Source: a virus
Lineage: Duplodnaviria > Heunggongvirae > Uroviricota > Caudoviricetes
DNA length: 64,000 nt
Virus record (IMG/VR): IMGVR_UViG_2718218131_000011
Coordinates: 20,026-84,025 of that record
Reading direction: 5' to 3' (one strand)
Notes under the pieces: generated by a model
Databases searched by the model: none
Told to the model about the DNA's origin: nothing
Seen by the model: the letters and a program-made list of their open reading frames with translations, nothing else
In this document: one piece after another, positions 1-64,000 of the stretch
Numbering within the stretch: the stretch's first letter is position 1
Layout: the number at the start of each line of letters is the position of its first letter
Position numbers and translations under genes: made by a program

Positions 1-10510: not shown

Positions 10511-11074
10511 ATGCTGAACAATAGAAATATGACTATTAATGAACTTAAAGACTGTATTCACTATGAAGTAATTGGTAGCGAGCGTCCTTTCTCTTGGCGA
10601 AAAGCAATTGTTCGCGCAATAAAACATAGAAGAGTTCGTTATTTATTTTGGTGGCGCATATCAAAATATCTTTTTGATAAAGGCGGATACAGGCGAAAGG
10701 TTGCAGGGAAAATAGAACGCTTCATTCTTGACAAATACAATGTAACCGTTCCCTTAACGGTAAATATAGGGAAAGGGTTTGACATATCTTATCTCAATGG
10801 CGTTGTTATCGCTCACAAAGTCACAATCGGTGAAAATTGTTCAATTAAGCCCGGAGTAACTATTGGACTTCGCGGGGAATTTAATGACATGGATATTGTT
10901 ATAGGAGATAATGTGACCATTGGTTGTAATGCCACCATTCTTGGTGGCAAAGTGCGTATAGGAAACAATGTCACAATAGGTGCTCATGCATTGGTATTGC
11001 ATGATATTCCTGATGATTCAACATTCATCACTAAATTTCAGTCTGAAGTTATCTGCTCGTCCTCCCGCACATAA
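10511..11074 (+). CDS. hexapeptide-repeat O-acetyltransferase (WcaF/WbbJ/LacA-like, left-handed beta-helix)
   Basis: 187 aa; repeated [LIV]-G-x-x-x-x-I hexapeptides ([16 protein letters not shown]...[34 protein letters not shown]); AT-rich gene; 3' end overlaps the tfa 3' end on the opposite strand. Confidence 0.75.
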
Positions 11075-11655
11075 CCCTGATTCATCAGCTCTGGCCATAC
11101 GATATCCGGAGCTGTACTGGTATCAATTCGACTCACTAATACTCTGTATTTTCTCCAGGAGTCCAGTTGTGAATTTTCCTCGTTTGTTGCTATTTCAAGA
11201 TTAACTGCGTCCTGCAGAATTGCGATGTTATCTGTTGCCTCCTGGATCAACCTTGCCTTTTTCTCTTCCGCTTCCCGTATCCGAAACAGTTTTTCTGCTT
11301 CCTCATCCTTCACCCAGGATACGCCGTCCCACTTCTGATACTCCCCTGCTGGCGACAACCAGGTGACATTCTCTGGTAGCGGTCCGGGTTCAGAAATAAA
11401 CAACGCGTCCCCCGATGCCACCTCATAGACCGTTTTACCACGATGGTCTTCAACAATATTCCACGATTCATTTTCACTGTTGAAAACTGCCACAAAGCCA
11501 GTAGGAATTTCCGGTGGGGCGATATCTGTAGAATTAGCTGGCAGCCCTGTATGAGGTGGAATATATGCGTCATCTTCACCAATAAACTCATTAGTTCCGG
11601 CCAGCAGGTTATAAATTTTTACTGTACGTGATTGTTCACTCATTCTGAATGCCAT
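11038..11655 (-). CDS. tail fibre assembly chaperone (Tfa; P1 U-like)
   Basis: 205 aa immediately downstream of the tail fibre gene; [23 protein letters not shown] resembles lambda/Mu Tfa family. Confidence 0.8.
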
Positions 11656-14600
11656 TATGCAAGCCTCACAATATAATTAAATGCGATGTTTTTAACGGTG
11701 TTTTCCGCGTTACCAGCAGCATTAACGGTGATGGTATGTCCATGTGAACCAATCGCAACAGAGTGCGTATGAGCGCCAATACCAACTGTATGTGCATGCG
11801 CCCCTGCACTTGCAGCAGTGCCTGATACTGAGTGGGTGTGTGCACCAGAAGAAGGCACTGTTCCATTCCCCACGACCGTGCCACTTGATGAACCATCAAG
11901 CCAGTCGAAATTCATACCTCCACTGTTTGGTCTCCTTAATGGAACGGTATGAGTATGTGCGCCAGCACTATTTGCAGTACCAGATACATTGTGGGTATGT
12001 GCACCTGTGTTATTCGTTGGTTTAGTACCGTAATCAAACGACGATGTGGTTTTCGTCCCCAAATCCGTACTGGATGCGCTGGCGCTGTGGGTGTGCGATT
12101 TAATGCCGTCCTGTTCCTGAGACAATACGGCACGACCACTGGCAGGTTTGCCCTTAATCGTCCAGCCACGCATATCAGGGATCACGCCTGACGGATAAGC
12201 GGCTGCAAGTTTCGGGTAAGCAGATTTGTCAAAAGTCTGCCCCTGCATTAGGGCATAACCAGACGGAACGGTATCTGATGGCCACGGGATTGGTGCGCCG
12301 ACTGGGTAGCTTTCTGGTGGAAGATTTTTCGAGGTATAAACTTCTGCCCAGTCTTCTTCAAAACCATAACCGTCTCTTGAAGAACGGTAGAACAGACCAC
12401 CATTTCTGTAATGCGCCTTCATCTGCAATGTCCGGCAACTTCCGACTCCGGTATAGAAGTTAACCAGAATATAGCTGTCGCCAGAGCGGGTGACATTGTA
12501 AGCGCCTGATTCGGCATTCCAGGGAACGCCACCATCCGCATCGGCATATGTATCCGTTGCCCTTCTGGCAAAAGCAGCCACATGCGCGGCGGTTAAAGTG
12601 ATATCAGTAGAACCATCAAATGGAACACCGGATATTTTTCTTGCAGTCTGAAGTTTTGTAGCAGTTGCAGCATTACCGTTCAAACTACCATTGATGCCGC
12701 CAGTAACATTGAGTCCATTACCGATCGTAACAGCACCATTGGCATTGTTAATGATAAGCGGCCTTAACCTATTATAGGTTCCTAGGCTGTTACCCGAATC
12801 GGTCAACATGAAATATGTGTTTGAACCATCGTTTCGGATAAAGAATCCGTAGTTTCCGTAGGCAATGCGCAGACCATTCGCCGATTTGGAAATAATCTCG
12901 CCAGCAGCAGTTAATCCGCCAGTTAACGCTCCTCCAGATAGTGGTAAAGCTCCGACATCAGCCGCAGTAGGCTTGTTTTTAGTGTTATACGCTCTGCGCC
13001 ATCCTGGTGAATAGCTCGTCCCGTTAAACACATAGACAAACTCCGCATTAGTGAGTGCGCCAGAGACACCTGTCGTTGTTGCCGTTGTTATACGAATCGT
13101 ATAATTGTTTGAGCTACTGCCGTTATTAAATACCTCAATAACTGCGCCAGCCAGTGGAATAATGCCGCATCCTGTTTCGCTGTCTGGTATGGATGCACTA
13201 TTTGCATACGCCCAGGCACAACGCGCTATCCATGCCTTTGCATTAAAAGCACCATTATCTCGTAGCAGAGTCACTAATTGCTCTGTTGTTATTGAAGCTC
13301 CATTATCACCTGTTACAAGCCAACCAGTAGGAGATGCCGGGCAACCAATATTTGCTGGTGACAGTGAAATATTCGCAGAACCGTCAAATGAAACCCCATT
13401 AATGGTACGCGCTGTTAGCAATTTGGTAGCCGTAGCTGCATTACCGGTTGTGTTCTGGTTACCAGCAATGTTTACACCCGGCAGATTGATATTGGCGGAG
13501 CCATCGAATGATACGCCGCCTATTGTGCGTGCTGTTTGCAGTTTTGTTGCAGTTGCAGCATTGCCAGTAGTGCTCTGATTACCTGTTTTATTCACACCTG
13601 GCAGGTCGATGTTTGCGGTACCATTAAATGAAACGCCACCAATGGTTCTTGCCGTTTGTAATTTCGTGGCAGACGCCGCATTTCCTGTTGTGTTCTGGTT
13701 GCCCGTTGTATTTACGCCCGGTATGGAGTCTTTCGATGTATAGACCTGTGCCCACTCAGACCATGCCGCATCTGTGTTATCTCTTCGGGAGCGAATGAAA
13801 ACTGGCGCATGTGCACCGCTCGTACCACTCCAGCCAATAAGCAACTCGCCCTCACCAGCAGCACTCGCACCTTTCATGTGCAATACGTTGCCATACGTGG
13901 TCGGGTAGCTATTGTTGTACGCCTCGTACATTTGAATGCCAGCAGTGCCTTGAGTAGAGCCGCTTAACGCCGTAACTCGGCCACGAGATACCAATGTATT
14001 AATGTTGATATCGCCTGAGCCATCAAACTTAACACCGTTGATGTTTCTTGCCGTCGCAAGTTTTGTCGCGGTAGCAGCATTCCCCGTGGTGTTCTGGTTA
14101 CCTGTTGTATTTACACCTGGAAGATTGATATTGGCCGAGCCATCAAATGCCACACCGCCAATCGTGCGTGCTGTTTTCAATTTCGTCGCGGTGTCGGCGT
14201 TCCCTGTCAGCGCCCCGGTGATCCCGCCGTTGAAAGTCTGGCGCGCACTCCATGTGTTAGCCGTGCTCAACAGGGGGATCTTTTCACCGCTGGTACCGAG
14301 TTCTCTTAAACCAAGGTATTGGATAACGGCCAGTGTGCTTGTTTTAGCCAGAATATCGCGACCGACTGACGTTAAATCAGTCTGCGCTACCGTATCCTTA
14401 CCAGTGAAATAAGGCAGTTTGTTTGCACCAGTCGCAAGGGCAGCGAGCGCGGTTAAAGTTGCATCCAGAGGCTGTTTGCCTGCCAGCGCATTTGTCATTG
14501 TTGTCGCAAAGTTCGGGTCATTGCCCAGTGCTGCTGCAAGCTCATTCAGAGTATCAAGAGCTTCAGGTGATGAGCCGACCAATGCAGAGATAGCAGCTCT

Positions 14601-15674
14601 TACATAAGCGGTCGTAGCAATCTGCGTGTTATTCGTACCCTGTGCAGCGGTAGGCGCAGTAGGTATTCCCGTTAATGCAGGACTTGCTAAAGGAGCTTTA
14701 AGAGCCAGAGCATTGTTGATAGTTGTGCTGAAATTCGGGTCGTTATTGATCGCAGCAGCTATTTCTTTAAGCGTATCCAGTGTGCCAGGTGCACCGTTGA
14801 TAAGTGCCGTTATAGCTGCCTTAACAAAGGCTGTATTTGCGATCTGCGTGCTGTTTGTACCTTGCGCTGCCGTCGGCGCGGTTGGCGTTCCTGTCAGACT
14901 CGGGCTTTCTATTGGCGCTTTGGTATCAGCCAGCTCTTTTACAGACTTAACGGCTTTAGGGGTAGCCGCCATTGTTTCGCTGTCGCTGTTAGTTGCGCTA
15001 CTGAGCTGAACTAATCCCTTTTGTGTTGTGCTTGCATCCTGCGCCGTATACTTGCTTTTAGCCAGATCGTAGGCTTTTTTAACTGCCAGCGAACTCGCAG
15101 CAACATCACTTCTGGTACTGGTTACAGAGTCTGAAATATCAATGCCGATCGTGCGGTTGATACGCTTGGATGTATCAATCATCTCCTGGGTAATGGCAGA
15201 TACACCAGCAGGGATATTCACCGTACAAACAAGCAGCTCCCCATCTCCTAACTGATATGAATCGGTATAGGTTCTGGAAACAAATTCAGCCGCATGAATA
15301 TGTGACGCGGTATTCACCTGATAGGTATCTTCTCCAAGGAGGTATCTTCCCTTCAGCACAATTGCATATTTCTTGCCTGCACTAAGTGCAAGAGAAATAT
15401 CCTTACGTTGCTGAATAGTTACCTGGTAGAATTCACCAATATCCACCGACGCCGCGCCTGCGGTTTTATCACCATCCACTGAGGTGATTAACAGGTTCAT
15501 CCCACCGCCAGGCTTAGGTAAGAAACCGGCATAAAATCCCGGGTCAACAATCCCCCTGAATTTTCGGTTTAGCGCGGCTGACAGATATGGTTCGTGGTAT
15601 TGCACATCAGCCACCAGAGCCAACGACTCGGGTGATGGGTAAGTAACCGATGTGACAACTGTAACGTCATTCAT
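11655..15674 (-). CDS. long tail fibre protein (P1 S-like), with P2 gpH-like conserved segments, internal repeats and His-rich tip
   Basis: ORF-track start at 15761 rejected; ATG at 15674 is preceded by AAGGA. Contains [57 protein letters not shown] as in P2 gpH; ~39-aa [31 protein letters not shown] repeats; C-terminal [12 protein letters not shown] repeats. Confidence 0.85.
13381..13725. repeat. three tandem ~117-bp intragenic repeats inside the tail fibre gene (further copies near 14018-14220 and 12640-12740)
   Basis: Direct DNA repeats ccatcgaatgatacgccgcc.../ccattaaatgaaacgccacc... encoding the repeated [23 protein letters not shown] units. Confidence 0.6.
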
Positions 15675-15685
15675 CAAGCATATCC

Positions 15686-16120
15686 TTATGCTGTAGTCGT
15701 GTTTATGGCCATAACTGCGGTATATGTTTTGCCCACATACAGCGAGTCTTCCTGGACACAAATAATGGCGATTGGCTTGTTCTCGTTATCCAGAACAACC
15801 AGAGTGTTGAATGGGTAGTTTTTCCCTTCCTGCAACTGGCTTTGATCAAGGTCCATTCGGACAGTTATTATCCCGCCTGAGTAGGTTGGGACGAGGTTGA
15901 TGGTGCAAAATTGACTGGTCAGTTCTGCCAGATCGAAAGCCTTTGGCAGTTCTCCAATCTCATAAGTGCCATCTCCTTTCTTAGTAACCAGTGAACTGGT
16001 ACCGAAAACGGCCTTGCTGATTAAAAATCGAGAGCCTTTGTTAATGGACGATTCAGCGCGCCGCTGATAGTAATAGTCCAACAACTGACTCTTATAGAGG
16101 TTTGTTGAGACGTCAGACAT
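15686..16120 (-). CDS. tail fibre-associated structural protein (P1 R-like position)
   Basis: 144-aa ORF immediately upstream of the tail fibre gene; assignment by synteny only. Confidence 0.5.
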
Positions 16121-16198
16121 GATTTTCCCTAATCAATGTTGTGAAGCCTCATTGTAAGAGAAGTAACTTGTCACCCCGCCCTGCGGACGGGGTGATTG

Positions 16199-17038
16199 TC
16201 AGGCGTCGCTATCCAGCAACAAATCATCTGCGCGTGTGCGATCAAACGTAGGTGTCGCTTTCACAATAGTGCCACCAGGCGTTGCGGTGATCGGGGCGCT
16301 AATCGACGTAACTCCAGTAAGCGAAGTTGTATCCGAAGTTTCAAACCAGCAGAATGCTTTTTCGGTATCAGAAATCTCGTTCAAAGTGATCATGTCGGCC
16401 TGTTCATTTACAACAACCGACAAATAGAGCGTAAGCCCATCAAACACTATATGCAGTGGCAGTAAAGGCTTTACGAACTGATTAAACTTTCTGAGAATTT
16501 CTTCTGTAATTGCGGACTGATCTATCGTGCCAGTAATCCCCATTGTCCGGGCCAGGTCGTTTATGGGAATACTGATCATCCCTCTGGAAGTCAGAAACAT
16601 CTCGCCGAATGTGCCGCCGGTTATCTCCAGTGTGCTTTCTGGTATTAGAACCGTGCCATAGGGATGACGCTCAAGGTCCACCGGTGCATATATCGGATCC
16701 CATAAAACAGAAATACCGTTAAATTCGCGGTAAATTGTCTGGTTTATAGGGCGTTCAGTCCCCTTAAAGTGAATCTCATCAAGACGCTGTTGTAACAACA
16801 TCGGAACGGAAGATGAGTTCGACGTTCTGATAGTAAAGAACTGGCCAAGTTCATTTGTCCTGGTCTCCAGATCCTCCTTGCTCATGGAAAAAATAGACTT
16901 CCGGTTGGTAATTCGCTCCAACCATGGGTCAACAAAGGTATCCATCATTGACTGAACCAAATCAGCCAATGATTTATAGAGCAATGCCTTTTGCTTAGCT
17001 GATGTAAGCCGGTTATTAAACCAGGAACGCTGCATCAC
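16199..17038 (-). CDS. baseplate/tail morphogenesis protein
   Basis: 279-aa ORF, start overlaps the upstream 477-aa gene stop; in the baseplate-tail fibre operon. Confidence 0.55.
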   Translation of the reverse strand: MMQRSWFNNRLTSAKQKALLYKSLADLVQSMMDTFVDPWLERITNRKSIFSMSKEDLETRTNELGQFFTIRTSNSSSVPMLLQQRLDEIHFKGTERPINQTIYREFNGISVLWDPIYAPVDLERHPYGTVLIPESTLEITGGTFGEMFLTSRGMISIPINDLARTMGITGTIDQSAITEEILRKFNQFVKPLLPLHIVFDGLTLYLSVVVNEQADMITLNEISDTEKAFCWFETSDTTSLTGVTSISAPITATPGGTIVKATPTFDRTRADDLLLDSDA

Positions 17039-18468
17039 TCCTCCTCATACGAAATATTAAAGGTGGAGTTTTCTGTATCCAGATAAACGAAATCGTAAAA
17101 GCCGTTGGACTCATTCCACTCGACAAATTCCAGATAAAAGTCGCGGAAATAACCCAGCGTTTCGATAAATGCCCAAACGTCTTTTTTCTTGATTAGGATG
17201 TACTTGCCGACACGGTTCGGATCAAAGAAAGTTGAGTCACGCCCAAATTTTGTTTCCAGTGCCGACTTCAGCTCATCAGTCACGTTCTCAATGGTCAGGC
17301 TTGCCGATATCCGCCCGGTGATGGTGATCTTAAAGGGTAGTTTTCTGACCTCTTTATACGAGAATTTCTTGTTCAACTCATTCGGCACCTTCTTAAAGGC
17401 AGCCAGGATCATTTCTTCAAGCTCTGACTGGCTTTTGTTTGGATGCCATCCTGAAATAAATATCTTATTGATATTCCGGACATTATAAGCACCATCTAAT
17501 TTCTCTTGCTGGCCTTCGCCCCATGCCTTTACCCAGGACAGTCCCGGGATGTTACGCACCAGAAAATACGTATAGTCCCCGCCCCATACGACCTGATCAT
17601 CATAGGCAAGGTAATATTGTGCACGATTACGTGTGATCTCCGTTGTTTCGGCATCGGTACCTGCGGTTATGGGTGTCGTTGTCTTAACTGAAATCAAATT
17701 AGCTAAATTAGCCGCAGAATCGACAGGCGTCAGATTTTGGCCAGCAACCAAGGTTATATCTCCGTTGGTGCACCATACCTTAAGTGTAATGGTCGAGCCT
17801 TCTGGCGGTATTTGCCCAATTAGCCCATCACCGAATCGAACCCCCAACTGCTCGGATGGTTTATAAAACTCAACGTAGACCTGGCTTTTACTACCGGCTA
17901 ACCGGAACATAGTGCTGGAAGACCACTGCGTGGTCTTACCATCGGTCGTCACGAATACTTCCAGCTTATAGCAGACAGCAGTGAGAGCCTTTGATAACAC
18001 GACTTCCAGAAATTCTTTGGCTGCCGTAACGGTATATGTCACCTCCTGGATTTCCAACTGTGCCACTTCTACCGTACCGGTGCCGTCAACCAACCTGCAT
18101 ACATCCATAGTCATGTAAGGGTACTGGTCGTCAGATATTAAAGGCATGTTTTTGGGGATTACCGCTGGGGCATCTTCACTTGTGGCGGTGATCTCAATCA
18201 TCCCCGATGACGGTGTTGGCTTGGTACCAACGTAACTATTCGTTTCTGCCGCTGCCAAGATAGAGGAACGCCGCGTCGCGGTCGATATAAAGCCTTCAGC
18301 CAGCGCCGCATCGGCATACTGAAAGCACCTGTAGACAATCTGGGTAATAAACAATGTCAGCATCGAGACAAATTGAGAGCCGACAAACTTCGACCAGAAT
18401 GAATCTTTCTCGACAAGCTCTTCAAACTCTGCACGAATACTGTCTTTAGTCGGTGTTGTTTTACTCAT
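17035..18468 (-). CDS. baseplate protein (BplA-like position)
   Basis: 477-aa ORF translationally coupled to neighbours in the baseplate operon. Confidence 0.55.
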   Translation of the reverse strand: MSKTTPTKDSIRAEFEELVEKDSFWSKFVGSQFVSMLTLFITQIVYRCFQYADAALAEGFISTATRRSSILAAAETNSYVGTKPTPSSGMIEITATSEDAPAVIPKNMPLISDDQYPYMTMDVCRLVDGTGTVEVAQLEIQEVTYTVTAAKEFLEVVLSKALTAVCYKLEVFVTTDGKTTQWSSSTMFRLAGSKSQVYVEFYKPSEQLGVRFGDGLIGQIPPEGSTITLKVWCTNGDITLVAGQNLTPVDSAANLANLISVKTTTPITAGTDAETTEITRNRAQYYLAYDDQVVWGGDYTYFLVRNIPGLSWVKAWGEGQQEKLDGAYNVRNINKIFISGWHPNKSQSELEEMILAAFKKVPNELNKKFSYKEVRKLPFKITITGRISASLTIENVTDELKSALETKFGRDSTFFDPNRVGKYILIKKKDVWAFIETLGYFRDFYLEFVEWNESNGFYDFVYLDTENSTFNISYEEE

Positions 18469-18824
18469 AGCACCACGTCCTGTGTGATAGTTATATCCCT
18501 GATACGAATGGATATTTTCAACTTATCAAAAGCATCTCCCTCGGCTACTGACAAGCCAGAAATCGGTATGTCAGATAAATCTACCGTCAGTTTTTGCAAC
18601 AGCATTGCCTCAACCGCAATTTGAACATGCGACAAGTTGGTCGGTTCGTGTTTAAACTGCGGTAAAACATTGCCCCATGACGGATCTCCGTATACCTCAC
18701 CCTGATAAGTGTTTAGCCACTCATATAAACGAGCGCCCCAGGCCTCCTCCTGGGACTCATACGTTTTTACGCCGGATAACTCCAGCGTCAGCAAAGGATC
18801 AATTTCGTTATTGTTGGCCATCAA
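18465..18824 (-). CDS. small baseplate/tail protein (gp25/W-like size)
   Basis: 119-aa ORF, 4-nt overlaps with flanking genes. Confidence 0.5.
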   Translation of the reverse strand: MMANNNEIDPLLTLELSGVKTYESQEEAWGARLYEWLNTYQGEVYGDPSWGNVLPQFKHEPTNLSHVQIAVEAMLLQKLTVDLSDIPISGLSVAEGDAFDKLKISIRIRDITITQDVVL

Positions 18825-21800
18825 TCAACTCTCGCGTAGTCATTCATCAACGGATCATCAATTGACAGTGGTACCGTGCGCATAACGCCCGGCTGAGGCG
18901 TGCTGACCTTTACGACAGTTCCCTGGCCTTTCGCCGAGTCTTTGGTGTGCTCTTCAATCCTGGCAAGTAATGAGGTCATCTGCGCAAACAGCCGCTTCGT
19001 TTCACCATCAAGTGAAACGGTATTATCAGCCAACTGCATTGTCGGCTTGGCACCGGAACCACCAAGGTCACTAATAACCTGTCCGTCTATCTGCATACGA
19101 CCGGTTGGTTGCTGCAAATCGTTGGCGGCAGTCGTCACCTGGGACGTGGAGGCTGGTTCAGGCGCATTATTTTTCCGCATCCCCGGCGAGTTGCGGAGTT
19201 TATCGAATAGTCCATCAATCCCCATTTGTGCGCCGAGTTGGTCAAAGTAACTTGAGTTGCTGGTCACCGGACGCGCCTCTTCAACTGGCATCGGAGTATC
19301 AACATACACATTGCCAGCTGCTGTTGCGGTCCCCTTCCCTCGTGCACGTTCTTCGAGCGTTCCCTGAACGACTTCCCGACGCATACCCCGGCCATTCATG
19401 AATTTGTTGACCAGATCGTTAACGCCAACAGCATTGCCGATTTTGTCTACCAGACCGCCTTTCTCAAACGGGCTATCACCAGGGGTAAACGCCAGGCCAG
19501 TAGACTGATCGATAACAGCGTTATCAGGCAGTGGTCCCCTCACTCCATATTGCGCCCCACCCTGTGCTCCTGCTCCAGGTGTATAGATTTCACCACCTAA
19601 ATAGCGAGCACGATGAGTATTGACCTTGATCGCGTACTCACGGTTTTCTTTCGATAAGTCACCTGTGCCTTTTTTCCACTTATTGATAGTGCCAAACCCA
19701 GCGTTATATGCAGTGATGGCCTCGTTTAAGTCTCCATTGGCTTGCTTCAGATACTTGCTCATGAGAAGAGCCGCAGCTTCTGCCGATTTCACAGGATCAA
19801 ACGATTCACCTTCAGCTAAGCCAGTCTCTTCACGAGCAATCCCCGTGAACTGAAACATTCCCAGAGCACCGGTTTGGGATTTTGCATACGGATTACCACC
19901 AGATTCAGTTGCAGCAATCGCGTAAAGAGTGCCTTCTGGAAGACCATATTTATTCTCTAGTTCAGCAAAATACGGAGCCAACTTATCGAGATTTGCCTTA
20001 CCTTCAGATCCAAGACTTCCGACTTTTACATCCAAGCGGCCATTGTTGTAGGTATCCGCAGCTTTCTGAATGTCATTCCTGGTGCCAGTGGTATTAAGCG
20101 ACGATGATGACGAGCTATTTTGACCAATAGCTTTATCAATTTTCTGCAACGCGCTATTGCCCGTTTCTGCGGCATTTGCATTGATAATCTGATTCGCAGT
20201 TTCTTTAACTGTTTTATTGCTATCTTTCGCCGTGTCCAGTGCCGCATTTATCACGCGGGTAACAATATTAGTCTGTTTGGCATCGGATTCAGTTTTAGAA
20301 TCAGATGTCTCCTGGTGGCTATTAACCGGAGCTTTTAACTCTGGAGCGATTTCTTTCGCATTAGCCTCGCTATTAACCGGAGCTTTTAACTCTGGAGCGA
20401 TTTCTTTCGCATTAGCCTCGCCGATCGGATTGGGTATTTTTGATACAATCATTGCCGCAGGGGTATTTTTAACGGCATCAACCGCTGCATCTAATGCTTT
20501 ACCAGGTAAATTTTTAACCCCATCCCAAATATTACCAGCCGCCTCTTTAATGTGTTTCCCTGGGTTCTTAATGAAATCAATTGCACTATCAATTGCATCA
20601 CTGAAAACCTGTTTCAGGTTATCAACAGTAAAGAAGTCTTTGATGGCATCCAGCTTTTCAAGCAGCTTATTAGATGTATCGCTAAACCATGCTGAAACAG
20701 CATCACCAATCTTTGCTGTGTAATCTTCGAACTTGGTAGAAATGGTGTCGCCAAGGTTAGAAATATATGTTTCTAAGTTGGTAATCCCACTATCAATGGC
20801 CTGGGCAATACTTTCCGTCGAAAATGATTGCAACATATTGCCGATATCCTCAAATCCAAGTGATTTGAGAACCTCACCAATGGCGCTGCTAATACCAGAT
20901 ACCAGTCCCCCCATATCAAGAACATTGGCTAACGTATAAGCGGCTTTTTGCTGGAATGATGGATCTTGTCCTGATTTAAGCCCAAACGCTCGACGTTGCG
21001 CTTCTGTATCATTCCAACCGGTTACCGCATCATAAATACCTCCAGCCACTGTGCCGACTAAGGGAATTGCGCGTAACGCCCCTTTACCAACTGCCTTTAA
21101 TCCAAGTTTACCTGCTGCCCGGGCAGCCAAATCTCCACCTTCATGGGCGATAGTCTTCTTGCCACCACCGCGTAGCATTCCTACAAGTTTCTTTGCCCCC
21201 AGAGCGCCAAAAGCGAGTGCTCCAGCTTTTTTCAGCATGCCACGCCCCATTAACAACGACGCGACGCCACCGGCCCCCTTCCCTAACAGGCTAAATAGTT
21301 TGGACAGCAAGCCGCCCTTCTTTTTCCCGGTGTTTTTGGCTATCTGATCAAGGGCGCTGAGAATCTTGTCATTGCCCTCTTTAATTTCGCTGGTCTGCTC
21401 CTGAAGTTCCTGAACTGTCCGTTTTTGGGTGTTAACCTGAACGACATCGGCACTATTTTGCGATTTACGCCTAAAAAAACCTTTTCTACGGCTGTTATCG
21501 TCATTGCCACAAATCACATCGGCAATAGACTTTCTGGCACCATTAAGCGATCCACCAACTTCTTTTGATATCCCGCCAAGCTCCTTCCCTGCTGCCCACA
21601 ATGGACCAGCAACGGCATAACCTAACGCATCAACGGCACGAGTCTCTGAAGGGTTACCTATGCCTTCAGCTACTTTTGACAGTTTTTTTAATAAACCTGA
21701 TTCAGCATTTAGACGCTCATCATCCTCTTTGCGCCTGGCCTTTTCAGCACGTTCAGCACGGGCATCTTCCGCTGCGGCCTTACTCCCTGACTTTCCAATA

Positions 21801-22561
21801 AAACGACCACGCGCATCGCGTTGGTTTTGGCTTTTTTGCGCACCGCCTTTTTGATCGAACATTTCGCGAGCGTGTTCGGCTGCTTCGGTCCGTTGTGCCT
21901 TTATATCCTCTGGTATAGCCTTCCTGCGTCGTTTTTTACCCTTTGGTGTAGTTGATTTGGCCTGCTGTTCCTGTTGAGCAATGCCCTCCTGAACTACACG
22001 AGAAACGTCCCCTAAATTAAGCCGTTTCATTGCGTCAACAATAGGGTCTACTGATGGCGCATTGGCCACAAAGTCTGGCCGGGAATTTTCGATTGTTCGA
22101 TTTAATGCCGACACACTGCGAGATACTGGGTCAACCGTTGCAACGCGTTCCCCTTTCAAATCACGAGCGAGTTTGACCGTTTCTAACCGCTGTGCTTTAA
22201 CATCCTCTGTTATTGCCTCTCTTCGTCTATTTGGGGGATTGTGCGCTGTTGGTGCAGCCTGCTGTGCACGGTTAGTGACTTTGTCCTCCCGTATACGAGA
22301 AACGTCCCCTAAATTAAGCCGTTTTATTGCGTCAACAATAGGGTCCACTGATGGCGCATTGGTCACAAAGTCAGGACGTGAATTTTCGATTGTGCGATTT
22401 AATGCCGACACACTGCGAGAGACAGGATCAACAGTTGCAACTCGTTCCCCTTTCAAATCTTCAACAGCTTCCCGAATACCTGCAAGCTCTTCCAGCTCTT
22501 TCGCGCTGGCGGTTTCAACTGTCCTTATAACATCGTCAATATTGGCGTTTTTTCTTTCCAT
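18821..22561 (-). CDS. sit: Sit-like tape-measure/injection protein with lytic transglycosylase (SLT) domain
   Basis: 1246 aa; Gly/Ala/Lys-rich central region; SLT motifs YGLPEGTLYAIAATESGGNPYAKSQTGALGMFQFTG...AYNAG in the C-terminal half. Confidence 0.7.
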   Translation of the reverse strand: MERKNANIDDVIRTVETASAKELEELAGIREAVEDLKGERVATVDPVSRSVSALNRTIENSRPDFVTNAPSVDPIVDAIKRLNLGDVSRIREDKVTNRAQQAAPTAHNPPNRRREAITEDVKAQRLETVKLARDLKGERVATVDPVSRSVSALNRTIENSRPDFVANAPSVDPIVDAMKRLNLGDVSRVVQEGIAQQEQQAKSTTPKGKKRRRKAIPEDIKAQRTEAAEHAREMFDQKGGAQKSQNQRDARGRFIGKSGSKAAAEDARAERAEKARRKEDDERLNAESGLLKKLSKVAEGIGNPSETRAVDALGYAVAGPLWAAGKELGGISKEVGGSLNGARKSIADVICGNDDNSRRKGFFRRKSQNSADVVQVNTQKRTVQELQEQTSEIKEGNDKILSALDQIAKNTGKKKGGLLSKLFSLLGKGAGGVASLLMGRGMLKKAGALAFGALGAKKLVGMLRGGGKKTIAHEGGDLAARAAGKLGLKAVGKGALRAIPLVGTVAGGIYDAVTGWNDTEAQRRAFGLKSGQDPSFQQKAAYTLANVLDMGGLVSGISSAIGEVLKSLGFEDIGNMLQSFSTESIAQAIDSGITNLETYISNLGDTISTKFEDYTAKIGDAVSAWFSDTSNKLLEKLDAIKDFFTVDNLKQVFSDAIDSAIDFIKNPGKHIKEAAGNIWDGVKNLPGKALDAAVDAVKNTPAAMIVSKIPNPIGEANAKEIAPELKAPVNSEANAKEIAPELKAPVNSHQETSDSKTESDAKQTNIVTRVINAALDTAKDSNKTVKETANQIINANAAETGNSALQKIDKAIGQNSSSSSSLNTTGTRNDIQKAADTYNNGRLDVKVGSLGSEGKANLDKLAPYFAELENKYGLPEGTLYAIAATESGGNPYAKSQTGALGMFQFTGIAREETGLAEGESFDPVKSAEAAALLMSKYLKQANGDLNEAITAYNAGFGTINKWKKGTGDLSKENREYAIKVNTHRARYLGGEIYTPGAGAQGGAQYGVRGPLPDNAVIDQSTGLAFTPGDSPFEKGGLVDKIGNAVGVNDLVNKFMNGRGMRREVVQGTLEERARGKGTATAAGNVYVDTPMPVEEARPVTSNSSYFDQLGAQMGIDGLFDKLRNSPGMRKNNAPEPASTSQVTTAANDLQQPTGRMQIDGQVISDLGGSGAKPTMQLADNTVSLDGETKRLFAQMTSLLARIEEHTKDSAKGQGTVVKVSTPQPGVMRTVPLSIDDPLMNDYARVD
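20318..20419. repeat. exact 51-bp tandem duplication inside sit
   Basis: gctattaaccggagcttttaactctggagcgatttctttcgcattagcctc occurs twice head-to-tail, encoding EANAKEIAPELKAPVNS twice. Confidence 0.9.
21853..22471. repeat. ~300-bp tandem duplication at the 5' end of sit
   Basis: Protein segment KGERVATVDPVSRSVSALNRTIENSRPDFV.NAPSVDPIVDA.KRLNLGDVSR plus RRR.AI.ED.KAQR repeated ~100 aa apart; corresponding DNA copies near-identical (boundaries approximate). Confidence 0.6.
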
Positions 22562-22642
22562 GATCTTATCGCCTACCGTTTCGGTTTAAGTTTTTCTTCC
22601 AGTTTCTCCAACAGGAAAAACGCATAGGATTCAGTAAGCCTT

Positions 22643-23524
22643 TCAGCGTCCTGAATCGGTATACCCCCATACAAAACCAGGTTGGACACTAAGGTCTGAT
22701 AGCTTTTCAATCCCCACCTGTGGAATGAAGTCGGTAGCCCGAAAGGGCACCCACAGACGGGTATATGCACCCTCTGTGGACTCCTTTTTATCCTGATTTG
22801 GGCATTTATGCGGCGGGAGACGAAGACGCATTTCACCTTTATCGATGTAGCACGGTAAACCATGTTCGAGCTTTTCATGAGCCAGTCGGATGTGTGCCGC
22901 CAGCTTCATAAATTCAGTATCAATGGCCATCCGTTTAATCGTTTCATAACGACGCTCAGCCTGATCTTCACGAGTACCGCTAACATCGTTATAAAGCTCA
23001 CACTGATAAGCGAATTCCCAAAAACGCAAATCAACGATCGCTTCTTTGAATTCCGCGTCGTCTTCAGGTGGCAATGCTGCACGGCGCATCTCCAGCATTT
23101 CCATTGCCCAACCATTAAGCGGCACGATACGCCATTGATAAGGTACTCCCTCTACAGACACCTCAATATCGTCAATGAAAGGTTCCACTTCCAGGACCTG
23201 GATATCTTCAGCCAGAGCATTCATATCGCAATCGTAATAATGCTCTTTACCGCAATGTTTACAGGTGTAGGTGAATGTCTCAACCGGTGTTTCACGGGAG
23301 CCGGTAAATATCCACCATAACGCGGTAATCCGGTCCTGCGCCGTCCATGTCAGGGGATCATGTTTCGCGGGTTCAGCCAGCAAGGCTTTTAAATACGCCG
23401 TTGTCTGTTGTTCTTGTTCCTCCGGTGTTATCGAGTTGAAACGCATCGCATCAGCAATATTTGGCTGACGGAACTGGATCAATTCAGTTGGCCGCGATGG
23501 TAGCGGGAAAAGAGGTAAAAGCAT
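22643..23524 (-). CDS. phage morphogenesis protein (PmgB-like position)
   Basis: 293-aa ORF between sit and the tube-like gene. Confidence 0.5.
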   Translation of the reverse strand: MLLPLFPLPSRPTELIQFRQPNIADAMRFNSITPEEQEQQTTAYLKALLAEPAKHDPLTWTAQDRITALWWIFTGSRETPVETFTYTCKHCGKEHYYDCDMNALAEDIQVLEVEPFIDDIEVSVEGVPYQWRIVPLNGWAMEMLEMRRAALPPEDDAEFKEAIVDLRFWEFAYQCELYNDVSGTREDQAERRYETIKRMAIDTEFMKLAAHIRLAHEKLEHGLPCYIDKGEMRLRLPPHKCPNQDKKESTEGAYTRLWVPFRATDFIPQVGIEKLSDLSVQPGFVWGYTDSGR

Positions 23525-23538
23525 CCTTGCTCCTTAAT

Positions 23539-24150
23539 TCAAAGAGAAAAGCTAAAGCCCAGAAGGGAAGCCAAAGAACTTGAGGATTGGTTAAACGTGC
23601 TGTGCAATGCGAAGGTCATTGGGAATGACTTAAATTCCGTAACCTGATCCCGCGCATAGGTGACATCGCCGGTAGTGACCGGAAATACAGTCATCTCATT
23701 TTCCAGTTTGGTTAAGCCGGAAGACAACAACCGATAAATACGCACATTGAGCAAATATTTAGACGGTATATTCCCGGTACCGTCTGGATTAATCACCCGA
23801 CTTTTTGCCGTCTTAAACCAGTCCAAAACGAGGCCATCAACGGTATCCCTGACCATCATTGTTATCTGCCCAGGCGAACGCTCCGTTGGTTGAAGGATAT
23901 TCCCTCCGCCGATTTTAATCGTTTCATATTCGATGCTGTAATCGTGGTAGGTAATATCTTTGGCAAAGAAGTCTGCCCCCTCCAGTCCATCAACTTCGAC
24001 AGAGAACTGCCATCCTTGCGCGAACAGCATTTTGTTCATGATGATTGACGTCAGCTTACCAACTTCCCGCTCACCAACGCCGGAGCCAAATAATGTCGTC
24101 GTTAATGCCGAAGATACATAAGACTTTACTGAAGCAACATTAAGCCCCAT
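23539..24150 (-). CDS. tail tube-like protein (P1 Tub-like by size and position)
   Basis: 203 aa (~22 kDa); position in the sit-pmgB-tub-pmgA block as recalled for P1. Confidence 0.4.
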   Translation of the reverse strand: MGLNVASVKSYVSSALTTTLFGSGVGEREVGKLTSIIMNKMLFAQGWQFSVEVDGLEGADFFAKDITYHDYSIEYETIKIGGGNILQPTERSPGQITMMVRDTVDGLVLDWFKTAKSRVINPDGTGNIPSKYLLNVRIYRLLSSGLTKLENEMTVFPVTTGDVTYARDQVTEFKSFPMTFALHSTFNQSSSSLASLLGFSFSL

Positions 24151-24160
24151 ATCAGCCCCC

Positions 24161-24751
<591 letters not shown>

Positions 24752-24807
24752 TTAACAGATTCTACGAGTTGTCATTTGTGACAGTATGCTCGCAATCGTA
24801 GCGATTA

Positions 24808-25347
24808 CTACCACCAACTGCTAGCTTTCTTCTCTCTAGCTTTTCCTTCGCTTTGCAGTAAATCTTTACTTCCTGTAGAAATATTTCTATTTGCATCAGC
24901 CTCAGACTGAATTACATCTGTCTTAGCTGCTCTCTCCTTCAACTCCTGCTCTATAAAATCGTTTTCTCGCTGGACACGAGCCGCTTTTGCTTGCAGTTCG
25001 AGTTTCATGCTTTCGAGTTGCAGCTTGCGAAGCTCATCCTCATAAGCTTGATCTCGCTTCTTGTCATTTGCTAGCTCGGCTTCTCGTTTCGCTCTACGTT
25101 CATTTTCTGCAGCAACACGCTGTTTTTCGCGTGCAGCAGCGGCAGATGCTGCTTTTTCTCTTCTAATACGTTCAGCTTGTGCTTGTTGGCGAATAAGTTC
25201 TTTTCTGGCATCCTCAGCTTGCTGCTCTTTAGCTCGCCCTTCATTTTCCGCTTGAGCAATAGCAGCAATTTGACTTTGCAACGAGTTAGCCAAGGCAGTG
25301 CCTACACTAAACGTAGAAAAGATTAGAAATAAAATAATTTTATTCAT
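24808..25347 (-). CDS. secreted coiled-coil protein (TolA-like Ala/Glu/Arg/Lys-rich), candidate superinfection-exclusion factor
   Basis: 179 aa; signal peptide MNKIILFLIFSTFSVGTALA; long charged helical region. Confidence 0.55.
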   Translation of the reverse strand: MNKIILFLIFSTFSVGTALANSLQSQIAAIAQAENEGRAKEQQAEDARKELIRQQAQAERIRREKAASAAAAREKQRVAAENERRAKREAELANDKKRDQAYEDELRKLQLESMKLELQAKAARVQRENDFIEQELKERAAKTDVIQSEADANRNISTGSKDLLQSEGKAREKKASSWW

Positions 25348-25350
25348 AAA

Positions 25351-25863
25351 TTATTTCTTTTCTGGACAAGTAGCATTTGGCTGAATTCGAGTTTCATTAT
25401 CTTTAGTTGAAATAAGCACAGCAAGCCCCGTTGTAAACTGGCATGCTTTACCAACTTGAGTTGAAGTGAACACCTTAGTTCCTTCTTTATAAGTCAGTGA
25501 AACACCTTCAACAATTGTTTTATCACTAACCAAAGAACCAGCCGCTGCACCAAGAGCCGCACCACCAGTACCGCCAGCTACAGCACCCAGTGTCGATGTG
25601 CCTTTAACATTATAACCGGCAACGCCCCCAGCAACAGCTCCCAGTACCGCACCAAATGTCTGTGCCGCTTCTTTATTAGCTTTATTATCAACTTTCACTT
25701 TAGCTGGAAGCACAGAGATAATATTGACTGTCTTTGTTTCCTGCTTCGAATTCAATTGAGCGGTATCATAAACATCGGCAGCATAATCAGCACCGCTAGA
25801 TTGACACCCAGAAAGAAGAATTGCAGATACAACAAGAGCGCATAAAGTATACTTTTTAGACAT
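25351..25863 (-). CDS. outer-membrane lipoprotein with glycine-zipper motif
   Basis: Lipobox LLSGC; GAVLGAVAGGVAGYN...GAVAGGTGGAALGAAAG glycine zipper; start taken at MSKKYT rather than the ORF-track start at 25872. Confidence 0.55.
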   Translation of the reverse strand: MSKKYTLCALVVSAILLSGCQSSGADYAADVYDTAQLNSKQETKTVNIISVLPAKVKVDNKANKEAAQTFGAVLGAVAGGVAGYNVKGTSTLGAVAGGTGGAALGAAAGSLVSDKTIVEGVSLTYKEGTKVFTSTQVGKACQFTTGLAVLISTKDNETRIQPNATCPEKK

Positions 25864-26152
25864 AAGAATCATCCCAGAAAAACAAAAACCGGCGAGAAGT
25901 TACCACGAGAACGGAAAGTAAACAAGAATACTCCCATTGACTTATATCAATTAATCAACTTTTTATAAGCTATCCCTAACTTATTGTGTATAGCTGAAAA
26001 GTCAGAGACAAGTTCACCATCTGCATTATTTCTTAAGGTAATAGTTTATTGCTAACTTAATTTATGTATCGACTATTGATATCCATCTTAAAGTTACAAT
26101 ATCCCTCTGCATTATTTTTCATCACAAATAATATATCTATTGCACGACACTC

Positions 26153-26170
26153 ATCTGCTCTAATAAATTT
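26153..26170 (+). promoter_or_regulatory. C1 repressor operator-like site upstream of the immI region (Op51-like)
   Basis: ATCTGCTCTAATAAATTT versus consensus ATTGCTCTAATAAATTT. Confidence 0.5.
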
Positions 26171-26349
26171 GTATTTTTAAGTCGCGAATGCTATCTTTTC
26201 GCATCATATTGACCTTTTAATCGTTCAGGCTTATAGTTCCGCCGTCGTAGCAAATTCTGCGACCGGGTTTAGCAGCCTGAATACTTACGCGGACAACCGC
26301 AGATTTCCGATATTGCGGTATTTTTGTGTCCGTAAACCACGTTACGCCC

Positions 26350-26440
26350 GAATTATGGTGGGGCGTGATGGGGAGGCTTCGGCCTGCTGGTTTCGTAAGT
26401 GCCAGTCTGCTAACCCCGTCACGTCCTGCCACCTGTTTAG
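26350..26440 (+). ncRNA. c4: probable c4-like antisense immunity RNA region (boundaries approximate)
   Basis: Structured segment between the operator and icd-ant; CTGCTAA in 26403-26419 is complementary to TTAGCAG at 26434-26442 near the icd leader; placement by P1 synteny. Confidence 0.3.
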
Positions 26441-26482
26441 CAGCGGGTCGCAGGTTGTTTATCAACTTACGAGGCCGTAACT

Positions 26483-26704
26483 ATGGTTAATGCCAATCCT
26501 TGCGCACGCCAAGAATTCATCTGGCGTTTCTATTCCTGTAAAAAACACCACTATCACTTCGTTATCGCAGCAACAGAAGACGAAGCACGCTCTCAATTGC
26601 CTGATGGCCCCTGCATTTTTACTGCCCGTTTTTCAACTAACTCGCGCAATTCACTTAGTTACTGGAACCTCCCCTTCTCTGCCGACGTTCAGGGGGATTT
26701 ATGA
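26483..26704 (+). CDS. icd: Icd-like small protein overlapping the ant start
   Basis: 73-aa ORF ending 4 nt into ant. Confidence 0.45.
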   Translation: MVNANPCARQEFIWRFYSCKKHHYHFVIAATEDEARSQLPDGPCIFTARFSTNSRNSLSYWNLPFSADVQGDL

Positions 26705-27735
26705 AAAAACCTCTCGTCACCCGTAATGAAATAGCCGAAGCGATCGCCCTGCATACAACCTGTATGCCGACACGGGAGATCCCCGGCGCAATTGCCAACT
26801 ATTTCATCATAACCAGACGTTTTTATACCCGAACAGATAAGGCTGTGATCAACAAGCTACTGATAGCCGAGATCAGGGATTATTTGATTGAACAAGGACG
26901 TCTACGTTACGCAACAGTGGCAGCAGAAATGAGAAAGGAGGCACACAGAGTGACCGGTAAAAATTTGAATATTGAAAAACCAGCACCTGTTACGTCAGCT
27001 ACGCCAACACCAGCCGTGAATGTCATCCCCAACATCGGAGACACAATCGACAGCCAAACATTGTTGAAGATGGTCAATGAGGCACGGAAATTATGTAGCG
27101 AAAAACCAGTTCGCAATAATGATTTCATTGCCAGAGTTAAGGATGAACTTGAAGGAGAAACCTACGAAATTTTCGTAGGTCAAAAAAACGGCGCAGAAAT
27201 AGATATTATAACAATGACCTACAAACAAGCCCTGCGAGTTGCCGCGCGCGAATCAAAAGCTGTCCGCCGTTCGCTGATCGACAAACTGGAAGAATTACAG
27301 CAGGCAAACTCCCCTACCCCACCGATCCCCCAAACATTACCAGAAGCCCTACGCCTGGCTGCCGAGTTGGCAGAACAGAAATTGCAGCTGGAACAACAGC
27401 TGGTGGCCGCAGCCCCTAAAGTCGATTTTGCCGACCGGGTATCAGTGGCTAATGGAATCCTGATCGGGAACTTTGCAAAGGTCGTTGGACTTAAGCAAAA
27501 CGCCCTTTTCTCATGGTTGCGCCAGAACGGCATTCTCATGGCTTTTGGTGCGCGCAAAAACGTACCGCACCAACAGTACATCAACGCCGGGTATTTCACG
27601 GTGAAAGAAGTGGTGTTGGATGATGAAAATGGCTACCAGATACGGCTGACGCCCCAATTAACGGGTAAAGGCCAGCAGTGGTTAACTCGCAAGCTACTTG
27701 ATGCTGGTTTGTTAAAACCAGTAGCAATAGGTTAA
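26701..27735 (+). CDS. ant1: antirepressor Ant (KilAC/ANT C-terminal domain)
   Basis: 344 aa; C-terminal FAKVVGLKQNALFSWLRQNGILMAFGARKNVPHQQYINAGYFTVKE...GKGQQWLTRKLLDAGLL, paralogous to the KilA C-terminus. Confidence 0.7.
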   Translation: MKKPLVTRNEIAEAIALHTTCMPTREIPGAIANYFIITRRFYTRTDKAVINKLLIAEIRDYLIEQGRLRYATVAAEMRKEAHRVTGKNLNIEKPAPVTSATPTPAVNVIPNIGDTIDSQTLLKMVNEARKLCSEKPVRNNDFIARVKDELEGETYEIFVGQKNGAEIDIITMTYKQALRVAARESKAVRRSLIDKLEELQQANSPTPPIPQTLPEALRLAAELAEQKLQLEQQLVAAAPKVDFADRVSVANGILIGNFAKVVGLKQNALFSWLRQNGILMAFGARKNVPHQQYINAGYFTVKEVVLDDENGYQIRLTPQLTGKGQQWLTRKLLDAGLLKPVAIG

Positions 27736-27745
27736 CAAAAGAAAA

Positions 27746-27775
27746 AACCTGCCAGCAAACTGGCAGGTTTCTGAG
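27746..27775 (+). terminator. hairpin terminator after ant
   Basis: AACCTGCCAG-CAAA-CTGGCAGGTT followed by TTTCTG. Confidence 0.45.
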
Positions 27776-27812
27776 CAGATCGACCAACCCGATCTGGATC
27801 GAGTTAGAAAAA

Positions 27813-27829
27813 TTTGCTCTAATAAATTT
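27813..27829 (+). promoter_or_regulatory. C1 repressor operator-like site upstream of kilA-repL (Op53-like)
   Basis: TTTGCTCTAATAAATTT, one mismatch to consensus. Confidence 0.55.
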
Positions 27830-27898
27830 CGTTTTCTAAGTGCAAAGAATCACCATTTCGAGCTGGTGATTGAAGGTTGATGCAAATTTGGAGAAAAA

Positions 27899-28699
27899 AT
27901 GCAACAAACATTCAATGCGGATATGAATATATCAAACCTTCATCAAAATGTCGATCCTTCAACCACCCTGCCTGTTATTTGTGGTGTTGAAATTACGACC
28001 GACCGCGCTGGCCGTTACAACCTTAATGCTCTACACAGAGCGAGCGGACTCGGTGCCCATAAAGCGCCAGCTCAATGGCTAAGAACGCTGTCAGCCAAAC
28101 AGCTCATCGAAGAGCTTGAAAAAGAAACTATGCAGAATTGCATAGTTTCGTTCGAAGGCCGTGGCGGCGGCACTTTTGCCCATGAATTGCTCGCAGTGGA
28201 GTACGCTGGTTGGATTTCTCCCGCGTTTCGGCTGAAGGTAAACCAGACATTTATCGACTATCGAGCTGGAAGATTACAACCTGCTATTCCGAAGAGCCTC
28301 CCAGAAGCTCTCCGTTTGGCTGCTGACCTGGCAGAGCAAAAGCAACGGCTGGAGCAAAAAATGCTGATGGATGCACCTAAAGTCGAATTCGCCGAACGCG
28401 TTGCTACCGCCAGCGGGGTTCTAATCGGCAACTATGCCAAAGTGCTCGGCCTGGGCCAAAACTATCTCTTCACCTGGTTGCGTGATAACGGAATTCTGAT
28501 CGCAACCGGTGAACGCAGAAACGTCCCCAAACAAGAATACATATCCCGTGGGTATTTCACCCTTAAAGAAACCGTGATCGATACAAGCAATGGAAGCAGG
28601 ATTTCTTTCACGACTCGTATAACCGGCAAAGGTCAGCAGTGGCTGATGAAGCGATTGCTTGATGCTGGTGTGCTGGTACCTGTCGCGGCAACGCGCTAA
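27899..28699 (+). CDS. kilA: KilA (KilA-N domain plus antirepressor-like C-terminal domain)
   Basis: 266 aa (P1 KilA size); N-terminal TDRAGRYNLNALHRASG...AHELLAVEYAGWISPAFRLKV; C-terminal domain paralogous to Ant. Confidence 0.75.
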   Translation: MQQTFNADMNISNLHQNVDPSTTLPVICGVEITTDRAGRYNLNALHRASGLGAHKAPAQWLRTLSAKQLIEELEKETMQNCIVSFEGRGGGTFAHELLAVEYAGWISPAFRLKVNQTFIDYRAGRLQPAIPKSLPEALRLAADLAEQKQRLEQKMLMDAPKVEFAERVATASGVLIGNYAKVLGLGQNYLFTWLRDNGILIATGERRNVPKQEYISRGYFTLKETVIDTSNGSRISFTTRITGKGQQWLMKRLLDAGVLVPVAATR

Positions 28700-28728
28700 C
28701 AGACGTAGTAAGAACCACCAGTATTGTA

Positions 28729-29574
28729 ATGCTGGCTAAAGTCACTTTCCTGAGCTGTATAACGATGAGCGATTTTACTTTTTCCGGCTATGAATTGGCC
28801 TGCTTTGTAACACACTCCGGTCTATCCCGTAGCGCCGGGCATATCCTGTCGCAATGTGCAAATCTCGCGGCAACAACCAGTGAATACTTCATTCACAAGC
28901 CTCACCGCCTGATCGCGGCAGAAACTGGTTATAGCCAATCAACCGTCGTTCGTGCATTCCGTGAAGCTGTAAACAAAGGAATTCTGTCTGTAGAGATTGT
29001 TATCGGCGATCACCGTGAACGTCGCGCTAACCTGTACCGGTTTACGCCATCCTTTTTGGCCTTCGCACAACAAGCCAAAAATGCGCTGATTGAAAGCAAA
29101 TTAAAGATCTCTTCAGCGGCAACCAAGGTTAAAGCTGTTCTCGCTAAGACATTGGCTTTATTTAATTTTTTATCCACACCCCCATGTCAAAATGATACCC
29201 CCTCCCCCTGTCAGGATGACGTGGCAATAAAGAATAAGAAGTCACAAGTTAAAAAAACAAAAAGATCAGTTTCCGGCGGTGCCGGAACGACCAGACTCAA
29301 AAAATTGACTTCATGGATCGCTGAGGCAAAAGCAAAGGCTGACAATCTGCGGTTATCCAAAAAACGCGCTCAAAAACATGAGTTCAAGCAGAAAGTAGAG
29401 GCGGCAGCGCGGAAATATGCTTACCTGAAGAACAAGCGTTCTCCTGATATTGGCGGGGTATCAAACTTCGATAATCTGCCGCATTGCATGACGGTAAACG
29501 AAGCTCTTAATGCGGTTTTAGCCAAAAATAAAGATAACGAACAATGGGGTATACCGGCAGGATTCAGAGGGTGA
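28729..29574 (+). CDS. repL: RepL lytic replication protein
   Basis: 281 aa (P1 RepL size), directly downstream of kilA in the same operon. Confidence 0.65.
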   Translation: MLAKVTFLSCITMSDFTFSGYELACFVTHSGLSRSAGHILSQCANLAATTSEYFIHKPHRLIAAETGYSQSTVVRAFREAVNKGILSVEIVIGDHRERRANLYRFTPSFLAFAQQAKNALIESKLKISSAATKVKAVLAKTLALFNFLSTPPCQNDTPSPCQDDVAIKNKKSQVKKTKRSVSGGAGTTRLKKLTSWIAEAKAKADNLRLSKKRAQKHEFKQKVEAAARKYAYLKNKRSPDIGGVSNFDNLPHCMTVNEALNAVLAKNKDNEQWGIPAGFRG

Positions 29575-29870
29575 TAGATTGCTCTAATCTGGAGTCACCT
29601 GGCGTTTTCAGTTTGAGGTCGGAGATGCAATCTGATTTTTTACAGTTAGCGATCGCTTTTGCAGGATATGTTTGTATTGGCTTCTGTGTATACATGATCA
29701 GCCGAAAAATGCTTGTCGATATCGACCGCAAAGAACAAGCAGAGGAGATCTTAGTATGGATTTTCTTTGGCGTGGTCTGGCCATTAGGGATCATGTTTGC
29801 TGCAACATTTCTTCTGATGTGGATATTCACCCTTCCAGGTGATTTCTATAGAAAAAAAGCCAGACATTGA
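29544..29870 (+). CDS. small membrane protein (RlfA-like position)
   Basis: 108 aa with two hydrophobic helices. Confidence 0.4.
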   Translation: MGYTGRIQRVIDCSNLESPGVFSLRSEMQSDFLQLAIAFAGYVCIGFCVYMISRKMLVDIDRKEQAEEILVWIFFGVVWPLGIMFAATFLLMWIFTLPGDFYRKKARH

Positions 29871-29939
29871 TACAATCGTTGCGGGTGCTTGAGGCTATCT
29901 GCTTCAGGCATTACCCGAAAAGCAGATAGAAGAAAGCCC

Positions 29940-30015
29940 CAGATAACATTACGCGTCCTGCAAGACGCTTAACATTAATCTGAGGCCATATCTATGCTTA
30001 GCATACGTAGATTAG
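29940..30015 (-). ncRNA. sok: probable Sok-like antisense RNA of the hok locus (boundaries approximate)
   Basis: Opposite-strand TTGACC / spacer / TAATCT promoter-like elements facing the mok/hok leader, with a GCGTC..GACGC hairpin; placed by analogy to hok/sok loci. Confidence 0.3.
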
Positions 30016-30200
30016 CCTCTTACCGACCAAAAGGTCAAGGAGAAGCAGGCTATGAAGCAGCAAAAAGCGATGTTAATCGCTCTGATCGTCATCTGTTTAA
30101 CCGTCATTGTGACGGCACTGGTAACGAGGAAAGACCTCTGCGAGGTACGAATCCGAACCAGCCAGACGGAGGTCACTGTCTTCACAGCCTACGAATCTGA
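29994..30200 (+). CDS. mok: Mok-like overlapping reading frame
   Basis: 68-aa ORF overlapping hok in another frame, as in hok/mok/sok loci. Confidence 0.4.
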   Translation: MLSIRRLASYRPKGQGEAGYEAAKSDVNRSDRHLFNRHCDGTGNEERPLRGTNPNQPDGGHCLHSLRI

Positions 30201-30207
30201 AAGGTAA
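30052..30207 (+). CDS. hok: Hok/Gef-family type I toxin (51 aa, absent from ORF track)
   Basis: Manual translation MKQQKAMLIALIVICLTVIVTALVTRKDLCEVRIRTSQTEVTVFTAYESER; AAGGAG RBS 7 nt upstream; near-identical in pattern to HokC/Gef as recalled. Confidence 0.8.
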   Translation: MKQQKAMLIALIVICLTVIVTALVTRKDLCEVRIRTSQTEVTVFTAYESER

Positions 30208-30323
30208 GAGACCTGGCGGGGAGAGATCCCCGTCACTCTTCGTGTGTCAGGTATCCTCAATGCACCCTTTCCTCTCCAAATAAAAAAGCTCCCGAAGGAG
30301 CTTTAAAATACAAGGGATGACTC

Positions 30324-30833
30324 TTAATCCCACTCAATCCAGTTGTAGACGATACGAAGTGACGGGCGCACAGCGGCAGTCACATCTTCGGTACTAAAGT
30401 CGATTGCATCACTGTAGATTTTGCAGTCCAACATTTCAATTGTTGTAGCAGCTTTTGTCACAGCGTTAACCCCGGAAGATTTGGATTCAGGGGTCGCAGC
30501 CATCGTGATATCAACATAGTCCTTCGCCGCAATGCGATCTTTAATGAACTGAAGAATATCGCCTTCGATAGTCTCCACGCACTGGACCTGGATTTCCCCA
30601 GAGTTTCGAATTGGACCGTGCTGGTTGAACTTCACACCATTCGGACCATAGTCCTCCACATCCTCGCGGGTCATTTCAGGAATTTGCGACGTGCGAACCA
30701 GTACGCTGATATCTTCATGGCCTGCAAAAGTGAGCTGGAATTCAGAAGATACCAGTCGTTCGCCTTTGGCCGCGTTGGCAGTATAGCGGCCCTTAATAAA
30801 TTTACGGTTTCCCTTAGTGTTATTGTGCCCCAT
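30324..30833 (-). CDS. tail/baseplate structural protein, possibly tube-like
   Basis: 169-aa ORF in the late morphogenetic block; weak resemblance to gp19-type tube C-terminus. Confidence 0.45.
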   Translation of the reverse strand: MGHNNTKGNRKFIKGRYTANAAKGERLVSSEFQLTFAGHEDISVLVRTSQIPEMTREDVEDYGPNGVKFNQHGPIRNSGEIQVQCVETIEGDILQFIKDRIAAKDYVDITMAATPESKSSGVNAVTKAATTIEMLDCKIYSDAIDFSTEDVTAAVRPSLRIVYNWIEWD

Positions 30834-30844
30834 ATAAAATCCTT

Positions 30845-31426
30845 TTACTGGAACGCCCGAACAATATCGGAGCTGTTATATATCGAAGAACCGGTCAACT
30901 GGAGGTTGACGGTGTTTTTCAGGAAATGCCCATTGCTGTCCCTGGGCGCATCGAGATCGAAACTTATGTCCTGGATAGCGACATCAATGATGTTGATCCG
31001 GCGACCAATGTTTAGCGTCACACGCTCCGGGATTCGACCACCAATGCTGGCATCTTTAAGTTCCGGGCTAATCATCGCTGACAATGCGGCGATAGCTCCT
31101 GAAACCTCCGTGAATGGGTCAAACAAAGCGATGAAAGTTACAGGCAGCGTGAAAGTCGGCGGTGTTCCCCCCTCCCAAACCATTAAGCTGTTCCAACGGG
31201 CCACCGACGTTGTTTCAGTACCAACCTGCGCAAAACCACTGAAAGCACCAGCAACAGACCCCATGGACATACCGGTAAACGGCGCTTCCCAATTCTGGGC
31301 CATGTTCATTGCTGCCCCCTGGCTGATATATCCGGTAACCTGGTACTGAGAGTTCGTTAAAGTAACTTTCAGAAATGGCGATACACCGTCAGCCTGGCTG
31401 TAAACCCCATAAGGAATAGGTGCCAT
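30845..31426 (-). CDS. phage morphogenesis protein
   Basis: 193-aa ORF in the same late operon. Confidence 0.5.
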   Translation of the reverse strand: MAPIPYGVYSQADGVSPFLKVTLTNSQYQVTGYISQGAAMNMAQNWEAPFTGMSMGSVAGAFSGFAQVGTETTSVARWNSLMVWEGGTPPTFTLPVTFIALFDPFTEVSGAIAALSAMISPELKDASIGGRIPERVTLNIGRRINIIDVAIQDISFDLDAPRDSNGHFLKNTVNLQLTGSSIYNSSDIVRAFQ

Positions 31427-31461
31427 TCAAGTTAAAGGCCGGAGTTCTCCGGCCTCCTCCT

Positions 31462-32277
31462 TTAGCCAAGGCGCTTACGGCGCAGTTTCATTGACTTTTT
31501 GCGGGCAAGTTTTGCCGCGCCGGTCTGGGCTTTTCGACGCGCTTTTTTCAGCGCCGATTTTTGAGCCGCAGTCAGACGTTTTTTACGCAGGCGTTTACGG
31601 ATGAGTTTGATCTCACCGTTACGAACAACCTTCTTAAATGCTTCAGTCAGCATTTCATCAGAAGTGCCAGCAACAACAAACGCCGCTTCCAGTTCGTCGC
31701 GGTCGTCGCTATCTAAACCAGCGATAGAGGCACCAACATCAGCAGCTGCGTCGTCGTCTTCATCGTCAGCCAGTGCTTCGATCAGGTCATCATCTACACC
31801 GCATGCTGCGAGGAAGTCAGCAACATTTGCCCATGCTTCGTTATAGGCATCGTCCTGTTCTTCTGTAACTTCGGAGTCGTCGTCATCAGAGATACCAGCG
31901 ATAGCCTGAACGAAACCATCAAGGGAGTCGAAAGTCAGATCACCGCTATCAGCCCAGGCGAAAACGGCGTCGGCCGCATCACTCAACGCATTCTGCATAG
32001 CACTTCGATTTGCGGCTTCCAGAATCATCTGGTGCGCCTGTTCGACGGTCCATTCTTTACCGTCTTTCCCTTCCAGGATTTGCTCAGGAGCCGGGGCAGA
32101 TGGAACGTTATCGTAAGTCTGTGCCGCCGGTTCCTGATTATTATTAATAACCGGATCTGTTGGCGGTTCGGCGCTTGCTCGGGCAGACTCCATCAGCTGC
32201 ACAGGATCAGAGTTCAAAGCGAAACGAGACAGTCCATTCCCCAAAAATGCCCCGGATTGAAAAAAGTTTTTGCTCAT
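31462..32277 (-). CDS. phage structural protein with acidic core and poly-basic C-terminus (P1 gp21-like position)
   Basis: 271 aa; DDDDSEVTEEQDD...ADDEDDDAAAD; C-terminal KRLRKKRLTAAQKSALKKARRKAQ...RRKRLG. Confidence 0.5.
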   Translation of the reverse strand: MSKNFFQSGAFLGNGLSRFALNSDPVQLMESARASAEPPTDPVINNNQEPAAQTYDNVPSAPAPEQILEGKDGKEWTVEQAHQMILEAANRSAMQNALSDAADAVFAWADSGDLTFDSLDGFVQAIAGISDDDDSEVTEEQDDAYNEAWANVADFLAACGVDDDLIEALADDEDDDAAADVGASIAGLDSDDRDELEAAFVVAGTSDEMLTEAFKKVVRNGEIKLIRKRLRKKRLTAAQKSALKKARRKAQTGAAKLARKKSMKLRRKRLG

Positions 32278-32286
32278 TGTATTCCC

Positions 32287-33876
32287 TTACTTAATAAGCA
32301 GCGGTACGCCCTGGATACGACGGGCTACGCCAGTCGGGCAGCAGGCCCAGACTACTTCCCATTTATCGAATTCCGCCTGCGTAACTTTCAGCACATACGG
32401 TTCTGTACCGTCAGCATCAGGATCACGAGGAGCCACCAGAGCGCCGGAGGCGACAAAGCGATCTAAAAGTTTGGTCATCCCTTTAGTCAGGCCAGCCGCA
32501 GTAATACCGTCCGGGCTATGCTTCATCTGTCGGGCTAACTGGACAAAGAAACGGCTGATTGCATTCATCAGGGATGGGACGTGCTGGAAGTGCAGATAGT
32601 TATCCTGCGTGCAGCAAGTTAAAGCATCGTCGATGATCATCTGGCCAGAAGTACCTACAGATACTTTATTGAGTCGGCCCTTGACCATAGCTTCTTCGTC
32701 CGGGGTGTCTTCCGGATACAGCGGTTGAAGTGATGCACGAGCAATGACGGCACGTTCTTCACCAGCCGGTGAGTAATGCCAACCGCCGACATCGGAGTTT
32801 TTCTTGACGCCACGAGCTTTCGCTGCATACGCCGCGCCAGACAGACCGAAGACCACGCGGGATTGGGTCCATTTGTCTTTGCAGGAGAACGGGAAATGAT
32901 AGACAGCACAGCTTACATAATCGGTACCAAGTAAACCGGTATCTTCAACAGCAGAGATCGCTTCCGTGTACGTCAATGTCGGTTTGACATCAAAGAAGCC
33001 ATCAATCAAGCGATCAGAACAGATATTACCTAACGCAGTGATCGCCGCATTGTCATAGCAACCCAGGCCGAGAACAGCGGTGTACATGTACGGCGCATTG
33101 TTCAGCACTTTCACCGCACGCAGGTAAGCAGCAGTGGAAATGTTCGACTGATCGCCGTTGGTACCGCCAGTGAACGCCAGCGATTTTTTATTTGTTACTT
33201 TCGCCGTCGAAATCAGCTCTTCATTAACAACCGCGCGCAGATATTTAGAACGGGCTTCCAGAGCCGTAGGCAGATAACACAAGCGGCCCATGTCATCTTT
33301 CGCTTCTTCCGCCAAAGACACAGTGTGTGTCTCCAGGGTCGTTACCACGCCGAGCGAAGTCGTCTGGGTCAGTTTCAGGAGGAAGCGTTCATTACCTGCG
33401 CTGTCCGCTGTTGCCGTTTCGATGGTTAACTCACGGGTAGGTGAAATACACGGATCACCATCATCAACGTAGATAGCAAAGGCTTCGCCGCTATCAAGTT
33501 CAATTTCAGAACCGTATGGCAACGCACTGTAAGCCGGTTCGCCTGATTCATCGAACATAATAATCGGGAACTTCGCATCATCCGGAACAGCACGAACAAT
33601 ATAACCTGACGTTTGCTGAATAGCTTCGTATACATGGCGAATTGGTTCGAACTGTGAGCCGGAAGACGGCTTCAGCGGTTCGCCGAGAACATCTTCGTAA
33701 TTGGACTCAGTAACCGCAAGAACAGTAAACGGCTTGCCACGCGCAAATACGCCAATACCAGCCCACAAGCTGCTATTTAATGCAACACCGGTAGATAACG
33801 TCGCATCGGCATTGATCGGGCTAACCGCAACGCCGGATGCATTACCTAATGACTGTTGAATTGAATATTGAGACAT
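32287..33876 (-). CDS. contractile tail sheath protein (P1 gp22-like)
   Basis: 529 aa (~57 kDa) adjacent to the major head gene; size and synteny match my recollection of P1 gp22. Confidence 0.55.
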   Translation of the reverse strand: MSQYSIQQSLGNASGVAVSPINADATLSTGVALNSSLWAGIGVFARGKPFTVLAVTESNYEDVLGEPLKPSSGSQFEPIRHVYEAIQQTSGYIVRAVPDDAKFPIIMFDESGEPAYSALPYGSEIELDSGEAFAIYVDDGDPCISPTRELTIETATADSAGNERFLLKLTQTTSLGVVTTLETHTVSLAEEAKDDMGRLCYLPTALEARSKYLRAVVNEELISTAKVTNKKSLAFTGGTNGDQSNISTAAYLRAVKVLNNAPYMYTAVLGLGCYDNAAITALGNICSDRLIDGFFDVKPTLTYTEAISAVEDTGLLGTDYVSCAVYHFPFSCKDKWTQSRVVFGLSGAAYAAKARGVKKNSDVGGWHYSPAGEERAVIARASLQPLYPEDTPDEEAMVKGRLNKVSVGTSGQMIIDDALTCCTQDNYLHFQHVPSLMNAISRFFVQLARQMKHSPDGITAAGLTKGMTKLLDRFVASGALVAPRDPDADGTEPYVLKVTQAEFDKWEVVWACCPTGVARRIQGVPLLIK

Positions 33877-33936
33877 AACTTTCCCTGTTATGCGCCCCGC
33901 ACGGGGGCGCTATGTTAAACGGAGAACTTCCCCTGA

Positions 33937-35664
33937 TTACTCAGAGTCACCGGCATCAATCGTGTCGCCGCTTATGAAGTTAAGCCCGCCTTTTTTGGCC
34001 ATTGTCAGCGTTACACGAGTGAAGTAATCAGCGCCGTTGCGTGGGTGCATATCGTTGATAGCCGAACCCCACAGCGTGGTACGGTTGACCAGCGCCGGAG
34101 TGGTCGGATGCTGGAACGGGATGGCCGGGACAGCATCACCAGTCACGAAGCCTGCTTTACCCGGATTTTCATCACGGACGTAGCACAGCACATCCATCGA
34201 GCTGAACTGAATGTTCTCTGTCGTTAAGTTCTTACAAATACCAGCAGGTACTTCGTACACTTTCACGTTACCGAACAGGGTACCGATGTAGTGAACATAC
34301 GGAGTCTGGATATAGTCTTCGGCTGGCTGGAAGAAATCCTTCGGCAACTGTTTGAAGAAAGATGCTGCATCAGCACCAGCAAACATCCCCATCGCACCAG
34401 AAGATTTAACGCGCTCAATAATGTCGCGATATACAGTCTGGAATTTGCCACGAATGATGGTTGCCCATACATCAAAGGACTGGTTAACCGGCAGAGCGAT
34501 GTCAAAGGAGTCGGTCGCAAGAGTACGCCAGATCATAATGCGAAGACGCAGCATATCCTGTTCATGAGACAGGTATTCCTTCAGGGTGCGGAACTGTAGG
34601 GAACCCAGGTCCAGACCAAACTCACGCTGTGCTTCATACGCCGCCTGTACAGTGTGCTCAGCCGCGATAACGAACTGACTTGGGAACAGGGTGTATTTCT
34701 TCATTTCGTGGTTGATCAGCGGGATCAGCTCAGGAGCGGCTTCAATATTGATTTCCGTCTCAATTGCGATCTCAGTGCCTTTATCCGGCGCTTTGGAGAA
34801 CGACAGGGCAATCTGACCAATGTTGTAGTTCAGAGAGCAGGTAACAGTGATTTGCTCACCAGCAGCATTAGTAAACGAGTGAAGTAGGCTGCCGGAACCG
34901 TTATCAACAACAGACTTAATACGGTTAACGTAGATGTTAGTGCGACCTTTTCGGATTGGTACATTCTGGCCTTCGAAGTCTTCCATCTTGAAGGTTGCGG
35001 TTTTGCTAGTGCCATCGGAGCTTGCCACCAGCACATAGCGGCGACGTAACTGGCTGTACACACCGACGGATTGCATGTCCAGAACATCACCAGCAGCATA
35101 AGAACCAAAAGAGGAACCTGCCACGTTAAAGACTTCATAGATGTCGGACTGGTCACGCGTAACCGGAATGAAGGTACACGCATCAGCGGTAGCTGCCCCC
35201 AACTGAACAGGCAGGATCATCGCGAGGAATAAAGGCAGACGCATAACACCGTCAGAAACGCTCATCATCTCTGCTGCGACGGATTCCAGCATCGCTTTAT
35301 TAGTGGCATCCATGCTATTGCGGGTGGACTCTATCAGGCAGTTTTCCAGCGTCTGGTGGCAGGAGGCCAGAATTTCCGGACGCGGCATAGATTTATGTGC
35401 TGCGGCGTAGTCAGCCAGTGCACTTGCCCACGCTGTAGCGATTTGAGCGGTGGCATTATCAGAGATACCCGCAAAAACCGGGTCTTTACGTGCAGCTTCA
35501 AGGATAGATGCGGCACGCGCGGCATCATCTTTAATGAATTGGTTATCAGTACCGAACTGCGCAGTGCTTGCCCAGCCAAGCACAGCTTTAGAGCGTTTTG
35601 CGATATCTGCAATACGATTCTGGTATTCGCGTAAGTTACTCAATTTACTCTTCCTTAAACACAA
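33937..35664 (-). CDS. major head protein precursor (P1 gp23-like)
   Basis: 575 aa (~62 kDa), immediately upstream of parB; true start may be internal. Confidence 0.5.
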   Translation of the reverse strand: MCLRKSKLSNLREYQNRIADIAKRSKAVLGWASTAQFGTDNQFIKDDAARAASILEAARKDPVFAGISDNATAQIATAWASALADYAAAHKSMPRPEILASCHQTLENCLIESTRNSMDATNKAMLESVAAEMMSVSDGVMRLPLFLAMILPVQLGAATADACTFIPVTRDQSDIYEVFNVAGSSFGSYAAGDVLDMQSVGVYSQLRRRYVLVASSDGTSKTATFKMEDFEGQNVPIRKGRTNIYVNRIKSVVDNGSGSLLHSFTNAAGEQITVTCSLNYNIGQIALSFSKAPDKGTEIAIETEINIEAAPELIPLINHEMKKYTLFPSQFVIAAEHTVQAAYEAQREFGLDLGSLQFRTLKEYLSHEQDMLRLRIMIWRTLATDSFDIALPVNQSFDVWATIIRGKFQTVYRDIIERVKSSGAMGMFAGADAASFFKQLPKDFFQPAEDYIQTPYVHYIGTLFGNVKVYEVPAGICKNLTTENIQFSSMDVLCYVRDENPGKAGFVTGDAVPAIPFQHPTTPALVNRTTLWGSAINDMHPRNGADYFTRVTLTMAKKGGLNFISGDTIDAGDSE

Positions 35665-35780
35665 GGCACTTGTGTGAATCCCTTTTCGGAAGAGATTTTA
35701 TTGAAAGTCACTTGTTGACTTTCTCGTGACAAGCAATTTTTTTATTTTTTTCGGGAGGAGGGGAGGAAGGTAAAATCCAA

Positions 35781-35865
35781 GGTGAAATCGTGGCGATTTC
35801 ACCTTGAAATTTTAGAGTAATTTACTTTAAAAACAGTCAGTTAATAGTGAAATTTGAATGGCGAA
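35781..35865. other. parS: parS partition site
   Basis: Heptamer box A (ATTTCAC/GTGAAAT) and hexamer box B (TCGCCA/TGGCGA) copies flanking an AT-rich IHF-like core, directly downstream of parB. Confidence 0.75.
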
Positions 35866-35868
35866 AGT

Positions 35869-36870
35869 TTAAGGCTTCGGCTTTTTATCGAGGCTCTTTC
35901 TAAGGATATGCCCAATCATCCTGTCGAGTTCTTCCTGTAACTCTTTTGAGAGTCGATTAAACTCATAAGAAAATGCACGGCCTTTCACGCGCTTCCTTGC
36001 AAAGCGATCCTTGTCCTCAAATTTCCATAATTCAGTAACTACGGACTTATCTTTAGAACCTTTATCCGTGAGTAGTGAGGCTTCCTTTGTTATCAAGCGC
36101 AGGATTTTATTTTTAACTTCATCTTCGGCCATTTCTTCAATGGATAAGATGTCGTTTATTTCCGGGGATATGTTTTGAATAAGCTGATCAAACTCTAAAT
36201 TCTTGTTCCCCATTTCGTCGCCAACAGCACAAAGCGTTTTGTAGTCCGAAAAGGTTAATTCCGACTGCACAGGGAAAAGGGCGACTAATTCTTCCGGAGC
36301 ACTCGCTGCCTGGAGAGCACGCGTGACCTTCGCCTGAGACAGCCCTTCTTTGGCTGCAATATCCTTCTGACTCATCCCATCATTTTTCATTCGCATCAAA
36401 CGCAGACCTATTTCTCGAATGCTGTGCTGCAATGCTGTCTGAACGTCTTTCGCTAAATTTTGCGCTTCCTGAACGCTGATCTCCTGGTCCGTGACTAAAA
36501 CCCGCAACCCTACGTTCTCTAAGATGGCAGAAGCTCGACGCCGGGAACCATCCAAAATTTCAATTTTCCCTGTAGCCCGTCTAACACCTATTGCAGGGTA
36601 AAATTGCTGATGCTTAATAGTGCTTCGGATACTTTTTAATGATTTTGGCGTAAGAGATGCCTGGTCACGCCCGTTGTTATGCTGATCAACAAAGGTATCG
36701 CTTTCTACCTGGTTCGGAGGTATTACCTCTTCAATAAATGTGGCCTGGCGACCAGTTGATAACTTGAATACCTGCTCGACTCGATCGCCAGAGGCTGAAG
36801 AACTATCAAATCCGCTTAATATTGAAGGATTAAGGGTTCGCCCAATTGTTGGTCTGTTTTTCTTTGACAT
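35869..36870 (-). CDS. parB: ParB partition protein
   Basis: 333 aa; MSKKNRPTIGRTLNPSILSGFDSSS... matches P1 ParB as recalled; follows parA. Confidence 0.9.
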   Translation of the reverse strand: MSKKNRPTIGRTLNPSILSGFDSSSASGDRVEQVFKLSTGRQATFIEEVIPPNQVESDTFVDQHNNGRDQASLTPKSLKSIRSTIKHQQFYPAIGVRRATGKIEILDGSRRRASAILENVGLRVLVTDQEISVQEAQNLAKDVQTALQHSIREIGLRLMRMKNDGMSQKDIAAKEGLSQAKVTRALQAASAPEELVALFPVQSELTFSDYKTLCAVGDEMGNKNLEFDQLIQNISPEINDILSIEEMAEDEVKNKILRLITKEASLLTDKGSKDKSVVTELWKFEDKDRFARKRVKGRAFSYEFNRLSKELQEELDRMIGHILRKSLDKKPKP

Positions 36871-36886
36871 GGGGGTTTCTTACTCC

Positions 36887-38083
36887 TCAGTTAGATCTGA
36901 TAAATTCAATACGGTCAAAAACTGCTTTAGCAAAATCTTCCGCGGCAATTCGCGCGTTCTTCAATGCATCAGCACTACCAACATACGTTGCCGGGTTAGC
37001 TGAAATAACAGTGTCAAAAGACTCGCCGCAACGTTCAAAACCGTCAAGGCGAGGGAGGACGACATCGAGCATATCCCCACCGAACACTTCTTTAGCCAGG
37101 CTATGGCAATACTTATGATCTGCCTTGTTACTCAACTTGGACATAAAACCAATGTTAGTCGCAAGCTGGCACTCGCAGCCTTCATCCGAAATGAGTTTCA
37201 CCAACTCAGGAAGGCGGGCAACGTATTTAAGCGATGAGTGGAAATCGACAGTTGCTGGCGGCAGAGGTGTAAACAGTATATTGGCCGAGGCCAAAGCATT
37301 TTTCAGGAAGGCGTCAAGGTGAGGACCACTATCAACGAGGATAAAATCATAATCGCTCTTCAGCTTATCAATCACATTTTCTTTCAGGACAGCATGGATG
37401 TTCTGACCCGGTAGATGCTCATTGCACAGCTCTCTCCAATCGGATGCAATAAAGGCATCGTCAATCGACGCAGGCATAACGTCAACCCCAGGTACAACAG
37501 AAGGAACAATAAACTCCTCTAACAGCTCTTCACGGCTTACATTCTGCAACATAGCCTGTGCAGATGTTGCGTTTACGATACCAATAGAGTGTTTATGGCT
37601 TAAAAACATCGTTGCTGAAGATTGCGGATCAAGGTCAATAACCAGAATCCTTAAATCTTCCATCAGAAGATGAGGGTGGGCACGCATTGCATGCGCCAGA
37701 GAAACCGTCGATACAGTTTTTGACACACCGCCTTTAAGATTGGAGATGAAAATCACATACGCTTCGCTGTAGCGATCCCGGTATTTTGGCACTCCGCGAT
37801 GTTCATATATGTCAATGATGTTCTGAATTGACATCGCATATTTCATTGAAGAGCCAGCAGGACGTTTATCGAAAACATAACCCTTTTCTTCCATTTCACT
37901 TACGGCATAGTCAACGTTCGCTCGAGTCAGTAGAGGCAATTTTGCCAGTGCCGCTTTCGCATAGACCTGGTAAAACTCGTTCGCGTGTAGCTCATCCTTT
38001 TGCAACTGTACTTGTTCAGTCAGAACATTGAGCATTCTGTTTGCTCTTTGAGCAACCTTGTGAAGCTGGCTGGAATCACTCAT
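36887..38083 (-). CDS. parA: ParA partition ATPase
   Basis: 398 aa; Walker A KGGVSKT; N-terminal HTH extension typical of type Ia ParA. Confidence 0.9.
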   Translation of the reverse strand: MSDSSQLHKVAQRANRMLNVLTEQVQLQKDELHANEFYQVYAKAALAKLPLLTRANVDYAVSEMEEKGYVFDKRPAGSSMKYAMSIQNIIDIYEHRGVPKYRDRYSEAYVIFISNLKGGVSKTVSTVSLAHAMRAHPHLLMEDLRILVIDLDPQSSATMFLSHKHSIGIVNATSAQAMLQNVSREELLEEFIVPSVVPGVDVMPASIDDAFIASDWRELCNEHLPGQNIHAVLKENVIDKLKSDYDFILVDSGPHLDAFLKNALASANILFTPLPPATVDFHSSLKYVARLPELVKLISDEGCECQLATNIGFMSKLSNKADHKYCHSLAKEVFGGDMLDVVLPRLDGFERCGESFDTVISANPATYVGSADALKNARIAAEDFAKAVFDRIEFIRSN

Positions 38084-38356
38084 CGAAAGTCATCCTTTAT
38101 GCTGTATTTTTGAATTTAATTAAAAATGCTGCATAAAATAATAATGTATGCGTAGATGCTTGTACATAGCATTCTCTGCATGTTTACTCCTTTGCCAAGT
38201 GTGTCACAACATGCTTTGGCATCCTCCTCGTATAAAGGACGCGGATTTCTTCTATGTTCAGGTTGTAGCCTAAATCATTTTGGTGATTTCCTGCTTCAAC
38301 GGGCTGCCAGGCTTCACTCTCTATCAACTGGTGTGAACGGCTTGCCCGGCAGCTTC

Positions 38357-38640
38357 GATGTGTGCTGGAGGGAGAATAAAAGTCTAAGATGTGCGATAGA
38401 GGGAAGTCGCATTGAATTATGTGCTGTGGAGGGATCGCTGGTATCAAATATGTGTACTGGAGGGAAAGACAGAGAATTACATGTGCACTGGAGGGAAAAA
38501 CGGATGGACAGATGTGTGCTGGAGGGAAAGTCTGGGCAAACTGCGGGGCGTCCCCCTCCAGCGCACATCAAAAACAGGAAATTGGACAAGCCTTCCCGTC
38601 AGCACACATTTTTTTAATGCAGCTTCCCTCCAGCACACAC
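38357..38640. repeat. incA: nine 19-bp RepA iterons downstream of repA
   Basis: Six direct copies of GATGTGTGCTGGAGGGAAA-like and three inverted copies (TTCCCTCCAGCACACA), irregular spacing. Confidence 0.85.
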
Positions 38641-39501
38641 TTATTCGGGAAGTTTCAGCTTTGGATTGCGAGAATGGACGATTACAAAACTTTCCCGGCC
38701 TTTCTTCTCAATTGAACAGTCGAGATAACCGATTGTTTTAAGCTGTTCTATCGCTTTCTTAATGATACGGTTTTGCTCGCCAACAGCTGACTGCAAAGCC
38801 AGGCGCTCACGGATTCGCGCGAACGATAGCGGCAACGGGTTCTGCGGAAGGCTTTCGATGAAAGTGTAAATGGCTTGTGCAGCTTCTTTCTTCGGAAGGG
38901 CACGCAAGGCGTGGTGTTGCAACAGAACGCGATAATCAAGCTGGAACAGCTCCCACAGCTTCGAATCAGCCTCCAGCTCTATCAGATCAAGGTCAGCATC
39001 AAAACGCCCGACCTTAAGCAGACCAGTCTGATAGCCGCCTTTAGCATCTTTTCCGCGCTTAAAAGCGATACCCTTGTTACGCAAGCGTCCAAGTGATTCA
39101 TGAATGGTTAAACGCAGTTTCGCATCCAGACGTTTTGAGGGGAAACCACAGGCTTTAGCGAATTCCTGAAACGATAACTGGATGGTGTTTGAGGACAAGC
39201 CGTATTTGCTGAACGCGTAGATGACACCGATCCACGTTTTGAAATCAGTATCCATATCGAGTCGAGGACCGGTGATTTTAATATCATCGTAACCCTCGGC
39301 TTTAGCTATCTCCAGCTGGGAAAACGCTTTGGTGGCATCAATCTCTTTACCTTCTCCTTTGCTCTTTGATGGCTTCGGCACGAATACCCCCAAGCGCATC
39401 AACGCTACAGGCTGCACAGTGTTGTTTGAATTAACTGTTAGTTCTTTTGCCTTACTTTCAATGTCTGCGTAAAGAATATCGGAGATAAATGATTGATTCA
39501 T
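38641..39501 (-). CDS. repA: RepA plasmid replication initiator
   Basis: 286 aa; MNQSFISDILYADIESKAKELTVNSNN...; flanked by iteron arrays. Confidence 0.9.
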   Translation of the reverse strand: MNQSFISDILYADIESKAKELTVNSNNTVQPVALMRLGVFVPKPSKSKGEGKEIDATKAFSQLEIAKAEGYDDIKITGPRLDMDTDFKTWIGVIYAFSKYGLSSNTIQLSFQEFAKACGFPSKRLDAKLRLTIHESLGRLRNKGIAFKRGKDAKGGYQTGLLKVGRFDADLDLIELEADSKLWELFQLDYRVLLQHHALRALPKKEAAQAIYTFIESLPQNPLPLSFARIRERLALQSAVGEQNRIIKKAIEQLKTIGYLDCSIEKKGRESFVIVHSRNPKLKLPE

Positions 39502-39547
39502 ATTACTTTTTCCGAATTATGTGGATAGTTTTTATAAGCGGTGATAA

Positions 39548-39651
39548 CTACCCAGGCTTTCCCGTCAGCACACATCCTATATCCCGCCAGCACACATTAG
39601 CAACCCGTCAGCACACATTTTTTTCCCTCCAGCGCACATCATTTTCCCTCC
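39548..39651. repeat. incC: five RepA iterons upstream of repA
   Basis: Five copies of TTCCC(G/T)(T/C)CAGCACACAT at ~21-24 bp spacing. Confidence 0.85.
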
Positions 39652-39790
39652 AGCACACATCGCGAAAGGCTTCTAAGCCAGACGGGGCGCGGCCTACGAC
39701 GATCAGGGATCTATATGGATCTAATTGGGATCTGTATGGACCTGATTATTGGATCTATCCAGTGGATAATGTGGATAAGTGAAAAACCGG
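39652..39790. other. oriR plasmid replication origin
   Basis: Cluster of GATC sites (GGGATCT heptamers) followed by two DnaA boxes (AGTGGATAA, TGTGGATAA) adjacent to incC. Confidence 0.7.
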
Positions 39791-39819
39791 CCAACAAAGC
39801 CGGTTGGAAGGAAACCGTA

Positions 39820-40212
39820 TTATTCTACGCTTTCGATAAGAAGACCATGTTCATAACATTTAAGCTCATCGCCTTCATACAGGAATTGGTATCCAACACC
39901 ACCACCTTCCGGAACATTAGGGAATAAATCATCACTTACCGAAGAACAAATCACACCAATGCAGCGATCAACGCCTTCTCGTTCTTCAGTGCTGAAAAAA
40001 TCCTCTTCAATAAGCACTTGATTACATTGCTCATCAGCATAAGTTGGAAATACATGCTCGATACAATCTGGATGTTTTAAACCAAGCTGATCGGCAAGTT
40101 CGAAAGCATGACGGTATTGTTCAGATCCTGGCTTGCCAACAGTGATTTGCTCAATTTTATAGATTGAAGTCGCTTTGTTGATAGTTTGCTTAACTGTTAC
40201 TTTATCAGACAT
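39820..40212 (-). CDS. hypothetical protein
   Basis: 130-aa ORF downstream of the spanin-like pair. Confidence 0.5.
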   Translation of the reverse strand: MSDKVTVKQTINKATSIYKIEQITVGKPGSEQYRHAFELADQLGLKHPDCIEHVFPTYADEQCNQVLIEEDFFSTEEREGVDRCIGVICSSVSDDLFPNVPEGGGVGYQFLYEGDELKCYEHGLLIESVE

Positions 40213-40223
40213 AAAAATCCCTT

Positions 40224-40475
40224 TTAGTTACCGCTGATAGCGCGGTTGTAATCATTAACGTTGCGATTCTTCCTGTTAATCCCCATCAGCATCGTTTCTG
40301 TATCGAGGATATACGCTGGCAGATCATCAAAATATTCACTGCTAAACTCCGGCATCCTGCACATAAATGCACTTTTGGGGGCAGGGTGGTTAACCTTTGT
40401 CGGCGTCGGCGTTAAATTCGCTGATCGACTCCCGGAGCAACCGCTGAGTGTCAGCAGGAATGCGCTGGCGAACAT
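40224..40475 (-). CDS. candidate o-spanin (Rz1-like outer-membrane lipoprotein), overlapping the i-spanin gene
   Basis: Start taken at MFASAFLLTLSGCSG (lipobox LSGC), +1 frame relative to the Rz-like gene; Pro/Thr-rich after Cys. Confidence 0.4.
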   Translation of the reverse strand: MFASAFLLTLSGCSGSRSANLTPTPTKVNHPAPKSAFMCRMPEFSSEYFDDLPAYILDTETMLMGINRKNRNVNDYNRAISGN

Positions 40476-40812
40476 TACCCGCCGCAACCAGTTGTTTCTG
40501 AACTTCTGCTTTTCGTTCCATTTGCCTGTCAGCATACTTGGCTTGCTCTGATTCATTTTTCACTTCCTGGCTGTGAAAATGTTGATCTGCTTTGTTCATC
40601 GTCTCAATGGTCTGGTTAAGATCCATTATTGACTTATCACGTTCCTTAACAGCCTGATCAAGACTGCCAATTTTCTCGATGGCTTGCTTTAGCTGATGAC
40701 GTTCCCATGCAAACCCAGCACCAACAAGTGCGCAAATCAGAACAAGAACACCAGTAGCAGCAAGTTTCTCCTTCAAAGACAAAGCTGCTTTTAACGTAGA
40801 AAAGAATGACAT
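40390..40812 (-). CDS. candidate i-spanin (Rz-like)
   Basis: Start at MSFFSTL preceded by AGGAGG; N-terminal TM helix GVLVLICALVGAGFAW then charged coiled-coil periplasmic domain. Confidence 0.45.
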   Translation of the reverse strand: MSFFSTLKAALSLKEKLAATGVLVLICALVGAGFAWERHQLKQAIEKIGSLDQAVKERDKSIMDLNQTIETMNKADQHFHSQEVKNESEQAKYADRQMERKAEVQKQLVAAGNVRQRIPADTQRLLRESISEFNADADKG

Positions 40813-40851
40813 GTCTTCCTCCTGAAGAAAAATTATCAATGAAGTCCTTTG

Positions 40852-41640
40852 TTACTGTGCCGCTTTGTTTAATTCATCAAGAACAGAATCAGGAACCAAA
40901 GCAGCAACTGCGCTGGCTGTGCTGGCCTTATTTGCTGATGCTTCCGCAAGCGCAGTACCGATAGCATGGTTATAAGCAGTTATGGCTACATTGGCGCTTT
41001 CATTCGCTCGTTCATACTGCTGTTGTAACGCAGTTGTGGGCGCTGTTGTCTGGTTGAAAACAACCCCAAACTGTTCAGTTGCTACTTTCAGAGATTCAAT
41101 TTGCTCTTCTGTTAGTGCTGGTGGGGGAGTGGCAGTGCCGCCGCCTGAACCAGAGCCTGACGAGCTTCCTAAGCCAGTGTTAAGGGTCTGGTTAATCTCC
41201 CCCATAGCAGCGATTAAACTTGATGTATTAAGCGCGTTTACAGCGTCCTCAAGCGATTTAGTAATAGTCACATCACCAATGGCAATAGAGATCGGCAGTT
41301 CTGATACTTCTCGCTCATTAGCACGGCAGTAAACATCCCAACCAATATCGAGTTGAAGCAGCATTGACAGATCTGCATAACCAGCCAACAGGTCCGCGTG
41401 CTTAGTTGCCAGTTCTCCAATGTTCGTTAAGCCGGTTGTGGTTGTTCTGATCGTTGAAACATAGCTGGTAATAGTGTCGGGATAGACAATTGTATCCAGA
41501 ATTAATCCGGTCAATTCTTCTGCAAGCAGTTTTGCTGTGTTAGCACTGTTTCGTGCCGATGTTATGGCACCAGGTGTTTTCATCCCACCGGCGGCGGCCA
41601 ATTTTTTATATGCGGATAACTGGTAGTCTTTTTCCAGCAT
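40852..41640 (-). CDS. hypothetical phage protein
   Basis: Start taken at MLEKDY with AGGAG RBS (ORF-track start at 41697 rejected); Thr/Ser/Gly-rich linker. Confidence 0.5.
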   Translation of the reverse strand: MLEKDYQLSAYKKLAAAGGMKTPGAITSARNSANTAKLLAEELTGLILDTIVYPDTITSYVSTIRTTTTGLTNIGELATKHADLLAGYADLSMLLQLDIGWDVYCRANEREVSELPISIAIGDVTITKSLEDAVNALNTSSLIAAMGEINQTLNTGLGSSSGSGSGGGTATPPPALTEEQIESLKVATEQFGVVFNQTTAPTTALQQQYERANESANVAITAYNHAIGTALAEASANKASTASAVAALVPDSVLDELNKAAQ

Positions 41641-41648
41641 GATATCTC

Positions 41649-41933
41649 CTAACTTACCTGAACCAGGCCGTCTCCGGACGCTACGGTAGATCCGCATGAA
41701 ACAGGGTCACCAACGCATACGATCCCTTTACCATTGACGGTAAACCATGCCCTGGTTGATATAGCTTGCCCACCGTGCGTACTGTTTCCATCGGTATGCT
41801 GTGCATATTGCTTACCATCAACTAATACTTCGACTCCGTTGACTTTAAGTAGTGGTTCACTCTCTACAGGAGGCCTGGATGGGAATCCTCCGTGCCCCGA
41901 ACAAATGCTGTCTTTTGTTGCAATACTTGCCAC
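41649..41933 (-). CDS. small Cys/His/Gly-rich protein, possibly PAAR-like
   Basis: 94 aa with CSGHGG, THGG, VCVGDPVSCGS motifs. Confidence 0.35.
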   Translation of the reverse strand: MASIATKDSICSGHGGFPSRPPVESEPLLKVNGVEVLVDGKQYAQHTDGNSTHGGQAISTRAWFTVNGKGIVCVGDPVSCGSTVASGDGLVQVS

Positions 41934-42013
41934 GTCATCACCAATTATTTGCTCTGATTTTCGTTATTTTAACTCAGGTTATTTGTGGTCTACATGGAGT
42001 TCAACTATTGCAA

Positions 42014-42030
42014 AATTGCTCTAATAAATA
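42014..42030 (+). promoter_or_regulatory. C1 repressor operator-like site upstream of uhr-hrdC-dmt
   Basis: ATTGCTCTAATAAATAT, one mismatch to consensus, in a divergent intergenic region. Confidence 0.5.
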
Positions 42031-42103
42031 TTGTTTTTTTATGTCGTATTTTCGGTACCATTCAGCCATCGCCCTTCAATGGGCATTTGTTTGGAGTCGT
42101 CAG

Positions 42104-42388
42104 ATGCAGATGGAGCTAATAAGCCGCAAAGAGTTCGATAGCCGTGTAACCAGCGGTGAACTCGACAACTTGCAGGCTATCAAGGTGAAAGAAGGCTTTT
42201 GCCTCATTGGGAATCAGAGCGGAACAAATCGCGTTTTTATGCTTCGCCGTACGGATTTGAAGCCATTTGTCTGGAAGAACGAAATTGGTCCCAGCTCATA
42301 CGCTCAAACGAGGGGGTGCCACAACCTGGCCTTTTTCTACAAAGACGAGCTTTCTGTGGTTGATATTCAAGGGTTACAACATGTTTAA
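42104..42388 (+). CDS. uhr: Uhr-like small protein
   Basis: Start at ATG 42104 with GGAG RBS (ORF-track 5' extension rejected); 94 aa; upstream of hrdC. Confidence 0.45.
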
Positions 42389-43286
42389 GCACTGGAAAAA
42401 CATTACTATTTATAAACTTTCTCGTGAGGCGGATCTGACCGACTTAGAAGATAAAAAGAAAATGATCCTTTTCACGCCATGCGGTAGTCAGGATATGGCC
42501 AAGTTCGGTTTTGTATCTCCATTTGGTGATAATTCCGAAGTTATCGCTATGCATGGAAATGGTTTTATCCTTGTTGAAGCAAAGCGCGAAACAAAAATTC
42601 TTCCCCCGCCGGTTATCCAGCGAGCTATTCAAGAAAAAATTGAAAAACTTGAGCAAGAACAAGCGCGTAAACTGAAGAAAACAGAGAAGGACTCCCTGAA
42701 AGACGAAGTTCTGCATTCTCTTCTGCCACGGGCTTTTTCAAAGTTTTCTGTTATCCAGGCGATCTACGACGGTTCAACTAAACGTATCTATATCAATGCC
42801 AGCGCGCGGCAGGCAGAGGATATGCTCGCGCTTATGCGTAAGTCTCTGGGTTCTCTTCCTGTTGTTCCCCTGAGTGTTGAAAATCCCATTGAATTAACGC
42901 TGACCGACTGGGTACGTGATGGTAGTGCTCCACAGGGATTTCAAATGGGGGATGCGGCAGAACTTAAGGCAGTGCTTGAGGATGGCGGTATTGCCCGAGT
43001 GAAAAAGCAGGATTTGGGAAGCGATGAAATTTCCACACACCTGGAAGCTGGCAAGCTCGTCACTAAGTTGGCACTCGACTGGCAGAACCGCATTAAATTT
43101 ACACTGGACCATAACTTCAGCCTTACCAGCGTCAAATTTGCGGATGAATTGCTTGAGCAGAACTCTGATATTGATAGTGAAGATGTTGCGCAGCGACTGG
43201 ACGCAGATTTCTTCCTGTTGACCAGTGAAATTTCGTGCCTGGTTGATGCTCTGGTAAATGCCCTTGGTGGAGAGGCTAAGCAGTGA
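42381..43286 (+). CDS. hrdC: RdgC-like recombination-associated protein
   Basis: Start [16 protein letters not shown]; [66 protein letters not shown] near-identical in pattern to E. coli RdgC. Confidence 0.85.
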
Positions 43287-45547
43287 AAGAGCTGTGCTAT
43301 GGATCTGTTTGCAGTGGAATTGAAGCCGCGAGTATTGCCTGGGAACCGTTGGGTATGCGTCCGGCGTGGTTTGCTGAAATCGAGCCTTTTCCATCTGCCG
43401 TTCTTGCGCACCGCTGGCCCCATGTCGCCAACCTTGGCGACATGACAAAACTTGCCAAAAAAGTCCTGGCTGGGGAAATCGAATCCCCTGATGTGCTCGT
43501 CGGGGGTACGCCTTGTCAGGCATTCAGTATCGCGGGCTTACGTGGTGGGCTTGATGATGAACGCGGCGCGCTAACTTTGAAGTATGTGGAGCTTGCAAAT
43601 GCAATTGACGACAAACGGTCTGAGTCCTTCCTCAAACCGACAGTTATCGTCTGGGAAAATGTCCCAGGAGTCCTGTCATCGGCAGATAACGCCTTCGGAT
43701 GTTTCCTTGCCGGATTGGCTGGAGAAGATGCGCCATTTGAACCAGGTGATCGACCTGAATCAGGAAAAAGTAACGCGTTCTGGCGGTGGGATGGCAAAAC
43801 CGGTTGCCATGCTCCAAAGTGGCCGCAGTGTGGTTGTATTTATGGACCGCAGCGAAAGGTGGCCTGGAGAATCCTTGATGCCCAATACTTCGGAGTGGCA
43901 CAACGACGCCGACGCGTGTTTGTTGTCGCAAGTGCTCGAACAGACCTCGATCCCGCAACGGTACTTTTTGAGTTCGAAGGCGTGCGCCGGAATATTGCGC
44001 CGAGCCGAAAAAAGAAGGAAATCGCTTCCGCCATTATTGCAAATGGCGCTGCAATCAGTGGCGAAAGCCTAAATCCATGCCTACACGCTGACATGCCACC
44101 CGGTATGAAATCGACGAAAGCCGTAAACGCTTTCAGGATGGCAGCATTTGGGGAATATATTGACGATGAAACCGCATCGACAGTAAAGGCAAGAGATTTT
44201 AAAGATGCCACTGACCTTGCCGTTTTTAGCAGCACAGGAGCAGGTTTTTGGTCAGAAGGGCATGGTACATTGCGGGCACGTGAGCAAGAAAGCCATGAGC
44301 ATCTTGTTACATTGGCTTTTCCTGAGCGTATGAGCGGTACACAACATGCTGCAACTAAGAATACTTCACCATCTCTAATGGCTAAAAATCCAACAGCTGT
44401 TTGCTATGAAGTAAGAAACGCAGAAGTAGCTGTCCGCCGTCTTACCCCTGTCGAATGTGAAAGGCTGCAAGGTTTTCCTGATGGGCATACGTTGATCCCG
44501 ACGGAAAAGCGTAAAAAAGTTAATTCAGATGAACTGGCATATCTTCGCAATCACTATCCAGATTTAAGCGAAGAAGAGGCCGCGATGCTTGCAGCTGACG
44601 GACCGCGTTACAAAGCGATCGGCAATAGTATGGCAATACCAGTAATGCGCTGGATTGGCGATCGGATTACTAAGGCCGTATGTCGGCAGAAAGAAGGAAG
44701 TGAAACAAAAGAGCGAAAAGTTAAACCAGCGGCAGAATTCGAACGGTCCATATTCAAATGGGCTGGTGGAAAATTTGGTGTTCTGGAACAAATCTTTCGC
44801 TATTTGCCAGAAGGGAAGCGCCTGATTGAACCTTTCGTTGGTGGCGGAGCTGTCTTCATGAATGCCGGATACCAGGAAAATCTGCTAAATGATGTGAATG
44901 CTGACCTGATTAACTTTTACAAGACTCTGCAACGCGAGGCGCATTCACTTATCACTCTGGCACATCGTTTCTTCCAGGACTACAACACACAGGAAGGATA
45001 CCTGGCAGTACGGAATGCGTTTAACAAACAAGTCTATGATGATTTACATCGCGCAGCGGCGTTTTTGTTCCTGAACCGACATTGTTTTAATGGATTGACG
45101 CGCTACAACCAGGCCGGTGAGTTCAATGTCGGGTATGGGAAGTATAAGTCTACGCATTTTCCATTACAGGAGATGGAAGCCTTCCTCGGTGCGGAAGGGC
45201 GGTCTGAGTTTCTATGCGGTGATTTTGCAGCGGTGATTGAAGCTGCCGGAGAAGGAGATGTCATCTTTTGCGATCCGCCGTATGAACCGCTCCCCAATAC
45301 AGAGGGGTTCACGAACTATTCCGGTCATGACTTTAAGTTTGAAGAGCAAAAACGCCTGGTGTCTCTGTTGACGGATGCTCATCGCCGAGGTGCAAAGGTT
45401 CTCATTACTAACAGTGGCGCGCCAAACATCAGAGAACTTTATCAGGACAGTGGCTTCAGAGTGGAACCTCTTTTTGCCAGACGTTCTGTGTCTTGTAAGG
45501 GAGACACTCGTGGTGTTGCTCATGACGTTATAGCAATATTGCTCTAA
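43283..45547 (+). CDS. dmt: bifunctional DNA methyltransferase Dmt (N-terminal C5-cytosine MTase, C-terminal Dam-like N6-adenine MTase)
   Basis: 754 aa; [12 protein letters not shown] and ENV motifs in N-terminal half; Dam-like motifs including DPPYEP in C-terminal half; GTG start overlapping hrdC stop. Confidence 0.85.
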
Positions 45548-45554
45548 TAGATAT
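45538..45554 (+). promoter_or_regulatory. C1 operator-like site at the dmt 3' end / accessory-region junction
   Basis: ATTGCTCTAATAGATAT, two mismatches to consensus. Confidence 0.35.
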
Positions 45555-45732
45555 ATTAGTGTAATATCGAATCAATGAATCGTGATTTTTAGAGCGATTT
45601 AGCTGTTAGCCGCGACAGGCGCGGCGGTAAGCATGGCTGGGCCTAGTCCTCCCAGACAAACCACCGAGTTGCCAGGTTGACCATGCGCCTAAGTGGCAAC
45701 TCCGAAGTGCGTAACGAGCTTCCATCCAGTTT

Positions 45733-45758
45733 GCCCATCTTCGGGTGGGCGTTTTTTT
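45733..45758 (+). terminator. intrinsic terminator
   Basis: GCCCATCTTCGGGTGGGC hairpin followed by TTTTTTT. Confidence 0.65.
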
Positions 45759-45911
45759 CAGGGGTTTCGTCATGGTTAGCGACTTTGCGGCGGTTTAGCG
45801 AAAAACGCCGTAAACCCTCGCCTAATGCGGGCGGGTATATAAGGCGAAAAGCCAACAGGGCTTTAAAAAAATCATTACGGTGTTAGCATAAAAAGCCTGT
45901 ATCAATGAGCG

Positions 45912-47087
45912 GTGACTATGTTAAGAGCAACAAAAGTACGCATTTACCCGACACCAGAACAGGCAGAGTACCTCAATGCCCAGTTCGGTGCAGTGCGCTT
46001 TGCGTACAACAAAGCTCTTCACATCAAAAAACATGCTTACCAGCGACATGGAGTAAATTTAAGTCCGCGTAACGATCTGAAACCGCTGCTTGCAGTGGCA
46101 AAGAAATCCCGCAGGTATGGATGGCTTAAAGAATATGATTCTATTGCGTTGCAACAGGCGGTAATTAATCTTGATGTGGCATTTTCCAACTTTTTTAATC
46201 CGAAGCTGAAAGCGCGGTTCCCGACGTTTAAACGTAAACACGGAAAACAATCGAGCTATCACTGTGTCGGGATTAAGGTGCTGGATAATGCCATCAAAAT
46301 CCCAAAACTGTCCCTAATAGAAGCACGCCTTCACCGTGAACTTCATGGAAAGCTGAAAAGCATCACTATCACCTGTTCAGCAACGGGGAAATACTATGCT
46401 TCAATTCTCTGTGATGATGGCATGGAAGCTCCGGCAAAACCCACGTTGATATCAACAGTTACTGGCCTAGATATGGGATTATCGCACTTTGCCATCAAGT
46501 CTGATGGGGTAAAAATTGCAAATCCCCGCCATCTCATCAATGCCAGCCGTAATCTGCGACGCAAACAAAAAGCCTTATCCCGCAAGCAAAAGGGAAGCGC
46601 GAATCGTAAAAAGGCCACAATCCGTCTGGCAGCGTTACACGAACGGGTGGCTAATGCCCGTGCTGATTTTCAACACAAGCTCTCTCGTGCAATTGTTGAC
46701 GAAAACCAAGCGGTAATTGTCGAGATGCTGAAAACAGCCAACATGATGAAAAACCACAATCTGGCAAGAGCGATAGGTGATGCAGGCTGGCATAGCTTCA
46801 TCACAAAGCTGGAGTACAAGGCAGCGGAAAAAGGCGTTCACCTAGTAAAACTCGACCAGTGGTTTGCCAGTTCGAAAGCCTGCTATTGTTGTGGTTACAA
46901 AATGCCGGAAATGCCGCTTCATAAACGCATCTGGCGATGCCCTGAATGTGGAGCAGAGCACGACCGCGATATCAATGCGGCACTCAACATCCGGCAAAAA
47001 GGAATACTGGAACTACAGGCGGCGGGACTCGTCGTCTCCGCCCATGGAGGCCAGCGTAAATCCGTCGCACAGACGGTTGTGGCATGA
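45912..47087 (+). CDS. tnpB: TnpB (OrfB) RNA-guided nuclease-type transposon protein, IS200/IS605 family
   Basis: 391 aa; N-terminal MLRATKVRIYPTPEQ...YNKAL; C-terminal zinc finger CYCCG...CPECG with RuvC-like region. Confidence 0.85.
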   Translation: MTMLRATKVRIYPTPEQAEYLNAQFGAVRFAYNKALHIKKHAYQRHGVNLSPRNDLKPLLAVAKKSRRYGWLKEYDSIALQQAVINLDVAFSNFFNPKLKARFPTFKRKHGKQSSYHCVGIKVLDNAIKIPKLSLIEARLHRELHGKLKSITITCSATGKYYASILCDDGMEAPAKPTLISTVTGLDMGLSHFAIKSDGVKIANPRHLINASRNLRRKQKALSRKQKGSANRKKATIRLAALHERVANARADFQHKLSRAIVDENQAVIVEMLKTANMMKNHNLARAIGDAGWHSFITKLEYKAAEKGVHLVKLDQWFASSKACYCCGYKMPEMPLHKRIWRCPECGAEHDRDINAALNIRQKGILELQAAGLVVSAHGGQRKSVAQTVVA

Positions 47088-47776
47088 GAAGTGGGAAGCC
47101 TCGCCCGACAGGGCGGGGAGCAGTCACAAACTGACCATTAAAGTAAATGCAAACGATGATCTGATGATGGTTGCGGCCTAAGAAGCCTGACACCACGGGG
47201 TTGTCCCCGTCTGTGTATTAGGGAACGAGGAGGCATAACAGGCAGGGGCGCTGGTTTGATTAACCAGATGAACGAGAAGGGGCCATCTTCTGGTCAGCGT
47301 CCTTACCTGTTACGTCCTTTTTCATTCAGCGTAACAGCCGGTTCTTAACAGCCTTTGGGTAGAGTTCCTCGTATTTACGAGTATATTCCGTCATGCTGAA
47401 GGCGCTAATCACGCTGGAAGCTAGGGGGGGATCCCCTGTTACCGAATTGCAGCCAGGGCGCGGGTGTAGTGGTTTATTGATTGTTACGGCGCATTCTGGG
47501 CTGTACTAAATTTCTGCGCCTAATACTACTACACTTGCCGTTTACTGATGTGTGGTATGTTGCATATGGGCAACTGCAAAATGGCATCTGAATCGATCGC
47601 AGTTTGGCATTCGAATCGATCATGATTTGGCATCCATCTCCGATCACAGTTTGGCATCACAATCGATCACGATTTGGCATGCTTCCGATCATTGATTGGC
47701 ATCCTGCCAGTCACTCCGGGAATTAACTCTTTTCACCACAGTCTCCATTGCCGTGTTTAAACCAGTGGAGACGTCA

Positions 47777-49342
47777 ATGTCCAGAAAGAGAAAATCCAGG
47801 AGCACTATGGAAACCTGTTTTAAGATTCTTCAGCTCAAGTTCGACAAGAAGCTGACTAACCGTTGTATCGGACTGACGTTACACATCAGCGCCTCAACCG
47901 TTTTTGAGGTTCTTGCCCGCTTCAAAGCCTCTTCTCTGTCATGGCCATTACCTGCTGATATATCCCATGACACGCTGGAGAAACTCATTTTTCCGCCCAA
48001 AGACACCTTTGCATCAGAGCTTGTAATGCCTGACATGTTGTACCTCGATACGGAAATGAGAAAACCAGGTGTGACGCGGCAACTGTTGTGGATGGAATAC
48101 AAGGCACAGGCGGGTAACAAAGCGATGGGATACTCGCACTTCTGCCGTTGCTACCGGGAGTGGAAAAAAACGCGACGTCTCTCCATGCGCCAGGAGCATC
48201 GTGCCGGCGAAAAGCTTTTTATCGACTTCTGTGGTCCTACGGTTCCTGTTATTAATCCGGACACCGGTGAGATACGCCGCGTGGCAATCTTCGTGGCCGT
48301 AATGGGGGCGTCCAACTATACCTACGTTGAAGCGTGCGAAGGTCAGGACATGATGTCATGGTTAAATGCCCACAGCCGTTGCCTGACCTTCCTGGGCGGC
48401 GTACCGAAGCTGCTCATCCCCGATAACCTCAGAAGCGCAGTGAAAAAGGCCGATCGATATGAGCCTGTCATCAACGACAGTTATCAGGCACTGGCTGAGC
48501 ACTATGGCACGGTTATCATCCCGGCCCGACCACGCAAACCTAAAGATAAACCAAAAGCAGAAAACGGCGTCCTCATCGTCGAACGATGGCTTCTTGCCCG
48601 CATCCGTAATGAAACCTTCCACACGCTCAGGGCGCTGAATGCGCGCCTTAGGGAGTTACTGACAGACATGAATAACCGGCCAATGAAGGGGTACGGCAAT
48701 CAAACCCGTGCAGAACGCTTCCGCATACTGGATGCGCCAGCACTCTCTCCGCTGCCTCTGGCACCTTATGAATACACGGAATACAAAGCTGTGAAGGTTG
48801 GCCCTGACTACCACGTTGAATATGCCCGTCACTGGTACTCCGTTCCACACGAACTGGTCGGTCAGCGTCTGTCACTGAAGGCGGGGCAGTCGGTGGTACA
48901 GCTCTGGCACAAGGGGCAGTGTGTGGCGCAACATCCGCGCAGCACACATGAATATAAACACACAACCAATCCGCTTCACATGCCAGAGCGCCACCGGCAG
49001 CACGGGACATGGACACCGGAACGCCTGATCGAGCAGGGAAAACGTACGGGCCCGTCCACAGGCCGGGTGGTTGAATCCATGCTGAAGGCAAAACCCCATC
49101 CGGAACTGGCTTATCGTGCAGTTCTGGGGCTGCTGGCACTTCAGAAAAAATACGGCCCGGAACGGCTGGAAAAGGCCTGTTACGTTGCCCTGCACTATAA
49201 CGCCCCTGACAGACGCTTTATCGACAATCTGCTGCGTCACCATCGGGAGAACCTGGAGCTTCCATTATCCCGCCAGGGCGAACAACATCCGGCATATGCT
49301 TCAGAGCATGAAAACCTGCGTGGTCCGGGCTACTACCACTGA
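47777..49342 (+). CDS. istA: IS21-family transposase IstA
   Basis: Start at MSRKRK with GGAG RBS; HTH N-terminus and DDE-type core. Confidence 0.85.
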   Translation: MSRKRKSRSTMETCFKILQLKFDKKLTNRCIGLTLHISASTVFEVLARFKASSLSWPLPADISHDTLEKLIFPPKDTFASELVMPDMLYLDTEMRKPGVTRQLLWMEYKAQAGNKAMGYSHFCRCYREWKKTRRLSMRQEHRAGEKLFIDFCGPTVPVINPDTGEIRRVAIFVAVMGASNYTYVEACEGQDMMSWLNAHSRCLTFLGGVPKLLIPDNLRSAVKKADRYEPVINDSYQALAEHYGTVIIPARPRKPKDKPKAENGVLIVERWLLARIRNETFHTLRALNARLRELLTDMNNRPMKGYGNQTRAERFRILDAPALSPLPLAPYEYTEYKAVKVGPDYHVEYARHWYSVPHELVGQRLSLKAGQSVVQLWHKGQCVAQHPRSTHEYKHTTNPLHMPERHRQHGTWTPERLIEQGKRTGPSTGRVVESMLKAKPHPELAYRAVLGLLALQKKYGPERLEKACYVALHYNAPDRRFIDNLLRHHRENLELPLSRQGEQHPAYASEHENLRGPGYYH

Positions 49343-49358
49343 CAGAAGGAACAACAGT

Positions 49359-50114
49359 ATGAGTGATAACCTGTTAAACAAACTGACCCAACTGAAACTC
49401 CCGGCGATGGCCGGGAGCCTGATACGGCAGCGGGAAACGCCTCAGACCTACGACGAACTGTCGTTCGAGGAAAGGCTGACGCTGCTGGTTGATGACGAGC
49501 TTCTGAGCAGGGAAAACAGCCGTGTGGCACGGTTGAGAAAAAATGCCGGCCTGAAATACCAGGCAACACCGGAAGGGCTGCGCTATCCGGCCTCAAGAGG
49601 TCTGCGGGCTGAACAGATGAGAGAACTGCTGAACGGCCACTACATAACCCACAGGAAAAACCTGCTGATAACCGGTCCGACAGGATGTGGCAAGAGCTGG
49701 ATAGCCAATGCGCTGGGCGAACAGGCATGTCGACAGAAACACAGCGTCCGGTACTGTAGAACCGGGCGATTACTGGAACAACTGGCTCAGGGACGTGTTG
49801 ATGGCAGCTGGCTGAAATATCTGAAACAGTTGCAAAAAATACAGGTTCTAATCCTGGACGATCTGGGGCTGGAACAGTTAAGTAACGCCCAGTGTAATGA
49901 CCTTCTGGAGCTCATAGAGGATCGTTACGGACAAAGCAGCACGATAGTGGTAAGCCAGTTCCCGGTAGATAAATGGCATGGTCTGATGGAGAACCCAACA
50001 ACAGCAGATGCCATCCTGGACAGACTGGTACATAACTCACACCGGGTGGTCCTTCAGGGAGAGTCACTGAGGAAAAATCCCCCGGTAGTGGAAAGCAGCG
50101 AAAAAACGCGTTAA
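49359..50114 (+). CDS. istB: IS21-family helper ATPase IstB
   Basis: Start MSDNLLNKLTQLKLP with AAGGA RBS; Walker A GPTGCGKS; Walker B VLILDDLG. Confidence 0.85.
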   Translation: MSDNLLNKLTQLKLPAMAGSLIRQRETPQTYDELSFEERLTLLVDDELLSRENSRVARLRKNAGLKYQATPEGLRYPASRGLRAEQMRELLNGHYITHRKNLLITGPTGCGKSWIANALGEQACRQKHSVRYCRTGRLLEQLAQGRVDGSWLKYLKQLQKIQVLILDDLGLEQLSNAQCNDLLELIEDRYGQSSTIVVSQFPVDKWHGLMENPTTADAILDRLVHNSHRVVLQGESLRKNPPVVESSEKTR

Positions 50115-50577
50115 AAAGCGGTAGAAAAAGTTAAGTTCCCGGTTGATCGAATGGATGCGAATCGCTGATCGGACTTCGATGCCAATCCGTGATCGAATAG
50201 AGCGGAATACGCAGGCAACACACTCAAGCCTGATGCAGCACGGTCAGGTAGGGGACGCCGACCTAATGTCTCGCCCTGCAAGGGCGGACGAAAGTAGATC
50301 ACTATTCCGCGCAGCTATTTAGAAAGAACAGGTATTGAATTACCTGGAGAACAACTTACTTACGTTTCCGCCACACCTTCGCTAGTTACTTTATGATGAA
50401 TGATGGTAATATTCTGGTATTGTAACGAGTGCTCAGATATACTTACATCTAAATAACAATGATATATGTTCAATTTAACCTTGAATATTTTGTAATGTTA
50501 CACGACTTTAAAATTTAGAAGAAGAGGATTCGGTTGAATCCGATATTAAATCTGAGACAGGAATATAAGGTTACACG

Positions 50578-51513
50578 ATGAAGCTTAAAAAACTACAATC
50601 TCTTGATTTTGTGAATGATTTTATGAGTCACCTAGAAACTGATTTTGAAAAAGAATTATTCACAGCTTGTTTGCGAAATTATGCATCACATGGCAACCCA
50701 TTACGTTTTCATAACTTTGCATTTTCAATTCGCGAGCTAATAAAGCATATTATCGAGAAAAAATCTCCGAATGATAAATTATTACAAGCATCGTGGTATA
50801 AGAGAGAACATGAACATTACGAAATATCTAGAAGACAGCGTTTAAAATACTGTTCTCAAGCTAAAATTTCAGATGCGTACTTGGGGGAAGAGTTCCTGGA
50901 GGAGTCGAATGAAAGAATAGATGAGATGCTTAAGCTTTATTTCTTCTTAAATAAATATACGCATATAACAGAGAAATATATGCATCCATCACCTCAAGAG
51001 TTCTTCCTGAAGGCCAAACAAATACTGCAGATCGCTACAGAAATACTAAATGGTATACATATTTGTAGAGATGAATTAATTCGTACTCTCGAAGATAAAA
51101 TTAGAAATGCAGTTATTGACACGGCGGTAAGCTCTATGCCTGAAAACCTAGTGACTATCGCGAATCATGCGTATGTAGATTACACTGAAGTCGAAGAATT
51201 TGGAATCACGTCGATTGATGATGAGTACATCAATATATATGCTTCCGGTACTGTCTATGTTACTCAAGAATATGGTTCTAGGAATGATGGGGTTAGCCTA
51301 GAAGAAAGTTATCCGTTCACGTTGCACATGGCTTCTCACTTAGACTCTCCTGAAACATTTGAAGTCATATCTGAAGCTTTAGAGGTAGACACTTCATCGT
51401 GGTACGATGATGGGGAGCAGGAGGATCAAATGATGGATATGGAAAGAAATGAAATTCATCGAATATCTGTTGCACCCCCAGACTTTGAGATGGATGACAA
51501 TGTACCATTCTAA
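50578..51513 (+). CDS. hypothetical cargo protein ending in an SSB C-terminal-tail-like peptide
   Basis: 311-aa ORF in AT-rich DNA with AT-rich promoter-like leader; no recognisable catalytic motif; C-terminus VAPPDFEMDDNVPF versus [14 protein letters not shown]. Confidence 0.6.
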   Translation: MKLKKLQSLDFVNDFMSHLETDFEKELFTACLRNYASHGNPLRFHNFAFSIRELIKHIIEKKSPNDKLLQASWYKREHEHYEISRRQRLKYCSQAKISDAYLGEEFLEESNERIDEMLKLYFFLNKYTHITEKYMHPSPQEFFLKAKQILQIATEILNGIHICRDELIRTLEDKIRNAVIDTAVSSMPENLVTIANHAYVDYTEVEEFGITSIDDEYINIYASGTVYVTQEYGSRNDGVSLEESYPFTLHMASHLDSPETFEVISEALEVDTSSWYDDGEQEDQMMDMERNEIHRISVAPPDFEMDDNVPF

Positions 51514-51699
51514 CATAAAGAAACATAGGCTAGTAGCGATGAAGTGCGGTAAAAATGGCTAAAACTAGATAAGTAATGGCAATCTGTGCCAATGAGTAAA
51601 TAACACAACCTATTAGATCTGCATTTATTTTTCAAAGGGATCATAATCGCACAGCCACCGGTTCAAGCCCGGTAGGGGACACCTTATTTGGTAGTTGTA

Positions 51700-52239
51700 C
51701 GGCGTATGGCACATGCGTCGATGAAATCAAAACAGACGATGTGCTGCGTATTTTTGTAGACCACGCTGCATTTGACGTTAGTGGGTTTGATCACTCTTTG
51801 AGTATCCTTATGAACCTTCAGCGCCGACCGTTCCGTATGAGGCCAGAACGTTGATCGATGACGGATTGGTTACCATTGATTCGGGGAATATTTCGGTAAC
51901 CCCATACAGACGGACGCCGGTACCAGCAACCGAATTCGCAGCTGAATTGCGTAAGAGTGACGTTTTTATCGTTACGCATCCCGAAAGCCTTGGATTAACT
52001 GTTCTTGAGGCGGCAATGTGTGGAGCGTTGATATTAACGCTCCACACATTGCCTTCCGCCGGATCGCCTGGATTTGGTGAACCATATGGTTATCAAGTCG
52101 CGGATTGATTGGGATGAGGTTATTGCTCGCGTTGATCGCGTGAAAAATGCTGAAAAGGTCCAGTGTCACACCTGGTCGGCAATCGCGGGAACGATGATTG
52201 AGACGTTTGCCGCGCCGAAATCACTGCGCGGCTTATAAC
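51700..52239 (+). pseudogene. remnant of a GT4-type glycosyltransferase (C-terminal part only, frameshifted)
   Basis: Frame fragments ...SDVFIVTHPESLGLTVLEAAMCGA... then in another frame ...DLVNHMVIKSRIDWDEVIARVDRVKNAEKVQCHTWSAIAGTMIETFAAPKSLRGL*; no N-terminal domain; interrupted by a palindrome. Confidence 0.5.
52012..52053. repeat. 42-bp perfect palindrome inside the glycosyltransferase remnant
   Basis: GGCAATGTGTGGAGCGTT-GATATT-AACGCTCCACACATTGCC (18-bp arms). Confidence 0.9.

Positions 52240-64000: not shown

What the first reader, a model, noticed from the sequence alone, without database searches (positions are those of the whole stretch)
11655..15674. Mosaic tail fibre: P2 gpH-like conserved segments, repeated ~39-aa units and a His-rich tip
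The fibre combines conserved gpH-type segments with at least five repeats of [31 protein letters not shown] (117-bp DNA repeats) and a C-terminal run of HxH motifs ([33 protein letters not shown]) reminiscent of metal-binding receptor tips such as T4 gp37. The repeats are substrates for slippage that would change fibre length. The ORF-track start at 15761 is an artefactual extension; the real start is ATG 15674.
Basis: seen in the sequence. Interest (0 to 1): 0.35.

Follow-up and report, generated by a model that had tools for sequence, protein, structure and literature searches.

The report
P1-type tail fibre, T4-like tip
This is the ordinary, already-sequenced tail-fibre gene of a P1-like phage-plasmid of E. 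coli: a patchwork protein whose shaft is built from repeated 40-residue units and whose receptor-binding end is a close relative of the iron-binding tip of phage T4.

Summary
Window 11655-15674 (- strand) is one 1339-aa ORF, gene S (tail fibre) of a P1-like IncY phage-plasmid. The exact protein lies on 284 public contigs, and RefSeq annotates the same ATG at 15674.

It is a mosaic:
- aa 1-501 are 96.5% identical in DNA to P1 S.
- aa 180-458 are 57-66% identical to P2 gpH.
- The middle resembles other punavirus, Mu S/S' and T4 gp34 modules.
- From aa ~992 to the end, plus the downstream tfa chaperone and an acetyltransferase, it matches lambdoid side-tail-fibre modules.
- The last 219 aa are 70% identical to the crystallised T4 gp37 tip (E 1e-85). 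All 14 histidines of the seven HxH iron sites are conserved. Only the distal loop (aa 1243-1278) is hypervariable.

- There are six repeat units, of 40 aa (120 bp), not 39 aa (117 bp).
- Their DNA similarity (53-72%) is no more than amino-acid conservation requires.

Close relatives nonetheless differ by whole units. Two deletion alleles have crossovers in 13-14-nt shared runs.

P1's invertible C-segment and cin are missing and one orphan cix site remains, so the fibre is locked.

Verdict: correct reading, known kind, low novelty.

The parts
16151..16169 (-). P1 late promoter LPs (-22 box 16161-16169, -10 box 16151-16156), which drives the R-S-tfa genes
   Evidence: The region is 99% identical to the annotated P1 LPs region, and both boxes are unchanged. 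Function is inferred from the P1 annotation.
15686..16120 (-). Gene R (144 aa), the P1 tail-fibre structure/assembly protein
   Evidence: ORF. PHROG 2032, E 7e-85. Same position as P1 R.
11655..15674 (-). Gene S, tail fibre, 1339 aa (stop codon at 11655-11657)
   Evidence: The exact protein, P0001, lies on 284 contigs.
14170..15674 (-). P1-identical proximal part (aa 1-501). aa 1-~180 form the P1-specific, presumed baseplate-proximal end.
   Evidence: 96.5% DNA identity to P1, ending abruptly at 14170. Protein alignment.
14301..15137 (-). P2 gpH-like conserved segment (aa 180-458). It includes the two 74-aa 'b' repeats: b1 is aa 253-326 (14697-14918) and b2 is aa 327-400 (14475-14696).
   Evidence: 57-66% identity to P2 H 168-383, E 6e-62. 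Pfam Phage_fiber_2. P1 annotation of b1/b2. b1 and b2 are 69% identical in protein.
14304..14323 (.). Orphan cixR recombination site, encoding QYLGLR (aa 451-457)
   Evidence: 20/20 identical to P1 cixR. There is no second cix-like site (up to 4 mismatches allowed) and no Cin homologue anywhere in the 64-kb window.
13989..14228 (-). Repeat array 1: units R1 (aa 483-522, 14109-14228) and R2 (aa 523-562, 13989-14108)
   Evidence: P1 has one unit here, so this allele carries an exact 40-aa insertion.
13710..13988 (-). Globular module between arrays 1 and 2 (aa 563-655). It is homologous to P1 Sv aa 523-615 and, more distantly, to aa 1034-1120 of this protein.
   Evidence: The globular fold is inferred; it was not modelled reliably.
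13350..13709 (-). Repeat array 2: R3 (aa 656-695, 13590-13709), R4 (aa 696-735, 13470-13589) and R5 (aa 736-775, 13350-13469)
   Evidence: P1 has one unit here. Relatives have 1, 2 or 3 units.
12984..13349 (-). Module homologous to the Mu S/S' fibre (aa 776-897)
   Evidence: PDB 8JU3 residues 188-328; the stretch has E 6.7e-26.
12702..12983 (-). Gp34_trimer-type module (aa 898-991)
   Evidence: Pfam PF21446, E 1.3e-31. Matches Mu S (5YVQ 243-338) and T4 gp34 (4UXE, 5NXF).
12582..12701 (-). Repeat unit R6 (aa 992-1031), the junction between the punavirus-type shaft and the lambdoid Stf-type distal part
   Evidence: Punavirus MH422554 homology stops at 12715. Lambdoid homology (Turner, Ro157c2YLVW, K-12 stfR, chromosomal prophages up to 100% identical) stops at 12677-12686.
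12315..12581 (-). Module (aa 1032-1120) homologous to Mu S/S' residues 324-415
   Evidence: PDB 8JU3, stretch 3, E 2.3e-20.
11658..12314 (-). Receptor-binding tip (aa 1121-1339): a gp37-type collar (D10) and needle (D11) with seven HxH sites, their first histidines at aa 1194, 1226, 1240, 1279, 1293, 1302 and 1311
   Evidence: 2XGF E 1.2e-85. 70% identity to T4 gp37 811-1026, with all 14 His conserved in T4 and 93-100% conserved in an alignment of the query, T4 and 73 homologues. Pfam Collar. Iron binding is inferred from T4 (PMC6957217).
11841..11948 (-). Hypervariable distal loop of the tip (aa 1243-1278), the presumed receptor-contact surface
   Evidence: Column entropy is above 2 bits here and below 0.5 in most of the rest of the tip. 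It aligns to T4 gp37 932-965, where alanine scanning maps the receptor-critical residues (PMC6957217).
11038..11655 (-). Tail-fibre assembly chaperone (Tfa/gp38/U family, 205 aa); its start codon overlaps the stop of S
   Evidence: Pfam Caudo_TAP, E 2.8e-39. PHROG 105, E 1e-92. Mu U, 5YVQ_B, E 3e-10.
10511..11074 (+). Hexapeptide-repeat acetyltransferase (187 aa), convergent with tfa and overlapping it by 37 bp. It is co-inherited with the tip and tfa.
   Evidence: Pfam Hexapep. NCBIfam matches to EpsC, CysE and WcaB are all below their cut-offs. The tip, tfa and this gene are together 94.6% identical in phage vB_EcoM-613R2. Its role is unknown.

Best explanation
The gene encodes the tail fibre (gpS) of a P1-like phage-plasmid. 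It has been assembled by recombination from modules that circulate among P1, P2, Mu, lambdoid and T4-type phages.

How it most likely works:
- The P1-identical N-terminus anchors a homotrimer to the baseplate.
- The shaft is a string of small globular modules separated by arrays of a conserved 40-residue unit (2+3+1 copies).
- The C-terminus is a gp37-type collar and needle. In it, seven HxH motifs from each of three chains coordinate seven metal (iron) ions along the trimer axis.
- A hypervariable distal loop (aa 1243-1278) contacts the host receptor, which is not known. The loop is unrelated in sequence to T4's OmpC/LPS-binding loop.
- The Tfa chaperone encoded immediately downstream folds the tip.

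The distal part, tfa and an acetyltransferase came as a block from a lambdoid side-tail-fibre locus. That block replaced P1's invertible C-segment, cin and lydC. Only one orphan cix site is left, so the fibre can no longer switch between two specificities.

The conserved 40-aa units act as in-frame joints. Module boundaries and unit gains and losses in relatives map inside them. In this allele the units are saturated at synonymous sites, so change is rare and microhomology-mediated rather than frequent slippage.

Shown here: the homologies, the breakpoints, histidine conservation, the allelic unit variation and the absence of cin. Inferred: trimer formation, metal binding, chaperone dependence and the receptor role of the loop.
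For: Identity and context. There is 96.5% DNA identity to P1 across pmgA-16-R-Sc up to 14170, and the P1 late promoter LPs is conserved. Plasmids 99.6-100% identical over the region are typed IncY and carry the same annotation.

Mosaic:
- P2 H segment, E 6e-62.
- Mu S/S' and T4 gp34 modules.
- Lambdoid stf/tfa, 85-100% identical distal to R6.

Tip. 2XGF E 1.2e-85. The match begins at gp37 residue 811, which is the start of D10. All 14 His are conserved. Variability is confined to aa 1243-1278, equivalent to T4 932-965. A Caudo_TAP gene lies directly downstream.

Locked fibre. cixR is intact at 14304-14323, with no second cix and no Cin in the window. The P1 segment lydC-cin-Sv'-U'-U is absent. 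The related phage JL22 still carries U, S' and cin downstream of the same kind of insertion.

Repeats as joints:
- Compared with P1, this fibre has exactly +40 aa in array 1 and +80 aa in array 2.
- Relatives 94-100% identical have 2+2+1, 2+1+1, 3+2+1, 3+3+1, 4+3+1 or 2+3+2 units.
- The 1259-aa allele is a clean R3xR5 crossover in the 14-nt run AACCAGAACACAAC (72/72 informative sites).
- The 1126-aa allele is a clean R1xR4 crossover in the 13-nt run AAACAGCACGCAC (74/74 sites).
- The P1 homology breakpoint (14170) lies in that same 13-nt run, and the lambdoid junction lies in R6.

Synonymous saturation. 71-74% of identical residues in adjacent units use different codons. Nucleotide identity is 61.2% against 59.2% expected from protein conservation alone.
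Against: - No experiment or reliable model here shows trimerisation, metal binding or receptor contact. The AlphaFold monomer model of the repeat region was useless (pLDDT 42).
- No solved structure contains the 40-aa unit. The best PDB match is the phage L Dec C-terminus at E 0.07, so the shape of the unit and the length it adds are unknown.
- The deletion and expansion alleles come mostly from draft assemblies and were not checked against reads.
- Whether the shortened or lengthened fibres are functional is unknown.
- Only 64 kb of the roughly 100-kb element was searched for cin.
Confidence: 0.88

Rival explanations
1. The repeat arrays are a contingency locus. Near-identical tandem DNA repeats slip frequently during replication, giving high-frequency, reversible variation in fibre length within a phage population.
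For: Unit number differs among close relatives. One allele (P0003, 1549 aa) has two adjacent units 100% identical in DNA. In such alleles slippage or unequal crossing-over would be efficient.
Against: - In this allele, unit DNA identity is 53-72%, the longest shared run is 14 nt, and TRF finds no array.
- The similarity equals what protein conservation alone predicts.
- 80 of the 120 best database relatives are 1339 aa with the same 2+3+1 unit positions, and the exact protein lies on 284 contigs. The allele is therefore stable.
Confidence: 0.08
2. The unit-number variants seen in relatives are assembly artefacts (repeat collapse or expansion), so there is no real length polymorphism.
For: Most variant alleles come from draft short-read assemblies. 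Identical adjacent units, as in P0003, can be miscounted by assemblers.
Against: - The two deletion junctions lie in shared runs of only 13-14 nt, shorter than the k-mers assemblers usually use (general knowledge, not tested here). All 72 and 74 flanking informative sites fit a single crossover.
- The 1126-aa allele occurs on two contigs, and a 99%-identical second representative exists.
- Finished phage genomes also differ: P1 has 1+1 units, and this element and complete plasmids have 2+3+1.
Confidence: 0.06
3. The gene is a decaying remnant. After the loss of cin and the C-segment, the fibre of a defective plasmid-prophage is no longer used.
For: The inversion system is gone, and a group II intron fragment lies in the scar next to the locus. 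Related plasmids carry IS insertions in or near the region (H32, H38, H43).
Against: - The 4-kb ORF is intact and identical on hundreds of contigs.
- The units show strong protein conservation with saturated synonymous change, which indicates purifying selection.
- The promoter, R, the Tfa chaperone and all 14 metal-site histidines are intact.
- Isolated phages (Ro157c2YLVW, JL22) have the same design.
Confidence: 0.05

Closest known systems
Phage P1 (and P7) tail fibre gpS, with R and U
   Same: - Same gene position and late promoter.
- aa 1-501 are about 97% identical.
- The same a/b repeats and the same cixR sequence are present.
- P1 S also contains the 40-aa unit, one copy in each of two places.
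   Different: - P1 S is 987 aa. Its C-terminal half is invertible (Sv/Sv') under Cin and resembles Mu S.
- Here the fibre is 1339 aa with 2+3+1 units, a gp37/Stf-type tip and a lambda-type Tfa instead of U.
- There is no cin, cixL, Sv' or U'.
T4 gp37 receptor-binding tip (PDB 2XGF; domains D10-D11) with chaperone gp38
   Same: - 70% identity over gp37 811-1026.
- Collar domain present, and all seven HxH iron sites conserved.
- Identical C-terminal ...[11 protein letters not shown].
- A Tfa/gp38-family chaperone gene lies next door.
   Different: - The distal loop (36 aa here, 34 in T4) is unrelated in sequence, so the receptor is probably not T4's OmpC/LPS site.
- The rest of the fibre is not gp37-like.
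- No gp57A requirement can be assessed.
Lambdoid side tail fibre Stf plus Tfa (lambda Stf, K-12 Rac StfR, phages Turner, mEp332, ev099, vB_EcoM-613R2)
   Same: DNA from R6 to the end of tfa is 85-100% identical to such loci. The tip, tfa and the acetyltransferase are 94.6% identical in 613R2, and the tip protein is 97.8% identical.
   Different: In those phages the module sits on a siphovirus side fibre with a different N-terminus. Here it is grafted onto a myovirus P1 fibre.
Punavirus fibres already in GenBank with the same graft (vB_EcoM-Ro157c2YLVW, JL22)
   Same: P1 Sc, a gp37-type tip, tfa and a serine acetyltransferase. Ro157c2YLVW is annotated 'long-tail fiber protein p37'. The JL22 paper notes that S/U are replaced by tfa and sacF.
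   Different: They are shorter (949 and 1006 aa), with a different middle part and tip loop. JL22 keeps U, S' and cin downstream.
P2 gpH
   Same: aa 180-458 are 57-66% identical to H 168-383, running up to the ...YLGL(R/Q)E motif that is the cix site in P1.
   Different: The N-terminus and everything distal to aa 458 are unrelated. P2 H (669 aa) has no 40-aa arrays and no HxH tip.

Membership tests
P1-type tail fibre gpS (Punavirus) | N-terminal constant part (Sc) homologous to P1 S, encoded between R and a fibre chaperone gene, downstream of late promoter LPs | tested here: met
   96.5% DNA identity over 14170-17000, protein identical in register from Met1, and LPs boxes conserved.
P1-type tail fibre gpS (Punavirus) | C-terminal part carried on a Cin-invertible C-segment (cixL/cixR, Sv/Sv', U/U') | tested here: not met
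   Only cixR is present (14304-14323). There is no second cix, no Cin homologue in the 64-kb window, and the P1 segment lydC-cin-Sv'-U'-U is absent. The rest of the element, outside the window, was not seen.
T4 gp37-type receptor-binding tip (collar + needle) | Sequence homology to gp37 D10-D11 (residues 811-1026) | tested here: met
   2XGF E 1.2e-85, 70% identity over 209 aligned positions, Pfam Collar.
T4 gp37-type receptor-binding tip (collar + needle) | Seven HxH motifs that coordinate iron on the trimer axis | tested here: met
   All 14 His align with those of T4 and are 93-100% conserved in an alignment of the query, T4 and 73 homologues. Only the motifs were tested.
T4 gp37-type receptor-binding tip (collar + needle) | Actual metal occupancy and trimeric needle fold | not testable with these tools
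   This needs protein chemistry or a trimer structure. The monomer AF2 job was run on the repeat region, not the tip, and gave pLDDT 42.
T4 gp37-type receptor-binding tip (collar + needle) | Dedicated Tfa/gp38-family chaperone encoded directly downstream | tested here: met
   Caudo_TAP E 2.8e-39, PHROG 105 E 1e-92, Mu U E 3e-10. The chaperone gene's start overlaps the stop of S at 11655.
Lambdoid Stf-Tfa module | Nucleotide-level identity of the fibre 3' end plus tfa to lambdoid prophage loci | tested here: met
   85% to Turner over 11091-12680, 94.6% to 613R2 over 11000-12288, and up to 100% to chromosomal prophages over 12500-12677.
P2 gpH-like fibres (Phage_fiber_2 repeat region) | Conserved central segment with Phage_fiber_2 repeats | tested here: met
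   Pfam PF03406 E 7e-29, two stretches. BLASTP against P2 H gives E 6e-62.
Slippage-prone tandem DNA repeat (contingency) locus | Head-to-tail DNA copies similar enough to misalign (near-identical units) | tested here: not met
   TRF finds none. Identity is 53-72% and the longest common run is 14 nt. The similarity equals the codon-resampled expectation.
Slippage-prone tandem DNA repeat (contingency) locus | Unit-number polymorphism among close relatives | tested here: met
   Arrays of 1-4 units occur in relatives that are 94-100% identical elsewhere. Two deletion junctions were mapped to the nucleotide.

The most novel reading that the evidence does not exclude
The conserved 40-aa unit could be a selected, universal in-frame 'splice joint' for fibres. 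In this reading its few short invariant nucleotide runs are kept as recombination hotspots. Phages would then swap distal modules and tune fibre length without breaking the trimer register, and fibre length itself would be an adaptive trait, matched for example to the O-antigen or capsule depth of the host.

Hints in favour:
- Three independent breakpoints fall inside units. Two of them (the end of P1 homology and the R1xR4 deletion) share the same 13-nt run.
- Pairs of units sharing a run of at least 13 nt are slightly more numerous than the codon-resampled null predicts (4 against 1.2, p about 0.03).

The overall nucleotide identity and the longest run are no greater than chance predicts.
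Probability: 0.12. Interest if true: 0.5.

Novelty: already known. Interest (0 to 1): 0.22.

Why it matters
For host-range prediction: this common family of E. coli phage-plasmids includes mcr-1 and ESBL carriers such as pMCR-1-P3 (KX518745; its mcr-1 carriage is from my own knowledge, not checked here). These elements do not use the classical switchable P1 S/S' fibres. They carry a fixed fibre whose specificity is set by a 36-residue loop on a T4/lambda-type iron-needle scaffold.

For engineering: the six repeat units mark natural in-frame positions where modules have been exchanged or units removed. These are useful places to cut when designing chimeric P1 fibres.

None of this changes current understanding. 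Mosaic fibres shared among P1, P2, Mu, lambda and T4 have been textbook knowledge since the early 1990s.

Tried and rejected
- Tandem Repeats Finder on 11000-16500 found no array. The only hit was a trivial 10-bp repeat.
- A PDB sequence search with the three-unit array gave no solved homologue. The only hits were a weak match to the phage L Dec C-terminus (NAETADKLSTARTI...FDGSANV, E 0.07) and a chance chitinase hit. The fold of the unit stays unknown.
- AlphaFold2 monomer prediction of aa 483-775 gave pLDDT 42 and pTM 0.27, so it was not used and no fold search was run.
- I considered that the T4 gp34/gp12 alpha-beta fibrous repeats (PMC5537660) are the same unit. No sequence match supports this, so I did not claim it.
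- Literature searches for repeat copy number or fibre length in P1-like fibres found nothing relevant.
- The original T4 tip structure paper (PMC2996694) is not held. Domain limits were taken from PMC6957217 instead.
- NCBIfam has no model that names S or Tfa. The acetyltransferase matches EpsC, CysE and WcaB only below their cut-offs, so no substrate was assigned.
- I looked for a complete group II intron next to the locus and found only 5' fragments.
- I tested whether microhomologies are enriched beyond what protein conservation gives. The longest run and the overall identity are not enriched. The count of runs of at least 13 nt is marginal.

Full report
**1. What is at the coordinates**

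Window 11655-15674 (- strand) is one open reading frame of 1339 aa. The mechanical ORF start, TTG 15761, lies inside the upstream gene R (15686-16120). The real start is ATG 15674:
- It lies 11 nt after R's stop and has an AAGGA ribosome-binding site upstream.
- It aligns from Met1 with the annotated P1 S protein.
- RefSeq uses the same start on an identical plasmid.

**2. Where the window comes from**

- The region is 99.6-100% identical to at least 23 complete E. coli plasmids. One example is NZ_CP148508, typed IncY and non-mobilizable. Another is KX518745.
- Gene order is that of phage P1: sit-pmgA-bplA-16-R-S on one side and lydA-lydB-darA on the other.
- The exact 1339-aa protein is in the public protein collection on 284 contigs.
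- 83 of 5426 complete E. coli genomes carry at least 80% of the shaft region, window 12500-14300.

So this is a common, already annotated gene.

**3. The repeats**

There are six units of 40 aa (120 bp):

| Unit | Residues | Window coordinates |
|---|---|---|
| R1 | aa 483-522 | 14109-14228 |
| R2 | aa 523-562 | 13989-14108 |
| R3 | aa 656-695 | 13590-13709 |
| R4 | aa 696-735 | 13470-13589 |
| R5 | aa 736-775 | 13350-13469 |
| R6 | aa 992-1031 | 12582-12701 |

- They form arrays of 2+3+1 separated by non-repeat modules.
- Protein identity between units is 50-85%.
- The core motif occurs six times. In 20,000 shuffles of the protein the maximum was one.

At DNA level the units are only 53-72% identical. 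The longest shared run is 14 nt, and Tandem Repeats Finder sees nothing. In adjacent units, 71-74% of the identical residues use different codons. Resampling synonymous codons while keeping the protein gives 59.2% nucleotide identity and a longest run of 14.2 nt. The observed values are 61.2% and 14 nt. These are therefore old protein repeats under purifying selection, not DNA repeats.

**4. The mosaic**

- aa 1-501: 96.5% DNA identity to P1, stopping abruptly at window 14170, inside R1.
- aa 180-458: 57-66% identical to P2 gpH 168-383 (E 6e-62). This stretch contains the Pfam Phage_fiber_2 repeats and P1's annotated 74-aa b1/b2 elements.
- aa 502-~990: closest to another punavirus (MH422554, 88-94% DNA identity). 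Its modules match solved pieces of Mu S/S' (8JU3, 5YVQ) and the T4 gp34 trimerisation module (PF21446).
- From R6 to the end of the downstream chaperone gene the DNA is lambdoid: 85% to phage Turner, 94% to Ro157c2YLVW, 86% to K-12 stfR and up to 100% to chromosomal prophages. All of these matches stop at 12677-12686, the start of the R6 core.
- The last ~630 bp of S, tfa and a convergent acetyltransferase are together 94.6% identical to phage vB_EcoM-613R2.

**5. The tip**

- aa 1121-1339 match the crystallised T4 gp37 tip (2XGF) at E 1.2e-85.
- The match begins at gp37 residue 811, which is the start of the D10 collar as defined in PMC6957217.
- Identity is 70% over 209 aligned positions.
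- All 14 histidines of the seven HxH motifs align with T4's. They are 93-100% conserved in an alignment of the query, T4 and 73 homologous tips.
- In T4 these motifs coordinate seven iron ions along the needle (PMC6957217).
- Variability is confined to aa 1243-1278 (entropy above 2 bits, against below 0.5 in most of the rest of the tip). This stretch aligns with T4 932-965, where alanine scanning maps the residues needed for infection.
- That loop is unrelated in sequence to T4's. Among isolated phages only 613R2 shares it (97.8%). The receptor is therefore unknown and probably not T4's.

The gene directly downstream (11038-11655) is a Tfa/gp38/U-family chaperone.

**6. The fibre is locked**

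In P1 the 3' half of S lies on the Cin-invertible C-segment. Here:
- cixR is intact (14304-14323, 20/20, encoding QYLGLR).
- No second cix-like site and no Cin homologue exist in the 64-kb window.
- lydC-cin-Sv'-U'-U are missing. P1 homology resumes at 9572.

Phage JL22 shows an intermediate state: the same kind of stf-tip, tfa and acetyltransferase insertion, with U, S' and cin still downstream. Its authors noted the replacement (PMC9603915). Ro157c2YLVW's fibre is annotated 'long-tail fiber protein p37'.

**7. Do the repeats change fibre length?**

Evolutionarily, yes. P1 has 1+1 units, and this allele differs from it by exact insertions of 40 and 80 aa. Relatives that are 94-100% identical elsewhere differ by whole units:

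| Allele length | Unit arrangement |
|---|---|
| 1300 aa | 2+2+1 |
| 1259 aa | 2+1+1 |
| 1126 aa | R1/R4 fusion, then R5, then R6 |
| 1436 aa | 2+3+2 |
| 1490 aa | 3+2+1 |
| 1509 aa | 3+3+1 |
| 1549 aa | 4+3+1 |

I fetched the DNA of two deletion alleles:
- The 1259-aa allele is a single R3xR5 crossover within AACCAGAACACAAC (window 13687-13700 / 13447-13460). All 72 of 72 informative sites agree.
- The 1126-aa allele is a single R1xR4 crossover within AAACAGCACGCAC (14164-14176 / 13525-13537). All 74 of 74 sites agree.

The P1 homology breakpoint (14170) lies in that same 13-nt run. One expansion allele has two adjacent units 100% identical in DNA.

So the units are in-frame joints where modules are exchanged and units are lost or gained. 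In this allele the events are rare and microhomology-mediated, not slippage of near-identical copies. In line with this, 80 of the 120 best database relatives are 1339 aa with the same 2+3+1 unit positions.

**8. What could not be shown**

- Trimerisation, metal binding, chaperone dependence and receptor contact are inferred from T4, lambda and Mu.
- No solved structure contains the 40-aa unit.
- A monomer AlphaFold model was uninformative.
- The variant alleles come mainly from draft assemblies.

**9. Verdict**

The object is a member of a long-known class: mosaic tail fibres that share modules among P1, P2, Mu, lambda and T4. The exact sequence and close architectural relatives are already in public records. 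Interest is low. The modest added value is the nucleotide-level mapping of repeat-unit crossovers, the demonstration that the 'DNA repeats' are only protein repeats, and the note that this plasmid lineage carries a fixed, gp37-tipped fibre instead of P1's invertible one.

Noticed in passing
window 14304-14323: An intact but orphan P1 cixR inversion site sits inside the fibre gene. No partner site and no cin invertase are present in the 64-kb window, so the classical P1 host-range switch is gone.
   Followed up: yes
window 9689-9958 (+), within the 9573-10510 gap between lydA and the acetyltransferase: Rfam finds only 5' fragments of a group II intron (RF02001 and RF01998, D1-D4). There is no D5/D6 and no intron-encoded protein. 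The 938-bp stretch is unannotated in matching E. coli plasmids and is also found in one chromosome. It looks like a remnant in the scar left by the loss of lydC-cin-C-segment.
   Followed up: partly
window 10511-11074 (+): A hexapeptide-repeat acetyltransferase converges on tfa and overlaps it by 37 bp. RefSeq annotates it as 'serine acetyltransferase', but its NCBIfam matches to EpsC, CysE and WcaB are all below their cut-offs. It travels with the tip and tfa in lambdoid phages and other punaviruses. It may be a lysogenic-conversion gene linked to the fibre's receptor; this was not tested.
   Followed up: partly
window 18821-22561 (-), especially 20318-20421: The sit gene (putative tail ruler / transglycosylase) is 1246 aa here against 1140 aa in P1. 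It contains a perfect 51-bp tandem duplication (EANAKEIAPELKAPVNS x2). The translation also shows an ~89-aa block duplicated near the N-terminus. Length changes in a ruler protein could alter tail length.
   Followed up: partly
window 14164-14176: The point where 96.5% identity to P1 ends (14170) falls in the same 13-nt run (AAACAGCACGCAC) that served as the crossover in an independent R1xR4 deletion allele. This may be a recurrent breakpoint.
   Followed up: yes
window 26231-26283, 26351-26436 and 29883-30057 (+): Rfam finds the P1 immunity C4 antisense RNA with its a1/b1 targets, and a sok antitoxin RNA (hok/sok-type plasmid addiction). These are expected features of a P1-like plasmid prophage.
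   Followed up: no
L011 (GCA_052514785.1 contig), gene at 1501-6150: A 1549-aa allele of the same fibre carries an extra ~129-aa module inserted after aa 483 and a four-unit array. Two units of that array are 100% identical in DNA, which indicates a recent duplication.
   Followed up: partly

What the first reader, a model, noticed from the sequence alone, without database searches (positions are those of the whole stretch)
24808..25872. Secreted coiled-coil protein plus glycine-zipper lipoprotein between tail genes and immI
Two envelope-targeted proteins (Sec signal peptide with TolA-like charged helix; lipoprotein with GxxxG zipper) sit where P1 carries sim superimmunity genes, and are followed by a perfect 12-bp inverted repeat (24734-24768). 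The pair is a candidate superinfection-exclusion module acting in the periplasm.
Basis: inference. Interest (0 to 1): 0.4.

Follow-up and report, generated by a model that had tools for sequence, protein, structure and literature searches.

The report
Phage copy of host yfgH–yfgI
The two genes are a P7-type phage-plasmid's own diverged copy of the bacterial outer-membrane-stabilising operon yfgH–yfgI, sitting in the slot where phage P1 keeps its sim exclusion genes; whether this copy excludes other phages or simply toughens the host envelope has not been tested.

Summary
Two minus-strand ORFs lie at 24808-25347 and 25351-25872, between pmgC and the c4/icd/ant immunity region of a P7/SJ46-type P1-family phage-plasmid. 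One has a Sec-type signal peptide and a charged helix. The other has a lipobox Cys23 and seven GxxxG motifs. The perfect 12-bp inverted repeat is also real.

They are P7 Upf50.5 and Upf50.0 (100% aa). They are full-length homologues of E. coli K-12 YfgH (67-68% identity) and YfgI/DUF5384 (47%). They show no similarity to SimA/B/C. The YfgH family is homologous to SlyB (profile E 1.7e-9; Foldseek E 1.6e-6). A 2025 preprint reports YfgH as an outer-membrane stabiliser. yfgH-yfgI is a near-invariant gene pair (78 of 79 species loci).

The genes form a 1.37-kb low-GC cassette (24780/85-26155). It is one of three main alleles of the known hypervariable sim slot in PLSDB: 165 plasmids carry this one, 137 carry sim, and 81 carry a third type. 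Every protein encoded by these alleles starts with a signal-peptide-like sequence.

The inverted repeat belongs to the conserved backbone, not the cassette. It overlaps the LPsit -10 and the pmgC ribosome-binding site.

Best reading: a prophage accessory module that remodels or stabilises the outer membrane. Superinfection exclusion remains possible but has no direct support. Interest is modest.

The parts
25351..25872 (-). ORF B = P7 Upf50.5: YfgH-like, SlyB-family outer-membrane lipoprotein (173 aa). Lipobox Cys23, two-helix glycine zipper at about residues 64-113, beta-rich C-terminal part with conserved Cys144 and Cys169.
   Evidence: 67-68% identical to E. coli YfgH over the full length (K-12 b2505). 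All 29 family-invariant residues are present. The family profile hits SlyB 7OJF at E 1.7e-9. The Foldseek top hit is 7ojf_A at E 1.6e-6, although the model pLDDT is only 57. The Pfam TraT hit is below threshold.
24808..25347 (-). ORF A = P7 Upf50.0: YfgI-like DUF5384 protein (179 aa). 20-aa signal peptide, then about 159 aa predicted as one long charged helix (about 24 nm if fully extended). The C-terminal half is conserved.
   Evidence: PF17358 at E 3e-43, 147.8 bits against a cutoff of 25. 47% identical to K-12 YfgI over 179 aa. AF2 predicts a helix over residues 3-178 with pLDDT 87. Conserved motifs are shown.
24780..26155 (-). The exchangeable cassette as a whole: the two genes plus their own 283-bp upstream region. 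It replaces simCBA of P1.
   Evidence: Homology to P1 stops at 24779 and resumes at 26156; to Ro157c2YLVW it stops at 24784 and resumes at 26156. GC is 40.5% against 47.4% for the window. 165 PLSDB plasmids carry it, all at 99% identity or more.
25873..26153 (-). Cassette-specific AT-rich (32% GC) upstream region, presumed to hold the promoter of ORF B and ORF A. The best sigma-70-like match is TAGATA-17-AATAAT at 26139-26111. There is no internal C1 operator.
   Evidence: the promoter match is 9/12 and not above chance; the only nearby operator is at 26154-26170. No similarity to the region upstream of chromosomal yfgH or of the closest island copy.
24734..24768 (-). Perfect 12-bp inverted repeat in the conserved backbone. 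On the minus strand, the 5' arm contains the -10 (TAGAAT, 24764-24759) of late promoter LPsit. The 3' arm contains three of the four bases of the pmgC Shine-Dalgarno GAGG (24736-24733; ATG at 24727).
   Evidence: LPsit coordinates are taken from the P7 and P1 annotations. The repeat is conserved in P1, P7 and Ro157 with 11-bp arms and a different loop. RNA read through from upstream folds at -20.8 kcal/mol, whereas a leader starting in the loop folds at -0.9. It was not called as an intrinsic terminator because no U tract follows.
26154..26170 (+). C1 operator Oc4, marking the right-hand edge of the cassette. The divergent c4-icd-ant immunity region begins here.
   Evidence: Operator consensus match with 2 mismatches. 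P7 and P1 annotation. C4 RNA lies at 26351-26436 and a1b1 at 26231-26283.
24161..24727 (-). pmgC (tubA in P7), the first gene of the late tail operon downstream of the cassette. Context only, not part of the module.

Best explanation
This is an accessory ('moron') cassette of a P7-type P1-family phage-plasmid, made of diverged copies of the bacterial envelope operon yfgH-yfgI. It is inserted in the hypervariable slot that holds simCBA in P1.

Shown: ORF B is a YfgH-family, SlyB-homologous lipoprotein. ORF A is its invariable operon partner YfgI/DUF5384. The cassette is one of three common alleles of the slot and lies on the prophage-side of late promoter LPsit, with its own upstream region.

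Inferred from the family: ORF B is lipidated at Cys23 and sorted by Lol to the outer membrane, since residue +2 is not Asp. It would insert its two-helix glycine zipper into the membrane and, like SlyB, assemble into rings that hold outer-membrane proteins and lipids together under stress. ORF A would be exported by Sec, form a long (about 24 nm) helical rod in the periplasm and act together with ORF B.

Inferred from anatomy: the pair is transcribed from its own AT-rich upstream region, which contains no internal C1 operator, so it would be expressed in the lysogen. A conserved hairpin hides the pmgC ribosome-binding site in read-through RNA. This would keep cassette transcription from producing tail proteins, while late transcripts that start inside the hairpin loop are translated freely.

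Net effect proposed: the prophage remodels or stabilises the host outer membrane, for example raising tolerance to detergent, chelator or envelope-biogenesis stress. This would be a second copy in E. coli and the only copy in hosts such as S. Typhimurium that lack yfgHI. Any block to incoming phages would be a by-product or an added use of that remodelling.
For: Identity: 67-68% to K-12 YfgH and 47% to K-12 YfgI, both full length. PF17358 at E 3e-43. All family-invariant residues are kept.

SlyB homology: profile E 1.7e-9 over residues 9-163; Foldseek top hit 7ojf_A at E 1.6e-6, TM 0.50/0.59.

Function of YfgH: it fractionates with the outer membrane; its deletion gives SDS/EDTA sensitivity and loss of outer-membrane proteins; overexpression rescues BamA/LptD depletion; it co-purifies with outer-membrane proteins (preprint 10.64898/2025.12.22.696046). 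It shows aggravating genetic interaction with lptD (PMC3219608).

Pairing: in 78 of 79 species-level loci that encode DUF5384, a yfgH-like gene sits directly upstream on the same strand. The gap here is 3 nt.

Cassette nature: the same breakpoints are shared by three alleles; low GC; PLSDB counts of 165, 137 and 81. simABC is non-essential and hypervariable (PMC10695390; PMC9603915).

Selection on mobile elements: a diverged second allele (84%) occurs in another P1-like contig. A 63% pair occurs in a Salmonella ~102-kb element with tail fibre, endolysin and Rep genes. Pairs also lie next to P2-like tail modules at two E. coli chromosomal sites.

Hosts: 22 of the 167 plasmid hits are from Salmonella. 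yfgHI orthologues are absent from S. Typhimurium (PMC11619404).

Hairpin.
Against: No expression data exist. The promoter prediction is weak and no better than chance.

The AF2 monomer of ORF B is low confidence (pLDDT 57), so ring formation is inferred from SlyB and from the preprint's AF3 models, which are themselves unvalidated.

The function of YfgI is essentially unknown. The only reported phenotype is nalidixic-acid sensitivity of the deletion (PMC3536626), which does not obviously fit an envelope role.

E. coli hosts already have yfgHI, so simple complementation does not explain carriage there.

Position argues for an exclusion role rather than a fitness role. The slot holds a proven exclusion system in P1. 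Every protein of the three alleles begins with a signal-peptide-like sequence. In one relative the slot also holds a nuclease-domain gene.
Confidence: 0.55

Rival explanations
1. Superinfection-exclusion module. The phage-borne YfgH-like rings and the YfgI-like periplasmic rod would alter the outer membrane or periplasm so that incoming phages cannot adsorb productively or inject DNA. This would be functionally equivalent to Sim, or to TraT/Cor/Llp-type lipoproteins that mask outer-membrane receptors.
For: It is an exact positional replacement of simCBA. Every protein of the three slot alleles starts with a signal-peptide-like N-terminus, read by eye (SimA/B/C, both Ro157-type proteins, and this pair). 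The Ro157-type allele keeps the SimA N-terminus and contains a 47-aa segment 49% identical to the injection protein Sit (E 8e-9), which suggests interference with injection. A relative carries an extra DUF559 nuclease-domain gene in the slot. ORF B gives a weak TraT (surface-exclusion lipoprotein) Pfam hit, E 7e-5. YfgH co-purifies with OmpA/C/F and BamA, which include common phage receptors (preprint). From general knowledge, TraT is reported to protect against OmpA-specific phages.
Against: No sequence similarity to Sim. No hit to any PADLOC defence model. The TraT hit is below Pfam's threshold, the family profile does not find TraT in the PDB at E up to 10, and the structural match to TraT 9fsm is not significant (E 0.58). 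The nearest relatives are chromosomal housekeeping-type genes conserved across Gammaproteobacteria. None of the 28 papers mentioning yfgH or yfgI reports a phage phenotype. P1 adsorbs to LPS core rather than to an outer-membrane protein (general knowledge).
Confidence: 0.3
2. Recently captured host DNA with no selected function on the phage: passenger genes in a recombination hot spot.
For: All 167 PLSDB copies are 99% identical or more, which fits a single recent capture spread by descent and recombination. The slot tolerates any content, since sim is non-essential.
Against: Both ORFs are intact in 165 plasmids from E. coli, E. fergusonii, E. albertii and Salmonella, and all family-invariant residues are kept. 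The copy is only 68%/47% identical to the E. coli chromosomal genes and at most 79% (DNA) to the closest known copy, so it did not come recently from the current hosts' core operon. A second allele diverged to 84% exists in the same slot of another P1-like element, and unrelated phage-like elements carry the pair too.
Confidence: 0.07
3. A late or lysis-related or virion-associated role, for example a spanin-like lipoprotein pair or a tail accessory, as some GenBank records imply ('minor tail protein', 'tail tip protein').
For: The genes are adjacent to and co-oriented with the tail operon. One is an outer-membrane lipoprotein and the other a periplasmic helical protein, which superficially recalls o-/i-spanin pairs. 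There is a weak PHROG hit to an Rz-like spanin (E 0.038, signal-peptide region only).
Against: The genes lie upstream of late promoter LPsit, so that promoter does not transcribe them. The slot is replaced by unrelated genes in about 57% of the P1-like plasmids counted across the three alleles (218 of 383), which cannot happen to an essential morphogenetic or lysis function. ORF A has a cleavable signal peptide rather than the N-terminal membrane anchor of an i-spanin. Homologues are chromosomal operons in non-phage contexts.
Confidence: 0.04

Closest known systems
E. coli K-12 yfgH-yfgI operon (b2505-b2506; srgI-srgL in S. Typhi)
   Same: Same two genes in the same order, tightly spaced. Both are full-length homologues (67-68% and 47% identity). 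The lipobox, glycine zipper, conserved Cys pair and DUF5384 C-terminal motifs are all present.
   Different: Carried on a phage-plasmid rather than between pdeF/yfgG and guaA. Diverged well beyond within-species variation. The upstream region is different and unrelated, so regulation presumably differs (no yfgG; SdiA control not known). Low GC.
SlyB (PDB 7OJF/7OJG), a stress-induced outer-membrane lipoprotein that encircles outer-membrane proteins in lipid nanodomains
   Same: Homologous over the whole mature protein (profile E 1.7e-9), with the same order of beta-hairpin, two-helix glycine zipper and beta strands. It is the best structural match.
   Different: About 25% identity. The YfgH family has an extra conserved Cys pair and a dedicated partner gene (DUF5384), which the SlyB literature read here does not mention (slyB's own gene neighbourhood was not examined). 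The preprint reports different genetic suppressors (clsA versus mla) and no cross-complementation.
P1 SimA/SimB/SimC superimmunity (superinfection exclusion) genes
   Same: Identical genomic slot and orientation, and the products begin with signal-peptide-like sequences. Non-essential accessory genes next to immI.
   Different: No detectable sequence similarity. Three genes rather than two. Sim has an experimentally shown exclusion phenotype, and this pair has none reported.
TraT surface-exclusion / serum-resistance lipoprotein of F-like plasmids (PDB 9FSM decamer)
   Same: An outer-membrane lipoprotein encoded by a mobile element, with a glycine/alanine-rich membrane segment and an oligomeric ring. 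There is a weak Pfam TraT hit over residues 59-145.
   Different: The hit is below Pfam's gathering score. It is not recovered by the reverse profile search, and the structural match is not significant. TraT is longer (about 225-245 aa) and has no DUF5384 partner.
Cor (phi80/N15) and Llp (T5) receptor-masking lipoproteins
   Same: Small phage-encoded outer-membrane lipoproteins expressed to change the cell surface.
   Different: No real homology; the only PHROG Cor hit (E 0.022) covers the signal peptide. Those proteins bind FhuA specifically, and no target is known here.

Membership tests
YfgH family (SlyB-superfamily glycine-zipper outer-membrane lipoproteins) | Full-length sequence homology to E. 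coli YfgH | tested here: met
   67-68% identity over 167-171 aa, E 6e-72 / 9e-73. The K-12 gene identity was confirmed from the NC_000913 annotation.
YfgH family (SlyB-superfamily glycine-zipper outer-membrane lipoproteins) | Lipoprotein signal peptide with lipobox Cys, and no Asp at +2 (outer-membrane sorting rule) | tested here: met
   LLSG-C23-QS was read from the translation. Cys23 is invariant in 50 homologues. No dedicated predictor was available.
YfgH family (SlyB-superfamily glycine-zipper outer-membrane lipoproteins) | Two-helix GxxxG glycine zipper flanked by beta strands; homology to the solved SlyB structure | tested here: met
   Seven GxxxG motifs. AF2 secondary structure is E45-62, H64-88, H94-113, E118-163. 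Profile against 7OJF gives E 1.7e-9. Foldseek against 7ojf_A gives E 1.6e-6. The model confidence is low (pLDDT 57).
YfgH family (SlyB-superfamily glycine-zipper outer-membrane lipoproteins) | Outer-membrane localisation, ring oligomerisation and stabilisation of outer-membrane proteins and lipids | not testable with these tools
   Reported for E. coli YfgH only (preprint 10.64898/2025.12.22.696046). Oligomers there are AF3 models.
YfgI / DUF5384 (PF17358) | Pfam PF17358 match above the gathering score | tested here: met
   147.8 bits against a cutoff of 25, E 3e-43, covering profile positions 4-145 of 145. 47% identical to K-12 YfgI.
YfgI / DUF5384 (PF17358) | Encoded directly downstream of a yfgH-like lipoprotein gene | tested here: met
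   3-nt gap in the window. The arrangement holds in 78 of 79 species-level loci.
P1 Sim superimmunity proteins | Sequence homology to SimA, SimB or SimC | tested here: not met
   Best BLASTP E 0.13 over 30 aa.
P1 Sim superimmunity proteins | Exclusion of superinfecting P1 after adsorption | not testable with these tools
   Needs plating and DNA-entry assays.
TraT (PF05818) | Pfam TraT match at or above the gathering score, or similarity to the solved TraT structure | tested here: not met
   23.1 bits against a cutoff of 31. TraT was not found by the family profile in the PDB at E up to 10. Foldseek against 9fsm_A gives E 0.58, TM 0.22.
TolA | Homology to TolA domains | tested here: not met
   No TolA family among Pfam hits at E up to 1 and no PDB sequence hit at E up to 1. 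The resemblance is compositional (Ala/Glu/Lys/Arg-rich helix).
Known anti-phage defence systems (PADLOC-DB v2) | Match to any defence-protein model | tested here: not met
   No families at E up to 0.1 for either protein.
Rho-independent terminator (for the inverted repeat) | GC-rich stem followed by a U tract | tested here: not met
   The terminator scan did not report this site. The stem is followed by GUUUCAAUG, which is the pmgC start region.

The most novel reading that the evidence does not exclude
The phage-borne YfgH/YfgI pair could be a new kind of superinfection-exclusion or surface-remodelling device built from a SlyB-type nanodomain lipoprotein. Rings of the phage YfgH-like protein, tethered to or spaced by the ~24-nm YfgI-like periplasmic rod, would sequester outer-membrane proteins or LPS patches, or obstruct the Sit-mediated passage of DNA through the periplasm. 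The three sim-slot alleles would then be alternative solutions to the same task. A corollary is that chromosomal yfgHI itself might influence phage susceptibility.
Probability: 0.2. Interest if true: 0.65.

Novelty: new member of a known kind. Interest (0 to 1): 0.3.

Why it matters
If the reading is right, a widespread group of antibiotic-resistance-carrying phage-plasmids (P7/SJ46/RCS47 type, 165 records in PLSDB) gives its hosts an extra, differently regulated copy of an outer-membrane stabilising system. This could affect tolerance to detergents, bile, chelators and some antibiotics, mainly in farm-animal E. coli and Salmonella.

It also gives a natural three-allele experiment at a single locus (sim, yfgHI-like and the Ro157 type) for asking what the P1 'sim slot' is selected for.

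It provides a handle on YfgI/DUF5384, a protein whose function is essentially unknown and which is almost always encoded next to yfgH.

It corrects propagated annotation errors ('DNA methyltransferase', 'tail tip protein').

Tried and rejected
1. Homology to SimA/B/C: none.
2. TraT membership: the Pfam hit is below threshold, and the reverse profile and structure searches are negative.
3. Defence-system models (PADLOC): no hits.
4. Single-sequence search of the PDB: nothing significant for either protein. Only the family profile found SlyB.
5. The inverted repeat as terminator of the module: rejected. It has no U tract, it is conserved in P1, which has different cargo, and it overlaps the LPsit -10 and the pmgC SD.
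6. Sigma-70 promoter for the cassette: only 9/12 matches, no better than shuffled sequence.
7. Phage TL-2011b and most IMG/VR hits at 66-69% as independent phage carriers: rejected. These records carry host yfgG-yfgH-yfgI at the contig edge, which is prophage-boundary overshoot.
8. DNA similarity of the Salmonella (L012) and Enterobacter (L015) carrier contigs to known phages: none by megablast. For L012, PHROG hits show phage genes. L015 remains unclassified.
9. Donor of the cassette: the closest copy (E. coli island L013 and a metagenome contig) is only 79% identical, in the coding DNA only. No donor was found for the upstream region.
10. Literature: no paper mentions DUF5384 and none links yfgH or yfgI to phages. 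The P1 genome paper (PMC523184) is not held.
11. Coiled-coil test on ORF A: hydrophobic periodicity of 3.5 in residues 21-94 but 3.85 in the conserved half, so oligomeric state is left open.
Full report
**What is there**

The window is a P1-family phage-plasmid of the P7/SJ46/RCS47 type. The stretch 24600-26200 is 99.3-99.8% identical to P7, SJ46, RCS47, JL22 and phi456, and 100% identical to several E. coli plasmids.

The local minus-strand gene order is sit (18821-22561), pmgB, tub, pmgC (24161-24727), ORF A (24808-25347) and ORF B (25351-25872). The divergent immunity region follows on the plus strand:
- C1 operator at 26154-26170
- C4 RNA targets and C4 RNA at 26231-26436
- icd, ant, kilA and repL

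**Checking the observation**

ORF A (179 aa):
- It begins MNKIILFLIFSTFSVGTALA|NS.
- Its 159-aa mature part is 41% charged and 19% alanine.
- AlphaFold2 with a 52-sequence alignment predicts one uninterrupted helix (pLDDT 87).

ORF B (173 aa):
- It has the lipobox LSG-C23 with Gln at +2.
- It has seven overlapping GxxxG motifs between residues 74 and 112.

The 12-bp perfect inverted repeat at 24734-24745 / 24757-24768 is confirmed. As RNA it folds far better than shuffled sequence: -20.8 kcal/mol, z = -6.3.

In P1 the same interval holds simC, simB and simA.

Signal peptides were judged by eye, because no predictor was available. The P7 GenBank record annotates both.

**What the genes are**

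In P7 they are annotated Upf50.0 and Upf50.5, 'of unknown function'. ORF A matches Pfam DUF5384 at E 3e-43. ORF B gives only sub-threshold hits to TraT and glycine-zipper families.

Database homologues of the two proteins repeatedly come from the same contigs. In E. coli chromosomes the pair lies between pdeF/yfgG and guaA. The K-12 annotation names these genes yfgH (b2505, 'lipoprotein YfgH') and yfgI (b2506).

Direct comparison with the K-12 proteins gives:
- ORF B against YfgH: 67-68% identity over the full length.
- ORF A against YfgI: 47% identity over 179 aa.

All 29 invariant positions of a 50-member YfgH alignment are present in ORF B, including Cys23 and the Cys144/Cys169 pair. The conserved C-terminal motifs of DUF5384 are present in ORF A.

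Neither protein resembles SimA, SimB or SimC; the best E-value is 0.13. Neither hits any PADLOC defence model.

**Relation to SlyB and TraT**

- A profile of the YfgH alignment finds SlyB (PDB 7OJF/7OJG) at E 1.7e-9, aligned over residues 9-163.
- The AF2 monomer of ORF B is of low confidence (pLDDT 57). It nevertheless has the SlyB order of elements (beta hairpin, two helices, beta strands), and Foldseek returns SlyB as the only significant PDB hit (E 1.6e-6, TM 0.50/0.59).
- The solved TraT decamer (9FSM) appears only at E 0.58.
- The family profile does not find TraT at all.

TraT membership is therefore not met, although a very distant kinship cannot be excluded.

**What is known about the family**

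A December 2025 preprint (10.64898/2025.12.22.696046) reports the following for E. coli YfgH:
- It fractionates with the outer membrane.
- Its deletion sensitises cells to SDS/EDTA, increases permeability and causes loss of outer-membrane proteins.
- Overexpression rescues depletion of BamA or LptD.
- It co-purifies with OmpA/C/F and BamA.
- It is modelled, but not shown, to form SlyB-like rings.
- clsA mutations suppress the deletion phenotype.

An earlier genetic-interaction study linked yfgH to lptD and outer-membrane integrity (PMC3219608).

The only reported yfgI phenotype is nalidixic-acid sensitivity of the deletion (PMC3536626).

In S. Typhi the operon (srgIL) is SdiA-regulated, and S. 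Typhimurium lacks it (PMC11619404).

No paper in the library mentions DUF5384. None connects yfgH or yfgI with phages.

**The pair is one unit**

I scanned one genome per species for DUF5384. Of 80 loci, 79 also encode a YfgH-like protein; the exception is a 336-bp contig. In 78 of those 79 the yfgH-like gene lies directly upstream on the same strand. The species include Enterobacterales, Pseudomonas, Pasteurellaceae, Aeromonadales and Vibrionaceae. In the window the two ORFs are 3 nt apart.

**The cassette and its slot**

Pairwise alignment shows that homology to P1 ends at 24779 and resumes at 26156. Homology to phage Ro157c2YLVW, which carries a third unrelated pair of genes, ends at 24784 and resumes at the same 26156. 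The exchangeable unit is therefore 24780/85-26155, made of the two genes plus 283 bp of their own upstream DNA.

Its GC content is 40.5% (32% upstream), against 47.4% for the window.

Counts in PLSDB of plasmids carrying each allele at 80% coverage or more:

| Allele | Plasmids |
|---|---|
| yfgHI-like | 165 (every matching record, 167 in all, is at least 99% identical) |
| P1 sim | 137 |
| Ro157-type | 81 |

The literature already lists simABC as one of eight hypervariable regions of P1-like phage-plasmids (PMC9603915). CRISPRi shows that simA/B/C are dispensable for P1 lytic growth (PMC10695390).

Every protein encoded by the three alleles starts with a signal-peptide-like sequence, read by eye.

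**Origin and other carriers**

The phage copy is not a recent copy of the E. coli core operon: it shows 69% DNA identity in the coding parts only. The closest copy found is 79% identical at the DNA level and 86%/78% at the protein level. It lies in an E. coli genomic island with transposases. No source was found for the upstream region.

Other mobile contexts:
- A P1-like IMG/VR contig with an allele diverged to 84%, plus an extra gene.
- A ~102-kb Salmonella contig with tail-fibre, endolysin, exonuclease and Rep genes, carrying a 63% pair.
- Pairs abutting P2-like tail modules at two different E. coli chromosomal sites.

By contrast, phage TL-2011b and most IMG/VR hits at 66-69% simply include host yfgG-yfgH-yfgI at the end of an over-extended prophage call.

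**The inverted repeat**

It lies in the backbone shared by P1, P7 and Ro157c2YLVW, where the arms are 11 bp and the loops differ. It is not part of the cassette.

On the transcribed (minus) strand:
- The 5' arm contains TAGAAT, the annotated -10 of late promoter LPsit.
- The 3' arm contains three of the four bases of the GAGG Shine-Dalgarno sequence, five bases before the pmgC ATG.
- No U tract follows, and the terminator scan does not call it.

RNA that reads through from the cassette can form the -20.8 kcal/mol hairpin. A transcript starting about 7 nt after the -10, inside the loop, is unstructured at -0.9 kcal/mol. The P1 version folds equally well at -21.2 kcal/mol.

My inference, which is not shown, is that the hairpin insulates the late tail operon translationally from transcription of whatever cargo sits upstream.

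**How it most likely works**

Shown: the identity of the two genes, the SlyB homology, the obligatory pairing, the cassette boundaries and the allele frequencies.

Inferred from the family: ORF B is a Lol-sorted outer-membrane lipoprotein that inserts its glycine zipper and oligomerises around outer-membrane proteins and lipids. ORF A is a Sec-exported helical rod about 24 nm long (159 residues at 0.15 nm each) that works with it.

Inferred from anatomy: expression comes from the cassette's own upstream region in the lysogen. There is no C1 operator inside the cassette, and the promoter prediction is weak.

I therefore rate 'prophage-encoded outer-membrane stabilisation or remodelling module' as the best explanation (0.55). 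I rate 'superinfection exclusion as the selected function' as the main rival (0.30). The two are not mutually exclusive.

**Comparison with the known, and novelty**

This is a phage-borne member of the YfgH (SlyB-superfamily) and YfgI (DUF5384) families. It is not a Sim, TraT, TolA or spanin relative.

The genes have been in GenBank since the P7 record. That record already notes similarity to E. coli proteins, and the sim region is already known to be variable. What this analysis adds:
- The explicit assignment to yfgH-yfgI and SlyB.
- The exact cassette boundaries and allele counts.
- The near-universal pairing of the two genes.
- The reading of the inverted repeat.

The finding is correct and mildly interesting, but it is not a new kind of system.

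Noticed in passing
L009 3215-3862 (phage vB_EcoM-Ro157c2YLVW, same slot); compare window 18821-22561 (sit): The third allele of the sim slot encodes a 215-aa protein. Its first ~36 residues equal SimA (signal peptide included). Its residues 122-168 are 49% identical (E 8e-9) to residues 1043-1085 of the injection/tape-measure protein Sit. It may be a periplasmic mimic of part of Sit that interferes with injection.
   Followed up: partly
L033 7389-8648 (IMG/VR P1-like contig IMGVR_UViG_2744054872_000001): A P1-like element with a diverged yfgHI-like cassette (84% aa) carries an extra 419-aa gene between it and pmgC. The gene has an N-terminal hydrophobic segment, proline-rich repeats and a DUF559 / REase_MTES_1575 nuclease-like domain, with weak PADLOC hits (PDC-S37 at E 1e-5). 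It may be a defence gene in the same slot.
   Followed up: partly
window 25351-25872 and 24808-25347; RefSeq NC_050152, NC_031129, NC_042128; OR339795: Annotation errors have propagated. The lipoprotein is labelled 'DNA methyltransferase' in PHROG 1277 and in RefSeq P7, SJ46 and RCS47. The pair is labelled 'minor tail protein' and 'tail tip protein' in phi456. Nothing in the sequence supports these names.
   Followed up: yes
L016 (phage TL-2011b, JQ011317 41360-43105) and L034-L096 (IMG/VR): The 'phage' copies of the pair at 66-69% identity are host yfgG-yfgH-yfgI (plus a pdeF fragment) at the very end of ~40-kb prophage records. The prophage boundary has overshot at an integration site next to yfgI/guaA, so these are not phage cargo.
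   Followed up: yes
L010 6001-7071 and L097 9001-10071 (E. coli chromosomes): Diverged yfgHI-like pairs (71-73% identity) lie directly beside the tail-fibre end of P2-like tail gene clusters at two different chromosomal sites (tor region; aspS-yecD). In the genomes examined this is a second copy, separate from the core yfgHI operon, and it may be prophage or tailocin cargo.
   Followed up: partly
window 22001-22162 versus 22161-22320 region of sit; also 27340-27609 versus 28301-28570: There is an internal duplication in the 5' part of sit: a repeated ~160-bp unit, visible as the repeated peptide 'LKGERVATVDPVSRSVSALNRTIENSRPDF'. There is also a 67% identical ~270-bp segment shared by the 3' parts of ant and kilA, which encode related C-terminal domains.
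   Followed up: no
window 24770-24783: A short inverted repeat TGTCA-TTTG-TGACA overlaps the annotated -22 element of late promoter LPsit. The P1/P7 cassette breakpoint (24779/24780) falls inside it, so P1 has a different distal half-site.
   Followed up: no

What the first reader, a model, noticed from the sequence alone, without database searches (positions are those of the whole stretch)
29940..30260. hok/mok/sok type I toxin-antitoxin locus missed by the ORF track
Manual translation between rlfA and the late operon gives a 51-aa Hok/Gef-family toxin (MKQQKAMLIALIVICLTVIVTALVTRKDLCEVRIRTSQTEVTVFTAYESER) with a strong RBS, overlapped by a 68-aa mok-like frame, and opposite-strand promoter-like elements for a Sok antisense RNA. 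As far as I recall, P1 itself relies on phd-doc and does not carry hok, so this would be an additional maintenance module.
Basis: partly seen in the sequence, partly recalled or inferred. Interest (0 to 1): 0.55.

Follow-up and report, generated by a model that had tools for sequence, protein, structure and literature searches.

The report
hok/sok killer locus in P1-like plasmid
The flagged stretch is a complete, textbook hok/mok/sok toxin-antitoxin locus that replaces three genes of reference phage P1; the same cassette is already annotated in hundreds of P1-like phage-plasmids, so it is real but ordinary.

Summary
Window 30052-30207(+) encodes the quoted 51-aa peptide, which scores 73 bits against Pfam HOK_GEF (cutoff 22). 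It is overlapped by a 68-aa mok frame (29994-30200), and its leader scores 115 bits against Rfam RF01794 (gathering score 59).

All regulatory parts of the R1 paradigm are present:
- a 5' tac box (29883-94) that pairs with a 3' fbi box (30255-67), and this pairing covaries across genera;
- a ucb box that sequesters the mok SD;
- an antisense Sok gene (about 30002 to 29932, minus strand) with a terminator hairpin.

The upstream gene is repL, not rlfA. A 693-bp cassette (29589-30281: an 81-aa membrane ORF plus hok/sok) replaces P1's rlfA-rlfB-pmgF (1826 bp). A sequenced P1 genome has no hok anywhere, so the locus is cargo relative to P1.

It is not new. The cassette is 99-100% identical in at least 260 of about 506 repL-bearing PLSDB plasmids, where it is annotated "HokD". 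It is therefore commoner than P1's own allele (99 plasmids). The hokD-type module occurs in 4017 of 5426 complete E. coli genomes, and Venturini et al. 2019 already noted the substitution.

The likely function is post-segregational killing; phage exclusion is the main rival. Interest is low.

The parts
29578..29588 (+). Left junction. It keeps the first 11 nt (ATTGCTCTAAT) of P1's C1 operator Orlf/Op55. Homology with P1 ends at 29588.
   Evidence: Local BLAST breakpoints, P1 annotation of Orlf at 51575-51591, motif position. Whether the half-operator still binds C1 is unknown.
29589..30281 (.). 693-bp cassette that replaces the 1826-bp rlfA-rlfB-pmgF segment of P1.
   Evidence: no DNA similarity to P1. 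It is 99-100% identical in at least 260 PLSDB plasmids and 6 phage records.
29625..29870 (+). 81-aa hydrophobic ORF of unknown function (PHROG 3772). It is specific to P1-like phages and is not part of the hok module. The mechanical ORF list extends it to 108 aa from 29544.
   Evidence: PGAP calls the 81-aa form, WP_069723463.1. PHROG 3772 E=5.6e-54, with no Pfam, NCBIfam or PADLOC hit. tblastn finds it only in punaviruses, including a 44%-identical homologue in SJ46.
29849..29876 (+). Putative hok promoter: -35 TAGAAA, 16-nt spacer, TG-extended -10 TACAAT.
   Evidence: Promoter scan. 933W (TAGAAT) and R1-type (TATGAT) have a -10-like hexamer at the same distance from the conserved 5' end. Inferred, not shown.
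29883..30057 (+). hok mRNA 5' leader, from the 5' end to the hok AUG.
   Evidence: Rfam RF01794 'sok', 114.9 bits against a gathering score of 59, full model 1-157, on the + (sense) strand.
29883..29894 (+). tac (translational activator) box GGGUGCUUGAGG at the mRNA 5' end.
   Evidence: It pairs with fbi in the MFE structure of the full-length RNA. The pairing is conserved with compensatory changes across genera.
29934..29940 (+). ucb / anti-SD box (AAGCCCC). It pairs with the mok SD in the full-length fold and with tac in the 5' fragment and the Rfam consensus.
29932..30002 (-). Sok antisense RNA gene, about 71 nt, transcribed from 30002 towards 29932. It has a free 5' tail, a long hairpin (29987-29935) and a U-rich tail, and it covers the mok SD and start codon.
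   Evidence: Projection of the annotated sokW of phage 933W. Fold dG -30.6 kcal/mol, z -4.7. The ends are inferred.
30009..30038 (-). Putative Sok promoter: -35 TTGACC (30038-30033), 18-nt spacer, -10 TAATCT (30014-30009).
   Evidence: It aligns with the R1-type block TTGCGC...GGTAAGAGGCTATCCT; coordinates. The generic scan did not report it because the -10 matches only 3 of 6 bases.
29994..30200 (+). mok reading frame (68 codons) with a GAGG SD at 29982-29985. It overlaps hok in another frame.
   Evidence: The start aligns with the annotated mokW of 933W. PHROG 37205 E=5e-21.
30052..30207 (+). hok toxin gene (51 aa, HokD/HokW subtype), with SD AAGGAG at 30037-30042.
   Evidence: Pfam PF01848 at 73.1 bits. 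An identical protein is annotated hokD, WP_023156625.1.
30214..30235 (+). Stable 3' hairpin, the presumed 3' end of the processed mRNA. It contains the G4-N6-C4 palindrome GGGGAGAGATCCCC (30218-30231).
   Evidence: Folds. The palindrome contains the reverse complement of the IS186B direct repeat GGATCTCTCC reported at this slot in pSvP1 (PMC6906374).
30255..30267 (+). fbi (fold-back inhibition) box CCUCAAUGCACCC, complementary to tac (12 bp with one bulged U).
   Evidence: Homology with lambdoid hokW loci ends exactly here.
30285..30304 (.). Backbone hairpin AAAGCTCC-TTCG-GGAGCTTT shared with P1. It is the terminator of the bplB operon on the minus strand and the probable (weak) stop for hok mRNA on the plus strand.
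   Evidence: Terminator scan, minus strand only. P1 homology resumes at 30282. Its role on the plus strand is inferred.

Best explanation
The locus is an intact hok/mok/sok type I toxin-antitoxin module of the hokD/hokW subtype. It is carried as accessory cargo in the variable repL-bplB slot of a P1-like phage-plasmid.

Proposed mechanism, inferred from the R1 paradigm (summarised in PMC9841398) and fitted to the parts found here:
1. A modest promoter (29849-76) makes a stable mRNA of about 390-425 nt. Its 5' tac box (29883-94) is clamped to the 3' fbi box (30255-67), and the ucb box (29934-40) masks the mok SD, so the RNA is neither translated nor bound by Sok.
2. Slow 3' trimming back to the hairpin at 30214-35 removes fbi. 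tac can then pair with ucb, the mok ribosome-binding region opens, and hok is translated by coupling to mok.
3. While the prophage-plasmid is present, the short-lived Sok RNA (about 30002 to 29932, minus strand) pairs with this processed RNA, and the duplex is destroyed by RNase III.
4. In a cell that loses the plasmid, Sok decays first, Hok is made and inserts into the inner membrane, and the cell dies. This is post-segregational killing.

The presence and integrity of every sequence element is shown here. Transcription, processing, toxicity and stabilisation are inferred.
For: Peptide: Pfam HOK_GEF 73 bits against a cutoff of 22, and 40% identity to R1 Hok over its full length.

Leader RNA: Rfam RF01794 at 114.9 bits against 59.

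Full-length fold: dG -154.9 kcal/mol, z = -9.0, with tac paired to fbi and the mok SD paired to ucb.

tac/fbi covariation: the pairing is found 45-56 nt after the hok stop in 27 of 30 other hok loci. U-A becomes C-G and G-C becomes A-U in Photorhabdus, G-C becomes A-U in Citrobacter, and G-U variants also occur. Two of the exceptions are leaderless hokD copies with no tac.

Conformational switch: the tac/ucb 'open' fold costs +12.9 kcal/mol in the full-length RNA but only +1.8 kcal/mol once fbi is removed.

Sok: the annotated sokW, mokW and hokW of 933W and the R1-type locus align element by element, and the Sok hairpin has z = -4.7.

Integrity and selection: the cassette is 99-100% conserved in at least 260 plasmids.

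Context: relatives with the same cassette are single-copy IncY phage-plasmids that also carry phd-doc.
Against: No expression or phenotype data exist for this copy. The Sok -10 (TAATCT) is weak against the consensus and was not flagged by the generic scan. The + strand has no good intrinsic terminator after fbi. The unconstrained MFE of the truncated RNA keeps the mok SD closed. Most hokD-type copies sit in chromosomal prophages, where a plasmid-stabilising role does not apply. [quoted passage not shown] Related P1-like plasmids already carry par and phd-doc, so any added stabilisation may be small.
Confidence: 0.85

Rival explanations
1. It is the same intact hok/sok locus, but its selected role in P1-like elements is protection against other phages or competing elements. 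When an invading phage shuts off host transcription, or when the element is displaced by an incompatible hok-less P1 relative, Sok decays and Hok kills the cell. Stabilisation against random loss would be secondary.
For: The alternative occupant of the same slot in reference P1, rlfA/rlfB, matches the PADLOC candidate defence pair PDC-M04A/B (E=1e-95 and 1e-51), so the slot may be a defence-type hotspot. hok/Sok has a reported role in phage defence (reference 15 cited in preprint 10.1101/2025.08.07.668861; from my own knowledge this is T4 exclusion by R1 hok/sok, Pecota and Wood 1996). hok is four-fold enriched in prophages. Related P1-like plasmids already have par and phd-doc for maintenance.
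Against: Hok has no PADLOC model hit. The survey found hok not enriched near defence systems, 12% against 9.4% expected. PDC-M04 is only a candidate system, and no paper in the library mentions it. The other slot occupants (the 171-aa and 198-aa ORFs and pmgF) have no defence hits.
Confidence: 0.25
2. It is a silent relic: a hok locus that looks intact but is no longer expressed or toxic, as is the case for several chromosomal hok copies.
For: The K-12-type hokD keeps only the 3' 59% of the module and lacks the leader. Sister elements show decay in this slot: 673R5 and RCS47 keep the leader up to about 30014-30017 but have lost the hok ORF, and pSvP1 has IS186B inserted in the 3' hairpin. The Sok -10 is weak.
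Against: Every element is present and in register here, including compensated long-range pairs. The ORF is uninterrupted and scores 73 bits. The cassette is 99-100% identical across hundreds of independent isolates from humans, pigs, cattle and poultry. A toxin gene without a working antitoxin would not persist, and a dead one would be expected to accumulate lesions.
Confidence: 0.07
3. It is a chance small ORF in an intergenic spacer with no function.
For: None beyond its small size (51 aa).
Against: Pfam E=1.3e-20, Rfam E=6e-27, fold z = -9, and homologues in 4737 of 5426 E. coli genomes.
Confidence: 0.01

Closest known systems
hokW/mokW/sokW of Stx phage 933W and the other lambdoid/Rac-prophage hokD-type loci
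   Same: The DNA is 87-91% identical from the mRNA 5' end (29880) to the fbi box (30267). The order and spacing of tac, ucb, Sok, mok, hok, 3' hairpin and fbi are the same, and the peptide differs at a few C-terminal residues.
   Different: The flanks are unrelated. The promoter region upstream of about -13 and the sequence after fbi differ, so the -35 element and the terminator are supplied by the P1-like context. The host element is an extrachromosomal phage-plasmid rather than an integrated lambdoid prophage.
hok/sok (parB) of plasmid R1, the experimentally dissected paradigm
   Same: The architecture is the same, and the aligned landmarks are the tac box GCTTGAGGCT, the ucb box AGCCCC, the mok start, the Sok promoter block GGTAAGAGGCTA, the hok SD CAAGGAGAAG and its start, and the CEIR/YES motifs of the peptide. 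The predicted tac/fbi closure and the ucb/mok-SD pairing are the same. The mechanism is as summarised in PMC9841398.
   Different: Only 40% peptide identity. The leader lacks R1's longer first hairpin and has a longer Sok-target hairpin. The fbi box differs in sequence and position and is followed by no dedicated terminator. The Sok -35 is closer to consensus (TTGACC against TTGCGC) and the -10 is weaker (TAATCT against TATCCT).
hokD (relF) of E. coli K-12
   Same: The peptide is nearly identical, which is why PGAP names this gene hokD.
   Different: The K-12 copy retains only the 3' 59% of the module, with no tac, ucb, Sok or mok start. The locus here is complete.
phd-doc of phage P1, the classical P1 addiction module
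   Same: It has the same proposed biological outcome: death of cells that lose the prophage-plasmid. It co-occurs with this cassette in the relative pET6.1-IncY.
   Different: It is a type II protein-protein system with a different mechanism. It lies about 50 kb away on the P1 map and outside this window. phd-doc is core in P1-like elements (PMC9603915), whereas hok/sok is an alternative allele of a variable slot.

Membership tests
[quoted passage not shown] | A roughly 50-aa Hok/Gef toxin with an N-terminal transmembrane segment and the conserved C-terminal periplasmic motif (Pfam PF01848). | tested here: met
   PF01848 at 73.1 bits against a cutoff of 22, covering model positions 1-42 of 42. 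The NCBIfam Hok models hit below their strict cutoffs: 46.5 bits against 73 for the subfamily model. The identical protein is named HokD in RefSeq.
[quoted passage not shown] | A mok reading frame that starts upstream of hok with its own SD and overlaps almost all of hok in another frame. | tested here: met
   ORF 29994-30200 of 68 codons, with SD GAGG at 29982-85. Its start aligns with the annotated mokW and with the R1-type mok ATG.
[quoted passage not shown] | hok mRNA leader with the conserved fold (Rfam RF01794; the model lies on the sense strand of hok). | tested here: met
   114.9 bits against a gathering score of 59, E=6e-27, full-length model match at 29883-30057(+).
[quoted passage not shown] | Long-range 5' tac / 3' fbi pairing that closes the full-length mRNA. 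| tested here: met
   A 12-bp helix between 29883-94 and 30255-67 in the MFE structure, z = -9.0. The helix is kept at the same position in 27 of 30 other hok loci, with double-sided compensatory changes at three pairs.
[quoted passage not shown] | ucb masks the mok SD in the full-length RNA, and an alternative tac/ucb stem becomes favourable after 3' truncation. | tested here: met
   The mok SD bases G29984 and G29985 pair with ucb C29938 and C29937 in the full-length fold. The tac/ucb stem forms in the 5' fragment and in the Rfam consensus. The enforced tac/ucb fold costs +12.9 kcal/mol in full-length RNA against +1.8 kcal/mol in truncated RNA. This is a thermodynamic prediction only; real processing is not testable here.
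[quoted passage not shown] | A cis-encoded antisense Sok RNA of about 65-70 nt with its own promoter, complementary to the mok translation-initiation region. | tested here: inconclusive
   The sequence features are present by positional homology with the annotated sokW and the R1-type locus, and the hairpin plus U tail has z = -4.7. The -10 matches only 3 of 6 bases and the generic scan missed it. The transcript itself cannot be shown with these tools.
[quoted passage not shown] | Hok toxicity and post-segregational killing or plasmid stabilisation. | not testable with these tools
   Requires experiments.
   NC_005856 has rlfA-rlfB-pmgF between the breakpoints that correspond to window 29588 and 30282. 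P1 genome OP279344 has no tblastn hit to Hok (E > 2) and no blastn hit to the cassette.
Catalogued anti-phage defence systems (PADLOC-DB v2) | The protein matches a model of a known or candidate defence system. | tested here: not met
   No PADLOC hit for Hok or the 81-aa ORF. By contrast, P1 rlfA and rlfB hit PDC-M04A and PDC-M04B.

The most novel reading that the evidence does not exclude
The repL-bplB slot of P1-like phage-plasmids may be a two-state (or multi-state) hotspot for cell-killing or defence cargo. In that reading, hok/sok (about half of natural elements) and the candidate defence pair rlfA/rlfB = PDC-M04 (about a fifth, including laboratory P1) are functionally interchangeable alleles. 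hok/sok would then serve mainly in abortive infection or in competition between incompatible P1 relatives rather than in simple plasmid stabilisation. That would also recast P1's long-unexplained 'replication-linked' rlfA/rlfB genes as defence genes.
Probability: 0.2. Interest if true: 0.4.

Novelty: already known. Interest (0 to 1): 0.15.

Why it matters
It matters little for discovery. hok/sok is among the best-understood toxin-antitoxin systems, and this exact copy is already annotated in hundreds of public records. The analysis has three practical uses. First, it corrects the gene map of this window: the upstream gene is repL, and rlfA/rlfB/pmgF are replaced, not adjacent. Second, it shows that laboratory P1 carries the minority allele of this slot, so P1 is not representative of natural P1-like phage-plasmids, many of which carry resistance genes and may be harder to cure because they hold both phd-doc and hok/sok. 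Third, it flags that P1's rlfA/rlfB resemble a candidate defence system, which may deserve its own follow-up.

Tried and rejected
1. I assumed the window was plasmid pET6.1-IncY because the 771-bp cassette is 100% identical. This was rejected: the surrounding 8.8 kb is only 98.5% identical and the window ends are not collinear with that plasmid. Its phd-doc therefore cannot be attributed to this element.

2. I looked for phd/doc in the window and found none. This is uninformative, because the window stops at P1 coordinate ~80.55 kb and phd starts at ~81.6 kb.

3. The generic sigma-70 scan for a Sok promoter reported nothing on the minus strand. The promoter is assigned only by homology.

4. 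The unconstrained MFE of the 3'-truncated mRNA did not give the open conformation. Constrained folding was needed to show the energetic shift.

5. I rejected reading the Rfam 'sok' hit as the antisense RNA itself. The hit is on the hok sense strand and covers the whole leader up to the hok AUG. The weak minus-strand hit (21 bits, 29940-29792) is far below the gathering score and reflects hairpin symmetry.

6. Pfam, NCBIfam and PADLOC gave nothing for the 81-aa ORF, the mok frame, or the 171-aa and 198-aa ORFs that occupy the slot in 673R5 and RCS47.

7. Literature searches found no paper that discusses hok in P1-like phage-plasmids by name and none that mentions PDC-M04. The P1 genome paper (PMC523184) is not held.

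8. The weak CRISPR-DR46, ceN48 and sbrA Rfam hits in the region are sub-threshold chance matches to the terminator and leader hairpins.

Full report
**What is in the sequence.** It also contains a 68-codon ORF at 29994-30200(+) in another frame. An AAGGAG Shine-Dalgarno lies at 30037-42. The peptide matches Pfam HOK_GEF over the whole model (73.1 bits, cutoff 22, E=1.3e-20) and PHROG 251 'MokW-like host killing' (E=4e-31). The upstream 175 nt (29883-30057, + strand) match Rfam RF01794 'sok' end to end at 114.9 bits, against a gathering score of 59. This model lies on the hok sense strand, so it describes the hok mRNA leader and not the antisense RNA itself.

**Anatomy.** I aligned the window with two references: the annotated hokW/mokW/sokW locus of phage 933W, and an R1-type hok locus fetched from an IncFII plasmid, whose peptide is 100% identical to R1 Hok as I recalled it. 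These alignments place every classical element.
- A promoter-like site, TAGAAA-16 nt-(TG)TACAAT, lies at 29849-76. 933W and the R1-type locus have a -10-like hexamer at the same distance from the conserved 5' end.
- The conserved RNA begins at GGGUGCUUGAGG (tac, 29883-94).
- The ucb box AAGCCCC is at 29934-40.
- The mok SD GAGG is at 29982-85 and the mok ATG at 29994.
- On the minus strand, TTGACC (30038-33), 18 nt and TAATCT (30014-09) align with the R1-type block TTGCGC...TATCCT.
- The projected Sok RNA runs from about 30002 to 29932. It folds into a long hairpin with a U-rich tail and a free 5' end (dG -30.6 kcal/mol, z -4.7).
- Downstream of hok there is a stable hairpin (30214-35) and the box CCUCAAUGCACCC (fbi, 30255-67).
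- Homology with the lambdoid hokW loci starts at about 29880 and stops right after fbi at 30267. The mobile unit is therefore essentially the transcript itself.

**RNA logic.** The 388-nt RNA 29883-30270 has an MFE of -154.9 kcal/mol (z = -9.0 against shuffles). In that structure tac pairs with fbi (12 bp, one bulge) and the mok SD pairs with ucb. This is the closed, untranslatable full-length state described for R1 (summarised in PMC9841398).

I then took 30 other hok loci: 28 non-redundant ones found by a genome scan (Escherichia, Shigella, Kluyvera, Citrobacter, Pantoea, Photorhabdus), plus 933W and the R1-type locus.
- In 27 of the 30, the best partner of the tac box in the 3' UTR sits 45-56 nt after the hok stop.
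- The pairing is kept through double-sided changes. Pair 4 changes from U-A to C-G and pair 12 from G-C to A-U in Photorhabdus. Pair 11 changes from G-C to A-U in Citrobacter. G-U intermediates occur elsewhere.
- Two of the exceptions are leaderless hokD copies, which have no tac.

Forcing the alternative tac/ucb stem costs +12.9 kcal/mol in the full-length RNA. It costs only +1.8 kcal/mol in an RNA trimmed to the 3' hairpin. That is the direction of shift the R1 processing model requires. The unconstrained MFE of the trimmed RNA still stays closed, so the switch is shown to be feasible, not demonstrated.

- The 281-aa ORF upstream (28729-29574) is RepL, not RlfA. The downstream minus-strand gene (30324-30833) is bplB.
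- Against reference P1 (NC_005856), homology stops at window 29588, inside the C1 operator Orlf. Only ATTGCTCTAAT of that operator survives.
- Homology resumes at 30282, just before the shared terminator hairpin behind bplB.
- Between these points P1 has 1826 bp (rlfA, rlfB, pmgF), and the window has 693 bp. Those 693 bp are an 81-aa hydrophobic ORF (29625-29870) plus the hok/sok locus. The ORF is PHROG 3772, is of unknown function, and is found only in P1-like phages.
- A complete P1 genome (OP279344) contains phd and doc but has no Hok by tblastn (best E > 2) and no similarity to the cassette.

The window is collinear with P1 from about 16.5 to 80.55 kb and ends about 1 kb before phd. Whether this particular element has phd-doc cannot be read from the window. 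A relative with the identical cassette, pET6.1-IncY, does have it, although the window is not that plasmid. phd-doc is also reported as core in P1-like elements (PMC9603915).

**How common it is.** The 771-bp stretch 29560-30330 is matched at 80% coverage or more in 260 PLSDB plasmids. Most matches are 99-100% identical, in 90-118-kb non-mobilizable IncY-type plasmids of E. coli, Salmonella, Klebsiella and Shigella. PGAP annotates the gene there as 'type I toxin-antitoxin system toxin HokD' or 'Hok/Gef family protein'. The repL gene marks about 506 plasmids, and P1's own rlfA-rlfB-pmgF segment is in only 99. The hok cassette is thus the commonest state of this slot, and laboratory P1 carries a minority allele. 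Six phage records carry the cassette as well, and one labels it 'MokW'. The hokD-type module is ubiquitous: 4017 of 5426 complete E. coli genomes have a near-full-length copy, mostly chromosomal. K-12 retains only the 3' 59%.

**Literature.** PMC9603915 lists rlfA-rlfB-pmgF as one of eight variable regions of P1-like phage-plasmids. Venturini et al. [quoted passage not shown] A recent survey of 44,248 Hok homologues reports enrichment in prophages and no enrichment near defence systems, and it does not mention phage-plasmids or P1 (10.1101/2025.08.07.668861). I found no paper that names hok/sok in P1-like elements or tests its role there.

**Mechanism and rivals.** The best-supported reading is a live R1-type post-segregational killing module that adds to the par and phd-doc systems of a single-copy prophage-plasmid. 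Sequence integrity, compensated RNA pairs and near-perfect conservation across hundreds of isolates support activity. Expression, processing and toxicity are inferred.

The main rival keeps the same molecular mechanism but a different selected role, namely phage exclusion or competition between incompatible P1 relatives. One point prompts this rival: the alternative occupants of the slot in P1, rlfA and rlfB, hit the PADLOC candidate defence pair PDC-M04A/B at E=1e-95 and 1e-51. Three points argue against it. Hok has no PADLOC model. The other slot occupants have no defence hits. The survey found no association between hok and defence systems.

A 'silent relic' reading is unlikely here, although decay does occur in sister elements. 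673R5 and RCS47 keep the 81-aa ORF (partly, in RCS47) and the hok leader up to about 30014-30017, but another ORF replaces hok itself. pSvP1 has IS186B inserted with the direct repeat GGATCTCTCC, whose reverse complement lies in the G4-N6-C4 palindrome of the hok 3' hairpin (30218-31).

**Verdict.** It is wrong about the neighbouring genes and about how unusual the locus is. This is a fully canonical member of a thoroughly studied family, in a position where public annotation and one paper already record it. Novelty: already known. Interest: low.

Noticed in passing
L002 (NC_005856) 2244-3412 = P1 rlfA and rlfB. They are absent from the window, and their place is window 29589-30281.: P1's 'replication-linked function' genes rlfA (DUF3800) and rlfB match the PADLOC candidate phage-defence pair PDC-M04A/B very strongly (E=1e-95 and 1e-51). 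No paper in the library mentions PDC-M04. The repL-bplB slot may be a defence/addiction hotspot.
   Followed up: partly
L003 (phage 673R5) 2090-3276 and L004 (RCS47) 3443-4467, equivalent to window 29755-30017: These P1-like phages keep the 81-aa ORF (only its 3' half in RCS47) and the first ~135 nt of the hok leader, including the Sok coding region and its -10 but not its -35. They then switch, at about 30014-30017, to an unrelated minus-strand ORF (171 or 198 aa, no Pfam or PADLOC hit). This looks like a hok-less derivative of the cassette. RCS47 additionally has ISEc46 upstream.
   Followed up: partly
window 30218-30231: The hok 3' hairpin contains GGGGAGAGATCCCC. The 10-bp direct repeat GGATCTCTCC reported for the IS186B insertion at this slot in plasmid pSvP1 (PMC6906374) is its reverse complement. 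The hok 3' UTR is therefore a natural IS186 target that would separate fbi from the rest of the mRNA.
   Followed up: partly
window 29578-29594: The left recombination breakpoint falls inside P1's C1 operator Orlf (Op55). Only ATTGCTCTAAT remains, followed by unrelated sequence. C1 control of whatever is transcribed rightwards from repL (here the 81-aa ORF) may be lost.
   Followed up: no
window 29625-29870: An 81-aa hydrophobic ORF (PHROG 3772, unknown function) is confined to P1-like phages. A 44%-identical homologue sits in the same slot of Salmonella phage SJ46. Its stop codon lies just before the -10 hexamer of the putative hok promoter.
   Followed up: partly
window 9689-9958: There are Rfam hits to group II intron domains D1-D4 (RF02001 at 96.9 bits, RF01998 at 46.8 bits). 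They lie inside a stretch (9573-14169) that has no counterpart in P1, in the lydC/cin/tail-fibre variable region. A group II intron appears to have inserted into this P1-like element.
   Followed up: no
window 26231-26436: The C4 antisense RNA (RF01695) and its a1/b1 targets (RF03163) of the P1 immI region are present, as expected for a P1-like element.
   Followed up: no
window 45799-51722 and the whole window: ARAGORN finds no tRNA genes in the window, although P1 has three (Asn, Thr, Met) at 65.4-67.3 kb. The corresponding region of the window does not align with P1. Other non-P1 stretches are 484-2347, 24780-26155 (sim region), 35814-38353 (the par region, possibly P7-type) and 52209-53430.
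   Followed up: no
Rfam RF01794 model against window 29883-30057: The Rfam family named 'sok antitoxin' matches the hok sense strand and spans the whole hok leader up to the hok AUG. Automatic 'sok' ncRNA annotations based on this model would be on the wrong strand and about 2.5 times too long for the real antisense RNA.
   Followed up: partly

What the first reader, a model, noticed from the sequence alone, without database searches (positions are those of the whole stretch)
45600..47250. Solo TnpB element downstream of dmt with structured ends and no TnpA
A 391-aa TnpB with zinc finger and RuvC-like region lies after a hairpin-rich left flank and an intrinsic terminator, with no Y1 transposase. 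Such elements encode an omega-RNA overlapping the tnpB 3' end. The insertion coincides with a C1-operator-like site at the dmt stop, consistent with it having displaced the downstream P1 genes.
Basis: partly seen in the sequence, partly recalled or inferred. Interest (0 to 1): 0.45.

Follow-up and report, generated by a model that had tools for sequence, protein, structure and literature searches.

The report
tnpA-less ISEc46-type TnpB insertion sequence
This is an ordinary, already-annotated kind of small mobile element (an IS200/IS605-family insertion sequence that has lost its transposase gene but keeps its RNA-guided nuclease TnpB and guide RNA), cleanly inserted into a P1-like phage-plasmid; it did not displace any phage genes.

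Summary
Window 45799-47127 (+) is a 1,329-bp IS200/IS605-family element. It sits, with no target duplication, between P1 positions 68922 and 68923, directly 3' of TTTAG.

- **Gene content:** it carries one intact tnpB (45918-47087, 389 aa). The protein matches ISDra2 TnpB at E 2.5e-79, and the D-E-D catalytic triad and CxxC...CxxC zinc finger are intact.
- **Ends:** the same imperfect hairpin lies near both ends.
- **Guide RNA:** a covariation-supported omega-RNA scaffold ends exactly at the right end. A covariance model built without the window sequence scores 136 bits (E 2e-37) there.
- **Origin:** the element is a tnpA-deleted relative of ISEc46 (81% nt identity). Full ISEc46 copies carry a divergent Y1 tnpA.
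- **No transposase here:** no tnpA exists anywhere in the 64-kb window.

P1 sequence resumes immediately after the element. The missing trnA-to-dbn genes begin 336 bp further on, at a separate replacement that contains an ISSso4-like IS21 element.

The predicted guide plus TAM matches the empty site found in 569 PLSDB plasmids; only 17 carry the insertion.

Verdict: real, correctly called TnpB, ordinary. The displacement claim is wrong. Low interest.

The parts
45795..45798 (+). Target/transposon-adjacent motif (TAM) TTAG. Here it reads T-TTAG; it belongs to the P1 target, not to the element.
   Evidence: The P1 empty site reads ...GCGGCGGTTTAG|AAACTGACC.... Five E. coli-group copies are preceded by TTTAG, TTCAG, TTCAG, ATCAG and CTTAG. 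About 30 gammaproteobacterial relatives are all preceded by TTAG with otherwise unrelated flanks.
45799..47127 (+). The whole insertion sequence: 1,329 bp, a tnpA-less ISEc46-family (IS200/IS605) element with no target-site duplication.
   Evidence: BLAST against P1 gives window 43001-45798 = P1 up to 68922, and 47128-47463 = P1 from 68923. Copies at other sites match only 45794/45797-47127.
45799..45917 (+). Left end (LE). It holds the subterminal imperfect hairpin at 45816-45836 (CCTCGCCT-AATGC-GGGCGGGT) and a second hairpin at 45848-45864.
   Evidence: The LE is 88% identical to the LE of full ISEc46 (L009 1990-2073). The hairpin arms CCTCGCCC/GGGCGGGG are the same as at the RE, and the motif occurs only twice in the window. 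The window copy has two substitutions relative to the family consensus, at 45823 and 45836.
45876..45884 (+). Junction of the internal tnpA deletion, with a GGTGTT microhomology.
   Evidence: Element positions 1-86 align to ISEc46 L009 1990-2073 and positions 78-1329 to L009 2501-3752. The roughly 427 bp in between in ISEc46 hold tnpA (2061-2486, minus strand). GGTGTT is present at both borders in the full element.
45918..47087 (+). tnpB, encoding an RNA-guided endonuclease of 389 aa. An in-frame GTG at 45912 would give 391 aa.
   Evidence: Pfam architecture. ISDra2 TnpB match at E 2.5e-79 over residues 5-382. Catalytic D187/E271/D353 and the zinc-finger cysteines are present. dN/dS is 0.07-0.16 against four other copies. 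RefSeq annotates WP_039022915.1 as 'RNA-guided endonuclease TnpB family protein' at the identical sequence.
46993..47127 (+). Predicted omega-RNA (reRNA) scaffold. Helices: 47017-23/47031-37; 47041-45/47091-95; 47049-55/47079-84; 47062-66/47072-76; and the RE hairpin.
   Evidence: RNAalifold on 68 distinct relatives gives 33 pairs, 19 of them with compensatory changes. 97.8% of cells are paired versus 32-53% when partners are slid; the covariation score is 0.452 versus at most 0.136. A covariance model built from 66 relatives without the window sequence hits only here: 136.2 bits, E 2.2e-37, ending exactly at 47127. The 5' end of the RNA is not determined.
47099..47127 (+). Right end (RE): subterminal hairpin 47099-47118 (CCTCGCCC-GACA-GGGCGGGG, with a conserved T.G mismatch) plus the tail AGCAGTCAC, which ends the element.
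   Evidence: The sequence is near-invariant in about 75 relatives, and homology stops sharply after GTCAC. Compensatory changes occur in the stem, e.g. C-G to A-U in 13 sequences.
47128..47147 (+). Predicted guide segment of the omega-RNA (AAACTGACCATTAAAG-TAAA). This is native P1 DNA adjoining the RE.
   Evidence: Assigned by position, following Karvelis et al. 2021 (PMC8612924): the guide is the roughly 16 nt of flank after the RE. The flanks differ in every copy. The 16-mer is unique in the window. Together with TTTAG it reconstitutes the P1 empty site.
45538..45768 (+). NOT part of the element. These are native P1 features: the C1 operator Oban(ab)/Pban promoters at the dmt stop, and the dicF-like region (about 45662-45768) with its terminator-like hairpin at 45732-45751 followed by a T-run.
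   Evidence: P1 annotation (NC_005856: 68651-68696 and 68791-68892). This stretch is 98.3% identical to P1. It is conserved in P7 and SJ46, which lack the IS; in D6 only the part from the terminator hairpin onward aligns. The terminator scan is.

Best explanation
A non-autonomous IS200/IS605-family insertion sequence, an internally tnpA-deleted relative of ISEc46, inserted by single-strand 'peel-and-paste' transposition. It landed 3' of a TTAG motif in the leader of the P1 ban operon, between the dicF-like region and the downstream conserved leader.

It keeps both TnpA-recognised subterminal hairpins, an intact tnpB, and an omega-RNA encoded by the last ~110-135 nt of the element.

By inference from ISDra2 and Geobacillus elements:
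1. The omega-RNA is transcribed through the right end into about 16-20 nt of P1 flank (AAACTGACCATTAAAG...).
2. The RNA loads onto TnpB.
3. TnpB then cuts any DNA carrying TTAG followed by that flank, which is the element-free version of this same locus.
4. Recombinational repair from an occupied copy restores or spreads the element.

Movement to new sites would need a Y1 TnpA supplied in trans, for example from a chromosomal ISEc46.

**Shown here:** the boundaries, the clean insertion, the tnpA deletion, an intact TnpB under purifying selection, and the conserved RNA structure ending at the RE.

**Inferred only:** expression, nuclease activity, TAM use by TnpB, and trans-mobilisation.
For: - Clean insertion relative to P1 with no duplication.
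- Copies at unrelated sites share exactly these ends, are preceded by T[T/C]AG, and have unrelated right flanks.
- The LE and tnpB-RE parts are collinear with full ISEc46, which carries a divergent tnpA annotated 'IS200/IS605-like element ISEc46 family transposase'.
- 36 of 84 related loci have a tnpA homologue in the flank upstream of tnpB (in 33 of them on the opposite strand) and the rest have none, so both forms are common.
- No tnpA and no second tnpB are in the window.
- TnpB domain architecture, close homology to ISDra2 TnpB, and intact catalytic and zinc residues.
- dN/dS of 0.07-0.16.
- Omega-RNA covariation and an independent covariance-model hit ending at the RE.
- The mechanism of TnpB/reRNA/TAM and of homing-like retention comes from Karvelis 2021 (PMC8612924) and Meers 2023 (PMC10055086).
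Against: - There are no expression data.
- The simple sigma-70 scan found no promoter in the LE, so tnpB/omega-RNA transcription may depend on read-through from the C1-repressed ban promoters, past the dicF-like terminator.
- This copy has two substitutions in the LE hairpin (45823, 45836). It also has one broken pair (G47049-A47084) at the base of an omega-RNA helix that is paired in 67 of 68 sequences. Mobility or RNA fit may therefore be reduced.
- The TAM is inferred from insertion sites (TnpA specificity), not from nuclease assays.
- I could not establish whether copies nearly identical to this one occur at other sites. The closest copy found elsewhere is 92% identical.
Confidence: 0.85

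Rival explanations
1. One reading: the TnpB element's insertion at a C1-operator site displaced the downstream P1 genes, and 45600-45911 is its structured left end.
For: P1 genes trnA to dbn are indeed missing downstream, and no tRNA is found in the window.
Against: - P1 68922/68923 are directly joined across the element, and P1 homology continues for 336 bp after it.
- The missing block starts at 47464 and is replaced by 4.26 kb that includes an ISSso4-like IS21 element.
- The operator and the dicF-like hairpins are annotated native P1 features; both are present in IS-free P1, P7 and SJ46, and the terminator hairpin also in D6.
- Other plasmids with the identical insertion have a different downstream arrangement, with an IS3-family element.
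Confidence: 0.03
2. A dead relic: the element is immobile and its TnpB and omega-RNA are no longer expressed or active. It is simply carried along by a minor lineage of P1-like plasmids.
For: - There is no tnpA in cis and no recognisable promoter.
- The LE hairpin has two substitutions, and one omega-RNA pair is broken in this copy.
- All 17 PLSDB plasmids and 13 E. coli genomes with this junction could be a single vertical lineage.
Against: - The ORF is full length, with all catalytic and zinc residues.
- dN/dS is 0.07-0.16 between tnpA-less copies.
- The omega-RNA matches the family model at 136 bits over its full length.
- tnpA-less copies sit at several unrelated sites, so the type has been mobilised.
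Confidence: 0.12
3. A domesticated, nuclease-independent TnpB (TldR-like RNA-guided repressor) that regulates the P1 ban leader.
For: It lies inside a regulatory leader, in the same orientation as the operon.
Against: - The RuvC D-E-D triad and zinc finger are intact, and the protein is full length relative to ISDra2 TnpB.
- It has normal IS ends and sits at many unrelated loci elsewhere.
- 569 of 586 comparable plasmids lack it.
Confidence: 0.02

Closest known systems
ISEc46 (IS200/IS605 family, E. coli). Full copy: NZ_OY754421.1 1613324-1615086 (locus L009 1990-3752, 1,763 bp).
   Same: - Same LE (88% over 86 bp).
- Identical 40-bp post-stop RE, including the hairpin and the GTCAC end.
- Same T[T/C]AG target and same tnpB orientation.
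- TnpB is 87.7% identical at the amino-acid level.

   Different: ISEc46 carries a divergent 141-aa Y1 tnpA between the LE and tnpB; here about 427 bp including tnpA are absent. The tnpB DNA is only about 80-81% identical, so by the usual ISfinder convention (my knowledge, not tested) it would be a distinct IS, not an ISEc46 isoform. A tnpA-less form of true ISEc46 (98.7% identical) also exists in phage RCS47 downstream of repL.
ISDra2 TnpB-reRNA/omega-RNA system of Deinococcus radiodurans (Karvelis 2021, PMC8612924; structures 8H1J, 8EXA)
   Same: - Same protein family and length class, E 2.5e-79, with D191/E278/D361 equivalents conserved.
- The guide RNA is encoded by the 3' end of tnpB plus the RE, with the guide taken from the flank.
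- The TAM is the TnpA target motif.

   Different: The TAM here is inferred as TTAG/TCAG rather than TTGAT. tnpA is absent here, and no biochemical data exist. I did not compare the omega-RNA sequence or structure with the ISDra2 RNA directly.
Non-autonomous tnpB-only IS605-family elements (IS1341-type; ISGst elements of Geobacillus stearothermophilus; Meers 2023, PMC10055086)
   Same: tnpB plus omega-RNA between conserved LE and RE, no tnpA, and presumed mobilisation in trans. That paper reports that only about 25% of tnpB genes have a nearby tnpA. Here, 36 of 84 related loci have one.
   Different: A different clade and host. Here the derivation from a tnpA-bearing element by an internal deletion between GGTGTT repeats is directly visible.
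IS608 of Helicobacter pylori (paradigm for Y1 TnpA peel-and-paste transposition)
   Same: Insertion 3' of a fixed tetranucleotide with no duplication, and same-strand subterminal imperfect hairpins at both ends (mechanism cited).
   Different: Target is TTAC versus TTAG, the sequences are unrelated, and IS608 is autonomous.

Membership tests
IS200/IS605 family insertion sequence | Inserts 3' of a specific tetra/pentanucleotide without target-site duplication | tested here: met
   P1 empty site ...GGTTTAG|AAACTG... versus the occupied site, with no duplicated bases. T[T/C]AG precedes all copies examined.
IS200/IS605 family insertion sequence | No terminal inverted repeats; subterminal imperfect palindromes on the same strand at LE and RE | tested here: met
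   CCTCGCC(C/T)-loop-GGGCGGG(G/T) at 45816-45836 and 47099-47118, both on the + strand and the only two occurrences in the window. The T.G mismatch is conserved in 64 of 68 sequences.
IS200/IS605 family insertion sequence | Encodes a Y1 HUH transposase TnpA (autonomous members) | tested here: not met
   tblastn of ISEc46 TnpA against the window gives a best E of 1.2. The tnpA segment is deleted relative to full ISEc46. This copy is therefore a non-autonomous derivative.
IS200/IS605 family insertion sequence | Strand-specific single-strand excision and integration by TnpA | not testable with these tools
   Needs an excision or transposition assay with TnpA supplied in trans.
TnpB / OMEGA RNA-guided nuclease | HTH/WED-REC + RuvC + zinc-finger (TNB) architecture with the catalytic D-E-D | tested here: met
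   Pfam PF12323 + PF01385 + PF07282. Alignment to ISDra2 TnpB. D187, E271, D353, C324, C327, C343 and C346 present.
TnpB / OMEGA RNA-guided nuclease | A structured omega-RNA encoded by the tnpB 3' end and the RE, ending at the transposon boundary | tested here: met
   Five helices with 19 compensatory pairs. A covariance model built without this sequence scores 136.2 bits and ends at 47127. Transcription was not tested.
TnpB / OMEGA RNA-guided nuclease | TAM-dependent, guide-dependent dsDNA cleavage | not testable with these tools
   Needs a plasmid interference assay or in vitro cleavage.
ISEc46 itself (same IS name) | Near-identity to the reference element (ISfinder convention: isoforms are more than 95% nt / more than 98% aa identical; from my knowledge) | tested here: not met
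   80-81% nt and 87.7% aa identity to the ISEc46 tnpB of L009, with tnpA absent. ISfinder itself could not be queried.
Any Rfam RNA family (e.g. a curated omega-RNA or IS605-orfB motif) | A match at the family's gathering score | tested here: not met
   An Rfam 15 scan at E <= 1 of 44500-48500 gave only sub-threshold tmRNA-like hits, driven mainly by the tag-like frame in native P1 flank (the alignment also spans the last ~50 nt of the element); nothing matched the omega-RNA scaffold as such.

The most novel reading that the evidence does not exclude
The element acts as an RNA-guided gene drive or competition weapon between P1-like phage-plasmids.

Its omega-RNA guide (AAACTGACCATTAAAG...) plus the TTTAG TAM is exactly the sequence of the unoccupied locus. 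That locus is present in wild-type P1, P7 and SJ46, in D6 with one mismatch at guide position 5, and in 569 of 586 comparable PLSDB plasmids.

A cell carrying this plasmid would therefore cut a superinfecting or incompatible IS-free P1 genome. It would then either exclude that genome or convert it to IS-bearing by recombination. Expression might be coupled to prophage induction, because the element sits downstream of the C1-repressed ban promoters.
Probability: 0.2. Interest if true: 0.5.

Novelty: new member of a known kind. Interest (0 to 1): 0.15.

Why it matters
It matters little for basic biology. It is a standard non-autonomous IS605-family TnpB element that RefSeq already annotates as TnpB in identical plasmids.

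Its practical value is threefold:
- It corrects the annotation of this window. The operator, the dicF-like RNA and the terminator are P1's own features, and the gene loss downstream has a different cause.
- It gives a compact, well-delimited E. coli-native TnpB/omega-RNA pair, with an inferred TTAG/TCAG TAM and a covariation-supported RNA model, that could be tested directly.
- It is a natural case in which a TnpB guide targets the 'wild-type' allele of a well-studied phage. That would make TnpB-mediated homing or exclusion between phage genomes easy to test.

Tried and rejected
- **Rfam scan for a known omega-RNA family:** no match. The only hits were sub-threshold tmRNA_permuted/beta_tmRNA hits, driven mainly by the tag-like frame in the P1 flank.
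- **ARAGORN:** no tRNA or tmRNA in the window. In P1 it found only the three known tRNAs.
- **Simple sigma-70 scan:** no promoter in the LE. The only hit is inside tnpB, at a rate no better than shuffles.
- **MFE fold of the single sequence:** weak (z = -1.9). The structure claim therefore rests on covariation, not on energy.
- **Long-range 3-bp helix proposed by RNAalifold (alignment A2 columns 34-36 with 216-218):** no compensatory change. I dropped it from the model.
- **Stretch GGTGGAAGCCCTCGCC just before trnA in P1/P7/D6/SJ46:** it looked like the RE, but the covariance model finds nothing in P1, P7, D6 or SJ46. I treat it as chance.
- **Solo 38-bp RE matches in several plasmids (e.g. 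L006):** these are truncated remnants of the RCS47-type ISEc46 insertion, with the same right flank, cut by an IS3 element. They are not independent mini-elements.
- **Literature search for ISEc46:** only resistome and mobilome lists. Nothing was found on TnpB in P1-like phage-plasmids.
- **Number of insertion sites among near-identical copies:** I could not determine this, because the identity bands of the BLAST summaries include short partial matches.
Full report
**What is in the sequence**

The window is collinear with phage P1: P1 21057 to 84293 maps to window 1 to 64000. The dmt gene ends at 45547.

An ORF runs from 45912 (GTG) or 45918 (ATG) to 47087 on the + strand. It encodes a 391- or 389-aa protein with Pfam HTH_OrfB_IS605, OrfB_IS605 and Cas12f1-like_TNB domains.

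Against PDB sequences, this protein aligns over residues 5-382 with ISDra2 TnpB (8H1J, 8BF8/8EXA) at E about 2.5e-79. The residues equivalent to ISDra2 D191, E278 and D361 are D187, E271 and D353 in 391-aa numbering. The four zinc-finger cysteines C324, C327, C343 and C346 are also present. An identical sequence in RefSeq plasmid NZ_CP101271.1 is annotated 'RNA-guided endonuclease TnpB family protein', starting at the ATG. The 'TnpB' call is therefore correct.

**Boundaries**

BLAST against P1 shows two matches:
- window 43001-45798 equals P1 up to 68922, at 98.3% identity
- window 47128-47463 equals P1 from 68923 onward

In P1 the site reads ...GCGGCGGTTTAG|AAACTGACCATTAAAGTAAATGC. In the window, the same two halves flank 45799-47127. 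The element is therefore 1,329 bp, inserted with no target duplication 3' of TTTAG.

Copies in other plasmids and phages share exactly this segment with unrelated flanks:
- L007, next to an antirestriction gene
- L008, between psiA and ardA
- RCS47 (L002), after repL

Each is preceded by TTCAG, ATCAG or TTAG-type motifs. Each ends in ...GGGGAGCAGTCAC.

About 30 relatives from other Gammaproteobacteria are all preceded by TTAG. About 75 relatives show homology that stops sharply after GTCAC.

The same imperfect palindrome lies near both ends on the + strand, at 45816-45836 and 47099-47118. It reads CCTCGCCC-loop-GGGCGGGG with a conserved T.G mismatch. The motif occurs nowhere else in the window. 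These are the hallmarks of IS200/IS605 elements.

**Relation to ISEc46 and the missing transposase**

Chromosomal E. coli relatives (e.g. L009) carry, between the same LE and tnpB, a divergent 141-aa gene that PGAP annotates as 'IS200/IS605-like element ISEc46 family transposase'.

The window element aligns to this full element in two blocks:
- positions 1-86 to the LE (88% identity)
- positions 78-1329 to the tnpB-RE part (81% identity)

The roughly 427 bp holding tnpA are missing. GGTGTT is present at both borders in the full element, which indicates a deletion between short repeats.

tblastn with ISEc46 TnpA finds nothing in the 64-kb window (best E 1.2), and there is only one tnpB. Among 84 related loci, 36 have a tnpA homologue in the upstream flank (in 33 of them on the opposite strand) and the others do not. 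This matches the published observation that most tnpB genes lie in tnpA-less elements presumed to be mobilised in trans (Meers et al., PMC10055086).

TnpB is under purifying selection between copies, with dN/dS of 0.07-0.16.

**Omega-RNA**

Rfam 15 has no matching family. I therefore collected 80 loci encoding relatives at 57-88% aa identity from one-genome-per-species contigs. I anchored them at the RE and aligned 68 distinct 190-nt tails.

RNAalifold predicts five helices, given here in window coordinates:
- 47017-23 with 47031-37
- 47041-45 with 47091-95
- 47049-55 with 47079-84
- 47062-66 with 47072-76
- the RE hairpin, 47099-47118

Of the 33 predicted pairs, 19 show compensatory double changes.

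Pair counting supports the structure:

| Measure | Proposed structure | Controls |
|---|---|---|
| Cells paired | 97.8% | 32-53% with partners slid |
| Covariation score | 0.452 | at most 0.136 slid; 0.19 shuffled |
| Shuffles reaching the observed values | 0 of 500 | - |

A covariance model built from 66 relatives without the window sequence hits the window once. The hit is at 46993-47127 (+), scores 136.2 bits (E 2.2e-37), is full length, and ends exactly at the RE. The model finds nothing in P1, P7, D6 or SJ46.

In this copy one base pair, G47049-A47084, is broken.

By analogy with ISDra2, the roughly 150-nt reRNA matches the tnpB 3' end and RE, and its last ~16 nt come from the flank (PMC8612924). 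On that basis the guide here would be AAACTGACCATTAAAG(TAAA), at 47128-47147. This 16-mer is unique in the window. At the occupied site it is preceded by GTCAC rather than by the TAM, so the occupied locus should not be a target.

- The C1 operator at the dmt stop is P1's bivalent Oban (Op72ab, P1 68667-68694), together with the ban promoters.
- The hairpin-rich stretch and the terminator-like hairpin (45732-45751) with its following T-run are P1's annotated dicF-like region, 68791-68892.
- The dicF-like stretch is conserved in IS-free P1, P7 and SJ46, and the terminator hairpin also in D6.
- The insertion point is about 230 bp downstream of the operator.
- P1 DNA continues after the element to 47463. 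Then P1 69293-73138 (trnA, trnT, plp, upl, tciABC, trnI, ban, most of dbn) is replaced by 47464-51722. That replacement contains an ISSso4-like IS21-family element at about 47572-50218.
- A plasmid with the identical TnpB insertion has a different downstream arrangement, with an IS3-family element.

The TnpB element therefore displaced nothing.

**Distribution**

| Collection | Insertion at this site | Empty site |
|---|---|---|
| PLSDB plasmids | 17 | 569 |
| Complete E. coli genomes (5,426) | 13 | not counted |

Sequences of this IS family occur in 801 of the 5,426 E. coli genomes, mostly as chromosomal ISEc46 at about 81% identity. In the phage collection, the P1-type genomes that match across this locus (18 of the 20 matching records) align only through P1-derived flanks covering 18-29% of the query, consistent with an empty site; the only other matches are two records of RCS47, which carries a tnpA-less true ISEc46 elsewhere.

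**Mechanism and confidence**

Best explanation (0.85): a non-autonomous ISEc46-family element. Its TnpB-omega-RNA would cut the element-free allele (TTAG plus flank) and so favour retention or spread by recombination. It depends on a TnpA in trans for transposition.

Structure, boundaries, derivation and conservation are shown here. Expression, cleavage, TAM use by TnpB and mobilisation are inferred.

Caveats:
- No promoter was recognised in the LE.
- The LE hairpin has two substitutions.

**Novelty**

This is an ordinary member of a well-characterised kind, already annotated as TnpB in public records. It is not described individually in the searchable literature.

The one mildly interesting implication concerns its guide. 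Together with the TAM, the guide matches the wild-type locus of P1-like genomes. A resident copy could therefore act against, or home into, incoming IS-free P1 relatives. This was not tested.

Noticed in passing
window 47128-47181 (native P1 DNA; P1 NC_005856 68923-68976): A tmRNA-tag-like reading frame with no start codon sits immediately right of the IS...AAU GCA AAC GAU GAU CUG AUG AUG GUU GCG GCC UAA = (N)ANDDLMMVAA*. Rfam tmRNA_permuted scores 33 bits in the window and 24 bits in intact P1, against a gathering score of 47. The frame is conserved in P1, P7, D6 and SJ46; the only changes are synonymous (GTA to GTT) or Val to Ala (P7). ARAGORN finds no tmRNA, and no paper on it was found. 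The IS sits 14 nt upstream of the 'GCA' codon.
   Followed up: partly
window 47464-51722: P1 69293-73138 (tRNA-Asn, tRNA-Thr, plp, upl, tciABC, tRNA-Ile, ban helicase, most of dbn) is replaced by 4.26 kb. This holds an ISSso4-like IS21-family element (about 47572-50218, with istA/istB). No PLSDB plasmid covers at least 80% of this arrangement.
   Followed up: partly
window 47575-47700: A run of repeated ...GATCG...TTTGGCAT... units lies upstream of istA. These are probably the multiple terminal IstA-binding repeats of the IS21-family element. This was seen by eye.
   Followed up: no
window 47195-47210 versus P1 L001 ~4350-4400: Relative to P1, P7, D6 and SJ46, the window lacks about 36 bp (GTATGAGTCGTCCCCCGTCAAAAAATCGACCGCAGAG) between two CACGGGG...CCCCGT repeats in the conserved ban-leader region. 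This looks like a deletion between direct repeats.
   Followed up: no
L002 (phage RCS47 56143-57472), L006 (pEF7-18-58_1) and other plasmids: A tnpA-less copy of true ISEc46 (98.7% identical to chromosomal ISEc46) has the same deletion junction as the window's 81%-diverged element. The tnpA-less architecture is therefore either old, recurrent at the GGTGTT repeats, or spread by recombination. 38-bp solo RE remnants with the RCS47 right flank occur in several plasmids, truncated by an IS3 element.
   Followed up: partly
window 45848-45864: A second LE hairpin, AAAGCC-AACAG-GGCTTT, is flanked by A/T runs. Other copies keep the stem with different loops. In full ISEc46 it lies next to the 3' end of the divergent tnpA, so it may be a relic (bidirectional) terminator.
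   Followed up: no
L011 (JAHEOE010000054.1, labelled 'Candidatus Paceibacterota' MAG): A copy of the element with tnpA (TnpA 92% aa identical to ISEc46 TnpA; TnpB 85% aa identical to the window's) sits on a 3.3-kb contig binned as a CPR bacterium. This is probably a binning contaminant from an enterobacterium.
   Followed up: no

Follow-up and report, generated by a model that had tools for sequence, protein, structure and literature searches.

How does a protein that is not an SSB (single-stranded DNA-binding protein) come to end in what looks like the C-terminal tip of SSB, and what might such a tip do on a temperate phage element? Bacterial genome maintenance has its central docking peptide in the SSB C-terminal tip (SSB-Ct), with which SSB recruits enzymes of DNA replication and repair, and anti-phage immunity is increasingly seen to use SSB, ExoI and ssDNA as signals. 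In a stretch of 64,000 nucleotides from a Caudoviricetes record, referred to as the window, a sequence-only reading had picked out a non-SSB open reading frame (ORF) at 50578-51513 whose product ends in an SSB-like tail, and this was borne out, both the sequence and the coordinates being accurate. The intact ORF (50578..51513, + strand) begins with ATG, has its stop codon at 51511-51513 and encodes a standalone protein of 311 amino acids, which ORF analysis, Pfam and PADLOC together describe as a pP_pnuc-family protein with an SSB-Ct-like tail. Its C-terminal letters are APPDFEMDDNVPF, a second rendering of the same end being ...RISVAPPDFEMDDNVPF. All homologues of the protein have the N-terminus MKLKKL and the annotated start codon is therefore correct. 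The tip itself, DDNVPF (residues 306-311; 51493..51510, +), follows the pattern [DE][DE]xxPF-COOH and is delimited by orthologue conservation and by its recurrence across lineages; the stop codon comes directly after it, leaving a terminal Phe with a free carboxylate at the extreme C-terminus. The features that make up the SSB-Ct motif, which are a C-terminal Phe, a Pro at -1, an upstream acidic run and a disordered linker, were all found in this protein.

As a comparator for the cargo tail, the window offers the element's own ssb, whose 3' part (1..483, +, frame 1; cut by the window edge) encodes an OB-fold SSB protein (Pfam SSB, 4.6e-40) carrying the authentic tip. The corresponding hexapeptide of E. 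coli SSB is DDDIPF, as given in PMC5872125. Like SSB-Ct (...DFDDDIPF), the tail of the 311-residue protein stands at the very C-terminus behind an acidic linker that is disordered and presents Phe, Pro at -1 and acidic residues at -4 and -5, and lineages of its family carry the tips FDDDVPF, DNDIPF and DDDLPF. It differs from SSB-Ct in having V and N at -2 and -3, in being borne by a carrier without OB fold or Pfam SSB match and in that a docking role is here a predicted one. The tail-coding DNA is no more similar to the 3' end of the window's ssb than shared codons demand and thus shows no trace of recent copying from this ssb, and a recent capture of its 3' end was rejected. An identity of the cargo protein as SSB was also ruled out: SSB (PF00436) was absent from it at E <=1, with no OB-fold signal, and its AF2 model consists of a helical and a beta-sheet domain.

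The kind of protein that carries the tip is evident from profile searches. Both pP_pnuc domains are present in order, at full length and above the curated cut-offs, with pP_pnuc_1 at residues 17-152 (50626..51033, +; 118.9 bits, 1.5e-34, cut-off 26.3) and pP_pnuc_2 at residues 163-276 (51064..51405, +; 115.5 bits, 2.1e-33, cut-off 25). The Pfam label for these domains is "predicted pPIWI-associating nuclease"; the PADLOC equivalent, Aga_Nuclease, matched residues 17-277 with 1.2e-62 (profile positions 5-267 of 267) and was the sole match when the protein was scanned with PADLOC at E <=1. By these matches, the protein is classified as a full-length member of the pP_pnuc_1 + pP_pnuc_2 family, which comprises 769 clusters at 50% identity (E <=1e-3) and consists nearly always of single proteins of about 275-285 amino acids. 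Outside the Pfam and PADLOC models lies an acidic linker (residues 278-305, DGEQEDQMMDMERNEIHRISVAPPDFEM; 51409..51492, +), and the last 34 residues, which are not part of the family domains, are predicted to be disordered.

The AF2 model, built with 55 homologues, reached a mean pLDDT of 85.7 and shows a helical domain (1-195) and a sheet (197-263) with three long strands and one short strand. The pP_pnuc_1 domain is all-helical (helices with pLDDT of about 90), and the pP_pnuc_2 domain, with a net charge of about -17, consists of a long helix followed by the antiparallel strands. Thereafter, the model contains a weak, low-confidence helix (280-293), pLDDT drops along the linker from 61 to <50, and the end (295-311) is disordered with pLDDT <50. 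The protein is unusually acidic, with net charges of -18 for the core, -9 for the tail and -27 for the whole. Among solved or viral predicted structures no significant match to the model was found, and "nuclease" therefore stays a prediction of the Pfam authors; a literature search found no experimental paper on the pP_pnuc family. Across 211 diverse members, R52, E53, W73, R85, T128, H129, G224, G233 and P246 are near-invariant, the first six of them housed in the pP_pnuc_1 domain. Residues R52, E53, R85 and T128-H129 are kept in 93-100% of the 211 sequences and D271 in 84%, and all are present here; R52/E53, R85 and T128-H129 could form the active site of the predicted nuclease core. An RNxxxH motif at residues 33-38 looked promising for a HEPN RNase; as it is restricted to the clade of this protein, the protein is not called HEPN, Rx4-6H being not conserved across the family and fold matches being insignificant. 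In one distant member (P0249, 405 amino acids), pP_pnuc_1 + pP_pnuc_2 are fused to an ASCH domain at the N-terminus (23.1 bits against a cut-off of 21.2); the presence of this nucleic-acid-binding domain would fit a nucleic-acid-directed function and hints that the core may work with nucleic-acid or modified-base readers.

The tail has a narrower distribution than the core. Members of the Enterobacterales clade are 55-100% identical, have 305-316 amino acids and always possess an acidic extension of about 30-39 residues. A sister gammaproteobacterial clade (Pseudomonas, Shewanella, Vibrio and others) consists of tail-less proteins of 277 amino acids that stop with ...DTSSWYE, and since these more distant relatives are without it, the tail is a clade-specific add-on. 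The expectation that homologues would keep the tail holds for the Enterobacterales clade and fails for the 277-residue relatives, which have no tail at all. When the 18 distinct tails of the clade were right-aligned, with position 0 as the terminal residue, F was found at 0 in 18/18, P at -1 in 15/18 and an acidic residue in 17/18 at -4 and in 17/18 at -5. Position -3 is N, S or D and position -2 is variable, the match to SSB-Ct being partial at these two; the remaining tail positions have an entropy of at least 2 bits each, and the linker sequence is unconserved among orthologues and drifts freely. From this alignment, the selected unit is therefore [DE][DE]xxPF-COOH on a drifting linker, and the tip is under purifying selection. 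Homologues of the close clade do not lack the acidic ...PF terminus, the tip being kept through 55-100% core identity, and the sequence-only reading was right to hold that the terminus could be functional, given that the tip is conserved while the linker drifts. One homologue ends in ...STSF, which we take to be the same Pro-to-Ser change as in the classical ssb-113 allele.

SSB-like tips (FDDDVPF, DNDIPF, DDDLPF, DNEPF, KESPF) were also found in four further lineages of the family, whose nearest relatives are mostly tail-less. For P0169 (...NNFDDDVPF) and P0122 (...EFLDNDIPF), the nearest core neighbour has no tail. In the Yersinia/Huaxiibacter lineage, represented by P0122 and L033, an extension of 70 residues ends in EFLDNDIPF or GSDDDLPF; between the two proteins identity is 57%, and L033 has retained the tip ...GSDDDLPF in spite of divergence of the extensions. 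P0199 (...ADNEPF) and P0180 (...KESPF) each belong to a small cluster of tailed proteins also ending in F. Ten of the 31 extension-bearing lineages end in F and five of the 31 in PF (binomial, about 3e-7 and about 8e-5), the background being 4.1% F and 1.5% PF among 410 control ORFs; as all PF-ending control ORFs (6/6) are members of the family themselves, the PF background is conservative. On these counts, and with the tip positions nearly invariant in the close clade, resemblance of the tip to SSB-Ct exceeds chance; the tip has been retained and re-invented repeatedly within the pP_pnuc family and is therefore probably a working docking tag. This widespread predicted-nuclease family has repeatedly acquired the SSB peptide when on temperate phages. 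The view that a low-complexity acidic tail ends in PF by accident and has no functional meaning can draw on the shortness of the motif; with F, P and two acidic positions conserved down to 55% identity and with the recurrence in separate lineages, we regard it as highly improbable.

A serious rival account of the tail is that it acts in cis, as an autoinhibitory mimic that would fold onto the protein's own nucleic-acid-binding surface and be displaced by substrate, making docking elsewhere unnecessary; the tails of E. coli SSB, T7 gp2.5 and T4 gp32 are named as models for this. The C-terminal extensions of the family are nearly always acidic even without a terminal F (23 'other' tails, mean 41% D/E) and the N-domain contains conserved arginines, as this account would have it. 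However, generic acidity fails to explain why P-F is strictly retained while the rest drifts, it leaves unexplained that near-exact SSB tips arose repeatedly, and the core onto which the tail would fold is itself negatively charged (net -18). Intramolecular docking was looked for in two AF2 runs, with the full, deep alignment and with a tail-only alignment, and was rejected, as no confident docking was obtained and residues 295-311 stayed at pLDDT <50 in both, the model from the tail-only alignment being poor overall (mean pLDDT 60.5). An action in cis is therefore considered unlikely as the main explanation, and cis autoinhibition and docking are compatible, both being found together in SSB.

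The names used by Pfam and PADLOC would make the protein a pAgo-associated effector, and this was rejected. No Argonaute/PIWI gene stands beside the gene in the window or in identical plasmids, where the neighbours are dmt, TnpB, IS21, a 233-aa ORF and baseplate genes. When the flanking ORFs of 34 species-level loci were clustered all-against-all, no recurrent partner family emerged, and none of the ten large neighbours scanned contained a PIWI domain; a UvrD-like helicase was also among the large neighbours scanned for family members. As no conserved neighbour occurs in the 34 species-level loci, the gene is regarded as autonomous, and the names given by Pfam and PADLOC misdescribe the locus. 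The protein shares with pP_pnuc/Aga_Nuclease both domains and the conserved residues, whereas it differs in having no Argonaute/PIWI or other conserved partner and in possessing a tail beyond the models. The nuclease of the pPIWI-RE operon (Burroughs et al. 2013) was rejected as well, because the architecture differs: in that three-gene operon, a nuclease with helical domain, Zn ribbon and REase fold is followed by a DinG helicase and pPIWI-RE (PMC3702460), whereas the 311-residue protein gave no match to Zn ribbon or REase and no DinG or PIWI is found downstream of it. Among tail-less or distant family members, one immediately follows the type I R-M genes hsdM-hsdS-hsdR (L031), another follows an nSTAND3 NTPase (L033), a third precedes a SIR2_2 protein of 1,277 amino acids (L003) and a fourth is near a NERD-kinase (L016). 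The neighbours of other family members are thus like the company found in defence islands, without Argonaute.

Copies of the gene that are identical or 98% identical occur on about 24 plasmids, nearly all of them from E. coli and typed as non-mobilizable, and the one examined plasmid with an identical gene sequence has an IncY replicon. Among complete E. coli genomes the gene is present in 18 of 5,426, with 18 of its 19 copies on plasmids. In pHYEC7-mcr1 and pE148-2, it lies between the Dam-type methyltransferase gene dmt and baseplate and tail genes, and rdgC, PmgS and RepB/ParAB-type replication and partition genes are found nearby; on account of these genes, the carrier is assigned to the P1/P7-like phage-plasmids. 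The window also encodes DdrB (ddrB-ParB domain), a porin, TnpB and an IS21 element. With 35-39% GC against about 48-50% in the backbone, the gene and a neighbouring minus-strand ORF form AT-rich islands. The gene is self-contained, horizontally acquired cargo of a P1/P7-like phage-plasmid. Around it, neither tRNAs nor Rfam matches were detected and a promoter/terminator scan was uninformative; tblastn against INPHARED phage genomes gave no match.

In Klebsiella aerogenes, Enterobacter ludwigii and two further assemblies, cI (Phage_CI_repr), int and the tailed gene lie in this order on the same strand, the tailed gene after a gap of 1-17 bp. A 186/P2-like prophage has it as its last gene, beyond which come unrelated genes that differ between hosts. 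The loci of Pantoea and Yersinia show the same three-ORF order, as judged from ORF size and homology, and in Edwardsiella the gene lies in another prophage, where it adjoins an AAA_13 ATPase. A toxin-antitoxin partner or small downstream gene was rejected, as nothing is conserved downstream. From the cI-int-gene order it follows that the gene is a moron of the lysogenic operon and is expressed in the lysogen. The end of the lysogenic operon is the classic site of prophage exclusion genes, such as rexAB of lambda and old/tin/fun of P2. The present gene, as an AT-rich accessory gene that ends a cI-int operon or occupies a P1-like variable region, shares with these the type of position, and its product has no sequence or fold relationship to theirs. 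Since in 186-like prophages the cI-int operon ends with this gene, its most likely role would be that of an effector of superinfection exclusion or abortive infection, expressed in the lysogen. Earlier, the tailed protein had been proposed to be either an inhibitor or an effector aimed at the SSB interactome; the place of its gene at the end of a cI-int operon favours an effector with a targeting or sensing tip over a simple inhibitor of host repair.

The reading that we find best supported, with moderate confidence, is that the tip is probably a genuine SSB-Ct-type short linear motif that connects a lysogen-expressed effector to SSB-Ct-binding proteins. In one Enterobacterales temperate-phage clade, the 277-residue core has gained about 30-39 residues of disordered acidic linker that end in [DE][DE]xxPF-COOH. 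SSB partners bind mainly the side chain and carboxylate of the terminal Phe, plus neighbouring acidic residues, and phage Red-beta and Orf bind the SSB tip likewise, binding being abolished in SSB F177A (PMC6393309). The conserved positions of the tail coincide with these binding determinants of SSB-Ct. The hydrophobic pocket and basic lip that serve SSB-interacting proteins in binding SSB would receive the terminal Phe and free carboxylate of the tip; as partners, ExoI/SbcB, RecQ, PriA, chi, RecO and RecG are candidates on the host side and Red-beta/Orf/RecT-type proteins on the phage side. Two sub-models can be distinguished: the tip could be a tether that places the effector core on host ssDNA-processing enzymes or the replisome, or it could be bait, in which case a phage protein needing SSB would engage and activate the effector. 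If this reading is true, nature would offer in this protein a mobile-element effector that mimics a hub peptide, and one gene with a 6-residue tag would give simple entry both to the function of pP_pnuc and to the exploitation of the SSB interactome in phage-phage and phage-host conflict.

A more elaborate version, which we consider speculative and rather improbable, is that of an integrated decoy, in which a lysogen-expressed immune effector would show the SSB hub peptide as bait and a superinfecting phage's SSB-tip-grabbing protein would bind it and so release or activate the effector. The protein caught might be a phage recombinase, helicase, primase or mediator (Red-beta, RecT, Orf-like) that binds the effector instead. 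If this were true, an indispensable phage-host contact would become an infection sensor, and the repeated separate gains of the tip would reflect selection for the bait.

The tip could also work for the element as a competitor, titrating SSB-interacting proteins such as ExoI/SbcB or RecQ and thereby shielding ssDNA intermediates or blunting defences that depend on these enzymes, with the core as a scaffold or DNA mimic. DNA-mimic anti-restriction proteins are very acidic, and so is the 311-residue protein, with its overall net charge of -27. In addition, the carrier phage-plasmid has an ssb of its own, whose product bears the same tip, and competition with SbcB has been proposed for an SSB-like phage protein whose tip is FDDDIPF (bioRxiv 10.64898/2026.04.29.721553). 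However, the core is conserved over the 769 clusters, mostly without a tail and with near-invariant R52, R85 and H129, which argues for an autonomous core activity; tail-less members are found in defence-island-like neighbourhoods, and the co-orientation of the prophage gene with cI-int implies expression in the lysogen and not in early infection. A role as mere competitor is accordingly thought doubtful.

For the favoured reading, an effector connected through its tip to SSB-Ct-binding proteins, the nearest mechanistic precedent is found in phage T7, where the gp4 helicase-primase has an acidic C-terminal tail that shares its binding site, a basic patch of the polymerase, with the tail of the SSB gp2.5 and competes with it. 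The likeness is that of a non-SSB mobile-element protein with an SSB-tail-like acidic tail, whereas gp4 is a lytic replisome enzyme and the 311-residue protein is a predicted nuclease and lysogen-expressed accessory with a tip of the host SSB-Ct type. Current work puts SSB, ssDNA and ExoI centrally in the activation of several defence systems, and the triggers or modulators of anti-phage systems include SSB, ExoI and C-tip proteins. A common theme of Retron-Eco8, Hna, AbpAB, DARNA/PD-T7-3 and DRT10-SbcB is that phage replication is reported by the SSB hub and its partners, but these systems sense phage SSB or SSB-bound ssDNA and none has been reported with the SSB tip itself. As a possible relative, DARNA/PD-T7-3 was discarded, being an unrelated HEPN protein. 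A literature search found no paper on an SSB tip carried by a non-SSB nuclease-like or defence-context protein; mimicry of the SSB tip is known, and what is new here is the class of carrier.

Other carriers were sought by scanning IMG/VR for genes ending in DDDIPF-TAA, which recovered 121 ORFs, and 27 of these 121 were unrecognised by an iterative SSB profile, although some may be divergent SSBs. Among these 27 are an SF2 helicase of 562 amino acids (L067; ResIII + Helicase_C + zinc ribbon) and a primase of 520 amino acids that is of the archaeo-eukaryotic type (L156; AEP-TOTE), both ending in ...DDDIPF. A recurrent family of about 73-76 residues (L048, L058, L064, L089, L119, L149), all ending in DDDIPF and probably helical (M..F[IV]EAL..KYEAEI...), had no Pfam match and was unrecognised by the SSB profile; its members may represent small phage proteins that are organised around the SSB tip. 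The scan suggests that non-SSB proteins with SSB tips are commoner than usually assumed, and among mobile elements the tip seems to be a portable tag.

An IS21-family element (istA, istB; 47575..50213, +), defined by blastn breakpoints and by Pfam matches to rve/Mu-transpos_C_2 and IstB_IS21, lies 364 bp upstream of the ORF and is lacking in pHYEC7-mcr1, to which identity is otherwise 99.9%; in the alignment, 6 bp are shared by the two breakpoints, as expected of a target duplication, and the insertion may alter transcription of the tailed gene. A TnpB gene (45912-47087, +; OrfB_IS605 + Cas12f1-like TNB + HTH) is located between dmt and the cargo gene, and as it is present in pHYEC7-mcr1 but not in pE148-2, the interval between dmt and the baseplate genes is an insertion hotspot. 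The second AT-rich island (52245-52946, -; 35-37% GC) encodes a protein of 233 amino acids with a hydrophobic C-terminal segment, which matches phrog_25194 (unknown function), is absent from pE148-2, has no Pfam match and gave weak PADLOC matches only (PDC-M64B 0.002, LeoBC 0.0035); this ORF is possibly a further accessory or exclusion gene. Near the start of the window, a complete OmpC/OmpF-type porin gene (717-1829, -; Pfam Porin_1 2.3e-148) adjoins ssb, and a porin carried by a phage in this way could alter which receptors are available to other phages.
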